A stretch of DNA of 64,000 bases from Clytia hemisphaerica (taxonomy: Eukaryota). Below the pieces are notes generated by a model, which was not told the DNA's origin, did not search any database, and saw nothing but the letters and a program-made list of their open reading frames with translations. The stretch spans positions 116,759 to 180,758 of the forward strand of contig NW_027103826.1 of NCBI RefSeq assembly GCF_902728285.1. The letters are read 5' to 3'. Positions 1-64,000 of the stretch are shown here, piece by piece (positions within the stretch are counted from its first letter, which is position 1; each line of letters begins with the position of its first letter). Made by a program: the position numbers and the translations under genes.

Positions 1-267
1 GAGTTTTGGAACTCAATCTTTATGAAAAATTAAATTAGCTATGGAAAAAGGTAAATGAGTGAAAAATGTCTTCAAATATTTGATATTGTAGCGCTTAATT
101 GGGCCAGTTGGGCTATTTACAAGACCCCTATTTTCGAGCCTAAGGCACATTCTGAAAATCAATCTTTTGATTAAAAACGGTAGCAGCTCCAAATCCTGGA
201 ATTTTGCCTGCGATGGGGAGATGATTTATTAACTAAAAATAATCCGACGAATACCGTTTCCACTTAC

Positions 268-387
268 CCATATAGTCAACAATAGTGTCGACATACATGA
301 CTCTTTTATCCTCCAATGACATCGATTCTGTGCACGTGTTCAACATGTAACCGAAAGTGATGCGATTACAAATGTTCATATCTAAAC
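268..387 (-). CDS. COLGALT-like gene A exon 6; the gene continues beyond the 5' edge of the window
   Basis: Acceptor tttccatag, donor g|gtaagt. Encodes LDMNICNRITFGYMLNTCTESMSLEDKRVMYVDTIVDYM (compare QMYVCNKEEYGFLPVPL). Same length (120) and phase as gene B exon 6. Confidence 0.5.
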
Positions 388-433
388 CTATGGAAACAAG
401 ATGGAAACCGTTAAAAACATTGTTTTGACAATA

Positions 434-607
434 CAGTTGATGCTCTCTAATTCTATCTTCAAGGGGGATTGGATTTTTATCGAATAAGGGAGCTTATCGA
501 ATAAGGGAGCGTCGTTTATGAGAGTTTCTTGTTGACGAGGACTTTAAATTTCATCGAATAAGGGAGCCTATCGAATAGTAGAACATCGAATTAGAGAGCG
601 TCAACTG
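434..607. mobile_element. Tc1/mariner-type (Stowaway-like) MITE, 21-bp TIRs CAGTTGATGCTCTCTAATTC, TA TSD
   Basis: TA at 432..433 and 608..609. TIR reverse complement at 587..607. Internal TCGAATAAGGGAGC repeats. Confidence 0.6.
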
Positions 608-1133
608 TAAACAAAACAGGTGCGCTATTATATGCTGACAAAGCAGAATTAACAAAAGAAGTTTTCTGCGATAAAATGCTTGGACGAGAAAAAAGCAAAG
701 AAAACAGAAAAACAAAAAAACCCTAACTATCCTCTAATTGAGTTTTAATGGCAGATAAGAGATCTAGAAAAAATGACTTCTTCCTCAAATGAAATTGCAA
801 GCCTTTTCCGAAAAGAAAGGAAATCTTATAAGGGACTTAAATGATTCATTAAAAAATGTATCTTCTACGATTCTCCATTCGATTTCAAACTCACGAGGAG
901 TTTTATCTAAAGAATCCTATATTACTAAAGATAGACAAAAAGAACGACAAATTAAAAAAACGACATTTCACAAAACGCCGTTCACAACCCCGACCGAAAG
1001 TAATTGTAACACTCCTACAAATTCATACCTCTTTGTTTATCACGGAAACTAACTGCATGTGGTTTAAAAGAACGACGAATTACGCATGCATGTTACAATG
1101 CAGGATTCTTTAGAGGAACAGACTGTCACTCAC

Positions 1134-1338
1134 CAAGGTTCCTTGCAGTATGAGCAAACACCAGGATGTCGTCGACTTCATTCTCATAACTGGATACAAC
1201 AGGATAAAATTGTAAATTATCTGTCTTATTGTTCCTTAACTCGATCAAGTAGGTTGAATGGACCATGGGCACAGTGAAAGTCCCTAATTTCTCCCATCGC
1301 AAAATCTCAAAATAGCTGTCAACACGTTTGTAGTAACC
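1134..1338 (-). CDS. COLGALT-like gene A exon 5
   Basis: Acceptor ctattacag, which lies in the (TATC)n tail of an upstream SINE. Encodes GYYKRVDSYFEILRWEKLGTFTVPMVHSTYLIELRNNKTD..VDDILVFAHTARNL (compare GYYKRTP.Y.PIR...GCFAVPMVHSTFLIDLRK). Donor g|gtgagt. Confidence 0.55.
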
Positions 1339-1341
1339 CTG

Positions 1342-1688
1342 TAATAGATAGATAAATAGATATGAACGAATGCATTTGGGATGGGTCCTACTCCCGAAGG
1401 AGTATGAATCATGGCGCTGACAGACACTGCGACTCGAAAGACGCGAACTGCCAAGCTATGGCGTATACCATGACACTCGAACGACACTGGGAGAGCGATG
1501 CTTACACGAGGTCGAACCTTATGAGTACTAAGGCACGTGTCCTTCCCCATTCAGCTCACATGGCATGGATTAACCCGGGTAAGGTATACTCACTTGCCAA
1601 GTGAATCGTAGAGACACGGTGGGTATCGAACTCGGGCCTCCCAAGCGGGAGTCAAGGATGATAACCACTATACCACTACGCCTGTAAC
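1342..1688 (-). mobile_element. tRNA-derived SINE, copy 1 (tRNA-like head at the high-coordinate end, (TATC)n tail at the low end)
   Basis: The minus-strand head GGCGTAGTGGTATAGTGGTTATC...GGGAGGCCCGAGTTCGATACCC has A-box and B-box consensus. The body holds cacatggcatgg..acccggg..cacttgccaagtgaatc. The tail atatctatttatctatctat abuts the gene A exon 5 acceptor. Confidence 0.6.
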
Positions 1689-2325
1689 CTTGTAACAGAT
1701 TTAGAAAAAATAGTATATCAGCCTTGTTTTTTCTGTCATATGTTTCCAACATTGAAACATTTTTTCGTTAGAGATTTTTCAATCAAAACGTACAGTAGCA
1801 ATACTTGTGCAATACTACAAAATACAGAAAGTCTTCCAAACGTGGATGAAACTTCGAGGAGCTTTTTCACGAGTCTATTATTGAAGCCAATTTTTCCTGT
1901 GGGTAGGGAGCCCTAGGCAGGTCTATGGTACGTGATAAATATGATACACGCTTTTTTTTTATAAGAATACACTTTATAAGAATGTCCATGATGAAAATGG
2001 CCAAAAAAATAAGAATATGGTAAGAATATCACCATCATGGAATTTAGCAACTGAACCTAAAAATGCCATTTTTAATGCATTTTAACCTGTAGATTGCCAA
2101 TTTCGATCTTAACCTAAGAATACCGTAAGAATATTTTTGGATGATTTTCACCAAAAAGTTAAGAATATCCATGATGGAATGAAAATACACCATTCTTATA
2201 AAAAAAAAGCATGTACTACAAGCTAAAAGTAACGGGCAAGAACTATTCATATTGAATAAAAATAAAATTCTATCGAAGCACTCCCAACATTTTGAGTAAA
2301 GAATCTGACTGAAATGAATTCTTAC

Positions 2326-2404
2326 CCGTTCATCGACACCGCCCCAGAAATTGGAATATGCTGATTTGCCTTGAAACAATCGGAGCATAGGAGCTATAAT
2401 CGCT
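2326..2404 (-). CDS. COLGALT-like gene A exon 4
   Basis: Encodes (K)AIIAPMLRLFQGKSAYSNFWGGVDER (compare VAPML...AYSNFWCG). Donor CGG|gtaaga. Phase consistent with exon 3. Confidence 0.55.
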
Positions 2405-2852
2405 CTATAATATAATGAAGAAAAAAATAGTTGAATTAAAATGTTTAGCTTAAGATTATTGAGCATTTCTTCCTCATCGTATCTACTATAAGATACTTTA
2501 AAACAGCCAAATAAACAAATCTTGGAGTCATGTGATTTTTTTCCTGGACCTCAAAATATGTTTGCTTAAAACTATTTTCAAAAGTCGAATTATATTAAAT
2601 ACAAGTTTATGACTTTTTGTGAAAAGAAACAATAGAATTTCAACGTAAGAACCGTGTAAGAACTCATTTTCAGAAATTTCAAATTGTGATATTTCGATTT
2701 GGGAAAAAAGTTAGACGAAGATACTTAGGAATTTTACTCGGGACCAACGAAGGTTTATGCGGGCTCAAACCATCTGTTTATCACTTTAACTATAATATCG
2801 CAATTTATCGAGGCCCAATTCGTCGCAATACTCAGTATGAATAAATACTTAC

Positions 2853-2917
2853 TTCTTCTCATTGATTAGTATTTTCAGCGTCCTTGATTCTGTAATAAAG
2901 TTGTCACCATCAACAAA
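2853..2917 (-). CDS. COLGALT-like gene A exon 3 (65 nt)
   Basis: Acceptor ctttag, donor aa|gtaagt. Encodes FVDGDNFITESRTLKILINEKK (compare FVDADN...L..LI.ENK). Phase consistent. Confidence 0.55.
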
Positions 2918-3251
2918 CTAAAGAATGAAAAGAAACTATAGTAATAATGAAATAGAAATGTCACATATAATTCAAGGGCTTTATTTATTTGGAGTTACTG
3001 CTATATGGCCATGATTGACGGACTTGTATTCAATCAAGAGGGTTTATTCAAGTAAAAGATTCATGATATTGGTTATAGATATACAGACAGTAGAGACTCT
3101 ATAACTAGAACAGAAAGGGGAGGAAATGAAATGGTTCTTCGAGTTGAGAAGACATCCGTGTTGATAGCTATCGAAAGAGGAGCCTTCGGGTCGCCTCCGA
3201 CTGCGGCCGCAGACTTACTTATAAAGATTTATTAGGAGGAATTTCACGTTA

Positions 3252-3565
3252 CCAAGGAGCCCGGGGGGGGGGGGTAGTCAGGCAAATTGACCGACGGGTA
3301 TGTGCGGCGGTTAAGGGTATATTTTTTTAAATAGCAGAAATGCACTGTACGGGTTGAAATTTCAGCATATCTAGGAAAAAATTTCAAATTTTTGTCCGAA
3401 ACTCTTGATTTTTTTTGCTCTAAAAGAGTTGAAAATTTGAAAAAAGTCACTGCAAGGGTGTGAATTTCACCGATTTTTTGCTGCACTGTAAGGGTGCGAT
3501 TCTAAAAGCCAATTTTTTCTCCACACATACCGTCGTTGGTAAACCAACTGCCCCCCCCCCCGGGC
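3252..3565. mobile_element. ~310-bp inverted-repeat element with G12/C11-containing ~40-bp TIRs
   Basis: gagcccgggggggggggtagtcagg..accgacgggtatgtg (3252..) is the reverse complement of cacataccgtcgttggtaaaccaactgcccccccccccgggcc (..3565). Confidence 0.45.
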
Positions 3566-3923
3566 CAAGAAGACATTTGAGTTGTTAAGACTCCTCTGTA
3601 TCAGAATACAAAAAATCTGTCTTCAGTATAGTCAGAATCACAGATACACGTAGTATAAGCTGGTATAAGACGTAAATAGTTAGAAGATACCAGACTGTGA
3701 CAAATACAATGGTCAAACCAAGGTTTTTCGTCTGAGATGGAAAACGGATTTTACACAGCAATTTTAGGACATATCTTGAAATTTCGGAGAATTATGCAGA
3801 ATTTTGAGACGGAAATCCCTCTTTATTTACTTCATAAAGACGGATATCGGTCTGAGATGGAAGACTCTGCAAATACAATGCTGCTGTACAAACTATTATT
3901 AGAAAAACAGTCAAACCACTCAC

Positions 3924-4152
3924 GAAAATATAATCTGCCCATTGTTTTCTTGCTTCATCCAAAGCATTTTGTTTCAATTTCAATAAATTATGATATCGTT
4001 CTGATGTCCATTGATTGGGTCCTTTTGCATTACTATAGTTTTTTGGTTGTGCTTCATGTCTCAAGATGATGTTGTGATATCCTTTCTCAACATTTTCCTT
4101 CCAAGTTTTCAAAACATGCGCAGTGTCGTCTTCATTATGATCCGTTTGAATT
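3924..4152 (-). CDS. COLGALT-like gene A exon 2 (229 nt)
   Basis: Acceptor ttttgtag, donor TTC|gtgagt. Encodes ..IQTDHNEDD..WTSERYHNLLKLKQNALDEARKQWADYIF (conserved ..KLRQ.AL..AR..WADYI.F). Same length and phase as gene B exon 2. Confidence 0.6.
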
Positions 4153-4207
4153 CTACAAAATTTGAAAAATGTTTTCTTTCACTTTCACTTTCTTTTTTTA
4201 TATAAAT

Positions 4208-4443
4208 CGAGACCAATTTAATTTATCGTTCTACAGGAAGACCTTCAGAAAAATACGGGTCGGTCGGTCGATTGGTACTTCTTTATCTATCAGCGACTCT
4301 CGTGCCGTTTTCATTGTGATATTCTAAATTCATCTCAGTTCTAGGATTTACACTATCTGCAAAAAAACTTTCAGATTATTAATCTTTTCGATTTTAGATA
4401 ACAGGGTCGGTCAGGTCCGTTAGAGTAATAAATTAATTTGGTC
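4208..4443. mobile_element. MITE family with GAGACCAATTTAATTT.. TIRs and an internal GGGTCGGTCGGTCG motif, copy 1
   Basis: 4208..4236 (gagaccaatttaatttatcgttctacagg) is the reverse complement of 4415..4443 (ccgttagagtaataaattaatttggtctc). Confidence 0.5.
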
Positions 4444-7089
4444 TCCCCTAAAGGATAAAAAATCATTTATACACGTTGGTTGAATTTTTTATAAAAACAT
4501 CAAAAGTTTTTGAAGCCTTAGGACATTCTTAATTTTTTGAGTTTTAAGCCTAAAAATGTTCAAAACATGTTCTTAAAATGTTCTTAACATAACATGTTTT
4601 TTAAAATCTTGGACATCGAAGCCGTATGTTCTTATATAGTTTGTTCTTATAAAAAATCATCTATACATTTCTTAGAAGGGAAAACTGGAAATTATTATTA
4701 TCGAGTATTATTATTGGTAGATGTTTAATAATAATTCTAACTGTGGATGTGATATAAAAAGTACGAGACTTTGATGGATGTTTTCTCCAAGACTTCATTC
4801 AATAATAATAATACAAAAAACAACATTTTGGTTTCTGATTTTCAATCATCAGTGAAAATCTTTCTGATTTTCAAAATATGGCTTCAATTATTATGGCTTT
4901 ATAAATTTGTTTAGACTATGATCAGACTATATTGTAAATCGAAGCGAGAATTATACCGAAATTTCAGAGAAATGTCTCCCTTATATCACCAAGGATTTGT
5001 GGGTTTCTGAACCAGAAATTCAAATAATACTTGACAGTATAACATAGTTTTATAAGGTGTAGTAATAATGGCCCTTGTAAAATCTTAAGACTTTTTTACA
5101 CATTGTCTAACGTCTTTTTATCATTGTTAAAAGACTTATCCCATCACAGGGATGGTGCTCTAAGAATGTGGAATCTTTATAAAGAAGGTCATTTTCTCTG
5201 CGAATGGAATTCAGAACTAAATTTGGCAGGGCTTAGAATGGATTTAATAGTTTCTCAATTCAGAAGCTCCAATAACCTACTCCGTGTTTGTTAAGTGGGG
5301 CAAACAAAACATTCCCTCATTGAAAAACATAATCCAGCGATGATTAAGGACCTCTTCAAAAAAAAAAGAAATATTTTATTTATATGTCAAATAAACAAAA
5401 ATGACAATACGATTGAAACAATATATTTGCTGAAGAAAATAAAATGCCTTTATCAGTTATTCATGTTAGAAGTCTTTTGATAGACTTATTAAAAATTGAC
5501 AAACTTTTAAACGTTTAAAAAGATCCCCACAAAACTAAATATTAGAGGCTTAACATCATCATCTTTTTAGGTCTATTTCCTGTGCAATATTTACTTATAT
5601 AGTGTGATGTTTGTTCATTTAAGTATTTAGAGTATTATCAAAATGACATCAGTTTCCTGCTTCACATTTTAAGGAGGCTGTGTGACACTTTTTTTCATAT
5701 GAAAACATTTTTTGAAACCTCCAATTTGATAGATGAGAACTTTCCAAGTTTTCAATTTATATAAAGTAAAGCCACTTTGAATAAACAAAATGTTAGATTC
5801 AAAATAAATAATTTTTCAATCGTAATATGCCAAATGAAACACCTGCTTGATTTTGTCTGTAGAATAAACCACTCCCCAAATCAAATAACTTTTTTACCCT
5901 TTGATATAAAGAGTCATAAAGACAGATACAGAGACACAAACAATGGTTAGGAAAAGGGAATAAATGATGAGAGGCAATTACAATATACTGTGTTTACAAC
6001 TTTTAATTAACCCCATTCAAGAGCATTTTACATTTGAACCTTTATTTTTGCACACCTCATATTTTCTAAATATTTGTGGTCGAAAATAGTGATATAATGG
6101 GAAAATAATGCAGGCCTTTTTCTTGCACTTTTTTATTATTCCACCATTACTATAGGACACCCTCTAAACCAACAACCAAAAATAAAAATCTGAAAAGAGC
6201 ACCACCCTCTAATATGCCCATCAGGGCTTTACTCTTCATAATAAATATCATTGGCTTACTCACCATAATTCAACCTTTAAAAAAAAATAGATAAATTTCA
6301 ATTCAGGGTCAAGGTAGCTTTGAAATTCATGCTATGATTTCTTCTTTTATATACTGATGACAAAATGAATAGGTGGTTTGGGCTATGAGATTGAATTTCC
6401 CAGATTCTAATGACAGTTGACAAACTAATCAAATTTGTTAAACTTTCACTGGTCATACTTTCTTAGAAAAAAACACAAATTCTGGAAATTTGATATTAAT
6501 ATTAGCGCTAAATTTGAATTTCCCACAGTAAATTTTTTGAGGCAGAAGAGAAATCTACCTCACAGGTCATACCTATATATATATCAGATTATAAAAACAC
6601 AGAACGGGTCTCCTGACTAGGGTCAGTGCAAGAATAGGGAACAAAATATGGGCTAGTTTCAAACACAATTGTGAAGGCGATTCCTGAGTTTAAATTACAG
6701 GAAAGGTGTAGATTTCAAAATATATTAAAGGAGGAAATTTCATAGTGTGCAGAGGGGTCCAGCCCCCAGCATTTTTCAGGGGGGGGCTAAGGAAATTATA
6801 GCCCCCGTCTAAATTCTAGAAACATAGCCCCCACCCTCACAAAGCAAAATATCAAAGAAATTTTGCATGTAAATTCTCAATAAACTTACTGCCCCGCAGA
6901 TAAAAATTTTTTTCAAGAGGGATAAAACCTTCCCCACAGCATAGATTTTTAACATAATTTAAAATATCTTTAACCTATAAGCTTTGCTCCCAGTTCTATT
7001 ACACAACACTCAGCCCACCCCTAGCAAGCTAGTCGCCAGTATTTTTTTTTAAATACAGCCCCTAATCAATCAAAAACGATTTAGCCCCC

Positions 7090-7320
7090 CCTAAACTCAG
7101 GGGGTGCGTTCTATGAATTTTGAGGGAACTTAATTTTGGGAATTTGATCAAAATCTGCCAAATTAAGTTACCGCCAAATTTAATTTTTCTGTCATCCGCC
7201 AAATGAAATTCCTGCCAAATTTTGTTTTCCAAGTTAACTGCCAAATTAAATTCACTCTGAAAAAACTTTTTCTACCATCCGCCAAATTAAATTCCTGCAA
7301 AAATTTCTTCCTTTAATGTA
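7090..7320 (+). repeat. Tandem ~40-bp repeats (CCGCCAAATTAAATTCCTG..) x4
   Basis: ccgccaaatttaattttt, ccgccaaatgaaattcctg, ctgccaaattaaattcac, ccgccaaattaaattcctg. Confidence 0.6.
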
Positions 7321-7692
7321 ACAATTTTGCAGATAAAAGAAATTGCAAATACAATAGGCATAACACAAAAGTGACTACTGTAAGTTAGCCTAATAACGTC
7401 ATCCCTTATCTAATTATGATGACACCCTAGGATTAAAAGGTAGGTTAGAATCACTGATTGAAAATATTTTTTCCTGTCCAGCCGCTAAATAGCCACCAAC
7501 GATTCTTACCTTCCTATTGTTCCAAGCTATAAAGAAGGGTGTCAGAATTAGATTAGGGATGCTGACATTAGACCAACTTATGGTGTGTAACACCTTGTGT
7601 AACTTCATTGGAGAAATTGATAAAATTGTATTTATTGAAAATTGGATGGATGAAATAGTTGTGAATGGGATAGGGTGTATATATTGTATTAC

Positions 7693-7993
7693 TGTTAACT
7701 GCTCTAACTTGAGACAAAACTCTGACAAAACATGGGGCGGCAATTTGGCTACCATTTCACCAAACCTCCAAAGTCATTTGATTTGATTTAATGAACGGCG
7801 TATTAAAAAGTACACGATTTCTCTTTTGCACCGAGTAGGCTTTTAAATCAAAATATGAGAAGTATGATTGATAAACTTGGTTGAGTTATCAAAACAAATT
7901 TGTTGTCAAAGAGATTTAACAGTGAAAATACAGGCCAGACAATATCAACCAGCCCCATGTTTCGACCAATCATCCCAAGTTAGAGCAGTTGAC
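7693..7993. mobile_element. MITE with GTTAACTGCTCTAACTTGAGA / TCCCAAGTTAGAGCAGTTGAC TIRs
   Basis: The termini are inverted complements. Interior (acatggggcggcaatttggctaccatttcacc...ttgttgtcaaagagatttaac) recurs at 13859..14160 and 14815..14893. The spurious ORFs 7414..7755 and 13645..13917 derive from it. Confidence 0.5.
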
Positions 7994-8061
7994 CGTATTA
8001 CTCCAGCATAGATTACTTCCCCTCAGCTAGTACAAACAGGTATGAATTATTGTCCCAGGTA

Positions 8062-8300
8062 CCGTGAAGTCGGGTAACTTCCATCTGTGGAGGCTAACAT
8101 TCAAAGCCCTCAAATTCACCAATCAAAGCAGCAAAATTTCAAAACAAATTAACTACGCAGCCAGACGCAGCTCCTTGTCGCAGCTCTACTCTACCATTTT
8201 TGTTTTGATTGAACTTTGTATACTTTAAGGACCAGCCAGGTCATTCGTTTGAGGGCTATGCATGTTAGCCTCCACTGATGCAAGTTACCTGATCTCACGG
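8062..8300. mobile_element. TA-flanked MITE with ~52-bp TIRs (CCGTGAAGTCGGGTAACTTCCATCTGTGGAGGCTAACAT...)
   Basis: 8062..8115 is the reverse complement of 8248..8300, with a few mismatches. TA on both flanks (8060..8061, 8301..8302). Confidence 0.5.
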
Positions 8301-8542
8301 TATATAACAGCTGTGTTGTAAAAAAACAAATCAATTATATGATGTTTTTAGGAAAAAAAGATTTATGCTGGAGTATTTAGCTATTCAAAAGACTGTTATG
8401 TTTACCCAAACCACTATTCTAATTCTGATTGATATCCTAACCACTAGAAAAGTGGCAAAAGTATCTTAGTGCAGAAATGGGAATCATTTCTTCTTCGCAA
8501 TAAAGAATAGCATAGACAATCAAGCAAAAAAATTATACTTAC

Positions 8543-8739
8543 AAAATTGATATCCTATCCTTTGGATAGTCTAATTTTTCGATATAACCTAAGTATGTTG
8601 GTAGTGTGTGTTCTTCATTCCTTGATATAATTGATAGGAAAACAGATGGTGGCTTCAAGAAGGCTTCTCGGTTGTATTCTTGACATAAACATTTAGCCAA
8701 CAAAAGCCCAACAATAAAAAGTTTAGAACCTGCCATCAT
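8543..8739 (-). CDS. COLGALT/GLT25D-like glycosyltransferase gene A, exon 1. ATG at 8739, signal peptide, ends phase 2 at donor tt|gtaagt
   Basis: Translation MMAGSKLFIVGLLLAKCLCQEYNREAFLKPPSVFLSIISRNEEHTLPTYLGYIEKLDYPKDRISI matches the N-terminal motif of GT25 collagen galactosyltransferases (..ARNAEHSLP..LG.LERLDYP..R..). GT donor follows. Confidence 0.6.
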
Positions 8740-9233
8740 GAAAATCTGCAGTACTAAAATAAAAAACACTTTATACTTTCATTTCTTTTCACAACTGAAT
8801 GGCAACTTGTAAAATTGTTTTTAATATGATATGTACAGCTTGATGATATCTTGTTGACTTCCGTTAAAAAGGCTTAAAAATTGAATTAAAATTGTATCAA
8901 TTGTCTTTGAGAGAGACTCTCACTTTTTTTTTAGTCAATTCGAATGATTCTACACGTTGTCAGTTTTGTTATGTCTTGATTACCCAATCGGAACATAGCT
9001 TTTATCTTTTTTCGTGTTTGAGCAGTCGAGGCAAGTATAAACAAATCAGAATCGAAAGTGTTTTTTTGATCGCTTTTTTGCATTTGGCGCTTGACAAAAA
9101 AACAGACACTTAAGTCAATCTTTGAGGCAAGTATAACAGGTAAAATAAAAGGCTCTTCAAATTTAAAAACAATCTAAAGAAATGATAATTTGTTTGTATT
9201 TCTGAATTTAAGTTTTCAAATTGCTCAAAAGAT

Positions 9234-9447
9234 ATGGTTGTCGATGACAAGTTTGTTAGGATTTGCGCCAGTGGCAACAAAGATGGCGTCATAGAAATGA
9301 TCGAAAATGAAAGTGAGAATAACAATGTAAATGCGAAGATCTTGCATGGGAAATCTCCTATAGAGGTAGCAACATGTTTTGGACACATTGGTGTAGTAGA
9401 AGAGTTGATCAAAAATGGTGTGGAAGTTCAGCAGACATCTCAATCAG
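9234..9447 (+). CDS. Ankyrin-repeat protein gene exon 1 (ATG 9234)
   Basis: MVVDDKFVRICASGNKDGVIEMIENESENNNVNAKILHGKSPIEVATCFGHIGVVEELIKNGVEVQQTSQS carries the ANK consensus (..G.TPL..A...GH..VV..LL..GA..N). Donor cag|gtattt. Confidence 0.5.
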
Positions 9448-9530
9448 GTATTTAAAGGAAAGCAAGAAACTTCAATTTCAATTTAAAAAGCCGATATTTT
9501 GAAACTGCGAGACTAATATCTTCAAGATAA

Positions 9531-10700
9531 ACGACCCTGCCGACGCGCATCGGGCAGTCGTCCGGGGTTTTGTCCGGTGCCAAAAAGTAGGAAAGAGTTA
9601 CATCGGATCACCCAAAGTACCTTCATGTTTTTATTTTATTTTCTTATCTCTGATCCTGTCTTTCTCTTTTCTGACTGTCTGAGTTTCTGAGTTTCTGAGA
9701 CTTAGTTTCTCATTTCTGACTGAGTTTTCATACCTGTCAATCATTTGTCCATCAATTTCGACCTTCCTAATTTTCGACCCGAGCGGGATTCGAACTAGAC
9801 TAGTAAACTAGTCGTTGAAAACAGACCTATTATACAAAAAATCAAGCTCCAAATAGAAGTTGCGTCTCTTTTCTGAATTTCAACGACTAGAAGCTACTTC
9901 CCTCAAAAAACGTTGTTTAATTTTACAACTTTTTTTAGGTTTTTGAGAATCCATCCAACTTTTTTGACTAAATAATATTTCATAGTAACATTGAACATGG
10001 GAACATATAAATAAATGAGCATTTCTAAAAACGCAGTAAACAGAAAGAAAAATAAATGCAATCCCGCACGGGTCAGACATACAGAAATCTGTATGTCTCT
10101 CCTTACGATTTTAGGTGAAGAAAAAAAGGCGTTGGAAGTAGCTTCTAGTCGGTTATTTTCCTTTTCTCTCACGCGCGCTGAATATTTAATTAGTGTTTAC
10201 ATTATTTGATTGACAGTTTTATTATAAGGTTATAAGTAATAACCGACTAGTTTACTAGTCTAGATTCGAACCACCACCAAAGAAAGACCTTCAGATTCGG
10301 AAGCCAGCGCTCTATCCAAAGAGCCATCGCCGCACATCAAATCCACACAATTCATAACATATTATACCGAACTGGCAAAAGACGGGGGTAATGTTATTAT
10401 AATATGGGTAAAAGTACCCCTTTTTTAAACCTGACTGAAATTCGAGCCGTTACTAGCAACCCTGCGGGGCCCAAGGCGCCGAGTATGCACCCGGCACAGT
10501 GACAAGCCGTTACTAGCAACCCTGACCCTACCTAACTGTTAGTTAATCAATTCCAAACAACAAAACCCCCGGAAAGGTGACTATCAGCGATCCGTGGATA
10601 AAAAAATAAAAAAATGAAAAATAAAAAAATGAAGGTAACTTTGGGTGATCCGATATAACTCTCTCCCAAAAAGTATCCCTCAGCCACACCGGAAACCTTT
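9531..10700. mobile_element. Composite nested inverted-repeat element inside the ANK-gene intron (outer IR 9560..9610 vs 10625..10670; inner IRs 9793..9820 vs 10243..10272 and 9884..9902 vs 10133..10151). It carries a tRNA-like module (10262..10340, minus) and GGTTGCTAGTAACGGC repeats
   Basis: gagttacatcggatcacccaaagtacc is the reverse complement of ggtaactttgggtgatccgatataactc. cgactagtttactagtctag is the reverse complement of ctagactagtaaactagtcg. The modules are shared with the MITE at 46690..47187. Confidence 0.45.
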
Positions 10701-10995
10701 TGTCCGGTGTTAGTCTAGTTTTAATTTTTTGGGACTCAAGTCTGGTGTTCGTAAAGTCTGGGTGCATCGGCAGGGCGTCAAGATAATAGGCTATAAGTAA
10801 GGGCCATTAGGCTATTAGGTACCAGAGAGTAAATAGGTGAATCAATTATTATATCGTTAAAGGGATGGTCACAATAAGAGAAGTTAAGGAAACTTTACTT
10901 ATTTTACTCCCATTTTGCAAAATTTAACAAAATAATATTTTTATCATAAAATTTAACTTGTATTTTACAAATTTTCGTGATTTTATTTATCACAG

Positions 10996-11163
10996 GGTAT
11001 ACACTTCTTCATTGGGCAGCATGTTGGGGTCGCCTTGAACTGGTGAAGTTCTTTGTTGAATCCAATGTCAACATTTTCTTGAAAAACAACAATGATGAAA
11101 CAGCAACAGAAATGGCTGAACGTTACGAAAAAATGGATTGTGTTGCATTCTTGAAAAAAGCAG
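10996..11163 (+). CDS. Ankyrin-repeat protein gene exon 2 (more exons lie downstream, unresolved)
   Basis: Acceptor ttatcacag. Encodes (G)YTLLHWAACWGRLELVKFFVESNVNIFLKNNNDETATEMAERYEKMDCVAFLKKA. Donor g|gtattg. Phase consistent with exon 1. The 1.5-kb intron holds a composite inverted-repeat element. Confidence 0.5.
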
Positions 11164-12519
11164 GTATTGCGATTAGGAAAAACTTATTTATTCGTGTTAT
11201 TAGCTATAATCTAGGTCATATAAAAACACCCCTGTCTCACAGCCCCGATGGAACTTTTTTCTCAGTGGGACGTATGTGACCACTTCCCAAATTTTCTCAT
11301 CTGTCAAAACAATTTGGAAACTTTCAAAAACGAAATAACTATTTCCAGACGTTTTATTGACAAAAATTCAACAAAAATATTTTGCGATTCGTTAAAAACT
11401 ATGAACTGAGAGCTTTTGACTGTAACCAAACATGCAGAATATTCTTATAATGTTTTCAAAGAAATTTTTACAAGGTGCTACGACAAGGCTTTTCCAAAAA
11501 AAGAAGTCACAGTCAAGCCAAAAACATTGAACTTTCCATGGATGACTGAAGGCTTTAAAAAATCTTCAAAAAAGACTATTATTCAAAACGCATAAACAAA
11601 TTTCAAGGAAATTCAAAACGATGGTTTTGAAGTGCAATTTTTAAACATTGAATTTCGAATGGGTATGAAATAAAAGTTAATTTCCAAGTGGGACTGAAAT
11701 TTTAAGGTATTTTCCGACTGGGGACGAAATTTTTGTCAACTTTCCAGTGGGGCTTTGGGCTCCCAACGGGCCTGTGTATATGAAAGCACTACAAAAACTT
11801 TATTTCATAAGTTCGTTACATAATAAATGCAGACGGTGGAATGAATTAACAGCATATTGTGCCTTCCGAAAGATCTCTCTCTACCTATTTATTGAAGTGA
11901 CCTATCCCGTCGTCTCATATTTATTAAAAATCAAGTCAAAATAGCCATATTCTTCGGAGTCTTAAAACAAAAACAAACAGTTACCTTGAGTTAAGAATTC
12001 TGTGTGATGTCTCCCTTCCCAGACATTTATCTCAAATGAAAACTCTCGTACTCTCAGGGTATCTACAGTGAGCAATAAACGAAGCAGTTGAAAAATTCTC
12101 GAGTCACGTGATAAAGGGGGAGGGGGCTAATTCCCGGCATGTTGTAAAGATTCTCAAATTATGTGATAAAAGAGTCTGCTGGGGATTGGAAATCGTACCT
12201 CTGTTTACCCCCCCCCCAAAAAAAAAAAAAAATACGGTAAAATATAGACTGAACTGGTGGATTCCAACACATTAGCAATGCGGAGATGGATTTCTCCTAA
12301 TTCACTGTCTCTGTCCAGTCGGTAGACAAGAATTCACTTCCAGTTCTACCTAGTGGGTGGCAGTCGAGTCCATAGTGTTCCACACCGGGGGGAGTACAGT
12401 ATATGCACTGTAAGAGTGGACTTTTGATAACCATACATGTCCAGATTTAGTGTAATGAAGGCAAAGTGTTGATAAAAAATGATAAAAAAGGTAAATGAGC
12501 CCCCCCCCAGCGGTTTGCA

Positions 12520-12730
12520 TGGTGGCGTGATTGGGACTTTTTTCTTGCGTGATGGCGTGATTAGAGATTTTTTTTGGCGTGATCAAGATTGGCGTGATGC
12601 GTGATAGGGCAAAAATTTGAGGCGTGATGCGTAATTTGGGCTATTTTTCGCTATTTTTTGCGTGATAACAAATTTTAGCGATTTTCGTGATGCGTGATGG
12701 AGAAATTTTTTTGCGTGATGGCGTGATTAG
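12520..12730 (+). repeat. GCGTGATG-type minisatellite
   Basis: ggcgtgattgg, gcgtgatggcgtgattag, ggcgtgatgcgtgatagg ... irregular 8 to 12-bp units. Related TTTGCGTGGG and TTCGCGAAA motifs recur at 60400, 63120, 47220..47480, 31330..31520 and 33480..33560. Confidence 0.6.
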
Positions 12731-13858
12731 GGGTGCCACTGGGGGGACTCGTTAATCCACATATCTTTTGTTTATTTGTCGTTCTTCAAAAGAATCTTTT
12801 GTTAAATATTTCCTATCTATAGGAAATATTTGTTAAAACGGTAATTTTTCTCCTTCTCCTCCTCCTTCTCCTTCTTCAAGTCTAACGCCGGTTTTGGTCA
12901 ATTTCGTGAGTTTGTACATGAGTCTCTTTTTAAATCAAGCTCCGGCGATAAAAACAGTAGGATGTTCTTTTTTCGAGGCGGAAGACGTCATTTCTTCGAG
13001 AAACGTCTGTGGTAAATATCCGTACGGCGCTCTATTCTCCTTGTCGATCGGGCAACGTCGGCCGTTTTAGAAGCGTATTGTTGATCGGACTGTCAAAACA
13101 AAGATGGCAGAAAATAGACAACAACTTTTGCTCTTTCGCTACTTTTCTTTGCTTTGGTTTATATGCTTTGATAAGTTGAATTGGATCATGATTTTTGTAC
13201 GATTGTCACAAGGAATGGTCGATAGTGAACTTTTCTTAATATTCCTTTCTGGATTTGATATTTCGTTTACATTCTGTTGGTTTTGAATGAGCTGGAATGA
13301 GAGATGATACATATCTCTTGGTCTTGGAAAAACTAGGACATTTTATCAACTTTCACAACAAACTAACTTCAATTTTGTTTGTATATTTACATAAATCATA
13401 CGAAGGCAAGTGACTGTGAATAAATCTGACCATGTTATACCTGAAAAATTACATACTTGCAATATGAAAAAAGTTTGCACCCAACGAATGCAATGCCGAC
13501 AATGCAAGTTTTTTTATCTACAACAATGAATTAACTGCTGGGGTTAGTGACAGTTAAGGAAAACTCGTTGCAGTTATAAATTTCAAATTTTAAAGCTGAT
13601 AACCGGATCCGGAACACCACGGCCCCAATACGAAGAATGTTATGTTATACTTCTTTTAAAGGTTTATTGCATTGAATATGGATGTTAATAATTTGAAAAC
13701 ACCTCACATGTACAATTAAAATTTTTCTTGAACTTGGAGATTTTCTTCCCCGCGTGCATTTCAAAACGTGGAAAACTTTAGTTGTGAATTTAGAGATCTT
13801 TTGCAACGTGTGTTTTAAACGTGGAAACTTTTGTCGTGAATTTTGAGATTTTCTTACC

Positions 13859-14893
13859 GTCAACTGCTCCAACTTGGGACTATCTGACAAAACATGGGAC
13901 GGCAATTTGGTCACCATTTCACCGAACCTCTAAAGTCATTTGACTTGAGTTAATGAACGGTGTATTAAAAAAATGGCAAAACGATGGAGCGTTTGACGTC
14001 ACTCGCGCAGCAAGTCATTCGTTCTCTAATTCTACAATCGGCGCTATCAGTGAAAGTTATCGTGACATGTTATGAAAGGAAGTATGATTGATAAACTTGG
14101 TGAAGTTATCAAAACAAATTTGTTGTCAAAGCGATTTAACAAGTTAGTAGTGAAAATACAGACAGTGTAGACCTAACTCTTCATACAAAAATTACGGGAA
14201 ACGCATATTTGGACTTTGTACCCTATGCTGCACTCAAGCACTTGAGCCAAAATCCCGCAAAGGCGGGACAAAAATCAGTTTTTTGAAGTTTGCAAAAAAA
14301 CGCCACATAGAAGATCTTTCAAATTCAGTATGTGAATAGAGCAGTAAAAAATACAACTTTTCTATTTTTCCTTTTTTTTGCAAAAGTTCTAGGAATGAAA
14401 ATAAAGGAATAATGATAATTGAATACTATCCATTGATGATCCGCGGCACTATCGTAAAGCTAGAATCGCTTCGCGTACTCTTCGCTTGAGAAAATGATTG
14501 ACAGATTGAATTTTTTCATCCCCGCGGCGCGCGCCGCGCGGGAGCTCGGGCGCTCTGCGCGAGTTCTTGGCTCAATCCTCAGACCGCACTAAAAATGGTA
14601 GACTGAGCTGTGATAGATCATTTCGATGGAAGTTGTTGGAATGTTTACAAGGCTCTTGACAGAAAATCGTTTGTTTTATTGTCAATGATGACAGTGTGGT
14701 TATTAATTTTGTTAGATCTGACAAATTGATGTTTATAAGTGCACTTTATAGTTTTGATTCTTATTGAAGAATCATATTCTGGTTTTCATGTTATTAGATG
14801 CTGTTTTAGAGCTTTAGAGCTACACTGACAGACCAGATATCAAACAGTCCCATGTTTCGACCAATCGTCCCAAGTTAAAGCAGTTGACGGTAT
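13859..14893. mobile_element. Second copy of the 7693 MITE family, split by a ~650-bp insertion that includes a GC-rich palindrome at 14520..14570
   Basis: The 5' part 13859..14160 and the 3' end 14815..14893 match copy 1. The intervening sequence is unrelated. Confidence 0.4.
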
Positions 14894-15957
14894 GTACATT
14901 TAAAATGTGGAAACTTTTGTGATAGATTAGATAGATAGATAGATTACACGTGCATTCAGACCGTGGAAAACTTTTGTCGTGAACTTGACATTTTCTTCCA
15001 CATGCATTTAAAAAATGAAGAAAACCCAAGTGATTTCCTATGCTTTTGGAAATCATAAAATGGCTTCTGTTAGGGGAATTTTTTCCTATTGACATTCTTT
15101 CAGATTATGAAATGTTTCCCAGTATATGAAAATGTGATTTTTTTTTTTCCTTTCTGTCGGAAAATATGAAATTGTTTCCCTGTTTTGAAAGATTTGTACT
15201 TTTTAGCACGTACATTATTTCAAAAAACTCCAAAAGTTACTTTAAATTTTTACATTTTTTACAATATTTTATATATGAAAGTATAATGCAAAATATTTCA
15301 TCTCATTTTGAAAATATATAAAAGTTTCTTTGGTTTTCTTACTGTGAAATATTCTCCTTTTTGTCATTCTTTCATTTTAAATATTTGCCCTTTTTGGCTA
15401 TATAATATTTCTGGAAATCACCGCTCAAAATAATAATTATATAATCAGGTCTTTTGATGTGTTCAACAACACTCTACTTGGCGGTGCGACGCCGGGTGAC
15501 CGCTAGTATAATACTAAAATCCATTTAAAGTTCACCTAACGAAAATTAAAGTTCCAGCCAATTTGATTACTGAATTGTTATTCTCAGTCAAGTTCAGCTT
15601 GGATATATTCCGTGATCCGTAGCTTTGAACCTACAGTCATCTCATGAATAATCCTGTAAATACTGGCAATAACATAAATGGAAATTTGAAATTCTTAGGG
15701 ACTTGTGTTGGCTTGATGTTATCTGAGAGTTAAAGCACTTTGAAATCTTTTGAGGATATCAATTATTATTTTAACATTTGTAAAGGAAATATTTATCCGC
15801 ATCTTTGCGGCTCTTGTTTTATTTTTCAACTCGAAATATTTTGCTAATTAATAAAGGGCTTGTTTATTAATCACCTGAGAAAACCAGCCAAAGGTTAGGT
15901 ATGGACATGGACTAGTAGAGGTAAGGGTGTAAGGTTATTGCTATTCGAATTTTTCAG

Positions 15958-16331
15958 GCGAGACCAATTTAATTTGTTGTCCTACGGGCAGATAGTTAGC
16001 AAAATATGAGTCGGTCGGTCGGTAAAATAAAAATAAATTTTTCATTTATCAGGGTTGGTAAAGTACCGAAAATGTTTTCCAAAAAATATCTGATTCAAAA
16101 GTTCACTTTTTTTATCTTCGATGAAGATCATAATAAAATCTTAGTGTATGGAATGCTTGATTTTCTAAATTTTTCAATTTCTTGAATTAATTTTCAGCTT
16201 TATTCAAATTTGATTCTTACAAATAACTAGTGTGTAAAATATATTGTATTGGAAATTCAATATCATTATTTTTTTGATTTTAGCAAAAATAGGGTCGGTC
16301 GGGCCCGTAGAACAACAAATTAAATTGGTCT
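15958..16331. mobile_element. MITE family with GAGACCAATTTAATTT.. TIRs, copy 2
   Basis: gcgagaccaatttaatttgttgtcctacgggc (15958..) is the reverse complement of gcccgtagaacaacaaattaaattggtctcgc (..16331). Internal GTCGGTCGGTCGG. Confidence 0.5.
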
Positions 16332-17129
16332 CGCCTCAGTGAATAAAATTGTCGAACAGACAGTGGCTACCCACTCAGATTCTACAACAGACTTTTGTTT
16401 TTATAGAATTGTTGCAGAATTTTAAACAGTTAGCGTTATCGTACAAAGAAATTATTGCTGATCCTGAGAAGAATCAAGGACGTTTTGCGAAAGAAGATAA
16501 AGTTCACGGCAACCGAAATTGTGATGATAAATTAGATTGGATCGAAGCGAATCGTGATATAGCATCCTATCAAACCATTTTGGATAAAAAAGAGGAACTT
16601 ATTGAACAATTGAAAAACACGATGAATAAGCTGGAGCAATGATTGATGATTTCGTTCTGGGCAGTTTAAATAAATATGAAGAATGATAAGTTAGTTTTCA
16701 AGCAATGTCAGTTTTTTTTCAAAATTAAACCCAAAACAATTTTCGCTAATGGTTTCAGAAGAGAAAAAGAAGAACTTTCAAATTCTAACAAAGAGGAAAT
16801 TAGGTTCTTGAAGAAGAGTTCATGATAACGAGGGTTCAAGTGTGCTGGTGTATTTATTTCAGTACTTAATTATTGGTGTAAATATATATGTGAATTGACA
16901 TAAAGTACAATTTTTTTTTTAAGGAAACAAAATTAATTTTAAAAATGTAACAGCAAGAAAATTTTATCTAATTTTTGCTCAATCGCATCAGCTCTCAGTT
17001 TTTCAAAAACAAACCATATTGTTTTTCCTTTTTTGCACAATAATGTAGTTCAAGGTATAATACACCCCCTTCTCACAAACCCACTGGGAGGAACCCTTCC
17101 CAATGGAAAAATTGACCAAAATAGTGTCC

Positions 17130-17520
17130 CCGGTGGAAGGTTACCCTCCCATTTTTGTCCCCACTGAAAATAATCAAATACTCTTAGGTTCCAAATAAAC
17201 GGCCCCCCCCCCGCTTGTTAATTTTTCGAAAATTTTCCAACCCCCCGGACCTTATTAGGACCCCCCCCGTTTATTAATCTCTAAGAATATTTTCAGCTGT
17301 TAAAGAGAAGGCCCCTTATTTTGCTCTAAATAGCCTGATTTTAGCCTATTTTTACCTTATTTTTAGGTTTCAGAAGTACAATTTCCAACCCCCCCGGCAA
17401 TTAGGTCCCCCCCCCCGTTTATTAAAATCTAGAAAAATTTTCCAACCCCCCCCCCCGTTTATTCGAACCCCCCCGTTTATTTGGAACCTAAGAGTAAACC
17501 AATCCTCACTGAAAAAGATT
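17130..17520. mobile_element. Inverted-repeat element with poly-C motifs (..AATACTCTTAGGTTCCAAATAAACGGCCCCCCCC..) inserted into a copy of a dispersed repeat. The other copy, at 24000..24250, is uninterrupted
   Basis: 17040..17130 and 17500..17580 are co-linear with 24010..24240. The insert termini cactgaaaataatcaaatactcttaggttccaaataaacgg and ccgtttatttggaacctaagagtaaaccaatcctcactgaaaa are inverted. Confidence 0.4.
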
Positions 17521-17774
17521 TACTTTTTGCCTATTCCCAATGAATAATGGGAAAGGAATTGAAATCCCCAGCAATAAAAAATATATGCGACTTGAGAGGT
17601 AAAACGCGAACAAATTTCTTAACTTACTTACAAGGCTGCTGTACTCAATTTTCGATCGAGTGAACGGTGCAATTTTGCCCACTAGGCAATAAAAGGTAAG
17701 ATTGTTTCAGTCTAAGGACAAAGAAGTTCCATTTAGTGTTTTAAAGATATCTGTAGATTTTACTCTGTGTTTAA

Positions 17775-18165
17775 CCAAATAGATAGATATAGATAGATAT
17801 GCCCTCCGATGCACCGGAATGGGTCCTACCCACGGTGGAGTAGGAATCACAGCGCAAGCAGACATTGCAACTCTGCAGATGCGAGCTGCCGAGCCATGGT
17901 GTATACCACGACACTCGAACTACACGGGAGAACGGATGTCCTTGCAGGTGTAGAACCTCCTGAGTGTCACGGCACACCACAATGTCTGAAATATCTACCC
18001 ATACTTTTTTATCAGAGTTATGGTACCCAATTCCCCTCACATGGCATGGGTTGACCCGGGCGAAGGAGCATTCACTTGCCAAGTGAATCTTAGTGCCACG
18101 GTTGGTATCGAACTCGAGCCTCCTGGACAGAAGTCAAGCACGATAACCACTACACCACTTTAACC
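17775..18165 (-). mobile_element. tRNA-derived SINE, copy 2 (full length), just 3' of the FReD gene
   Basis: Same head, core and (GATA/TATC)n tail as copy 1. The spurious ORFs 17771..18082 and 17809..18054 lie inside it. Confidence 0.6.
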
Positions 18166-18292
18166 AAATATAGTTTCGCAAAAGATTTTGTTCAATCACT
18201 TTTACAAGTTCTTTAAAGATTTTAAATCCTCGTCAAATTCATATTTTCCTACAATTTTGCCCCTATATCCACGAATATTATCACACGTCATG

Positions 18293-19255
18293 TTAGGGTA
18301 AAAAAGATGATTGTCTGATCATGATCAAACTTTCTTTCAAGTTTTTATAGTTACCATTTCCGTCAAAAAATCGCCAAATAACACCATTTGTTACACCAAG
18401 GTTCTCGGAATTCCTATATACTCCATTCATTGCATGGTCATGGCAATCCTTGAACCACCAAGGTCCATAATGTTTTGCACACGATGAACTTGGATCATTA
18501 TTCCAGTCATTATCTCTATCTTTTGTTGAAAAGAGTACACCTTTCATGTGATAACCCCAATTTTGTGGACCAACAGCTGGATGGTAAGTGAATTGATAGT
18601 TGAGTGTTTCACTTTCGATACGTACTTTTGGAATCATTTCCATTTTGGTGACTTGATGGAAATCGATACCTCTTACAAGTAAATCGTGATCTTCTGAAGT
18701 TGTTAAAAGATGTACTAATTCATTCCCAAGCCAATATTCCCCATCCTCGTTTCCAAACCCTTTTTTACATTCGTTCCAGTCTCTTGAAAAAAAATCAACG
18801 CTTCCATCATATCTTCGTTGGAAAGCCATCCAACCTCCACCAGCTTGCTGCATAAGACAATATACAACGCGCTGATACCGTCCCAAGAGAAACACTTCGT
18901 AGACGCCATCTTTACGCGCACCCATTTTGTACCAGTCTGCGCAACTTGTGAACATTACATATGAATAGTACTTGGTACCAGTTTGTTGCTTTAATGCTCT
19001 TGATTCATTTTGATATGTTATGAATGGAATATCATAGAATTGACATACTCCGAACGGTGGCATTGGTGTGAAGTCGAAGGAAAAGCATTCTCTGTTTAAT
19101 GAACAGAAACTCACACATCTTTGATAAGGAATGTTCTCCTCCGTATGGAAAGGAGTGTAAATGATTGTCTTTCCAGTAGAAATTAAGTTAAAAAGCCGAT
19201 GTCGAGCTTCAATAGATACAATGATAAATAACCACAATAGAAACATTACTTTCAT
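18293..19255 (-). CDS. Fibrinogen-related domain (FReD) secreted protein; single exon, 320 aa from the MKVMFLLWLF start
   Basis: A continuous ORF has the signal peptide MKVMFLLWLFIIVSIEA and an N-terminal Cys-rich segment. The C-terminal FReD carries the hallmark blocks CADWYKMGARKDGVYEV, GGGWMAFQRRYDGSVDF, WNECKKGFGNEDGEYWLGNELVHLLT and FSTKDRDNDW..SCAKHYGPWWFKDCHDHAMNGVY. These match the ficolin/angiopoietin/tenascin/FREP family. Confidence 0.7.
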   Translation of the reverse strand: MKVMFLLWLFIIVSIEARHRLFNLISTGKTIIYTPFHTEENIPYQRCVSFCSLNRECFSFDFTPMPPFGVCQFYDIPFITYQNESRALKQQTGTKYYSYVMFTSCADWYKMGARKDGVYEVFLLGRYQRVVYCLMQQAGGGWMAFQRRYDGSVDFFSRDWNECKKGFGNEDGEYWLGNELVHLLTTSEDHDLLVRGIDFHQVTKMEMIPKVRIESETLNYQFTYHPAVGPQNWGYHMKGVLFSTKDRDNDWNNDPSSSCAKHYGPWWFKDCHDHAMNGVYRNSENLGVTNGVIWRFFDGNGNYKNLKESLIMIRQSSFLP

Positions 19256-20016
19256 TTTCTTTGGAGTTGCAATAGAGAAAACTGAGTGATGATAGGCCAA
19301 CAAATGTTCCACTTGAATCTGAAATCTAGTTCAGTTGAATTTTAAAATTATGAAAATGAAAAAAAAAAAAGAAATCTGAAAAACTTGAAAAAAAATTATG
19401 AATTAAGTTAATCAAAAAACCACAGATGAGAAAAGTTGAATATTCATGTTTGCACAACAATTTAACAGAAAAATTAAGTGATTCAAAATATTCTATTCAT
19501 ACAGGTGGTGTATGTACGAACCTTTCCAGGGGGTAATTGCAGGAAGAATTTCAAGGGGGTCTAAAAGGAAAGCTTTTTTTAATTTTTCTATTTTTCTAAG
19601 TGTGAAAAATACTTGCTTTAGTTCGTCCACCCTAACTTTAATGTATGACAAAGAATTTTTCCAAGAAGGGTCTTTGCAAGTTTTGCCGCTTTCCAGGGGG
19701 GGTATCCACACATTCAAGTGAATTATTCTTTTGCTTTAAAGGTTTTGTCCACCCCCGGTTTAGATTATAAATGGAGCAGCCCATTCATGAATATAGATAT
19801 AAATGAATTAAAATCTATTTCAAATTAGCTGACTGTGTTTTTTCAAACCTCAATAACCATTGATAGAATTTGAATTAAGTAGGGATTTTGTGCTCGTTGA
19901 AAAGACAAAATGGGGCGAGCTTCTAACTCCTTCTAGATCCGGAGATACAAGCCTTTAAAGTTTGAACTAGCAATTTTCTATAAAAAAAATTAGAAAAAAA
20001 TGACCGTGGTACTTAA

Positions 20017-20628
20017 CCCTTTAAGTGCCGATGTCGTATATATACGACATGGGCTATATAGGAGGGCGAAGCCCTCCTGTAATGCCCAGTTTGAGTTAGA
20101 AATCGTTATTTTTGGTCGAACTCGTAGGAATTAGATTGTCCTTTATGGTCAAGCAAAAAAAAATTCAAAAGTGAGTCTTTCCAGCGAAATTTTAAGCAAA
20201 AAAGTCAAAAAAATGCAAAAAATTGACAAAAATTCACTTTTTTGAGATTCTGACCGTTTTTTGACTATTTTTGGTCAACGAGTGATCCAAGAACCTCCAA
20301 ATTTGGCCCTGTTTTACTTTATTCTGTCTTCTAGTGAATTGATTTGAAATTTTACCACTGGGCACCTTTCATCAGTTCAGTCAGGTCCGCGCAGCGGGCC
20401 TGACTGCTTTAATTCCCTAACCTACCCCCCCCTTGGCCGCCGCCCACCACGCCCTTCCTAAATCGGGCGGCGCCGAAGGCGCCCAAAAGAAAGAAGAGAC
20501 TCTAAGCTATCCAACGAGCTATATACGAGCTTCTAATTCCTTCTAGATCAGGAGATATAAGCCCTTAAAGTTTGAACTAGCGATTTTTTAAAAAAAACTT
20601 AGAAAAAAGGACCCTGGCACTCAAAGGG
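20017..20628. mobile_element. piggyBac-type MITE (612 bp): TIR CCCTTTAAGTGCC...GGCACTCAAAGGG, flanked by TTAA
   Basis: TTAA at 20013..20016 and 20629..20632. Termini start CCC and end GGG, as in piggyBac. Internal hairpins CCGATGTCGTATATATACGACATGG and GTCAGGTCCGCGCAGCGGGCCTGAC. Confidence 0.6.
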
Positions 20629-20753
20629 TTAAAGAAAAATTGCAAAAATTATTTTTTTTTTAGATTTCTCAATTTTTGGCCTAAACTCACTCAAAAATGC
20701 TGAAAAACACCAAAAAATCACATTTTCAAATTTTTTTTTTCACTTTGTTTAAC

Positions 20754-21366
20754 CCTTTAAGTGCCGATGTCGTATATATACGACATGGGCTATATAGGAG
20801 GGCGAAGCCCTCCTGTAATGCCCAGTTTGAGTTAGAAATCGTTATTTTTGGTCGAACTCGTAGGAATTAGATTGTCCTTTATGGTCAAGCAAAAAAAAAT
20901 TCAAAAGTGAGTCTTTCCAGCGAAATTTTAAGCAAAAAAGTCAAAAAAAATGCAAAAAATTGACAAAAATTCACTTTTTTGAGATTCTGACCGTTTTTTG
21001 ACTATTTTTGGTCAACGAGTGATCCAAGAACCTCCAAATTTGGCCCTGTTTTACTTTATTCTGTCTTCTAGTGAATTGATTTGAAATTTTACCACTGGGC
21101 ACCTTTTCATCAGTTCAGTCAGGTCCGCGCAGCGGGCCTGACTGCTTTAATTCCCTAACCTACCCCCCCCTTGGCCGCCGCCCACCACGCCCTTCCTAAA
21201 TCGGGCGGCGCCGAAGGCGCCCAAAAGAAAGAAGAGACTCTAAGCTATCCAACGAGCTATATACGAGCTTCTAATTCCTTCTAGATCAGGAGATATAAGC
21301 CCTTAAAGTTTGAACTAGCGATTTTTTAAAAAAAACTTAGAAAAAAGGACCCTGGCACTCAAAGGG
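20754..21366. mobile_element. Second copy of the piggyBac-type MITE (613 bp), 125 bp downstream of the first, flanked by TTAA
   Basis: TTAA at 20750..20753 and 21367..21370. About 99% identical to 20017..20628. A 3' fragment of a third copy lies at 19900..20012. Confidence 0.6.
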
Positions 21367-22288
21367 TTAAAAAAGGTTAATGTGAAAAAAAATTTATATA
21401 ATAAGATATAGTCCAAAGTTTATCAATGATTGACTTCAAAAATTATCAAAAACGACAAAAAAGAGCCTTTTTTTTAGTCAAACAGGGATAAAGTTTTAAG
21501 CTGTATTTTTTTATTAAATGAAAAGTTTTTTAATATTTTTTCGCATTTATGACGTTCTAAGATTGACGAAATTCTGATACAAAAATGAAGATCATAGCGG
21601 TACAAGAAGTTGATTTTCTTCTTCTTCATTTTTCATCTTCGTTTTTCCATTTTTTAATTTTTTTCTTTTTTGATAATATTTTACTCCGAATTATCTTTTT
21701 AACGAGCCCAAAACCGTTAACTAATTCAAATTCTATCAAAATTTATCGAGGTTTGAAAATAAACTCTGCCAGCTAATTAGAAATAGACTTTACGAAATTC
21801 TCGCGGTTTTTCACCTTCAAAAGTCCTTCTAAGTGTTACAAAATTACAAAAGACTAAAGAGTAAAAAAAATGAAATATAGCCAATGGTTAGTGTGGAATA
21901 TTCAAGTTTTCCCAAGCAAGCAAAAGTGGTGCCTTTAAAGATTTACGCGGCATTTCACGGGTTGGCGGCATTTCACGGGTTGAATCTGTACTTTCTTCGT
22001 TTTGGGCGTTTTACATTTTTCAAATTCTGGCGATAGCGAAAAAATCCAGTGTTTACATGAAAACCACGCAGGCTGAGCAATATAGGTAGGGAATAAATCG
22101 CTTCAAACACTGAATATGAGATTGACTCTAGGTCGTTGACGTTCCATTTTTTTAGTCGTTTAGCATGCTAGACGATAACTTCAGTTCTATTGAAGAGCGT
22201 GAAAATTGTTATGTTGATGTATATTATAAAAGATTGTGAACTAGAAAATTCTAAAAAATATTTCGTAGTACATTCACATTAAAAGAAA

Positions 22289-22499
22289 CTAAAGGTCAGT
22301 TCGTGTAGATTTTTTCTGGAGATGATCGTCATCGTCCACCTGAGGATTCCCTGGTGGTTTTGAGCCGTCAATCAAAAGACTGTTTTTCGTGTCACTATAG
22401 TAACCATCTTGCATTGGTAGATGCGTGGGTTCTATCAAATGATTGGTCGCTGATATTGCGATAAGGTCACGTGTATCGTATTGTTTCATCAACACTTTA
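22289..22499 (-). CDS. COLGALT-like gene B exon 10 (terminal; stop at 22289..22291)
   Basis: Encodes (D)KVLMKQYDTRDLIAISATNHLIEPTHLPMQDGYYSDTKNS..HLQKKSTRTDL* (compare SVEPLLIYPTHYTGDDGYVSDTE....RDEL). The RTDL end is KDEL-like. The ten exons sum to 1611 nt, which is 537 codons, and every exon phase is consistent. Confidence 0.6.
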
Positions 22500-23011
22500 C
22501 TGAAAATAGAAAACAAAAGATAATTTATCGGAACGTTTTTGTTTTTTTTTGGTTTGACTAAAACCTAGCCAGTGCCTTCCCACAAACCAAATTTTTTCTT
22601 TGTTTTAAAAATCGCGATAAAAAAGCGGTTTTCGTCTAACAGGCTAACTAAAACCTTTCTTGACAAAAAAATTATCGTCACAGTTGTGCACGGCTTTAGG
22701 AAGCCTGAAAAACTAACCCTCAAGGACCAAAACTTCGGATTACCTAGGGGCGCCCCTACAGATAATTTCCCCTCGTTTTTATATGGACTTCAAAAGTGAT
22801 CTTAGGTAAAAATTATACCAAATACCATATTCATGATATTCACGACGTAATGTTTTATACAGAAACACCCATAAGATAACCCAGGCGTTTGGCACTAGCT
22901 TTATTATTTAAATTCAAAAATAGTGGCAAGTGAATGTTCGTATAAGACGCCACGTCATGAATATCACCAATTGCACTAAAAACCATAAGATTACTAGTAC
23001 AAGTCACTCAC

Positions 23012-23218
23012 TCTTCATGTTTATTGAACTTAATTGTCAAATATTCATCCACAGGAACCATCTTCGCAAACCCTTCGCCACCTGCCAATAATTTTCGTGC
23101 ACCCGAAAGCCTCAAAACGTATCCAATCGCCCAGTTCGAATGTTTCGGAAAAATTAATGTTTTATCCGTTTCACCGACGTACGATTCGCTCGTTTGTTTT
23201 GCTTCACGTCCAAGGTAT
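23012..23218 (-). CDS. COLGALT-like gene B exon 9
   Basis: Acceptor catttcag, donor ga|gtgagt. Encodes (L)YLGREAKQTSESYVGETDKTLIFPKHSNWAIGYVLRLSGARKLLAGGEGFAKMVPVDEYLTIKFNKHE (compare YVGRKR...[39 protein letters not shown]). Confidence 0.6.
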
Positions 23219-23440
23219 CTGAAATGATAGAAAAATAGCTCACGGTCCATCAATAGGGAGGGGATAAGAGGCTAAATCGCATGCAAAACCTTTTTGGAAG
23301 AAAAGCTATTTTGATAATTTTCATTTAAATTTTCCATGATTTCCTTAAATTTTTAGTTGTATTGTAAGTATTTTAAATACAGTAAGCTTGAGGAATTTCC
23401 GAGCGAAAACAAAAAGAATATTTTGCTTAAATGTACTTAC

Positions 23441-23639
23441 AATAGGTCCCAGTCTTTTTCAGGTTTCATTTCCAAAGAACTGGCAGTTTTCATGAGCTTT
23501 GTCAATTTTTTACGAAAGTTAGATACAAAGCGAACGTCATCTTCTAAGATCAAAACTTCGTCCAAATTTCGTTCGACCATCTGTGAAAAAAGTGAGTGAC
23601 AATTGTGAAGAAAGACAAAACACACCTCTGTCTGGTGGC
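23441..23639 (-). CDS. COLGALT-like gene B exon 8
   Basis: Encodes (G)HQTEVCFVFLHNCHSLFSQMVERNLDEVLILEDDVRFVSNFRKKLTKLMKTASSLEMKPEKDWDL (compare GELGCFLSHYNIWKEV..LVFEDDLRF...GLDWDLIY). Donor tt|gtaagt. Confidence 0.55.
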
Positions 23640-23765
23640 CTCATTGGAGGCTTTGGCTAACATCAAACCTGACTGTTTGACCTAGGAGGATCCACCCCGC
23701 TTGCCAACCCAGTTGAAGTTTGTCCAAAAGCGACCCCTTTTCATTGAACTGGATAAACCACTCAC

Positions 23766-23876
23766 CCCTATGAAATGTTGTATGGTTCGATTGAAAACGA
23801 CCAAGAATCTCCCGTTTTTCTTTGTCATAGATCTTAGTATACCGCCTTCTCACAGACCGACTGTAAACTCTTCCCA
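23766..23876 (-). CDS. COLGALT-like gene B exon 7 (start of the GT25 catalytic domain)
   Basis: Acceptor tttttttcag, donor g|gtgagt. Encodes (M)GRVYSRSVRRRYTKIYDKEKREILGRFQSNHTTFHR (compare [21 protein letters not shown]). Phase fits exon 6. Confidence 0.5.
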
Positions 23877-24884
23877 CTGAAAAAAATTGGCCGATGGAAA
23901 ATCTCAAAAATTAGAAACTAGAAATAACGAAAAATTCCTACATATCCAAACTACTAAGAATGCCCTGGTAAGCCAGCAACAATTTTTCTGTTTTACAATA
24001 ATTTTATTATTCCCCCTTCCCCTTCCCATTGGAAAAATTGACCAAAATATCGTCCCCGCTGGAAAATTATCCTCAAATAGGTGTCCCCATTGAATATAAT
24101 CATGATATAATCAAATTAACTCACTGTAAAATATTTACTTTTTTCCCATTCCAACTGAATGTTTTGACTTGAAAACAAAAGAATTGAAATCCCCAACAAT
24201 AAAAAATATGGAAATATCAATCCCCATCGAGTTTCAGTCTGTTTGTTAGTTTATCCCCACTGGCCGAAAAAATCCTAACGGGTCTGTGGGAAGGGGGTGT
24301 CTTTAGTACAATAAATTTATTTATTGAAATAGGGTTGAGACTGGATCCCACTTTGCCCTACCTCTTGCCAAACATAATAGTGGCTCAAAAAGCAACCAAC
24401 ATCTCCTCTGGTTATCGGCCGGAAAACGTATGAACTAAAAAAAGGATGATTAGCTGTTAGATCATTCCAATCATAATGAACTATGTTCGGAAGAGTATTG
24501 GTGTATAGGCCAGTTCACAGTCGAAATGGATCAGGACTGATTGCGCTCCGATAACGGTTTCCCGTTGGTTAGACGCAAAAATCTTCAAATTTTTTCAAAA
24601 CTTTAGACCAATAGTAAGTTGCCATTAGCGCGCAGTGGTCCTGATTACCCATTACGCTTTTTGACTGTGGGTATTAGGGAAGAACGGTTATGGACTCTCT
24701 ACTTTTACTTTCTCTCAATCTCAAAAAACCGACTCATAAACAAAGTATTGATTTACTTTAAGATATAAAACGATGCATGCGCGTTTTACTGCGATACACG
24801 TTTTTTTTTCTATAAGAACAAACTATATCAGAACATAAGGCTTCAATGGCCAAAATATTAAGAACAATTTAAGAACATTTTAAG

Positions 24885-25156
24885 GGGGGGGTTTGTAGGA
24901 GTTCGAAATACCGTTTTCCCGTCAAAATGTTTTTATATATCCCGGAATCCCGAAAATTGAAAAAAATAATAACACCGTCACACCGGTTTGTACAGGTTCA
25001 AATACCGGCATAATGACAAAAAATAAGGCCAAATACCGTCACCGTCTGATTTTAAAATACCGTTTTCCCGTCTTTTTTTTTTTTTGTCAAATCCCGTAAT
25101 ACCGTACTAAAAAAGGGCCAATCCTGTCACACCGTAAAAGTACAAACCCCCCCCCC
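24885..25156. mobile_element. Short element with a poly-G / poly-C-tipped TIR (GGGGGGGGTTTGTA...TACAAACCCCCCCCCC), internal ATACCGT repeats, both ends abutting TTTTAA
   Basis: G-run at 24885 and C-run at 25147. TTTTAA immediately outside both ends (24879..24884 and 25157..25162). Confidence 0.45.
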
Positions 25157-25634
25157 TTTTAAGGCTTTGAGTACTCTGTGGAAAATGGACAAAAAACTGA
25201 AAATGGTGAAAAAAGGAGCATCTTAAAAACATTTTTAGACTTAAATCTCAAAAAGTCAAGAACATCCAAAGACTTAAAAAATTCTGGATGTTCTTATTAA
25301 AAACGTGTAAGGTTTATGGGATTGTCCAGAATTTTGAAGGAAAACTCAACTCTGGACACGCAAATTCTGTCTGAAGAATTGTGTAAATTAAAACATTCGG
25401 AATGTTACAATTTTGTAACAAACCTATTGAATGTTGGGTCTTTATAATCAGTCAGTGGTTTAACGCCAAGGTCTTCCATCCATTCCTTGTTAAGGTTGCT
25501 AAAATTATGAGAATGGAAAAAAAATTATACATAATCCTAAACTCTGTAAACTCTTTAAAAACCCTCTGACAAAATTATGTTCGGCAAAATGCGCCAATTT
25601 AGTACTCTCACACCGCGAAAATTAGTTCCCTTAA

Positions 25635-25902
25635 CCCTTAGACTCCATGAGACGCGTTTTTGCGTCCTGAAACAGCCAAAATACCAAGTCCCAAAGGTTG
25701 GGTCCCAGGTCCCTTGGACTTGATTTAAAGGGGCATAAACCGAATGCTTTTTGAAAGAGTACAAAATTACCATTCCAATGGTACCAAAACGAGTGTCTAA
25801 ATCAAAAGCTACAAGCTTTTACGCCATTTTGAATTTTCAAGTTTAAAAAAAAAAATCATTGAAATTTTTCAACTTTTTCAAAACTACTGCGCGCTCAAAG
25901 GG
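25635..25902. mobile_element. Related piggyBac-type MITE (268 bp): CCCTTAGACTCC...GCGCTCAAAGGG, flanked by TTAA
   Basis: TTAA at 25631..25634 and 25903..25906. The right end CTGCGCGCTCAAAGGG resembles the 20017 family terminus. Confidence 0.5.
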
Positions 25903-26541
25903 TTAAGGAAGCCTGAGATTTCATAAAATGACGTATGTTCTAAATAACACTATTCTGAGTGCAAAAAAATGAGTCTCGTATTCTTATAAATGAAAGCCAT
26001 GCTTACTTTCCATCCACAGCCTCGAAGTGTGTCCATTTCAAACCTAATTCCCTCATCGAGTTCCTCATGTGCAAAAACCGATTTTTACGACGTTTCAAAT
26101 TGATGACAAAGATCTGTAAAAGAATTGAAAAGTGCTGGATTTGTATTCCAGTGCTTCTTTTTGCAATAGTTGTATAATAAAATGTTCAGGAAATGTATTT
26201 TCCATGTATTTAGGAAATTCAAACCATAGAAACTTTCGCATTCAGTTTTTTTTATTATCAATTCTAGTCATTTTCAGTTGATATCTAACCTTTCAATTAT
26301 TTTCGGTTTCCTTATTTAGAATGCATTGGATACTCAGATGGCTTAAGATTTTCGCCTTAAATTGTCCCCTTTACGTCCACTATGAGAATCCTCTTGTTTA
26401 GAGAAAATATTGATTGAAATAACGATTGACGTCAAATTGAAAAGGATCCTTGGGATCTTGAATCCTCAATTCAGAAATCCAATTTCCACAGAGTTAAGAT
26501 AAAAAATCCATGTCTTAGTGTGTCTCTACAGGGCAAAAATC

Positions 26542-28500
26542 GGATCAGGTGCAGTTAGCGTGGTCACTGGTTGGATTCTTTAGCAGTGGAGAGCACTGTT
26601 AAAGAATATAACCTAATGTCGTTTAACCTAATAATGTTATAAAATACAGACCAGAATATATTTCACTGTTAAACAATCCAACCTAGTCCACTGTTAAACA
26701 ATCCAACCTAGTCCACTGTTAAACAATCCAACCTAGTCCACTGTTTAACAATCCAACCTAGTCCACTGTTTAACAATCCAACCTAGTCCACTGTTTAACA
26801 ATCCAACCTAGTCCACTGTTTAACAATCCAACCTAGTCCACTGTTTTTTAACAATCCACCTAGTCCATACAGTCCAACTAGTCCACTGTTAACAATCCAA
26901 CCTAGTCCATGTTAAACAATTTGACCTAGTCCACTGTTAAACAATTTGACCTAGTCCACTGTTTAACAATTTAACCTATAGTCATGCCCGGTCCACTGTT
27001 AAACAATTTAACCTACAGTCATGTCCGGTTCACTGTTAAACAATCTGACGTAGTCCAACCCCTGGTCACTGTTTAACAATTTGACCTAGTCCACTGTTAA
27101 ACAATTTAACCTACAGCCATGTCCGATCCACTGTTAAACAATTTAACCTACAGCCATGTCCGGTCCACTGTTAAACAATCCAACTTAGTCCACTGTTTAA
27201 CAATCCAACCTAGTCCACTGTTTAACAATCCAACCTAGTCCACTGTTTAACAATCCAACCTAGTCCACTGTTAAACAATTTGACCTAGTCCACTGTTTAA
27301 CAATCCAACCTAGTCCACTGTTTAACAATCCAACCTAGTCCCACTGTTTAACAACAATCCAACCTAGTCCACTGTTAAACAATTTGACCTAGTCCACTGT
27401 TTAACAATCCAACCTAGTCCACTGTTTAACAATCCAACCTAGTCCACTGTTTAACAATCCAACCTAGTCCACTGTTTAACAATCCAACCTAGTCCACTGT
27501 TTAACAATCCAACCTAGTCCACTGTTTAACAATCCAACCTAGTCCACTGTTTAACAATCCAACCTAGTCCACTGTTTAACAATTTGACCTAGTCCACTGT
27601 TTAACAATCCAACCTAGTCCACTGTTTAACAATCCAACCTAGTCCACTGTTAAACAATTTGACCTAGTCCACTGTTAAACAATTTGACCTAGTCCACTGT
27701 TTAACAATTTAACCTATAGTCATGCCCGGTCCACTGTTAAACAATTTAACCTACAGTCATGTCCGGTTCACTGTTAAACAATCTGACGTAGTCCAACCCC
27801 TGGTCACTGTTTAACAATTTGACCTAGTCCACTGTTAAACAATTTAACCTACAGCCATGTCCGATCCACTGTTAAACAATTTAACCTACAGCCATGTCCG
27901 GTCCACTGTTAAACAATCCAACTTAGTCCACTGTTTAACAATCCAACCTAGTCCACTGTTTAACAATCCAACCTAGTCCACTGTTTAACAATCCAACCTA
28001 GTCCACTGTTAAACAATTTGACCTAGTCCACTGTTTAACAATCCAACCTAGTCCACTGTTTAACAATCCAACCTAGTCCACTGTTTAACAATCCAACCTA
28101 GTCCACTGTTAAACAATTTGACCTAGTCCACTGTTTAACAATCCAACCTAGTCCACTGTTTAACAATCCAACCTAGTCCACTGTTTAACAATCCAACCTA
28201 GTCCACTGTTTAACAATCCAACCTAGTCCACTGTTTAACAATCCAACCTAGTCCACTTTTTAACAATTTGACCTAGTCCACTGTTAAACAATTTAACCTA
28301 CAGCCATGTCCGGTCCACTGTTAAACAATCCAACTTAGTCCACTGTTTAACAATTTAACCTTAGTCATGTCCGGTCCACTGTTAAACAATCCAACCTAGT
28401 CCACTGTTAAACAATTCAACCTACAGTCATGTCCGGTCCACTGTTAAACAATTTGACCTAGTCCACTGATAAACATTCCAACCTAGTCCCATCCCTTGTC
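26542..28500 (+). repeat. Left arm of the giant element: unique terminus plus a ~1.85-kb minisatellite array (unit CCACTGTTTAACAATCCAACCTAGT, ~25 bp) with a ~730-bp higher-order periodicity
   Basis: Direct tandem units with variants (caatttgacctag, caatttaacctacagtcatgtccgg). Blocks at 26940..27180 recur at 27660..27900. Confidence 0.8.
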
Positions 28501-28699
28501 ACGAGTAAACAACCTAACTTAGTTTCATTCCTGGTCACTGGGTTCTTAAAAAAAGAAGAAACTCTCAGGCTCTCAGCTATCCAACGAGCTATAAAACAAA
28601 GTCTAAATCTTTCTGGTTCAGGAAGTATTGGCATTTAGATATTTTCCTAGCTCATTGTAACAAAAAAGGCACGGAACGCTGCTTGGTGAAAATACAGTA

Positions 28700-29950
28700 C
28701 ATGGTGTGATTTGCGTTGTCACTAAAAGAGGTAACGAGTGGTAAGGATGTGGTAACGAGTGGTAACGAGGTGGTAACGAGGTAACCAGTTAAATACGTTG
28801 GCCCTAAAAGGCTCTAATTTTGAATTACTCGATTCTGATGAATGTAGAGCAGGACAATGTTTCCAGTGAATATGATAGTGGAGTTGATGGTCCTGTTGAA
28901 TGTGCAGCAGGGGTTGGTGGTTTAGGTAAATGTGCATCAGAGTTTTATGGTTCTGGTGATTTTAATGGTGGAGTTGATAGTTCTGGTGAATGTGATGACA
29001 GAGTTGGTGTTTCTGGTGAATGGGAGGCAGAAGTTGATGGTTCTGGTTAATGTGCTGGTGGAGGTAACGTTACTGGTGAATTTGATGGTGGATTTGGTGG
29101 TTCTGGTGCATATGATTGTGGAGCAGGAGTTTGAGTTTCTTGTGGATGTAAGTTTGGAGCTTATAGGTATCTGGCAAAATAAGTCAAACACCGACAGTTG
29201 TTAATGTCTTTAGATAGATAGCATTTATCACAATTCTAGCCCTATAGAAAACTGTCAAACACTTGAATACAATATATCGAAATTCATGATAATCCATCCA
29301 TCCCAAGAACAACCAGACCTGATGTAGATCTACCAAAACTAACAGTCTTGCGCTAAGAAGCATCAGAACCAACATGTATTTCTGTAGAACCTTTATAACC
29401 ACAAGGATCTGTTGCATAACCACCAGAACAACCAGTTCCTGCACTGCAGAATCACCATAATCACAAGTTGCTGCTTAAGAATAAGCAGATCCTTTAGGTT
29501 TTGTTGCAGAATCACCAGAATAACAAGGTTCTGTTGCAAGGTCACCAGTTCATGTTGCAGAATCAACAGAACAAACATGTCCTGCTGCAGAATCACAAGG
29601 ACCACCAACTCTTCTATCACATTCACCTAAACCACCAACTCCTGATGCACATTCACCAGAACTACCAACTCTTGCTGCACATTCACCAAAACCAGCAGTT
29701 CCTGCGGCACATTCACCACAACCACTAGTCCCTACTGCAGATTCAACACAACCACCAGTTCCTGATGGACATTCACCAAAACCATGTTAACTAAAGCTGT
29801 AAAGGCATAAATCAGAATCGATTCTTTCGGTTTTACAATATTTGACTCTTTAGGGCTACCATTTTCAACTCGTTACCTCGTTACCACATCGTTACCACTC
29901 GTTACCAGCCGTTACCACTCGTTACCAGCCGTTACCACTCGTTACCACTT
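28700..29950. repeat. ~1.25-kb imperfect palindrome: GGTAACGAG mini-repeats and coding-like (GSGECD..VDGSG) 30 to 40-bp repeats on one arm, with their reverse complement on the other
   Basis: 28733..28790 (ggtaacgagtggtaacgagg..) pairs with 29866..29950 (ctcgttaccactcgttacc..). The 28820..29200 repeats are reverse-complementary to 29400..29780. The centre is near 29250..29350. Confidence 0.6.
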
Positions 29951-30754
29951 TTAGTAACAACGTGTGATTTAATGTATTTAGGAATTTGTATAAACTTTTT
30001 CTGCTTTTTCACACAGCCTACGTATTTATAAGGGCTACTTAGACTACACAATATATTGACGAACAATATTCGACAATATGGTTTGCGGACCGTAATGTAC
30101 GAAGTAAACAACTGGTACTCTATTATAAAAAGGAATTTTCTTTCTGTAAACAATCCCCCTTTATTGTTGGAATATTGCAAATCGAGCTGACAATATATTG
30201 CGGACACCTTTTCAATATATTGCCGACATTCAGCAATATACCATCAATATATTGCCCGACAATATATTGTGTAGTGTATGTAGCCCTATACGGTTTGAAA
30301 AGATGTTTTTACCGGTGTGAACCGGACACTCTCTATTGGTCATAACTCTATACCTAAATGGTTTGTCAGTGATTTGTTATCGGATATCGTATCTGTTCTC
30401 CGTTATGTCAGCTATTAAAATTAAAAAGTCATATAAAGATTTTTTTTAGCCAATCAGATTGCGTTTTGTCCTTGCGGCAAATGAGTAGAAGAAAAAAATA
30501 AAAACATATGTGTACTCCATTTTGAGAATGTGAGAATGAAGTTCAAGAAAAAGACTATTATTTATTTATCATGCATATTAAAAAGGCATTAACAATAGTG
30601 TCTACAATTTCTTCTTTTGTTCTTTCAAATCAAAAAAATACTTAAAGTTATATCTGGAAGCGTTTGCGTCGCTATTCACACATATATTTTTTTCTCATGG
30701 AAATTAATATTTCCACAAACGCAGGTTTTTCATATCATTGTCGACGCGTTTACT

Positions 30755-30936
30755 ATGGCTGCAGTGCATCGGAGATTTTTACAGAGATGGGGAGCATTAC
30801 TTTTAGGCAATGATAAAATTGCAATCATACATTTTCTACAAGGACAAGGTTTACTAAGTGTTGTCAAGATGTGTCAAACTTGTGGTTCGCCGATGCAACT
30901 TGAAGCTAATAGACAATGCCGTGATGGGTTTAGATG
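30755..30936 (+). CDS. IS1595/ISXO2-like (Merlin-superfamily) DDE transposase, exon 0 (ATG 30755; N-terminal zinc ribbon)
   Basis: MAAVHRRFLQRWGALLLGNDKIAIIHFLQGQGLLSVVKMCQTCGSPMQLEANRQCRDGFR(W) matches the IS1595 transposase zinc-ribbon N-terminus (..C..YL..RWP.G..CP.CG...). Donor tg|gtaagt is phase 2 and joins exactly to exon 1 (tg+g=W). Confidence 0.55.
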
Positions 30937-31822
30937 GTAAGTTTTTATCATGAAGTTGTAATCGTACCTTTAGTTTTGAGGCAATTTGAAATCCAACTTG
31001 CTCCCTTTGGGTTCTGGGTTAAGTTAAAGGCTCCTCCTTGCAAAAAGGCTAGAAATACATCTTAAAATAATTTATTACTTAGAATAAACACCCCTTCTTT
31101 TAAACACCTCCTCGGATAAAAGCCCCCTTTTTTAGGAAAATAATTAATAAACGTCTCCTCCTCAAATAAACGCTCTTCCCTGGAAGGGTTTTTTTATTTA
31201 AAAATAGGCTCTTAGTCGAAACTTTCATTTTGAGAGAGAAATGGATACTTCGACACACAAGAACAAGAACATCGATAATTTTTAAAAATGTTGTTATGGT
31301 ATAAAAATATATGTATCGCATTATCAAAAACAATTCTTCGTGTTTAATTTTTCAAAATTCTCGAATAAATGCGCACACCCCCTTAAAATCCAAAAAAACG
31401 AATTTTTCACGAATATGGCCCTAATTCGCAAAAGTTTCTTCAGAAAAATTAATCTCAGACAGGCAATTCGCAAAATATTTCTTTCGCGAAAGTTACTTTC
31501 TTTCAATCAATTTTTAGTCAGAGATAAAAAAATATTAAAATGATCTAAGAGACAATCATTAATTAATACAAATACATTTTCTAGTCCATAACAACTAACG
31601 TTTCCTTTTTTTCATCAAAACGTGATTAAAACAGTACGCATTTTTATATAATTTGCGAAAACTTCTTCCGTAAAAGTAATTTCGGAGAGCTCAATTCACG
31701 AAATATTTTCCGCGAAAATTACTTCCCTTAGGGTAGGAGCGATAATGGAATGTAGTTAGAAGGTCGGTTATGACAACATAAATTTTATCCAGACAATTTC
31801 TAACACAGATATTTTTGTTTAG

Positions 31823-32123
31823 GAGGTGTAACCGACCATGTCGCAGATGTTTGAGGCTCCGAGATGGGACAATATTTGAATCGTGGACGCATATTTCCCT
31901 TAGTGATTTATTTTTGATAATCTTCCTGTGGTCAAACAACGTTTCTATGACCAAAATAACGAATATTGTTGGAATACCAAAAAAAACAGTGATCAAAATG
32001 TTGCAGCTTCTTCGCCAAGTCTGTACGAATGATCTAGCCAGAAACCCAGTTGCTATTGGTGGTGGGGGGGGTGCTAATTTTGTTGTCCAGATTGACGAGA
32101 GCCAATTCCATCACAGGCAAAGA
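31823..32123 (+). CDS. Merlin/ISXO2-like transposase copy 1, exon 1
   Basis: Acceptor tttgtttag, donor AGA|gtatgt. Encodes RCNRPCRRCLRLRDGTIFESWTHISLSDLFLIIFLW..TKITNIVGIPKKTVIKMLQLLRQV..VAIGGGGGANFVVQIDESQFHHRQR. These are the second Cys pair, the HTH, and the first catalytic Asp of the DDE motif (V.IDES). Confidence 0.65.
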
Positions 32124-32324
32124 GTATGTTTTCATACGAGTGAGAGAGATTTTTAACTACATTTTGCTCAAAAGTTTGTCATTCTTTTAAATTTTTGATA
32201 GAATCGAATGCATATTTTGCAGTTTAGTCTTAACAAAAAAATTGAATATTTTCCAAAGTGCGTTCGACTTCATTACATAATGTTGTTTTGACCCTATTCT
32301 TTTAATTCTCGTTTCTTTATATAG

Positions 32325-32603
32325 GGAGGAAGAGGAAGAAGAGCGCAGGCACCTGTTTGGGTATTTGGCTTGGCCGATACTCAATACACACCCGCCAAAG
32401 GCTATATGGAAATTGTGAACAGGCGAAATAGGCCCACTCTCACTGCTGTAATTAATCGGGTTTTGAACCCTAACTCTGTCATACATAGCGATGAATGGCG
32501 TGCTTACAATAGGCTTCGAAACTTTGTACCGAACTGCATACAACACGATACCGTAAACCATACATACAACTTTGTCGATCCTCTAACAGGAGCCCACACA
32601 CAG
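32325..32603 (+). CDS. Merlin/ISXO2-like transposase copy 1, exon 2
   Basis: Acceptor tttatatag, donor CAG|gtaacc. Encodes GGRGRRAQAPVWVFGLADTQ..TLTAVINRVLNPNSVIHSDEWRAYNRLRNFVPNCIQHDTVNHTYNFVDPLTGAHTQ. This fits the ISXO2-like consensus (GGK.K.RGR...V.G.VER......L..II...V..GS.I.TDEW.GY..L..GY.H.TVNHS..FVDP.TG.HTN). Confidence 0.7.
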
Positions 32604-32809
32604 GTAACCAGACAATAATTTTTTGTAAAATTAGCCATTGGGCTCGGTACATTTTTTTAGTTCTCTGTAAAATTCTTGTAAAGTTTGCAGTTCCCTAAAA
32701 ACCCCACCCCACCCATAAAAGTAAAAGCTTTGAAAAGTGATATTTTTAACGTTTTTATATTTTAGAAAAGTTTATACTTTTTTCAAACCCTTTCTTTTTT
32801 TTTCATTAG

Positions 32810-32910
32810 AACATTGAATCGTACTGGAACCGTTTTAAGCTGAAACTGAAAGCTATGAAAGGTGTCGAACGAGCCAATTTACAAAGTTACATGAACGAGT
32901 TCATGTGGAG
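32810..32910 (+). CDS. Merlin/ISXO2-like transposase copy 1, exon 3
   Basis: Acceptor ttcattag, donor ag|gtaatt. Encodes NIESYWNRFKLKLKAMKGVERANLQSYMNEFMW (consensus NTIEGFWS.LKR...G...L..YL.EF.FR). Confidence 0.6.
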
Positions 32911-33232
32911 GTAATTATTTTTCAATCGGAAAGAAATGATTTGAAGCTACCTGACACTGGCAGGCCTCTCATAACAGATGAGATGAAGTTTTTATAAGAT
33001 ACTTTAATGATTGGTCATTTGAAGTAATAACAATGACGTGTTCTTTAGAAAAAGTAACAAAATTGTTTTATTACTGGTTAACGACCAACCGAATCAAATG
33101 AGAGCTTGTAAAAATTCAATCTCGTCCCTCTCATAAGGAATAAAACAGCTAGTCCTAAATTTTTATTGGGTTTAAACGTCATTTGATAATCCATAGATTA
33201 GGCAATTTAATGATTTTGTAATTCTTTTTTAG

Positions 33233-33305
33233 GGACTGGTATGGACTAGACCAAACATTTGACAACATAATCAACCGGATAAATATTGATTATCCACAAG
33301 CTTAA
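33233..33305 (+). CDS. Merlin/ISXO2-like transposase copy 1, exon 4 (stop TAA 33303..33305)
   Basis: Acceptor tttttag. Encodes (R)DWYGLDQTFDNIINRINIDYPQA*. The five exons sum to 936 nt, which is 312 codons, so the phases are consistent. Confidence 0.55.
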
Positions 33306-34503
33306 GTTTGCTTTCATTGAAGTATGATTTTTATGTTTTCTTTTGTTATTGATTCACAAGTCATAGTTTGACTTCTAGAGACTAAAGCTATTTTTAGGTA
33401 TTTTGTATGTATATGGTATAACATTTCATTATGCAGAACAAAGACTCTTACCATTAAAAATATACTTTAACTCTTTATATTTTGCCCTTTCCGCCAAAAT
33501 TTGTCTCGCGATATCGCGTGGGATCGTCGATTCGCGAAATCAAATCGTCAAATCCACGCGAAATTTTTGAAACTACCATTTTAGCAAACAAAGTTATCAA
33601 AACCATGCAATTTTGGTAAAATATGTCCATTTTTAGGGTCTTTCGCGAAATTATACTCACGCGAAAGTCTTGACTCACAAAATTAAATCCTATTAAAGTA
33701 GCCTTAATCTGTCTTATCTTGAAATTGTTCACATTGGTTAGTGCTCCTTCTTTTCCAGGCAACGTTGAAAAAAAGGTAAACAAACAGGGTAAAAAGGCAC
33801 GTATAGTAGTGACAGGAACAATGTGAAAAGTATACTTGGGTGCGATGTATACTTGTCTTGGGTGCGAGGAATACTTATGAAATGTACAGTGCTCAGTAAA
33901 ATTGTTTTGTGTAAGTTCCTGTGAAAAGTGCTGAACATCCTAGTTTGGAAGATAGGCAAAAAAGTGTTCTTTTTCGCAAAGGTTGATTTTAGTTAAATCG
34001 GAGTCAAATGGGTCAATCATGAAAATTAATTCTTGCGAAATATATAGTCAAATAATCTTGATTTCCTTAAGATTTGCTCAAAAATTAAGAACATCTTAAA
34101 AACATGCCAAGGTTGAAATGAAGAAGAAAAGTCTACTAAGGGATTCTTAACGCTTAAATAACAGACACAAAACATAATTTCAACATTGTTTCAATGTCCA
34201 ACTAATGTCTGATGTTGAAATAACATTTTTTGAACAACAAATTTCAAAGCTACTTTTTTGGATTCATTTTCTCAAAAAAATTGTTTTTAGCACTTACAAG
34301 TACCATAACGGGCGTTTTTCAGACTTGTCGAGCGCCCTCTCCACCCGATATAATTTATTTATAGAAGTGTATTTCTCAGGTCCATTGACCTCTATGAAAC
34401 AATCTTACATTTTTACAATTTATAGATCTTATCATTCGTTTGTCAATTCTGTTATAGAGTTTTACAGTTAGGTACCTGGGCCTCTAACCCACTCTTCTTA
34501 TAA

Positions 34504-35455
34504 TCATGTTGTTTCCGTCGAAAATTTCTTTAAATAGAGTTTAGTCCTAGGACTACCTCTCACTTTCCATATACCACTCTTGTCTTTTTCATTCGATGTT
34601 TTTTCTTTTGCTTTACGATGCCATTGTTTTATTATCTCCCGTTCTTTCCTTGAAAAATCGTCTGATACCCTGAAATCATCTTTATCTAGTTTGTGGGCTG
34701 ATGCAAGTATTCTAATCCTTTCTTCTTCACTCTCGAGAGTAACTTTCAATGGTCTCCATCGTTCATTTGTATACATTTCATCTTTACGAGCACCTATGCG
34801 TCTTCTACCTTGATTATCGTCACATCGAAAACCCATTTGTTGTTTCAGTATTCTTTCTATGAAATCTTTGTCACCAACTCGTTGCTCTTCTTCGTTTTCG
34901 TGCTTGTTTTCACCTAAATCATGCACCATGATGTTGCACTTGGTTGATTTGAGCCAACGCTCCTCTTCGTTCACTGATTTGATGAAACTTTTTATGGTCA
35001 CCTCTTGTTTTTTGTAGATCTTCTTTGGTGACTTCTGCATATGATTGTTTTTTTGTTTCTGTGTTGTTGAGCTGTGTTTCAGATCGTTTGTTGTTCCGTT
35101 CTTTGTTGACGTCTTTTTTTTTCATTAGCTTCTCGATTTTCCTTTCTAGAGAGGTTATTCTCTCGTTGAAACCTAATTTCAATCCATGATGTTCATCTTT
35201 GTCTGCTTCTTTCGTTGTGATGTCACTGCGAGCTTTTTGTCTGCTTGTTTTAATCCTCTCAAATAAGAGTGGCGTTATTGTAACACAATTTCCACATTCG
35301 AAGCGCCGGCTTTTATATTGCAGACAAAGCTGAATCTGATAGGCCGGGAGCTCAGAGCAAGCATAATGGACAAGTCTATCACATCTCCTACATTGTAAGG
35401 TGTCGTTATCTTCTATGATGGTGTTTATCAAACAGTTATTGGTTGTGCAATACAA
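34504..35455 (-). pseudogene. Frameshifted duplicate of the L1 ORF1p-like gene (tandem-duplication copy 1)
   Basis: Two overlapping frames (34504..35040 and 34919..35455) together cover the same protein as 39355..40302. Indels of 4 nt net break the frame. Confidence 0.55.
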
Positions 35456-36671
35456 TATCCATAATTTTTTTGAATTTCCTTGTTAGAATTTTCGTTGATT
35501 TCCGTCATATTGTTGCATTTTCAGGATCGTGGCAGCACAGAAAAAATTTGACGTCAATATATAAGGGGGGGTAAACCGGCCGGAGTACCATTTTCAACTA
35601 GTAATATCTCCTAAACCAAGCATTTTATGAGGCTTTTGTAGCTACCAATCGAAAGAGGACAAAATTCTGAACAAAAAAAACTGGTTTTGGGCGCCACCTA
35701 GCCGTTAACGATTATCACCATGCATTAACTCCTTTGATACCGTTCCAGCCAAAATCGTTCCTATTGGAACGACGTTTTCTCCAGCCTCTGATAGAAAGAA
35801 ATTTTCAATCGCTTTGAAACTGCATTTTCTTGAAAGTTGATACTTTTAATTAAAACGAAAACGACGTTTTCATACCGTGAAAAGCACAGCTCAAAATCAT
35901 ATATTTACGCTGTGCCGACGAATCGAGATTCTATTCATCGCGCAATCAGCGAAGACAAAAGTAACCATGACGACCATCCAAGATCTTGGATGAGCGTCAT
36001 AGTCGATATTTTTATTCCCGTCGTTGAAAACACAACTTACAAAAAGTCATCAATGCTTTTTAAAAAGAGTCAGTGATAGAGAATCATAACATAAAGTCTG
36101 TCTATTATTTCGATTCAATTAAAGTGACATTTCCATAATTAAAAGTTTAGTAATTACTGTTATACATTTGGGGATCATGTAAGAGATTTCTTTCGAAATA
36201 AACTCATTTCAACTAAACTTGGAGGTTGTTTCTGGGGAATTCGTAAATAGTAAACTGCATACTGATACAGTCTGCTAGACATTAATATGGTAATATTTGC
36301 TCTTCATCTTTGATTTTTTTTACAGTGATTAGATTGACACATGCGCGATAAAATTTCTATTATTTTGTCTTCAGAGGTTACTATTTTCTTTGAAAACTTA
36401 ACCTCTGATACTCAGGGTAACGTTTTCAAGTCTTTCATTAGTAAGTACGTTTCCTTTTTTTCATCAAAACGTGATTAAAACAGTACGCATTTTTATATAA
36501 TTTGCGAAAACTTCTTCCGTAAAAGTAATTTCGGAGAGCTCAATTCACGAAATATTTTCCGCGAAAATTACTTCCCTTAGGGTAGGAGCGATAATGGAAT
36601 GTAGTTAGAAGGTCGGTTATGACAACATAAATTTTATCCAGACAATTTCTAACACAGATATTTTTGTTTAG

Positions 36672-36969
36672 GAGGTGTAACCGACCATGTCGCAGATGTT
36701 TGAGGCTCCGAGATGGGACAATATTTGAATCGTGGACGCATATTTCCCTTAGTGATTTATTTTTGATAATCTTCCTGTGGTCAAACAACGTTTCTATGAC
36801 CAAAATAACGAATATTGTTGGAATACCAAAAAAAACAGTGATCAAAATGTTGCAGCTTCTTCGCCAAGTCTGTACGAATGATCTAGCCAGAAACCCAGTT
36901 GCTATTGGTGGTGGGGGTGCTAATTTTGTTGTCCAGATTGACGAGAGCCAATTCCATCACAGGCAAAGA
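36672..36969 (+). CDS. Merlin/ISXO2-like transposase copy 2, exon 1. This is the duplicated paralogue; its unit has no exon 0, so it is probably 5'-truncated
   Basis: Near-identical to 31823..32123 with one Gly codon fewer. There is no upstream zinc-ribbon exon inside its 4.85-kb unit. Confidence 0.5.
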
Positions 36970-37170
36970 GTATGTTTTCATACGAGTGAGAGAGATTTTT
37001 AACTACATTTTGCTCAAAAGTTTGTCATTCTTTTAAATTTTTGATAGAATCGAATGCATATTTTGCAGTTTAGTCTTAACAAAAAAATTGAATATTTTCC
37101 AAAGTGCGTTCGACTTCATTACATAATGTTGTTTTGACCCTATTCTTTTAATTCTCGTTTCTTTATATAG

Positions 37171-37452
37171 GGAGGAAGAGGAAGAAGAGCGCAGGCACCT
37201 GTTTGGGTATTTGGCTTGGCCGATACTCAATACACACCCGCCAAAGGCTATATGGAAATTGTGAACAGGCGAAATAGGCCCACTCTCACTGCTGTAATTA
37301 ATCGGGTTTTGAACCCTAACTCTGTCATACATAGCGATGAATGGCGTGCTTACAATAGGCTTCGAAACTTTGTACCGAACTGCATACAACACGATACCGT
37401 AAACCATACATACAACTTTGTCGTCGATCCTCTAACAGGAGCCCACACACAG
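37171..37452 (+). CDS. Merlin/ISXO2-like transposase copy 2, exon 2
   Basis: Same as copy 1 exon 2 with a 3-nt insertion (..NFVVDPLTG..). Confidence 0.5.
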
Positions 37453-37658
37453 GTAACCAGACAATAATTTTTTGTAAAATTAGCCATTGGGCTCGGTACA
37501 TTTTTTTAGTTCTCTGTAAAATTCTTGTAAAGTTTGCAGTTCCCTAAAAACCCCACCCCACCCATAAAAGTAAAAGCTTTGAAAAGTGATATTTTTAACG
37601 TTTTTATATTTTAGAAAAGTTTATACTTTTTTCAAACCCTTTCTTTTTTTTTCATTAG

Positions 37659-37759
37659 AACATTGAATCGTACTGGAACCGTTTTAAGCTGAAACTGAAA
37701 GCTATGAAAGGTGTCGAACGAGCCAATTTACAAAGTTACATGAACGAGTTCATGTGGAG
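37659..37759 (+). CDS. Merlin/ISXO2-like transposase copy 2, exon 3
   Basis: Identical splice sites and coding sequence to copy 1 exon 3. Confidence 0.5.
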
Positions 37760-38086
37760 GTAATTATTTTTCAATCGGAAAGAAATGATTTGAAGCTACC
37801 TGACACTGGCAGGCCTCTCATAACAGATGAGATGAAGTTTTTATAAGATACTTTAATGATTGGTCATTTGAAGTAATAACAATGACGTGTTCTTTAGAAA
37901 AAAGTAACAAAATTGTTTTTATTACTGGTTAACGACCAACCGAATCAAATGAGAGCTTGTAAAAATTCAATCTCGTCGTCCCTCTCATAAGGAATAAAAC
38001 AGCTAGTCCTAAATTTTTATTGGGTTTAAACGTCATTTGATAATCCATAGATTAGGCAATTTAATGATTTTGTAATTCTTTTTTAG

Positions 38087-38159
38087 GGACTGGTATGGAC
38101 TAGACCAAACATTTGACAACATAATCAACCGGATAAATATTGATTATCCACAAGCTTAA
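38087..38159 (+). CDS. Merlin/ISXO2-like transposase copy 2, exon 4 (stop 38157..38159)
   Basis: Identical to copy 1 exon 4. Confidence 0.5.
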
Positions 38160-39354
38160 GTTTGCTTTCATTGAAGTATGATTTTTATGTTTTCTTTTGT
38201 TATTGATTCACAAGTCATAGTTTGACTTCTAGAGACTAAAGCTATTTTTAGGTATTTTGTATGTATATGGTATAACATTTCATTATGCAGAACAAAGACT
38301 CTTACCATTAAAAAATATACTTTAACTCTTTATATTTTGCCCTTTCCGCCAAAATTTGTCTCGCGATATATCGCGTGGGATCGTCGATTCGCGAAATCAA
38401 ATCGTCAAATCCACGCGAAATTTTTGCTACCATTTTAGCAAACAAAGTTATCAAAACCATGCAATTTTGGTAAAATATGTCCATTTTTAGGGTCTTTCGC
38501 GAAATTATACTCACGCGAAAGTCTTGACTCACAAAATTAAATCCTATTAAAGTAGCCTTAATCTGTCTTATCTTGAAATTGTTCACATTGGTTAGTGCTC
38601 CTTCTTTTCCAGGCAACGTTGAAAAAAAGGTAAACAAACAGGGTAAAAAGGCACGTATAGTAGTGACAGGAACAATGTGAAAAGTATACTTGGGTGCGAT
38701 GTATACTTGTCTTGGGTGCGAGGAATACTTATGAAATGTACAGTGCTCAGTAAAATTGTTTTGTGTAAGTTCCTGTGAAAAGTGCTGAACATCCTAGTTT
38801 GGAAGATAGGCAAAAAAGTGTTCTTTTTCGCAAAGGTTGATTTTAGTTAAATCGGAGTCAAATGGGTCAATCATGAAAATTAATTCTTGCGAAATATATA
38901 GTCAAATAATCTTGATTTCCTTAAGATTTGCTCAAAAATTAAGAACATCTTAAAAACATGCCAAGGTTGAAATGAAGAAAAGTCTACTAAGGGATTCTTA
39001 ACGCTTAAATAACAGACACAAAACATAATTTCAACATTGTTTCAATGTCCAACTAATGTCTGATGTTGAAATAACATTTTTTGAACAACAAATTTCAAAG
39101 CTACTTTTTTGGATTCATTTTCTCAAAAAAATTGTTTTTAGCACTTACAAGTACCATAACGGGCGTTTTTCAGACTTGTCGAGCGCCCTCTCCACCCGAT
39201 ATAATTTATTTATAGAAGTGTATTTCTCAGGTCCATTGACCTCTATGAAACAATCTTACATTTTTACAATTTATAGATCTTATCATTCGTTTGTCAATTC
39301 TGTTATAGAGTTTTACAGTTAGGTACCTGGGCCTCTAACCCACTCTTCTTATAA

Positions 39355-40302
39355 TCATGTTGTTTCCGTCGAAAATTTCTTTAAATAGAGTTTAGTCCTA
39401 GGACTACCTCTCACTTTCCATATACCACTCTTGTCTTTTTCATTCGATGTTTTTTCTTTTGCTTTACGATGCCATTGTTTTATTATCTCCCGTTCTTTCC
39501 TTGAAAAATCGTCTGATACCCTGAAATCATCTTTATCTAGTTTGTGGGCTGATGCAAGTATTCTAATCCTTTCTTCTTCACTCTCGAGAGTAACTTTCAA
39601 TGGTCTCCATCGTTCATTTGTATACATTTCATCTTTACGAGCACCTATGCGTTCTACCTTGATTATCGTCACATCGAAACCCATTTGTTGTTTCAGTATT
39701 CTTTCTATGAAATCTTTGTCACCAACTCGTTGCTCTTCTTCGTTTTCGTGCTTGTTTTCACCTAAATCATGCACCATGATGTTGCACTTGGTTGATTTGA
39801 GCCAACGCTCCTCTTCGTTCACTGATTTGATGAAACTTTTTATGGTCACCTCTTGTTTTTGTAGATCTTCTTTGGTGACTTCTGCATATGATTGTTTTTT
39901 TGTTTCTGTGTTGTTGAGCTGTGTTTCAGATCGTTTGTTGTTCCGTTCTTTGTTGACGTCTTTTTTTTTCATTAGCTTCTCGATTTTCCTTTCTAGAGAG
40001 GTTATTCTCTCGTTGAAACCTAATTTCAATCCATGATGTTCATCTTTGTCTGCTTCTTTCGTTGTGATGTCACTGCGAGCTTTTTGTCTGCTTGTTTTAA
40101 TCCTCTCAAATAAGAGTGGCGTTATTGTAACACAATTTCCACATTCGAAGCGCCGGCTTTTATATTGCAGACAAAGCTGAATCTGATAGGCCGGGAGCTC
40201 AGAGCAAGCATAATGGACAAGTCTATCACATCTCCTACATTGTAAGGTGTCGTTATCTTCTATGATGGTGTTTATCAAACAGTTATTGGTTGTGCAATAC
40301 AA
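39355..40302 (-). CDS. LINE-1 ORF1p-like protein (Transposase_22-like RRM plus C-terminal domain) with an N-terminal PHD-like C4HC3 zinc finger and a coiled coil; 315 aa, intact
   Basis: The C-terminal half (KCNIMVHDLGE...FIERILKQQMGF...RWRPLKVTLESEEERIRILASAHKLDKDDFRVSDDFSRKEREIIKQW) parallels L1 ORF1p (NLRIIGVPE...R.IIVKF.K...KE.IL.AAREK....G..IRL.AD.SAET...RREW). The N-terminus is CLINTIIEDNDTLQCRRCDRLVHYACSELP..C..C, followed by a K/E-rich coiled coil. There is no RT or endonuclease ORF nearby. Confidence 0.6.
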   Translation of the reverse strand: MYCTTNNCLINTIIEDNDTLQCRRCDRLVHYACSELPAYQIQLCLQYKSRRFECGNCVTITPLLFERIKTSRQKARSDITTKEADKDEHHGLKLGFNERITSLERKIEKLMKKKDVNKERNNKRSETQLNNTETKKQSYAEVTKEDLQKQEVTIKSFIKSVNEEERWLKSTKCNIMVHDLGENKHENEEEQRVGDKDFIERILKQQMGFDVTIIKVERIGARKDEMYTNERWRPLKVTLESEEERIRILASAHKLDKDDFRVSDDFSRKEREIIKQWHRKAKEKTSNEKDKSGIWKVRGSPRTKLYLKKFSTETT

Positions 40303-41809
40303 TATCCATAATTTTTTTGAATTTCCTTGTTAGAATTTTCGTTGATTTCCGTCATATTGTTGCATTTTCAGGATCGTGGCAGCACAGAAAAAATTTGACG
40401 TCAATATATAAGGGGGGGTAAACCGGAGTACCATTTTCAACTAGTAATATCTCCTAAACCAAGCATTTTATGAGGCTTTTGTAGCTACCAATCGAAAGAG
40501 GACAAAATTCTGAACAAAAAAAACTGGTTTTGGGCGCCACCTAGCCGTTAACGATTATCACCATGCATTAACTCCTTTGATACCGTTCCAGCCAAAATCG
40601 TTCCTATTGGAACGACGTTTTCTCCAGCCTCTGATAGAAAGAAATTTTCAATCGCTTTGAAACTGCATTTTCTTGAAAGTTGATACTTTTAATTAAAACG
40701 AAAACGACGTTTTCATACATACCGTGAAAAGCACAGCTCAAAATCATATATTTACGCTGTGCCGACGAATCGAGATTCTATTCATCGCGCAATCAGCGAA
40801 GACAAAAGTAACCATGACGACCATCCAAGATCTTGGATGAGCGTCATAGTCGATATTTTTTATTCCCGTCGTTGAAAACACAACTTACAAAAAGTCATCA
40901 ATGCTTTTTAAAAAGAGTCAGTGATAGAGAATCATAACATAAAGTCTGTCTATTATTTCGATTCAATTAAAGTGACATTTCCATAATTAAAAGTTTAGTA
41001 ATTACTGTTATACATTTGGGGATCATGTAAGAGATTTCTTTCGAAATAAACTCATTTCAACTAAACTTGGAGGTTTCTGGGGAATTCGTAAATAGTAAAC
41101 TGCATACTGATACAGTCTGCTAGACATTAATATGGTAATATTTGCTCTTCATCTTTGATTTTTTTTACAGTGATTAGATTGACACATGCGCGATAAAATT
41201 TCTATTATTTGTCTTCAGAGGTTACTATTTTCTTTGAAAACTTAACCTCTGATACTCAGGGTAACGTTTTCAAGTCTTTTCATTAGTAAGAAAACGCCCC
41301 GCAAACTTTCTCATTTCTCAATTGTTCTCTTTCTGGCGGTATTGAAAGAGTTAAAACAACGCTCCGTGCCTGCTATTACGGTTCTCTAGAGAATTGGACT
41401 CGTATATAGAAGAACATTAAGAAGAACATCCCATCTGAAAATTGAGAAAATAAAGTCCAAATAATACGTAAATACGATTTTAGAACAAAATTAAAATGCC
41501 TTGCGCATGATTTTATTTTCGTCACCCGGTAATGCAGAAATGAAGAGTTTTTAGATTTGGCCGCGGGTTGAATTTTTTTCATTCATTCATTCATTCATTT
41601 AATGAATGAAAATGAAATGGGATGTCTTTTCCCCCAAAAGAGCAAGAAAAAAAATTTAATCACGTGTTTTTTTTTCTTTCACGTTTTTTTTCTTTTGTAT
41701 CCCCTTTTCATTTTTCTTTCTTTATTTGTTGGCTTGAACGTCAGACGTTCACATTAGTAAACTTTGAGGGAGATTTCATTTCGGTCATTTGCCAATTGAA
41801 ATCGTAATC

Positions 41810-43521
41810 ATGACCTTTGAAGACATATTAGCGATTTGTGAAGATGAGCAAGTTTTGATAAGGGAGCTGATGGATGCTGGCTTATTAGCGAGTACAAGAA
41901 AATGTATGAACCGGAGAAAACACGAAGACGATATTCAGATGATATTATTGCCAGATATGAAGACTTGGTAAGACGTTTTAATTTGCTTTTGTTTACCCTG
42001 AAAAATCATTTACGTTTCTATGAAGCTCTTTCTCCTTTCATGAATCTGATAAATATCAATCTCAAAGATGTTTGATACTTTCATTTGAAGTCTTAAAAGC
42101 CTTTAAATATAAAATATATCAAGAAACAAAGTCTAATAAAATATCAACACAATATATCAGCAGTAAACAAATAACTGACGCTTAAAAGCGGCAATTTTTT
42201 AATCCCCAGTAAGTTAATTATTTTTAACTTATTTTTTGCCTACATGTTTTTAAGGCGATGCCCAAGATGTACAAGCAAAGCTTCATTCAAGACGGGGTCG
42301 TTTTTTTCGCAAACAAATATACCACTTTCAAAATGGATTCAAGGCATTGATAGATGGGCACGCCAGATGAGCCTTAGGGTAATGATATATTTAAAAAAGA
42401 GGACACAATGAAAAAAACAGACCTTTATGTCCTTTATCGTAAATACTAACCTGATATTCATATGCTGAATTTTCTATCGGTACGTTTTTAAAGCTCTAAA
42501 GACACAATGAAAATATACCATCTACGTAGGCTAGGTCATCTTTTCAAAGCCCTACCTTAAGCTTAAGTAGCTAAATGCATACCCAGCAGGCATGGGACGT
42601 TGTTTTAACGTCCAAAATACGTTTTAAGAAATTTTAAGCTCTTAACAATTTCGGTCCAGTTTAAAAATAAAAACCAGTAAACAGTTTAAAATGTCTGCGA
42701 AATTTTCATGTAATAAAATATACTTTGATTCTTTAGGAGATTGCTGAGGATTTGGACTTGTCGATTCCTACAACAAGCCAAATGATGAAGCATTTTCGAG
42801 AGCAGTGTCAAAGTTTTTTCGACCGCAATCTTCATGAAACTGGTGGCCCTGGTATTCAAGTAAAAGTTAAAGAACTTAAGGTAATACCATTTTTACCGGT
42901 TGAAAGAGAGATCGCTACAATCGGTACAAAATCCTTTTTGCTTATTACCTAACCCTAACAAGAAACTATTTAAAAACAAAAGGTTGTTGAATCAAAACTA
43001 ACCAGATGGCCCGGCTGGTATCCTACTTAAAATTTGGGTATTTCTTAAAAAAGAGAATAGATAACATCGGGTGCCTAGGATTTGTTACTCTTAATCTAGA
43101 CTCAAATTAGTTTTATACTTTTTTTCAATAGAAATGCACCAACACGTGTAATATTCTTATCGCGTTAGATGGCAGTTGCGGACGAGGATACCTTTTCCAC
43201 AATACCAATGGAAGATTCCAGGAAGAAGATTATATGTTTGTGTCACCAATCAAGTCTGGAACCATGGTCTTCACCGACATTCGCGATTTAAACGTAAGGC
43301 CAAATGTTGCCATGTCCAATACTCTGGAGTTGTTTCAAGGCAATGACGATCAAGCGACACAAGCAATTAGATGGCTCAGGCACTTCAGAGGGGTACAATG
43401 TCAAAAGGCTGGTGCCCTATTATCTGAATATAATTTGCGCTTTTGGGTCGATGATGGACTGGAATTCCATGAAAGATTTTTTCAAGCTTTCGTAAGAAAC
43501 TATGAAAATGAATTTGTATAA
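41810..43521 (+). pseudogene. Divergent third IS1595/Merlin-like transposase paralogue, probably degenerate or catalytically inactive. Exon-like blocks at 41810..41967, 42737..42880 and 43132..43521
   Basis: Block A, MTFEDILAICEDEQVLIRELMDAGLLASTRKC.., is the N-terminal F.DE..C..L motif. Block B, EIAEDLDLSIPTTSQMMKHFREQC...TGGPGIQVKVKELK, aligns to ITNIVGIPKKTVIKMLQLLRQVC...GGGGGANFVVQIDES with the first catalytic D replaced. Block C, ..ILIALDGSCGRGY..FTDIRDLNVRPNVAMSNTLELFQGN..RHFRGVQCQKAGALLSEYNLRFWV, aligns to IHSDEWRAY..FVDPLTGAHTQNIESYWNRFK..LQSYMNEFMW. The GGK/RGR linker segment is missing and the A-to-B phases do not join cleanly. Confidence 0.4.
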
Positions 43522-43639
43522 ACTAAAATATATTGATCGCTAATTGTTGATTAAAGTGATAGTTTTTTATGGATCTATGAAAATCTTATATTTTTTATTG
43601 TTCTTTTTTTGAGAAAAAAAATATAAACTTAATTCCTAT

Positions 43640-44882
43640 GCTTTCATCGCCTATGCTTTCATCAATTTGACTAGGTCAAATTGTTTAACAGTGAACCGGA
43701 CATGGCTCTAGGTTGGATTGTTAAACAGTGGAAGGTTGGATTGTTTAAAAGTGGACTAGGTCAAATTGTCAGTGGACCGGACATGACTGTAGGTTAAATT
43801 GTTAAACAGTGGACTAGGTTGGATTGTTAAACAGTGGACTAGGTCAAATTGTTTAACAGTGGACCGGACATGACTGTAGGTTAAATTGTTAAACAGTGGA
43901 CTATAGGTTGGATTGTTTAACAGTGGACTAGGTTGGATTGTTAAACAGTGGACTAGGTTGGATTGTTAAACAGTGGACTAGGTTGGATTGTTAAACAGTG
44001 GACTAGGTCAAATTGTTTAACAGTGGACTAGGTTGGATTGTTAAACAGTGGACTAGGTCAAATTGTTTAACAGTGGACCGGACATGACTATAGGTTAAAT
44101 TGTTAACGTGGACTAGGTGGTTGGTTACTAGTGGACTAGAGGTTGGATTGTTTAACAGTGACCGGACATGGCTAGGGTTGGATTGTTAAACCGTGGATTA
44201 GGTTTGGCTTGTTAAACAGTGGACTGTAGGTTGGCTTGTTTTCACAGTGGACTTGGGGGTTGTTTAAACAGTGGACTGGTTGGATTGTTAAACAGTGGAC
44301 TAGGTTGGATTGTTTAAACAGTGGACTAGGTTCAAATTGTTTACAGTGGACTGTTGGCTTGTTAAACAGTGGACTAGGTCAAATTGTTTAACAGTGGACC
44401 GGATGTGTGGTTTGTTAAACAGTGGACTAGGTTGGATTGTTAAACAGTGGACTAGGTTGGATTGTTAAATAGTGGACTAGAGGTTGGATTGTTTAACAGT
44501 GAACCGGACATGGCTAGGTTGGATTGTTAAACAGTGGATTAGGTTGGATTGTTAAACAGTGGACTAGGTTGGATTGTTAGTGAAATTGTTAAACAGTGGA
44601 CTAGGTTGGATTGTTAAACAGTGGACTAGGTTGGATTGTTAAACAGTGGACTAGGTTGGATTGTTTAACAGTGGACTAGGTTGGATTGTTTAACAGTGAA
44701 CTAGGTCAGATTGTTTAACAGTGGACCGGACATGATTATAGGTTGGATTGTTTAACAGTGAAATACTTTCTGGTCTGTATTTTATAACATTATTAGGTTA
44801 AACGACATTAGGTTATATTCTTTAACAGTGCTCTCCACTACTAAAGAATCCAACCAGTGACCACGCTAGCTGCACCTGATCC
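43640..44882 (-). repeat. Right arm of the giant element: the same minisatellite in inverted orientation plus a unique terminus
   Basis: CTAGGTTGGATTGTTAAACAGTGGA units are the reverse complement of the left array. 44760..44882 is the reverse complement of 26542..26650. Confidence 0.8.
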
Positions 44883-45631
44883 CAAAAATCAAAACCACCC
44901 GATCGCCCTTTTCAGGAGTTCTGCAAATTCTAACTCAAGAGCTACAAATAAGGATTTTAAAATCATGTAAAGTCACCTCCTCAAATTCAGCAAAAGTAGG
45001 TTTAGGAAATCGATGAGGTATATTTGGACTTCGCACTATTTCCTCGCCGTGTGCTTCACCTGAAATAAGTGGATTTATATTGTTATTAAAGGTTATACTA
45101 GGAACAAGTGTAAATTATAGTCTATGCTCTTTCATAGGACACAGTTAATAAAGGGTCATTCGACATCAGTTATGAAATTGAACACTTTTCAACCAGACCA
45201 AAGGAAAACAACATCGGAAAATTTCGAAATACTAGGTTACGCAAGCTCTTTTTAGCGTATCAGAACTATACAGACGAACAAAGAATTAGTAGACATCTCA
45301 AAGCTACTAACTTTTGGAAAAATCTTTGGGGGGCAAATGCCCCCCCCCCCCCCCCGGTTGCTACGGGCCTGAACTGACCTCGAACCGGGAAAGCAACCAA
45401 GAGTTCCCAAAGAAGAAGCATTTTGAGCATTATTTGGCATTGAAATGTGCACCGATGGTATTCGAATACCTAATTAGAGGTATCTTGAATATAAAATGAG
45501 ATAAAAGCCAAAATTTTCGAAGTTGCTAAACATTTTAGGCTCAAAATCTATGCGCATCTTTTTGACTGAAATCCAGAAAATCCTTAGCAACTCCAGAACT
45601 CTTGAAAAGACTCGGAAAACAGATGACCTAC

Positions 45632-45751
45632 TTATTTTCCGTACAAAAGCATCAGTAAATTGAAGTCTTCGATCATTTAACGATAACTTGGCATCACTTG
45701 GAACCAACATGAATCCAAAAGTGTATTTATTGCAGATATGGAATTTCAGCT
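45632..45751 (-). CDS. COLGALT-like gene B exon 6 (120 nt)
   Basis: Acceptor ttcttttcag, donor a|gtaggt. Encodes (K)LKFHICNKYTFGFMLVPSDAKLSLNDRRLQFTDAFVRKI. Confidence 0.5.
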
Positions 45752-46168
45752 CTGAAAAGAATAATAGAGTATACATTGGGCAGGTAACGATATAAAACTA
45801 AAATATGAAATATGTTGTTAGAGCATTGAAAATAAACATATCATGCATCAATTTGGATTTAGAAAATTATTTAGATAACTCAATACTTATGTAGTCAATG
45901 GATAAATTCAGCTCTCTACCTCGCAAACCAACGTGGTAATTTAAAGTTAACATGTCCAGTAGGCTGCTGGGATCCACAAAACGGATTTGGACTCAACTAA
46001 ACGGATTCGGACTCCTTAAAGGTGGTCATAGGAGGTCTGTGATTCAGATTCAATGTTCAGTCAATACTTATTTTGTCAAAGAACGTTCTCGGTAGTGATC
46101 CTACTTTTGACTAACCACAAAAAATCAACATATCTTGAGTGGATAGATTTTCGCTAATGTATTTGTAT

Positions 46169-46337
46169 ACAGTTGACGCTCTCTAATCCGACGTTCTACT
46201 ATTCGATAGGCTTCATTATTCGATAAAATTCAAAGTCAACAAGAAACTCTCTTAAACAACGCTGTTTTATTCGATAAGCTCCCTTATTCGATGAAAATCC
46301 AATTCCCCTTGAAGATCGAATTAGAGAGCGTCAACTG
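46169..46337. mobile_element. Second copy of the same TA-TSD MITE, 15 bp downstream of the exon 5 donor of gene B
   Basis: TA at 46167..46168 and 46338..46339. Termini CAGTTGACGCTCTCTAAT / GAATTAGAGAGCGTCAACTG. Confidence 0.6.
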
Positions 46338-46352
46338 TATTTGTAAACTTAC

Positions 46353-46560
46353 TGGCAATCTTTTGTATCACAAAGGCAAAAATGAGAAGATCATCAATCA
46401 TTCCTTTGTAAGAAGCAGGTACGGGACTTAATTGGATGTCATCGGTGTTTGAATCTCGGAGGTGTATCAGGATAGCAGAATGGATCATTGGAACCCTGAA
46501 CGTTCCCTTTGTTGTTTGTGAAAGTATCAAAGGGTAGTTTTCAGATCGCTTGTAATATCC
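46353..46560 (-). CDS. COLGALT-like gene B exon 5
   Basis: Acceptor cttcag, donor a|gtaagt. Encodes GYYKRSENYPLILSQTTKGTFRVPMIHSAILIHLRDSNTDDIQ..IDDLLIFAFVIQKIA. Confidence 0.6.
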
Positions 46561-46689
46561 CTGAAGTGAAGAAAAAAAACATGCAATAAATTAGCCAACG
46601 ATGTCTAATGGTGCTTGGAGATTTTATTTCAATTCTAATACGTCTAAAATATACTGCATGTATGTTCTTTTATCTCCTAGGGAATAGTA

Positions 46690-47187
46690 GGAAAAAACTC
46701 TTGTCTATTGCTCGTTCCGACATTTTAAATTTTCCGGGGGTTTTGCTGTTTGGGATTGTTTAGGTCAGGGTTGCTAGTAACGGCTTGTCACTGTGCCGGG
46801 TGCATACTCGGCGCCTTGGGCCCCGCAGGGTTGCTAGTAACGGCTCGAATTTCAGTCAGGTTAAAAAAGGGGCAATTTTGCCCATATTATAATAACATTA
46901 CCCCCGTCTTTTTTGACATTCTATAAGTATTTCCAAATTTCGTGGTTTGCTGTGCGAGTGTGGCTCAACGGATAGCGCGCTGGGTTTCTGATCAGAAACT
47001 CTTTCATTTGGTGGGTTCGAATCCCGGTCGGGTCGATATTTCAAGGTCAGTTAAAACACTTCAAAATAGTCAGAAAACATAATAAATGAGTTAGAAAAGT
47101 CACCAGGGGGTCAGAAAAGAGCCTCAGAGAAGATAGGCTGAAATAAAAAGACGATGTCGGAACGAGCAATAGACAAGAGTTTTTTCC
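46690..47187. mobile_element. 498-bp MITE with 34-bp TIRs (GGAAAAAACTCTTGTCTATTGCTCGTTCCGACAT) and a 9-bp TSD, GGAATAGTA. It carries a tRNA-like module (46955..47035) and GGTTGCTAGTAACGGC repeats
   Basis: TIR 46690..46723 equals the reverse complement of 47154..47187. GGAATAGTA at 46681..46689 recurs at 47188..47196. The internal modules recur in inverted orientation at 10262..10540. Confidence 0.7.
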
Positions 47188-47775
47188 GGAATAGTATAAG
47201 ATTGAGTTTATTAATTAGATTACCTTAATCGGATTAAATTTCGCGAGGAAAAAAATCGCGAAATTTTCTTGATTTAATTTCGCGAAGATTTAATTTCGCG
47301 AATAAGCCTGAAAACGAGCCATTTTTTGCCACAACTAGAGACTTTGGACTGGTTTCTCCACCAAAAATGCAAATTTAAAAATTTTGTGGTGGATTTAATT
47401 TCGCGAGGCAGAAATCTCACCCGTTTTCGCGAGTTTTAATTTCGCGAAAATGGCAAAAATTAGAGAAATCGCGAAATTTAATCTTGCAAAAGTATCAATT
47501 TAATAAAAAAAACATCCTTTCCTTCAGTCCTTCAGACACCGACGAATCGAGTACATATAATTATCTTTTCTTTGAACTTCATAAATTCGATAAACCTCGC
47601 CTAGAAATTTTAGACCAAGCACCGGTAATGAAAGTTTTCTAAACTTTATTCTAAAAACTTTAATGAGCTTTTGCTGAATTTTGAGACACGAATACCTCTA
47701 GGATGGAAACATGTCTGAGAAGGGAAAAACTATTTGAACACTACATTACATTATCAATCAAAAATTGGATCTTAC

Positions 47776-47857
47776 ATTTTTGTCAGTTTCACCCCAGAAA
47801 TTTGAATATAACGTTTCTTTTGGATGAGTTGCTCTCAATAATGGTGCGATCACAGTC
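47776..47857 (-). CDS. COLGALT-like gene B exon 4
   Basis: Acceptor ttttctag, donor AAT|gtaaga. Encodes (R)TVIAPLLRATHPKETLYSNFWGETDKN. Confidence 0.55.
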
Positions 47858-47924
47858 CTAGAAAAAGAAAAGAAGATTTGATCAATATTTGAAACTTAAA
47901 ACCTCTAATGGACAAAAGAATAGT

Positions 47925-48180
47925 AGCAAAGAGCGACCGTAGTGCAGTGGTAGAGCACCCGGCTACGATTCGTAATGTTGTGGTTTCAACCCCCTGCCGG
48001 GTCATACCAAAGATTCTCAAAATGGTACTGGATGTCTCTCTGCTTGATGCAATTAAGAAAAGGATCAAGGGTAAGTTGACTAATCCATGGAGAAAGAGTG
48101 GCGCCCTCGCCTACCTTCGGGTGGATATCGAAAGAGGAGCCTTCGGGTCGCCTCCTTTTCAACGCAAAAATTAGTAAAGT
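47925..48180 (+). mobile_element. Second SINE-like family: a tRNA-like head (GACCGTAGTGCAGTGGTAGAGCAC ... GGTTTCAACCCC) plus a 3' region holding the conserved 29-mer ATCGAAAGAGGAGCCTTCGGGTCGCCTCC
   Basis: A-box and B-box-like motifs. The same 29-mer occurs at 3173..3201 in an otherwise unrelated context. Confidence 0.35.
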
Positions 48181-48202
48181 ATTCTCTCAAATGAAAAAGT
48201 AC

Positions 48203-48267
48203 CTTCGTTCTTTGATAAGATGCTGAAGTATCTCGGGATCAGTCAAAAAGTTGTCCGTGTCTATAAA
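48203..48267 (-). CDS. COLGALT-like gene B exon 3 (65 nt)
   Basis: Acceptor tctcag, donor ag|gtac. Encodes FIDTDNFLTDPEILQHLIKER. Confidence 0.55.
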
Positions 48268-48474
48268 CTGAGAAGTGAAATACTATGATGTAGTCATAAT
48301 TGATGATCTGGAAATTTAAAAAGTTTCAGAGCTACTTATTGACCTGCTTTTTACAAAATGCGTATTCTTTTCAGAGAAAAAAAACTGGTTTCTAACATAG
48401 CTGAAATATTGATAAAGGGATTTTCCTGAAGCCTCAAGAGAATATGGAGGAAAAACGATAAGATAAAAACATAC

Positions 48475-48703
48475 AAAAACGTAGTCAGCCCATTGACTTC
48501 GTGCTTCTTGTATAGCATTTTGACGTAACTGAAGTAGCATCAAGTATCTTTGCTCTGTGAAGTGATTCGAATTCTGAGCATCAGAATAAACGAGTGGTTC
48601 CGCCTTGTGACTGACTTGTATCTTGTGGTAGAGATGACGAACGTTGGTGGACCATGTCGAGAGCAGCTCGTATGTGTCATCTTCATTGTGGTCTGTTTGG
48701 ATC
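48475..48703 (-). CDS. COLGALT-like gene B exon 2
   Basis: Acceptor caacatag, donor TTT|gtatgt. Encodes (L)IQTDHNEDDTYELLSTW..HFTEQRYLMLLQLRQNAIQEARSQWADYVF. Confidence 0.65.
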
Positions 48704-49202
48704 CTATGTTGGAAAAGCATAGCTTAGCATAGGTTTATTTCACCCCCCCCCCCTTCAATGTTGAAATCTTATCCCCTTGTTTTACAGAAAATCTGTTTCA
48801 TTCGCTCTATGCGCTACATAAGTAATAAATGAGTACAAAATGTATACAATCACGAACTAACAATTTCACAATATAACAATATGACCAGCGTTTTTATTAA
48901 CGTTATACCCGTTTGGTGTTTTGATGCTACAGACTGTGACCACTTGAATATGATCAAGTTAACCAAGATTGCCGACCCTCTCCTTTCTTATTCGATCCCC
49001 CAATTAGATAGCCCCTCCAAAGGCCCCCAAAATATTTAGCATTCCCCCCCCTCCCCTATTAAACTATCAAACTCCGGGGGTTTGACTTATGGAGATTGGA
49101 CTGTATAATCTTTTCAAGTAATAGCTAACCTCCGAGCATATTCTGATACTCCAGGCATAAAAAGTACCAAAACATCAAACAAAGAAATAGTACAAAACTT
49201 AC

Positions 49203-49381
49203 AGAATTGATATTCTAGTTTTTGGATATTCCAATTTTTCAAGATACCCAAAGAACGTTGGTAACAAGTGTTCATCATTCCTTGAATTGATGGCAACCAA
49301 GACTGTTGGATCTTTGGTGATACAATGTACATTTGAAAAAAAATGAAAGTAGAATATCCCAAATATTGCTGGCCAAATCAT
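49203..49381 (-). CDS. COLGALT/GLT25D-like gene B exon 1 (ATG 49381; signal peptide)
   Basis: MIWPAIFGIFYFHFFSNVHCITKDPTVLVAINSRNDEHLLPTFFGYLEKLEYPKTRISI. Donor ct|gtaagt at the same intron position and phase as gene A. Confidence 0.65.
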
Positions 49382-49924
49382 CACAATGAAAACTGACCTT
49401 CCGTTTCTTGTTTTATTTATCTATGATGAAAATATCAAAAAATATTCACCGAGCCATCAAGTGTATTTCTGGATGTGCGTACTCTGTATTCGTGCTTTTG
49501 TCTCTGAATAAAAACGGAGAAAGTAAATATAATACCAATACATCATACCATTGCAAAATTGCATTTTTACTTTATGTGGCATACATCTACATATTACACT
49601 ACGTATCATTTTTGATTGCAACTCGTTTTACTACCTCATCTACTAAATGGAGGTAATTAAGATAGATAATTAAAGAAAGTCTATTATGCTATCAATGAAA
49701 TACGGAAATGAATCAATTAAAGTGAATATAAACAAGCAACATGCTGAATGGACCTACCTGATTAACATCAGATGAAAATAAGAAAAAAGTGACAATAATT
49801 GTACAAAAATTCAGAATGGAAAAATAAAGCTTGTGTGTTGAATAATGTAAAATGGTAAAAAGGAATTTCCCCAAATACGAAAATCACTTAAACCATTCAG
49901 GCTCAAAAAACCTTTTAAGCTGTT

Positions 49925-51020
49925 TTTGGCCCAAATTTGCCCAAAATAATTTTCCTTAAAAATCTGGCTCCGTCACATTTTGGGCATTGCCATTTTGCAT
50001 TATTGTGCAAAAAATCAGAAAGAAAATATGAGTCAACATTGAGAAAAGCTATATTTTCTTATTTGGTTAAAGGGAATTTCCCCAAAAATACGAAAATCCG
50101 TCTTTTAAGGCAAATAAGAATTTCCCGGGAAAAACCACTTCAGTCATTCTTTAGAGAATCTTGCACCCCATCTTTGTACAAAAAATCAGAAAAAAGTAAT
50201 AACAGGATTTTGCATAAAGTCCAAAAAACCCTATATTAGGCAGTTTTTGACCCAAATTTGCCCAAATATATTTTTTTTCGAAAATCTGGCTCCGTCACAT
50301 TTTAGGCATTGCCATTTTGCATCATTGTGCAAAAAATCAGAAAAAAATAATGAGTCAACATTGAGAAAAGCTATATTTTCTTATTTGGTTAAAGGGAATT
50401 TCCCCAAAAATACGAAAATCCGTCTTTTTAGGCAAATAAGAATTTCCCGGGAAAAACCACTTCAGTCATTCTTTAGAGAATCTTGCACCCCATCTTTGTA
50501 CAAAAAATCAGAAAAAAGTAATAACAGGATTTTGCATAAAGTCCAAAAAACCCTATATTAGGCAGTTTTTGGCCCAAATTTGCCCAAATATATTTTTTTT
50601 CGAAAATCTGGCTCCTTCACATTTTAGGCATTGCCATTTTGCATCATTGTGCAAAAAATCAGAAAAAAATAATGAGTCAACATTGTTAAAAGCTATATTT
50701 TCTTATTTGGTTAAAGGGAATTTCCCCCAAAATACGAAAATCCGTTTTTTAAGGCGAATAAGAATTTTCCGGGAAAAACCACTTCAGCCATTCTTTAGAG
50801 AATCTTGCCCTCCATCTTTGTACAAAAAATCAGAAAAAAGTAATGACAGGATTTTGCAAAAAGTCCAAAAAACCCTATTTTTAGGTAGTTTTTGGCCCAA
50901 ATTTGCCCAAATTAACTTTTTCTCAAAAATCGGGCTCCGTCACGTTCTGGGCATTGCCATTTTGCATCATTGTGCAAAAAATCAGAAAAAACTAATGAGC
51001 CAATCCTGAGAAAAGCTGGT
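49925..51020 (+). repeat. Satellite: ~322-bp unit x ~3.4 copies (it produces the near-identical ORFs 49937.., 50247.., 50569..), followed by a (GACGAACG)n microsatellite at 51025..51055
   Basis: Units start at ~49925, 50247, 50569 and 50890, with >95% identity. Confidence 0.8.
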
Positions 51021-51248
51021 AACAGACGGACGAACGAACGAACGGACGAACGGACATGGGTTAATTTATAGAACCTCCACCGGGGCACCCGGAGGTAGGT
51101 CCAAAAAGCATACCTCTAAGTAATGACAGTATCCAATGACCTGAACGTGAAAATAGCTAATTCAGCAATTTTTTGAAATCTAAGGCAGCTGGAAATCTGA
51201 AATCATGCATAGATATTCTGATAGTTTTTACTGAAATATTAGTTCAAA

Positions 51249-51543
51249 CCAGACTCTCCCACTCGATGACCAATTGATAACCGATCAATTGATTGGATAT
51301 CGATTAATTCAGATGATCAATAGGTAATCGAGCCTATTCTAAAATCTTGAGTATTGATTAATCATTTGTTGCTTTTTTTTCATCAATTGACAACGATCGT
51401 GATCAATCGATCATGATCATCTTAGACCCAATCAATGAATAATCGATCAATCGATAGGCAATCGAGCCTCCCTTGAAATCCTGATTATCGATTGGTCATC
51501 GATTGGAAAAGGTTATCGATTGTATCGAGTGGGCGAGTCTGGT
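51249..51543. mobile_element. ~295-bp MITE-like element with 19-bp TIRs CCAGACTCTCCCACTCGAT / ATCGAGTGGGCGAGTCTGG and an ATCGAT-rich interior
   Basis: The terminal inverted repeats have 1 mismatch. The TSD is not resolved. Confidence 0.45.
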
Positions 51544-52274
51544 ATAAAAAATATTAGACAAATTCAATTTCTTATACAGAATTTATTGTTCCATTTTATT
51601 ATTACATTGTTATATCATATTATCGATATCATATTTAGAAATGTCATTTCATTTTTAGTATTTTTTTAGAAAAAAGGTCTAGTGCAACTTTAATGTTTTA
51701 CGAGTCTAAGTTAAGTCTAAGTTAAGCATTCAATTTTTGAAAGATAAAAAAGCTCCAGGTATAAAAATAATTATAAATATGGTCAAAACTAGCAGATCTA
51801 CAACAGAAAGAACAACAAAAAGAACACGATAAATCTATGAAGGTCGTAAAAAAATTATAAATTTAAATGACAGTAAATTCTAATATTCTGATAAATTTCA
51901 ATTTTTATAAAGAACAGAAAAGAGGTTTCCCTCAAAGTAAACGTGGTAATAATGTACTTAAATTTTCATCCATTTAATAATTCCAAAAAAAAATTTCTTT
52001 TTAAAGCATCTGATAAAATTTTCACCCAATCGTACATTTTAAGCTTCACGTTCATAACTTCCAGGCTGTATCTTCCAAATAAAGTTTCTACTGGATAAGA
52101 AAGCAATAATTTGGATGCAAAAAACACCTGATATCCGACCACCACTCGTCCGCTCTTTGGAGTCACACTGCACGCGCACGCTTGCTCTCTCAACTTCCAA
52201 ATAATGTGCATCGAGCAGCGATGACTCTATACACACATTTTGGGAAAATATATTTTTGTATTGAGAGCACTTCA

Positions 52275-55200
52275 TCAAGCTGATGGCAATGAGCCTCCAA
52301 AGTTGAAGTTTTGTTCTGGTGCAGCACCCCCACCCCCGCCGTTTGCGACTTGGAATTGGAATCCTCCTTGTTCTTCAAGTTTCATCGACTCTGCAGAGAA
52401 AAATATAAAACACGTAAATTTTCTCATTCTGATGAAGTACTTTTTGATAGGTTTAAACATAAATGTTGTGTCCGCATAAGGGACAATAAGCTGCTATAAT
52501 AACCCTCTTTAACAATGGCGGAATTTACATTGAGATTTGTTTTAAAATACCTTATTACACGAAAATAAGTAAACATGTAATTAATTAACACGAGTATAAG
52601 AAATTTTGTGTTAATTAAAAGTAGTACACAAAGGCTTACACAATGTAAATTGAACTTACCGAGCTTATTTTGTTTGTTGATACCGGTATTGATGACAAAC
52701 TGTACATTATTCTTTTGTTCCTCGTTCAACGATTGCGTCATGACAGTGAACAGCTTACCGTCGCCTGCTTGGATGCCTAGAAAATAATAGAGGGTGCATA
52801 TCAATGAAATTGCATACTCTTAAAAATCTGGAAAATTTTCAAGCAAAAGAGCTTATGGTATTCTCCTTACAGAGGATTCCCGGTTCAGTATTGAGCGGTC
52901 TAGGAGTCGTCTCGTTAGAACCGTCTTACACTGTAGTTTATACTGCCTGCCAGCTTGCGAGACACTGACACACAGTTTTTTGGATCAAGTGCGTTAATAC
53001 AGCTTGAATCATCCATTATTATGGAATCGATACCCAGTACAGTCACTGACAGGCTTCCTGAGTTTCTGTCTTCCCAATTCCCCTCAAATGGCATGGGTCG
53101 GCCCGGGCGAAGGTACATTCACTTGTCAAGTGAATCACAGCAGCGAGTGGGAATCGAAACCCGACCTTCTGGATGGCAGTCAAAATTGATAACCACTACA
53201 CTACTGCGCCTGCTTAATACCATATTAGTTAGTGCCAAAGCAACGCTTTTCTTGTCATATTGACCTAAAAAATTCGCGAGATTTGTCAAATTTGCAGAAT
53301 TTTAAGAAAGCCCCTTTTTTTCTGTCCGAGGCGTAAGTTTACGTAAGCAGTGAAATAAAGGTTTGATTTCTTGCGTAGTGAACGATACCTTGAAAAGTGT
53401 TTTTGAAAGTAATGAATTCGTCAACATAAGGGTTATCGTCGAGTGGTGTCGTAAACATTTCAAGTTCGTTCGCAAATTCGTCATCGTCGAAAAAGTCGAA
53501 GCCTTTATCCTATAAAAAAACAAAAACGAATATTAAATGAATTTAAATCTTAATTCCGATAATGATTTAGCGGCTCTTTAACCTTTTTTTCCGCTATCGA
53601 GACAATGAAAACAAAGGTTCATAAAAGAAGGTTGCAAAAATTCAACCAAGGCGAATAACGTGAACGAATTTTACCGACGTATTCGAAATACAATATACAG
53701 AACAAAAAGCACAAATGATTACTGGCGGAAAGGTAGACTGTCGTAATGAGAAGTAGCAATGAGGAGTCGCAAACAAACTTAAAAACAGAAATTGGATTCA
53801 AGCCTTAAACTAAACTTAAAAGCACGCCTAAAGAGGGATAATCGTTCAATAACCTCTTTAAAAACAAAGATCTCACTCGTTTCTGGTTGAGCATTTCGAC
53901 GTATTGTGTTCCTTCTTCATCATATTCATCGTCCGAATCGTTCAATTCTAAAAATGAGAGAAATACAAGGTAATGATTTTGTGCTATTTTTGTTACATTT
54001 AATTATTATTATTATTAATTTATTTTCAGTTGGTACACAAAGTAAAGGACCTAACGTCCTAAATAGTTACAGCCTTAAACCGTTACTAGTAAAATCCAAC
54101 TTTTATAAAAATAGTCTTAAATATCTACCACAATTTACATATTGGGCAGGTGCAAAAATCGTTTGGCAACATTTTTAGTTTGCCCCTAAATGTATTAAAC
54201 GTTGCAGAGCTTTTCACATCCTTAGAGAGGCGATCCCAAATGAGGGAGCCAACAAAACTTAAAGATTGTAAGCCAAACTTAACTGTGTTAGCTGAAGGTA
54301 ACATAAGTTGGTCTCCTCGTCTAAGTTTATAGCCCGAGGTTTTCGTGACAAAGAGCTCAGCTAAGAAAGGCGGGTTTAGTTTTTTAAGAGTTAAATAAAT
54401 TTCCTCAAGAATGTTATGAACAAATTTGATGTGAAAAGAAGCAGTTCTAGTTAAAGTTAATAATTTATATAAATTAGAGCCATAGTTTTCATAAACTACG
54501 CTAAGAGCTCTTCGTTGAATTTTTCCAATTTGTTTGTTGTTGTGTTTTACAAAATTCATCCAAATTAATGGACAATAATTGAAATTAGAAAAAATATAGG
54601 CGTGACACAAGGCCTTCGCTGTTTTAAGAGAAATGAAGGGGCGGATGCGCCAAAGAGCGCTGATTTTATTTCCCGCCGACTGGCATTTTGATTCAACGTG
54701 AGAGTTAAAGCGTAGCTTATTATCAATATAGATACCTAAAAGTTTGACCTGATTTTTAACCTTAACTTTGATATTTCCTATATTAAAAGTAGATATAGGC
54801 TCAAAGCTACCAAGAAACATAACTTGGAACTTTCCTGGATTCGCAACAAGCCCATTGATTTTAAACCAGTACAAAATATCTTGAATTTCGATATTGAGTT
54901 TTGAAATAACTTCAGCAAGGGCTTTAGCGATTGCGAAAGAGTGTTGTCATCAGCAAAGTTACAGAGTTCTGCTTCACGGTCAGACAGGGGGGGTCTATGT
55001 ACAAAAAAGCGGCATGTCTCATGGGGTGGGTGGGTGTTTTCAAAAAAATTTAGCTGTTTAGTACTTGTGGGGGTGTCAGGGTCAAATTTCTAATTTGCTG
55101 TTTAGTGTACGTGTACTATACAAGGGGTGTCAGGGTCAAATTTCGGATTTTCTGCTTAGTATTTGTGTACTAAAAAGCCAAAATCAAATCAAATTGTGAT

Positions 55201-58200
55201 TTATTTTAGATTTTTGTCGAAAATTTTTTTAAATTCTCAATTGTTTTTGTCAATTTTCGAGAAAATTTTTTGAAATTTTTTTATGGGAAGAATAAAAAAC
55301 TTGCCCCAAAGTTTCAAGTTTTTTGGCTTAAAATTTTTATTTTATGAAGGGGTGTAGGGTATATTTGGTAGTTTTCTGGATAGTATATTGTACTATGTAA
55401 GGGGGGTGTTGGGGTATATTTGGCAGTTTGCTTGATAGTATATTGTATTATACAGGGGGTGTCAGGATGTATTTGGCAGTTTGCTGGATAGTACTGGATA
55501 GTATATTGTAAAATATAGGGGGTGTTGGGGTGTTTTTGGGAGTTTGCTGGATAGTATTTTGTACATTTTGTACTATAGGGGTGGGTGGGTGTTTAAAATC
55601 GAAATTTGCTACAAAGTACTGATACATGCCGCTGTTTTGTACATGGACCCCCCCCCCTGGGTCAGATAGTAAGAGATCATTCAAAAATATGTTAAAAAGA
55701 AATGGGCCTAAAATGGATCCCTGAGGAACGCCCATACTAATAGATAAAAAGCTACTCAAACTATTTCCAATTTTGACTCTATGGTAACGGTTTATCAAAT
55801 AATCATAAATAAACTGTAGACTATTTTGGTTAAGACTATTGTGGTTAACACCATATGCTGCTAATTTTGCAATCAGTAAATCAGGGGGTAAACAATCGTA
55901 AGCTTTCGATAAATCCATAAGTATTGTACCCACAATATTTGAATCATCAAGTGCCCTTTGCCTAGAACATGCTGCGTACTGTGTCCTTTTCGAAAGCCAC
56001 ACAGTAAATCTGAAAAGCAGTTTTCTAAAAAAGGATTTAATTATTGGGCAATGATTTATTCAAATACTTTGGATACTGTAGAAATATGCTAATAGGTCTG
56101 TAGTTTTTAACACTCGTCGGATCGCCTTCTTTAAGAACCGGGGTAATTGTAGCTCTTTTTAAGGATTCCGGGAAAATAGTCTTGTCGAGACAAGAGTTGA
56201 AGCAATCTTTGAGTGCAAAAGAACAGAGTTACCAGCAAAAATATTTTTGATTTTTATAATGCTAGCGGGATGATCTGAGTATTTTGCAATAGCATTGAGC
56301 ACCGGATCGTCGTTGCATATTGCGGCCACTTATATATGTCCAGTGTCTTAGTTATACCATTAAAACCGCTAATATATTTGGTTTACTCGCTTTTTTATAC
56401 GAGCCAGTAAATATTGGTTCAAGCTAGGTTGTTCTTAATTTTTTGATATGTTCAGGCTTAAATGTTCCTTATACGCTTAGTTTCTTCACTTAAAAACTTA
56501 AAAACTTAAATTCCTAAAATCTGATGCTAAATATTGCTCTTAGGTTTTGGCCAATTTTCAGTCTCGAGTTCTTATAAAATGAACAAATTATTCAATGTAA
56601 TTCTTTGGACGGCTAATATTTCCATTCAAGTTTCAAATTTGATATCCTATAGTCAGCGAAAATTATTATCTTTGAACCAAAGATCATCGAAGATTGCTGA
56701 TCAGTAAAAAAGGCGTACCTTCTTCTTCAGCTGGTTTTTCTTCCGTTTCTTCTTCGATATCTTTCTCGTATTCTGAAAAAAAATTATTGATTGTTACTTA
56801 GTTATTTGAGCAGATAGATTTTAAGATTGTAAGTAACTTGAAAAACCACATTAAATGTATGGGATACTTGGATAAGTTTTCAAGCTATTTGGAGTTTTAG
56901 AGTTTGCGTGAAACACTTGTTCCAAAGTCATAAAATTCCAATCGTCTCAATAATTCAATCGAAATCCGTTCTTGCTTTCGAAGTCTCGCAGCCTGACAGT
57001 TTGGTGCATAGAGGACAAATAGAAACATACTCTAATATTCTCGCTCTGCTTTTTTATTTGAAACAATCCAGGGAAGATACCAGGCGACTTGTACTTACTT
57101 TCATACATGGTGATGAGCCCCTTGAATACAACTAGAAGGGCGGGAACGAATTGAGGGGCGAATAATTCAACAGCTTGAGGGCGGTTTTCTGGTGGTAACG
57201 TTAACAGAGAACAGATACCGAAGACATAGACTTTGCGATCGTGCATTCTGAAAGATAACAATATTAAAAAAGTGAAATTAGGAAAAAATAGGATCAATAA
57301 AGTAGAGGAGATCAACAATTTGGTACTATAAGTAAGTAAACGCTTTATTAATTTATAAAATACGGAGTTCGGGTTTTTCAGGAAAAAAGTTGGCCCATGT
57401 ACTTGTGGACACAACATTTACTCCTACATATTGTAAATATTGTAAAATCTGCGATCCGATCCCATCTCGATAGTTGTTTCAATTGTGAACATCTATTTTC
57501 ATTTAACAATATGTTTATGAATGATGTTGTCCCTAGCGATTTCAGGTTGAATTTAGTTCGTGACAACTTAAAAGTGATCGGCACTGCGGATACTGTTACA
57601 CAATAGAATTTAAAGAAGCATATTTTAACAATGGAATCAAAAGCCTCCAAAGAGTTCCAATTATTTTGACTGTCAACGACGTGATTTTATTTCTTTTGTA
57701 TAATCTATTGTTTTTAATCGTTTTATAACAAGTTTTCATTCCCAAATGTATCTTATAGTTTTTTTAGCAATGTACCAAGTTTTCTACATAAGCTAGTTTG
57801 CAGAATTTCAAGACTTGATAATGATGTCGTAAAGGCTATCGAAACACCGACTTATTTTAAGATCATCGAATTTCTCGCTACCTCTTGGTACGGCTAAAGA
57901 AAATGTCCTCCACCCTCCCTGAACGGTTTTTACTCGAAAAAAAAACCCTGTATGGTTATCATACGTTTGAATCATAGATATCTTAAAATATTTGTCTTCA
58001 TACGATATCTGTGATTTGATTCCTGTCTGAAAAAGGACAGAATTGTTAGGAAGACAGATTATGCCAAAGCATACCCTAAGAAACAGTCAGTATCGTTGAG
58101 CCAGAGCTGAAGGAATTCGTTTGTGAAACCCATTGGATAACGTTCAGTAACACACTTCTCCAAGTGAGATAGCGTAAGGATGGGATTGCTGATCACGCAA

Positions 58201-60280
58201 GAAATGATCTAAAATACAAAATAAAATCAATCAGAATTCAAGACGAGATATCAAAGGATGAGAAAGGACCTTAATGCATTTTTCTTTGAAAATATTATGC
58301 GACCTTTTCTAAATAAAGTATTATTATTATCCATATAGCGGTCATAAAGTAAGCCATTAAAGGTTCAATCGGCGGGCGGTATTGAAAGGTTTTGTGACTC
58401 AAATTGTCATACCCTCGCTAAGGAAACTAAAGCGCCAGGCTTCAGAGGGCTAAACTATCATTAACTGCCCGGGTATAGGGCAATAATGTCATTTGCGGTC
58501 CGCTCGGAATTGGATTGAAGTCGTTGCATTGAAGCAAAGAGACTAAACTAACGTCAGAAAAAAACATTTTTGGTCATTTGTAGCCCGCTCGCAAGGTGCT
58601 AAAAATTTGTTGAAGACATTGCATTGAAACAAAAAGAATTGGTTGACGCTAGAAAAAAACGTTGTTTGAATGTCCGATATGGATAATAATAGTAATAGCG
58701 TTAAGTTTTCGTTCGTTGTTGTCATTAATTCTGCCCTTGCAGAAAATAACAACAATGACCTCAAACTGAACGCTATTGTTACATTATACGTTTGGCTGTA
58801 TACAGTTGGTTATGTCTAGTTCAAACTCGAAGGGGAACTCTTCTTAGACCATGTTCTCACACGCGACGGTTCCGTTTCGCTCCGAAACGGAATGAAGCCA
58901 TTCTATTGGTTGGAAGTGACGTAACACTTGAATGTAACCAATAGAATGACTTCATTCCGTTTCGGAGCGAAACGGAACCATCACGTGCGAACATGGCTTT
59001 AAACAAAAAGATTCGGGCTCGAATCAATCTATATTGGACTATTTTTTACTCAATAGTTTTCTCTGGCGGAAGAATGAAACTTACAACTTGAAGAAGCATG
59101 ACTCTCAATTCACTGGTCTTCAAATCCATAGATAAACGTTCCAAACACAACGAGATGAAAGCTGGTATCGTCTGAAATTTAAAGAAAATGAAATGCACGT
59201 TAAACTATCATATATACCAGTGGTATCATATGATATGAGATCGCCCGATTTTCATGTATTGTAGTACCGATAAATCTGGGACTAGGAGAGCCTAAAGTCG
59301 AGGGTACCAATTCTTTCTTGAGTTGAGATGTGTTTTGTTACGCACGTAAGTTATGACGTGTAATGGTTGAGAGGGATTGGCTGGATATCAGGTGGTATGA
59401 CGTATACTTTATTTTTAACATTCGGAAAGCTTTATGTAAGCTTCATTTAAGGATTACAGTGAGTTTCAGTTGACAATCGTAAGTTTAAACTAAGAAAAAC
59501 CCATTAAAGACTCCGTTTAACGGTGCCACAGGCTTGACACTAAGTTATGAAAAATCAACAATATACAATACGAGATACTTACGCTATCCAAATGACCACG
59601 GTATTGCAAAACAATGACTTCTAACAACTTAGCCGCTTGACACTGCGCTCCTTCCCCTGTGTACTCGATCAACATCTAAAAAATCCAACACATTTATGAA
59701 ATGGTTTTCATCTGGAAATATCAATAAAGAATAGGTCTGGAAACGAGAACGTAGAATTTGAAATAATTTCTATTTTTTTGACCACGTGAACAAAAAAGAG
59801 TGGGCAATCTATACAGTATTTTGACTTGGTGACGTCGCAAGGCTTTCATCCCCCTCTTTGAGGGATTTCTAAAAAAATTCAAATCAACTTCCAGCCTATT
59901 TGATTCACGTTGTGGAGTAATCAAGCGATAAATACCATGCGAAAAAAAGAGACCCTCTACATCTACATCTACGTCTACATACTGACTGACTGAGGACGAC
60001 GGTAAAACACTTTTACCGTCCTCAATTTTGCGGGTCAGAACTGTTGGTCAGTCAATTCAGTCACTCCTCCGCCGTCCTCAAAAATACATAAACTCGCTTA
60101 CAATAAGTGGTAACACATAATCAAAAAAAGAAAAACAGACAAAAAATCTGCAGCATTCCCTTCAAATAGGCACGATACCAACCTGTTTACACATGTTGAA
60201 GATCACTTCACAATACTTGGGATTGGCCAGAAATGCTTGAGGATCCACAGTGACGTAGTTGTGTAAGCATGGCATCATTT
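52275..60280 (-). CDS. Unidentified multi-exon gene (HEAT/karyopherin-like exons, acidic exons, Gly/FG-rich C-terminus). Exons 60183..60280, 59583..59675, 57099..57247, 56719..56772, 53877..53947, 53389..53509, 52659..52775, 52275..52390 (stop)
   Basis: All junctions are canonical GT-AG with consistent phases. The exons encode ..MMPCLHNYVTVDPQAFLANPKYCEVIFNMCKQ, MLIEYTGEGAQCQAAKLLEVIVLQYRGHLDS (compare importin-beta ..CLEAYTGIVQG..), MHDRKVYVFGICSLLTLPPENRPQAVELFAPQFVPALLVVFKGLITMYE, YEKDIEEETEEKPAEEE, ELNDSDDEYDEEGTQYVEMLNQKR, DKGFDFFDDDEFANELEMFTTPLDDNPYVDEFITFKNTFQ, GIQAGDGKLFTVMTQSLNEEQKNNVQFVINTGINKQNKL and ESMKLEEQGGFQFQVANGGGGGAAPEQNFNFGGSLPSA*. An exon between 57248 and 59582 is missing. 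The LINE fragment and a SINE lie in its introns. Confidence 0.35.
52990..53215 (-). mobile_element. tRNA-derived SINE, copy 3 (3'-truncated)
   Basis: Head ..GGCGCAGTAGTGTAGTGGTTATCAATTTTGACTGCCATCCAGAAGGTCGGGTTTCGATTCCC.. plus the core cacttgtcaagtgaat and ggcatgggtcggcccggg. Confidence 0.55.
54000..56100 (-). mobile_element. Non-LTR retrotransposon (LINE) fragment: RT domain, 5'-truncated, interrupted by a nested MITE, (TAA)n-like 3' tail near 54000
   Basis: ORF 55448..56002 has RT motifs (ILMDLSKAYDCLP; GVPQGSILGPFLFNIF). 54880..54965 encodes SDREAELCNFADDNTL (the FADD box). ORF 54125..54874 is the RT C-terminal part. 54986..55668 is an inserted element with TIRs and a roughly 8-bp TSD. 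Confidence 0.65.
54986..55668. mobile_element. MITE nested inside the LINE RT: 30-bp TIRs (AGGGGGGGTCTATGTACAAAAAAGCGGCATG), ~8-bp TSD GGTCAGAC/GGTCAGAT, internal ~60-bp tandem repeats (GGGGTGTCAGGGTCAAATTTC..)
   Basis: The TIR reverse complement is at 55636..55668. Flanking 8-mers differ at one position. The insertion separates the RT motifs from the FADD box. Confidence 0.55.
58859..58990. repeat. Near-perfect hairpin palindrome (44-bp arms, 30-bp loop containing TGACGTAA)
   Basis: ggttccgtttcgctccgaaacggaatgaagccattctattggtt ... aaccaatagaatgacttcattccgtttcggagcgaaacggaacc. Confidence 0.6.
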
Positions 60281-60389
60281 CTGGAAAATAATCTAAGCAT
60301 TTTTTAGATCAGGATGGTCGAGAGAGAAAAAGTAAGGGCCAAAATTGAAATATAATTGAATCTATGGATTTTATACATCTTGTTGAAAG

Positions 60390-61763
60390 GAGTCTGCTAA
60401 ATTGCGTGGGTTGCGTGGGTGCGTGGGTCAATATTTTTGCGTGGGTTAATATTTTTGCGTGGGTCATTTTTTTGCGTGGGTGCGTGGGTCAAAATATTTT
60501 TTGCGTGGGTCAAATTTTTTGCGTGGGTCAATTTTTTTTGCGTGGGTCAAATTTTTTGCATGGGTCATTTTTTTTGCGTGGGTCATTATTTTTTTGCGTG
60601 GGTCAATTTTTTTTTGCGTGGGTCAAATTTTTTGCGTGGGTCAAAATTTATGCGTTGGTCATTATTTTTTGCGTGGGTCATATTTTGTGCGTGGGTCATA
60701 TTTTTTGCGTGGGTCATTATTTTTTGCGTGGGTCAAAGTTTTTGAGTGGGTCACTATTTTTTTGGTGATTTTTTAGTTAAGTCGATTTTTTTACCAAATT
60801 AAAACTTTCGAGTTAGCTAAGACGTTTTCTTTGTCAAAATAAAAATTTTAAGTTATCTTATACAAAAATGTGTTGTGTATATATCTACGAAAACTAAACA
60901 AAAGCACACAGTTTTTATGTAGTAACACCTTGTGGTTTATTTTACATAGCTGCACTTATTTACTATAACATTATACAGAATCAACACACACCCGTCTAAT
61001 TTTTGTAGACACACTTCAGGATCACACTTTTGAATTTTAGCATGCTATATTTCAGGATTCCAGTGTCATGGAAATAAACACTATAACTTTAATTTTTTCC
61101 TCCCTTTTCTATTGCTTTGAAAAAAAGTACAGCGTCTTTATTTCGTCCAATTTTTAAATTGGCCTTTAATGTACTTAAATCAAAGAAATTACAAGTGGGG
61201 TGGACGAAATAATTGACAACGATTAAATTGTTTAGTAATCGGTCGCCTAATGAATATAACTTTTGTAGAAAAATTTTCAGATTTTGTCGCCATTTGCTTT
61301 GTTCTTTAACACTCAAAGGAAACCCAAAAGATTAAAGCGTGCTATAAGAAGCTTTAAAGCTTCTAAAAATATTCTATAAAGCTTCCTCTTATAAAAAGAC
61401 AGCTACAGCTATGCAAAATAAACAAAATAAACCAAAACGTGTTATGTAAAACACATCCAACATTTTGGATGTGACCAGTTCGAATTTCAAGGGAAGGCAT
61501 TTTTTCGAATTACAGAGAGAATTTTGACCCACGCAAAAATTTGACCCACGCAAAAATATGACCCAAACAATAACCCACGCAAAAAATAATGACCCACGCA
61601 AAAATTTTGACCCACGCAAAAAATTTGACCCACGCAAAAAATTGACCCACGCAAAATTTTTAACCCACGCAAAAAATATTTTGACCCACGCACCCACGCA
61701 AAAATTACCCACGCAAAAATATCGACCCACGCACCCACGCAACCCACGCAATTTAGCAGACTC
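60390..61763. mobile_element. 1.37-kb non-autonomous foldback-like element with a 9-bp TSD, TGTTGAAAG
   Basis: Termini GAGTCTGCTAAATTGCGTGGG and CCCACGCAATTTAGCAGACTC are reverse complements. TGTTGAAAG at 60381..60389 recurs at 61764..61772. Inverted TTTTGCGTGGGTCA(n) mini-arrays (60400..60770 and 61510..61755) flank ~740 bp. Confidence 0.7.
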
Positions 61764-61802
61764 TGTTGAAAGTGCTTAACTAAGAGTCAATTGTAGGCAC
61801 CA

Positions 61803-63437
61803 TGGGGGGGGGGGGGTGGGTTCACTTTTACGGTATGACGGTATTGGGCCTTTTTACCCCCGGTAAATCGGTATTACGAGAAAAAAACGACGGGATTACG
61901 GTATTTCATTTTCTACCGGTGTCGGTAAATTGCCTGTTTTTTTGTCGGTATTTCGATATTTTTATCAATAAAAAACGGTATTTCGGTATAAAACTATTTA
62001 CCTTTTAGTTTCTTCATGAGTTTCATGAAGAAATTTTTCAAAAAAGATAAGTCTACTCCGCTATTTAAACCAGTAAAATTTTCTTGCTCGCTTCGCTCGC
62101 ACAATCTTGGATGTCCTATTGACTTATTGTCATGGTGAGGTTCTTCAAAATAAGCAAAACTTTACGATATCTAAACAAATATTTTCGTAAATTTTCTGCG
62201 GGCGCATTTTTTAATGACAATTTTTGTGATGCAAATACTGCATCCAACGAATGAGTCTAGATGAAATTTTCTCCGTCAGCACTTAATGATATGGTCGTCT
62301 CTCCGTATTCACCTATATTGCTACTACAATACAATACACTGATACTGCAGTAACTTAGAGACAGTAAAGGCGGTATTTACTCCTTCAATAATTAGTAAAA
62401 GTAGGTTGTTCTAAAAACATCTTGTGCAGTATCGAACGATTAAAAAATAGTTCACATCATGATGCACATAATGCGTTTTCAGGCAATCTAGGCATTCTAA
62501 ATTTTTAATTTTTTCTTGGGCGAAACTCTTGGAACGCCGCACCAGGTACGGCAGGTACGTCGCTTGCCATACCATATTTTTCTTTTTGCCAACAAATGGT
62601 CAGTGTTAAATAAAATCAAAAATTGTGTGACCAAACAAGGCATCCTTGGCTAACAATAGCGTATTAATGCCGTTTTTCAATAACAAAGAAGAGCGAAAAT
62701 TTTCGAATTTAGAATTCGCGTCCTCTAGTTGCACCACAGCACCACCTCTATGAAACCTGTGTTGAAGTCTACGGCTTCTCAGACCATGATTGGACCAAAC
62801 CGCGATTTTTAATTAATTCTCAATATAAAAGACATCTTACGGGTCTGCGAGAAAGAAATTATTGGGGGAAAGGCTTAATTTTGCATTCGCCTCCCGTGAC
62901 AAGCAAGTAACTTTGGCGCGGCAGACCTAAAATATTGCTTTATGAAAGCTCAAACAGCTGTAAAAGAGGCCTTAAAAAGTCGATGATATCGAGAATAAGG
63001 TCACAAAACTAGCAAAAAACTTTATATATTGGTGAAAATGTTTGGTATAAGAACAGGTTTAAAAGAGACCATAAAAAGGTTAAATTTAGCCCAATAAGGT
63101 CACAATCGTTTAACCAAAGATGTAAAAGCAAAATTGGTGCGTGAACGTGAAAATGTTTTTTTTCGCGCGTGAATACGTGAATTGGCAAAAATTTGTGCGT
63201 GAATACCTGAATTGAGGGTTGACTGGAGGGCCTCATAAAGTACAAGACTTGTTTGTACAGTTTCTAATTTGTTACTACACAATAGATTTGATAACTGAAA
63301 ATTCATTATTTTCGAGAAAAAAAACACATAAATATAATATCGGTATCGGTATAAGGCTTCCTTCACCGACGGTATAACGGTATTTGACCCAAAATTTTGT
63401 CGGTATGACGGTATTTAAGACCCCTGAAACCTCCCCC
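61803..63437. mobile_element. ~1.6-kb element with a poly-G (61803) and poly-C (63428) tipped inverted terminus and CGGTAT/ACGGTATT internal repeats. Same family type as 24885..25156
   Basis: ATGGGGGGGGGGGGTGGGTT versus AACCTCCCCCCCCCCAT. ggtatgacggtatt motifs lie near both ends. Confidence 0.35.
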
Positions 63438-64000
63438 CCCCCATCATGTTTATCACACAAAACAATTTTGGGTTGACAAATCTAATAATGATATACAAAT
63501 ATTCCGACAAACAAAGTCCAGGGTTTGAAAGAACAATAACTGTGGTAAGAAAATTATTTTCTTGTTTAGCCAGGTAACATTTTATTTAGCTCATTCAGGG
63601 CAATTCGAGGAAAAGTCTTACCAGTAAAGTAGTCCGCAGTATCGTTGTGGAAAGTTTCCATCAGTAAGAATAAGACATTCCACATTACTGGTGACACTTG
63701 GACAGTGGTACATTCATTGATCAATGCAAACACTTCTTCGTAATATTCTAAATGGAAGAAGGCGTGACAATGCTTAGAAGAATAGTTTATTTTGAAAAAG
63801 AAAAGTAAATTCACAGGATGATTCTGTTAAGAGAAGGACGATTGCCAGGCCGTACGGCGTTTTCAGGAGGTCGAAGTGGCCTTGGTGCATCTCTAACGAA
63901 TGGAGAACAAGCCGGCGAAATATCTAAGACGTAGCATCAAAACAGCAGACTAGCCAATTGGACTATAAAAATTACATATATCTGCTGTCAAAAAGTCTCA

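Follow-up and report, generated by a model that had tools for sequence, protein, structure and literature searches.

A probable non-autonomous foldback DNA transposon of Clytia hemisphaerica and its array-bearing relatives

Drosophila Foldback (FB) elements make a 9-bp target-site duplication (TSD) and have inverted ends built of tandem repeats, with a repeat unit that grows inward from 10 to 20 to 31 bp. Other groups of cut-and-paste transposons are recognised by different hallmarks: an 8-bp TSD and a 5'-YARNG terminus in hAT, a 7-8-bp TSD and a 5'-CA terminus in P/Galileo, a 3-bp TSD in CACTA, and TTAA in piggyBac/Kolobok. The TSDs of MULEs range from 8 to 10 bp (PMC5499845). In the MULE Muta1, which has been dissected by experiment, the TIR consists of a 10-bp terminal motif, GGGTCTACCC, followed by nine subterminal repeats of 12 bp that are separated by 3-4-bp linkers; the terminal motif is needed for cleavage and joining, and the transposase binds the subterminal repeats, excision rising with repeat number (PMC5499845, PMC5225508). 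Muta1 makes TSDs of either 8 or 9 bp (PMC5225508), and it has hundreds of non-autonomous derivatives in which the TIR is kept while the number of repeats varies and is asymmetric, and the interiors are unrelated (PMC5225508, PMC5499845). The MULE-related Rehavkus elements are of the foldback type, with a 9-bp TSD and long inverted termini that contain subterminal tandem repeats (PMC6446971; bioRxiv 10.1101/2024.12.02.626372). Merlin transposons have TSDs of 8-9 bp, and the reported start of every Merlin family is 5'-GG (PMC8101967).

The element at 60390-61763 and described foldback systems

The window analysed here is a stretch of 64,000 nucleotides (64 kb) from a Clytia hemisphaerica contig. 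It contains a small element of 1,374 bp (60390-61763), flanked on the left (60381..60389) and on the right (61764..61772) by TGTTGAAAG. These are the only two copies of this 9-mer in the window and each is flush with an element end, which confirms the exact duplication given in a preliminary description of the sequence. A random 9-mer is expected ~1.3 times per window, and the improbable part is the flush placement at both ends; by arithmetic from the GC content of 36%, the chance of a flush 9/9 TSD is ~7e-6. The repeat cannot be extended in either direction, the adjoining bases being t versus c on the outer side and g versus t on the inner side.

Both ends begin with GAGTC. They form a perfect TIR of 40 bp, at 60390..60429 on the plus strand and, as its perfect complement, at 61724..61763 on the minus strand; the inverted complementarity of the termini thus holds, over a greater length than was first seen. 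Beyond the perfect part one mismatch is followed by 16 more matches, so that 56/57 positions agree over 57 bp (to 60446 on the left). Within the 64-kb window, GAGTCTGCTAAATTGCGTGGG is confined to 60390 (+) and 61763 (-); none is expected, and 100 shuffles gave no match. The terminal motif found throughout the family described below is formed by the first 13 nt, GAGTCTGCTAAAT. As the TSD is perfect and the TIR matches at 56/57 positions, the insertion appears to be fairly recent. No paralogous empty site was found in the window or in the fetched loci of relatives; if the element did transpose with a 9-bp TSD, the empty site would read ...ATCTTGTTGAAAGTGCTT....

Inside the terminal motif lie inverted arrays of a short unit, TGCGTGGGT, of which the window holds 33 copies against 0.16 expected. 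Eighteen are at 60403-60733 (+), 14 at 61527-61750 (-) and one elsewhere, so that 32 of the 33 fall within the two arms, bearing out the earlier account of inverted subterminal arrays around a unique interior. When two mismatches are allowed, TGCGTGGGT(CA) has ~21 copies in the left array (60403..60753, +) and ~15 inverted copies in the shorter right array (61525..61750, -). The arms of ~364 and ~239 bp thus consist of the 13-nt terminal motif and then 21 and 15 repeats, respectively. The first three units are tightly packed, 8-9 bp apart, and sit just inside GAGTCTGCTAAAT, and the later ones follow at 17-20 bp; the inner array repeat is TGCGTGGGTCA plus an A/T-rich linker, with occasional doublets (two in the left array). 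What the arrays repeat is the inner stretch of the element's own TIR (TGCGTGGG).

Between the arrays is an AT-rich, non-coding interior of ~770 bp (~60754..61524), which contains only short ORFs, has no second copy in the 64-kb window and matched no Pfam domain and no Rfam family. In a predicted single-stranded DNA fold (MFE -351.6 kcal/mol), one arm is paired with the other along its length. The element has the MITE features of a non-coding interior, a TIR and a TSD, but at 1,374 bp it exceeds the typical MITE size; the 64 kb hold a single copy, and other assemblies hold hundreds of related ends. The succession of terminus, array, interior, inverted array and terminus, together with the clean 9-bp TSD, supports the earlier reading of a small non-autonomous element with foldback architecture. 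We conclude that 60390-61763 is probably a non-autonomous foldback cut-and-paste DNA transposon, inserted fairly recently with a 9-bp TSD and belonging to a multi-copy family.

Among the closest described systems are Muta1 and the other long-TIR MULEs of Aedes aegypti, known as type 2 foldback elements (Liu & Wessler 2017, PMC5225508, PMC5499845). Common to both are a short terminal motif followed by many short, linker-separated subterminal repeats, a TSD length within the 8 or 9 bp of Muta1, and an organisation like that of the Muta1 non-autonomous derivatives, whose repeat numbers are asymmetric and whose interiors are unrelated and non-coding. The terminal motifs also both begin with G-R-G-T-C-T (GGGTCTACCC in Muta1, GAGTCTGCTA in the small element); over the first 10 nt, 6/10 positions match (binomial p ~0.02), a weak and post hoc agreement. 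The differences lie in the unit, 12 bp with 3-4-bp linkers in Muta1 versus 9-11 bp with 7-9-bp A/T linkers here, in its copy number (9 versus 15-21), in a terminal motif that is not palindromic in the small element, and in the hosts; the loci searched also linked no MULE transposase to the present family. In terms of class features, the element has the 9-bp TSD and the arms of more than 100 bp, made of terminal motif and subterminal repeats, that mark long-TIR MULEs of the type 2 foldback kind.

It also has the features tabulated for Rehavkus, namely a 9-bp TSD, a TIR of 26-400 bp and a subterminal minisatellite (PMC6446971, Table 1). Rehavkus repeats, however, are often long satellite-like units, for example 164 bp in Rehavkus-1_TC, and Rehavkus elements reach ~9.5 kb and encode a PHD-finger transposase. 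Rehavkus has been reported only from arthropods and annelids (PMC6446971), whereas the relatives of the small element are in coral-associated assemblies. The likeness to FB, which was compared by description only, lies in the 9-bp TSD and in units that also grow inward in the small element, from 8-9 bp to 18-19 bp; unlike FB, it has a distinct, non-repeated 13-nt terminal motif and a large unique interior.

Array-bearing relatives and the choice of transposase

Relatives were sought by translating the array; repeats of this kind are often annotated as ORFs by gene callers. The first query was the 134-aa ORF at 60364-60768; the search was then iterated with P0003 and subsequently with a profile of array ORFs. 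The 134-aa ORF matched three ENA proteins, and the contigs concerned were L003 and the Tara Pacific coral metagenome scaffolds L004-L006, in which termini like GAGTCTGCTAAATCGCGTGAG lead into ACGTGGGT/GCGTGGGT arrays. The array-ORF profile recovered 225 representative proteins out of 1.84 billion when the threshold was E<=1e-3, and out of 5.8 billion it recovered 315 clusters formed at 90% identity; nearly all come from ENA. The terminus peptide SLLN[RC]VGCV is present in 44 of 160 fetched ORFs, behind upstream residues that are encoded by the flank and vary from one ORF to the next, and these different flanks indicate many separate insertion sites. Several matches lie on contigs of 1.3-3.6 Mb in long-read assemblies and are therefore host chromosomal DNA. 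Long-read ENA assemblies with relatives are ERZ25067570, ERZ25067561, ERZ25878469 and ERZ25072740.

The terminus itself is strongly conserved. In one relative (L029) the first 31 nt equal those of the element in the window, GAGTCTGCTAAATCGCGTGGGTTGCGTG is common to six loci (L019, L022, L023, L025, L026 and L030), and GAGTCTGCTAAAT is conserved in these as well as in L004, L029 and the JGI contigs L011, L012, L013 and L015. The JGI contigs have the same 19-nt terminus with arrays of GCGTGCC or GCGTGCTTT, and their short units lie near the tip with 18-20-bp units further in, as in the window. Scans of metagenomes and genomes with the 19-nt terminus gave 12 matches, eight of which were set aside as chance occurrences without arrays, in Capnocytophaga genes and other bacteria (L007-L010, L014 and L016-L018). 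Scans of viral contigs for the array or the terminus returned nothing but two phage contigs, both GC-rich and matching through a repeat that arose by chance, and later scans returned none. On one of the JGI contigs (L012, 539-2086), a 515-aa ORF with a DUF3987 match (E=2e-21) is located 207 bp outside the related terminus.

The family is real and widespread, with a nearly invariant terminus and a variable reiterated subterminal motif. Across hosts the 19-nt terminus hardly changes, and the reiterated motif has diverged by subfamily into GCGTGGG, GCGTGCC and GCGTGCT. It is likely that the terminus GAGTCTGCTAAAT(Y)GCGTG, followed by arrays with a GCGTG-core motif, defines the family, and that the family is distinct from a Merlin transposon 16 kb away in the window. 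The preliminary description had counted single-copy status against a mobile element; at the level of the family, relatives with the same terminus occur at many sites in other assemblies. Neither a description of the family nor the terminus string was found in the searchable literature, and while the element is of an ordinary kind, the family is new to description as far as that literature goes. The conserved, searchable terminus GAGTCTGCTAAATYGCGTG ties together hundreds of array-bearing ends from coral metagenomes and long-read assemblies. The family shows putative binding-site arrays diverging while the cleavage-proximal motif stays fixed, and it shows how subterminal arrays can seed minisatellites.

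The complete relatives are non-coding. One (L003) is ~2.0 kb long and has no recognisable duplication in its flanks; another (L030/L031) is 2.7 kb long (10022-12733), with the same insertion present in two different ENA assemblies and flanked by a flush 6-bp repeat, GTATTT. Given the 6 bp in the one case and no duplication in the other, the 9-bp TSD is not yet a rule for the family. For several other relatives only the left end is found within 6-10 kb. In L019 and L026 no Pfam domain was detected in the DNA that follows the termini, scanned for as much as 10 kb, inspection by eye found no autonomous copy downstream of the termini of L004 and L025, and the longer array-derived ORFs are no transposases. 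When the parts of the window that lie outside both elements were scanned in six frames against Pfam, only ankyrin, reverse-transcriptase and fibrinogen domains were returned; the window as a whole holds no DNA transposase other than Merlin. Since no transposase was found beside any terminus, the superfamily is read from architecture and TSD length only.

On that reading, and by analogy with the systems above, a MULE-type transposase (of the Muta1-like type 2 foldback, Rehavkus or FB-like kind) is our leading guess, although a tentative one with slightly less than even odds. A transposase encoded elsewhere and acting in trans would recognise the 13-nt motif GAGTCTGCTAAAT for cleavage, and would bind cooperatively to the reiterated TGCGTGGGT(CA) sites, which are copies of the inner TIR. 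It would then pair both ends and excise the element, and integration at a 9-bp staggered cut followed by repair would yield the TSD. Array length may drift by slippage or unequal exchange, and this would explain the presence of 21 units on one side and 15 on the other.

The alternative that survives best is that the element belongs to another superfamily, or to an unrecognised cut-and-paste lineage, whose TSDs need not be 9 bp long. We consider this unlikely, in that a 9-bp TSD combined with a long TIR of subterminal repeats is the classic signature of MULE, Rehavkus and FB elements, although it would accommodate the flush 6-bp GTATTT, a terminus linked to no transposase at the searched loci and absent from the searchable literature, and the unusual conservation of the 19-nt terminus across subfamilies with different arrays. 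The 6-bp case is, however, an old copy of roughly 80% divergence, from which 3 bp may have disappeared at a junction. The other superfamilies tried do not fit: hAT is contradicted by the 9-bp TSD and the GAGTC terminus, and P/Galileo, CACTA and piggyBac/Kolobok by the terminus or the TSD. A stronger form of the same idea, that the GAGTCTGCTAAAT family is an undescribed cut-and-paste lineage in cnidarian-associated genomes, with a transposase outside the established superfamilies or with variable TSDs of 6-9 bp, is improbable. Were it true, the near-invariant 19 nt would represent the cleavage-proximal terminus, and the diverged reiterated motif would be the transposase-binding motif.

Comparison with the Merlin transposon of the window

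The second element of the window is 18.3 kb long (26542-44882), with a TIR that reads GGATCAGGTGCAG..., inverted 25-bp arrays and an 8-bp TSD, CAAAAATC, at 26534-41 and 44883-90. Its joined exons at ~30.9-32.5 kb match the Pfam domain DDE_Tnp_IS1595 (E=4e-11), which identifies it as a Merlin transposon, and it starts with GG. The preliminary description had pointed to a parallel in layout between this element and the small one, and this is supported, the larger element being real and organised in the same order of terminus, array, interior, inverted array and terminus. On account of the TSDs of 8 and 9 bp it had also linked the small element to Merlin, and it had raised the question whether the two termini, both containing GCGTGG, share a consensus; the assignment and the link are not supported.

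In the Merlin, as in the small element, the arrays (GTCCACTGTTTAACAATCCAACCTA) are built from the inner TIR of the element itself (CACTGTTAAAGAAT), but the array motifs differ, with TGCGTGGGTCA in the small element and CCACTGTTWAACAAT in the Merlin. Each element therefore repeats its own inner TIR with a different motif, which would imply different transposase specificities. Judged from these motifs, the design principle is common to the two elements and the predicted recognition sequences are different. When the first 30 nt of the termini are aligned with an anchor at base 1, the score is reached by 946 of 5000 shuffles. As the terminus alignment is no better than that of shuffles, the shared GCGTGG is not evidence for a consensus, and kinship of the two elements finds no support in either termini or arrays. 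For the same reason, namely that the whole-terminus alignment is not significant, GCGTGG(G)TCA was rejected as evidence for a joint binding site, although it may still be one. Nucleotides 17-25 of the Merlin TIR, GCGTGGTCA, are one indel away from the small-element unit GCGTGGGTCA, a resemblance that we do not take as evidence.

It follows that a Merlin-superfamily MITE, mobilised by the transposase of the 18-kb neighbour or of another Merlin family in the genome, is a rather doubtful alternative, somewhat less probable than that of another superfamily. The host genome does carry Merlin, the neighbour has the matching layout and the one-indel resemblance in its TIR, and the 9-bp TSD TGTTGAAAG is inside the Merlin range of 8-9 bp (PMC8101967). 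This last point is not diagnostic, since the MULE Muta1 gives both lengths (PMC5225508). The terminus of the small element starts with GA and not with the GG reported for Merlin families, and moving the boundary so as to obtain a GG start and an 8-bp TSD was rejected, as neither the TIR nor the TSD survives the shift. No TIR shared with a DDE_Tnp_IS1595 element was found in a comparison with the single Merlin of the window and 231 kb around the relatives, and tblastn with the Merlin transposase of the window gave no match in the same 231 kb, so that no IS1595-type transposase accompanies the relatives there. Elements of like layout that lie side by side are not thereby one family, and a TSD of 8 or 9 bp does not by itself indicate Merlin.

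That there is no mobile element at all, and that a minisatellite was duplicated locally in inverted orientation beside a coincidental flanking repeat, can be dismissed as extremely improbable: minisatellites are abundant in the region and the window holds one copy only, but the TIR stops exactly at the TSD, whose flush placement has the very low chance probability given above, and the identical terminus with arrays at many unrelated sites elsewhere effectively refutes this explanation.

Further repeats and genes of the window

Within the Merlin element, a transposase exon and a PHD-like ORF are doubled by a tandem duplication of 4.85 kb (~31.6-35.9 kb and 36.4-40.7 kb); the ORF at 39355-40302 (-) scores 17.5 bits, below the Pfam cut-off of 24. 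Nested just inside the left array of the Merlin is a third foldback-like structure (28710-29965), with inverted ends GCGTTGTCACTAAAAG... and ...CTTTTAGTAACAACG. It has two pairs of inverted arrays, the (GGTAACGAGT)n pair at 28730-28780 and 29868-29949 and the 30-bp pair at 28866-29123 and 29543-29784.

Starting 30 bp to the right of the small element is a further element (61803-63445) with poly-G/poly-C termini and subterminal CGGTAT motifs. A ~270-bp relative of it with like ends, flanked by TTTTAA, is present at 24886-25158 (72% identity over 159 bp). A near-perfect palindrome of ~150 bp at 58849-58996, with arms GGTTCCGTTTCGCTCCGAAACGGAATGAAG..., is possibly a small MITE, and a 322-bp tandem repeat at 49904-51017 (3.5 copies, 93% identity) gives rise to long spurious ORFs. 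Fragments of a non-LTR retroelement reverse transcriptase lie at 54125-56059 (-) (RVT_1, E ~6e-10). Besides these repeats, the window carries coding sequences that indicate an animal host, namely an ankyrin-repeat exon at ~10950-11276 (+) and a single-exon gene for a secreted protein with a fibrinogen C domain at 18293-19255 (-) (Pfam E=4e-42).
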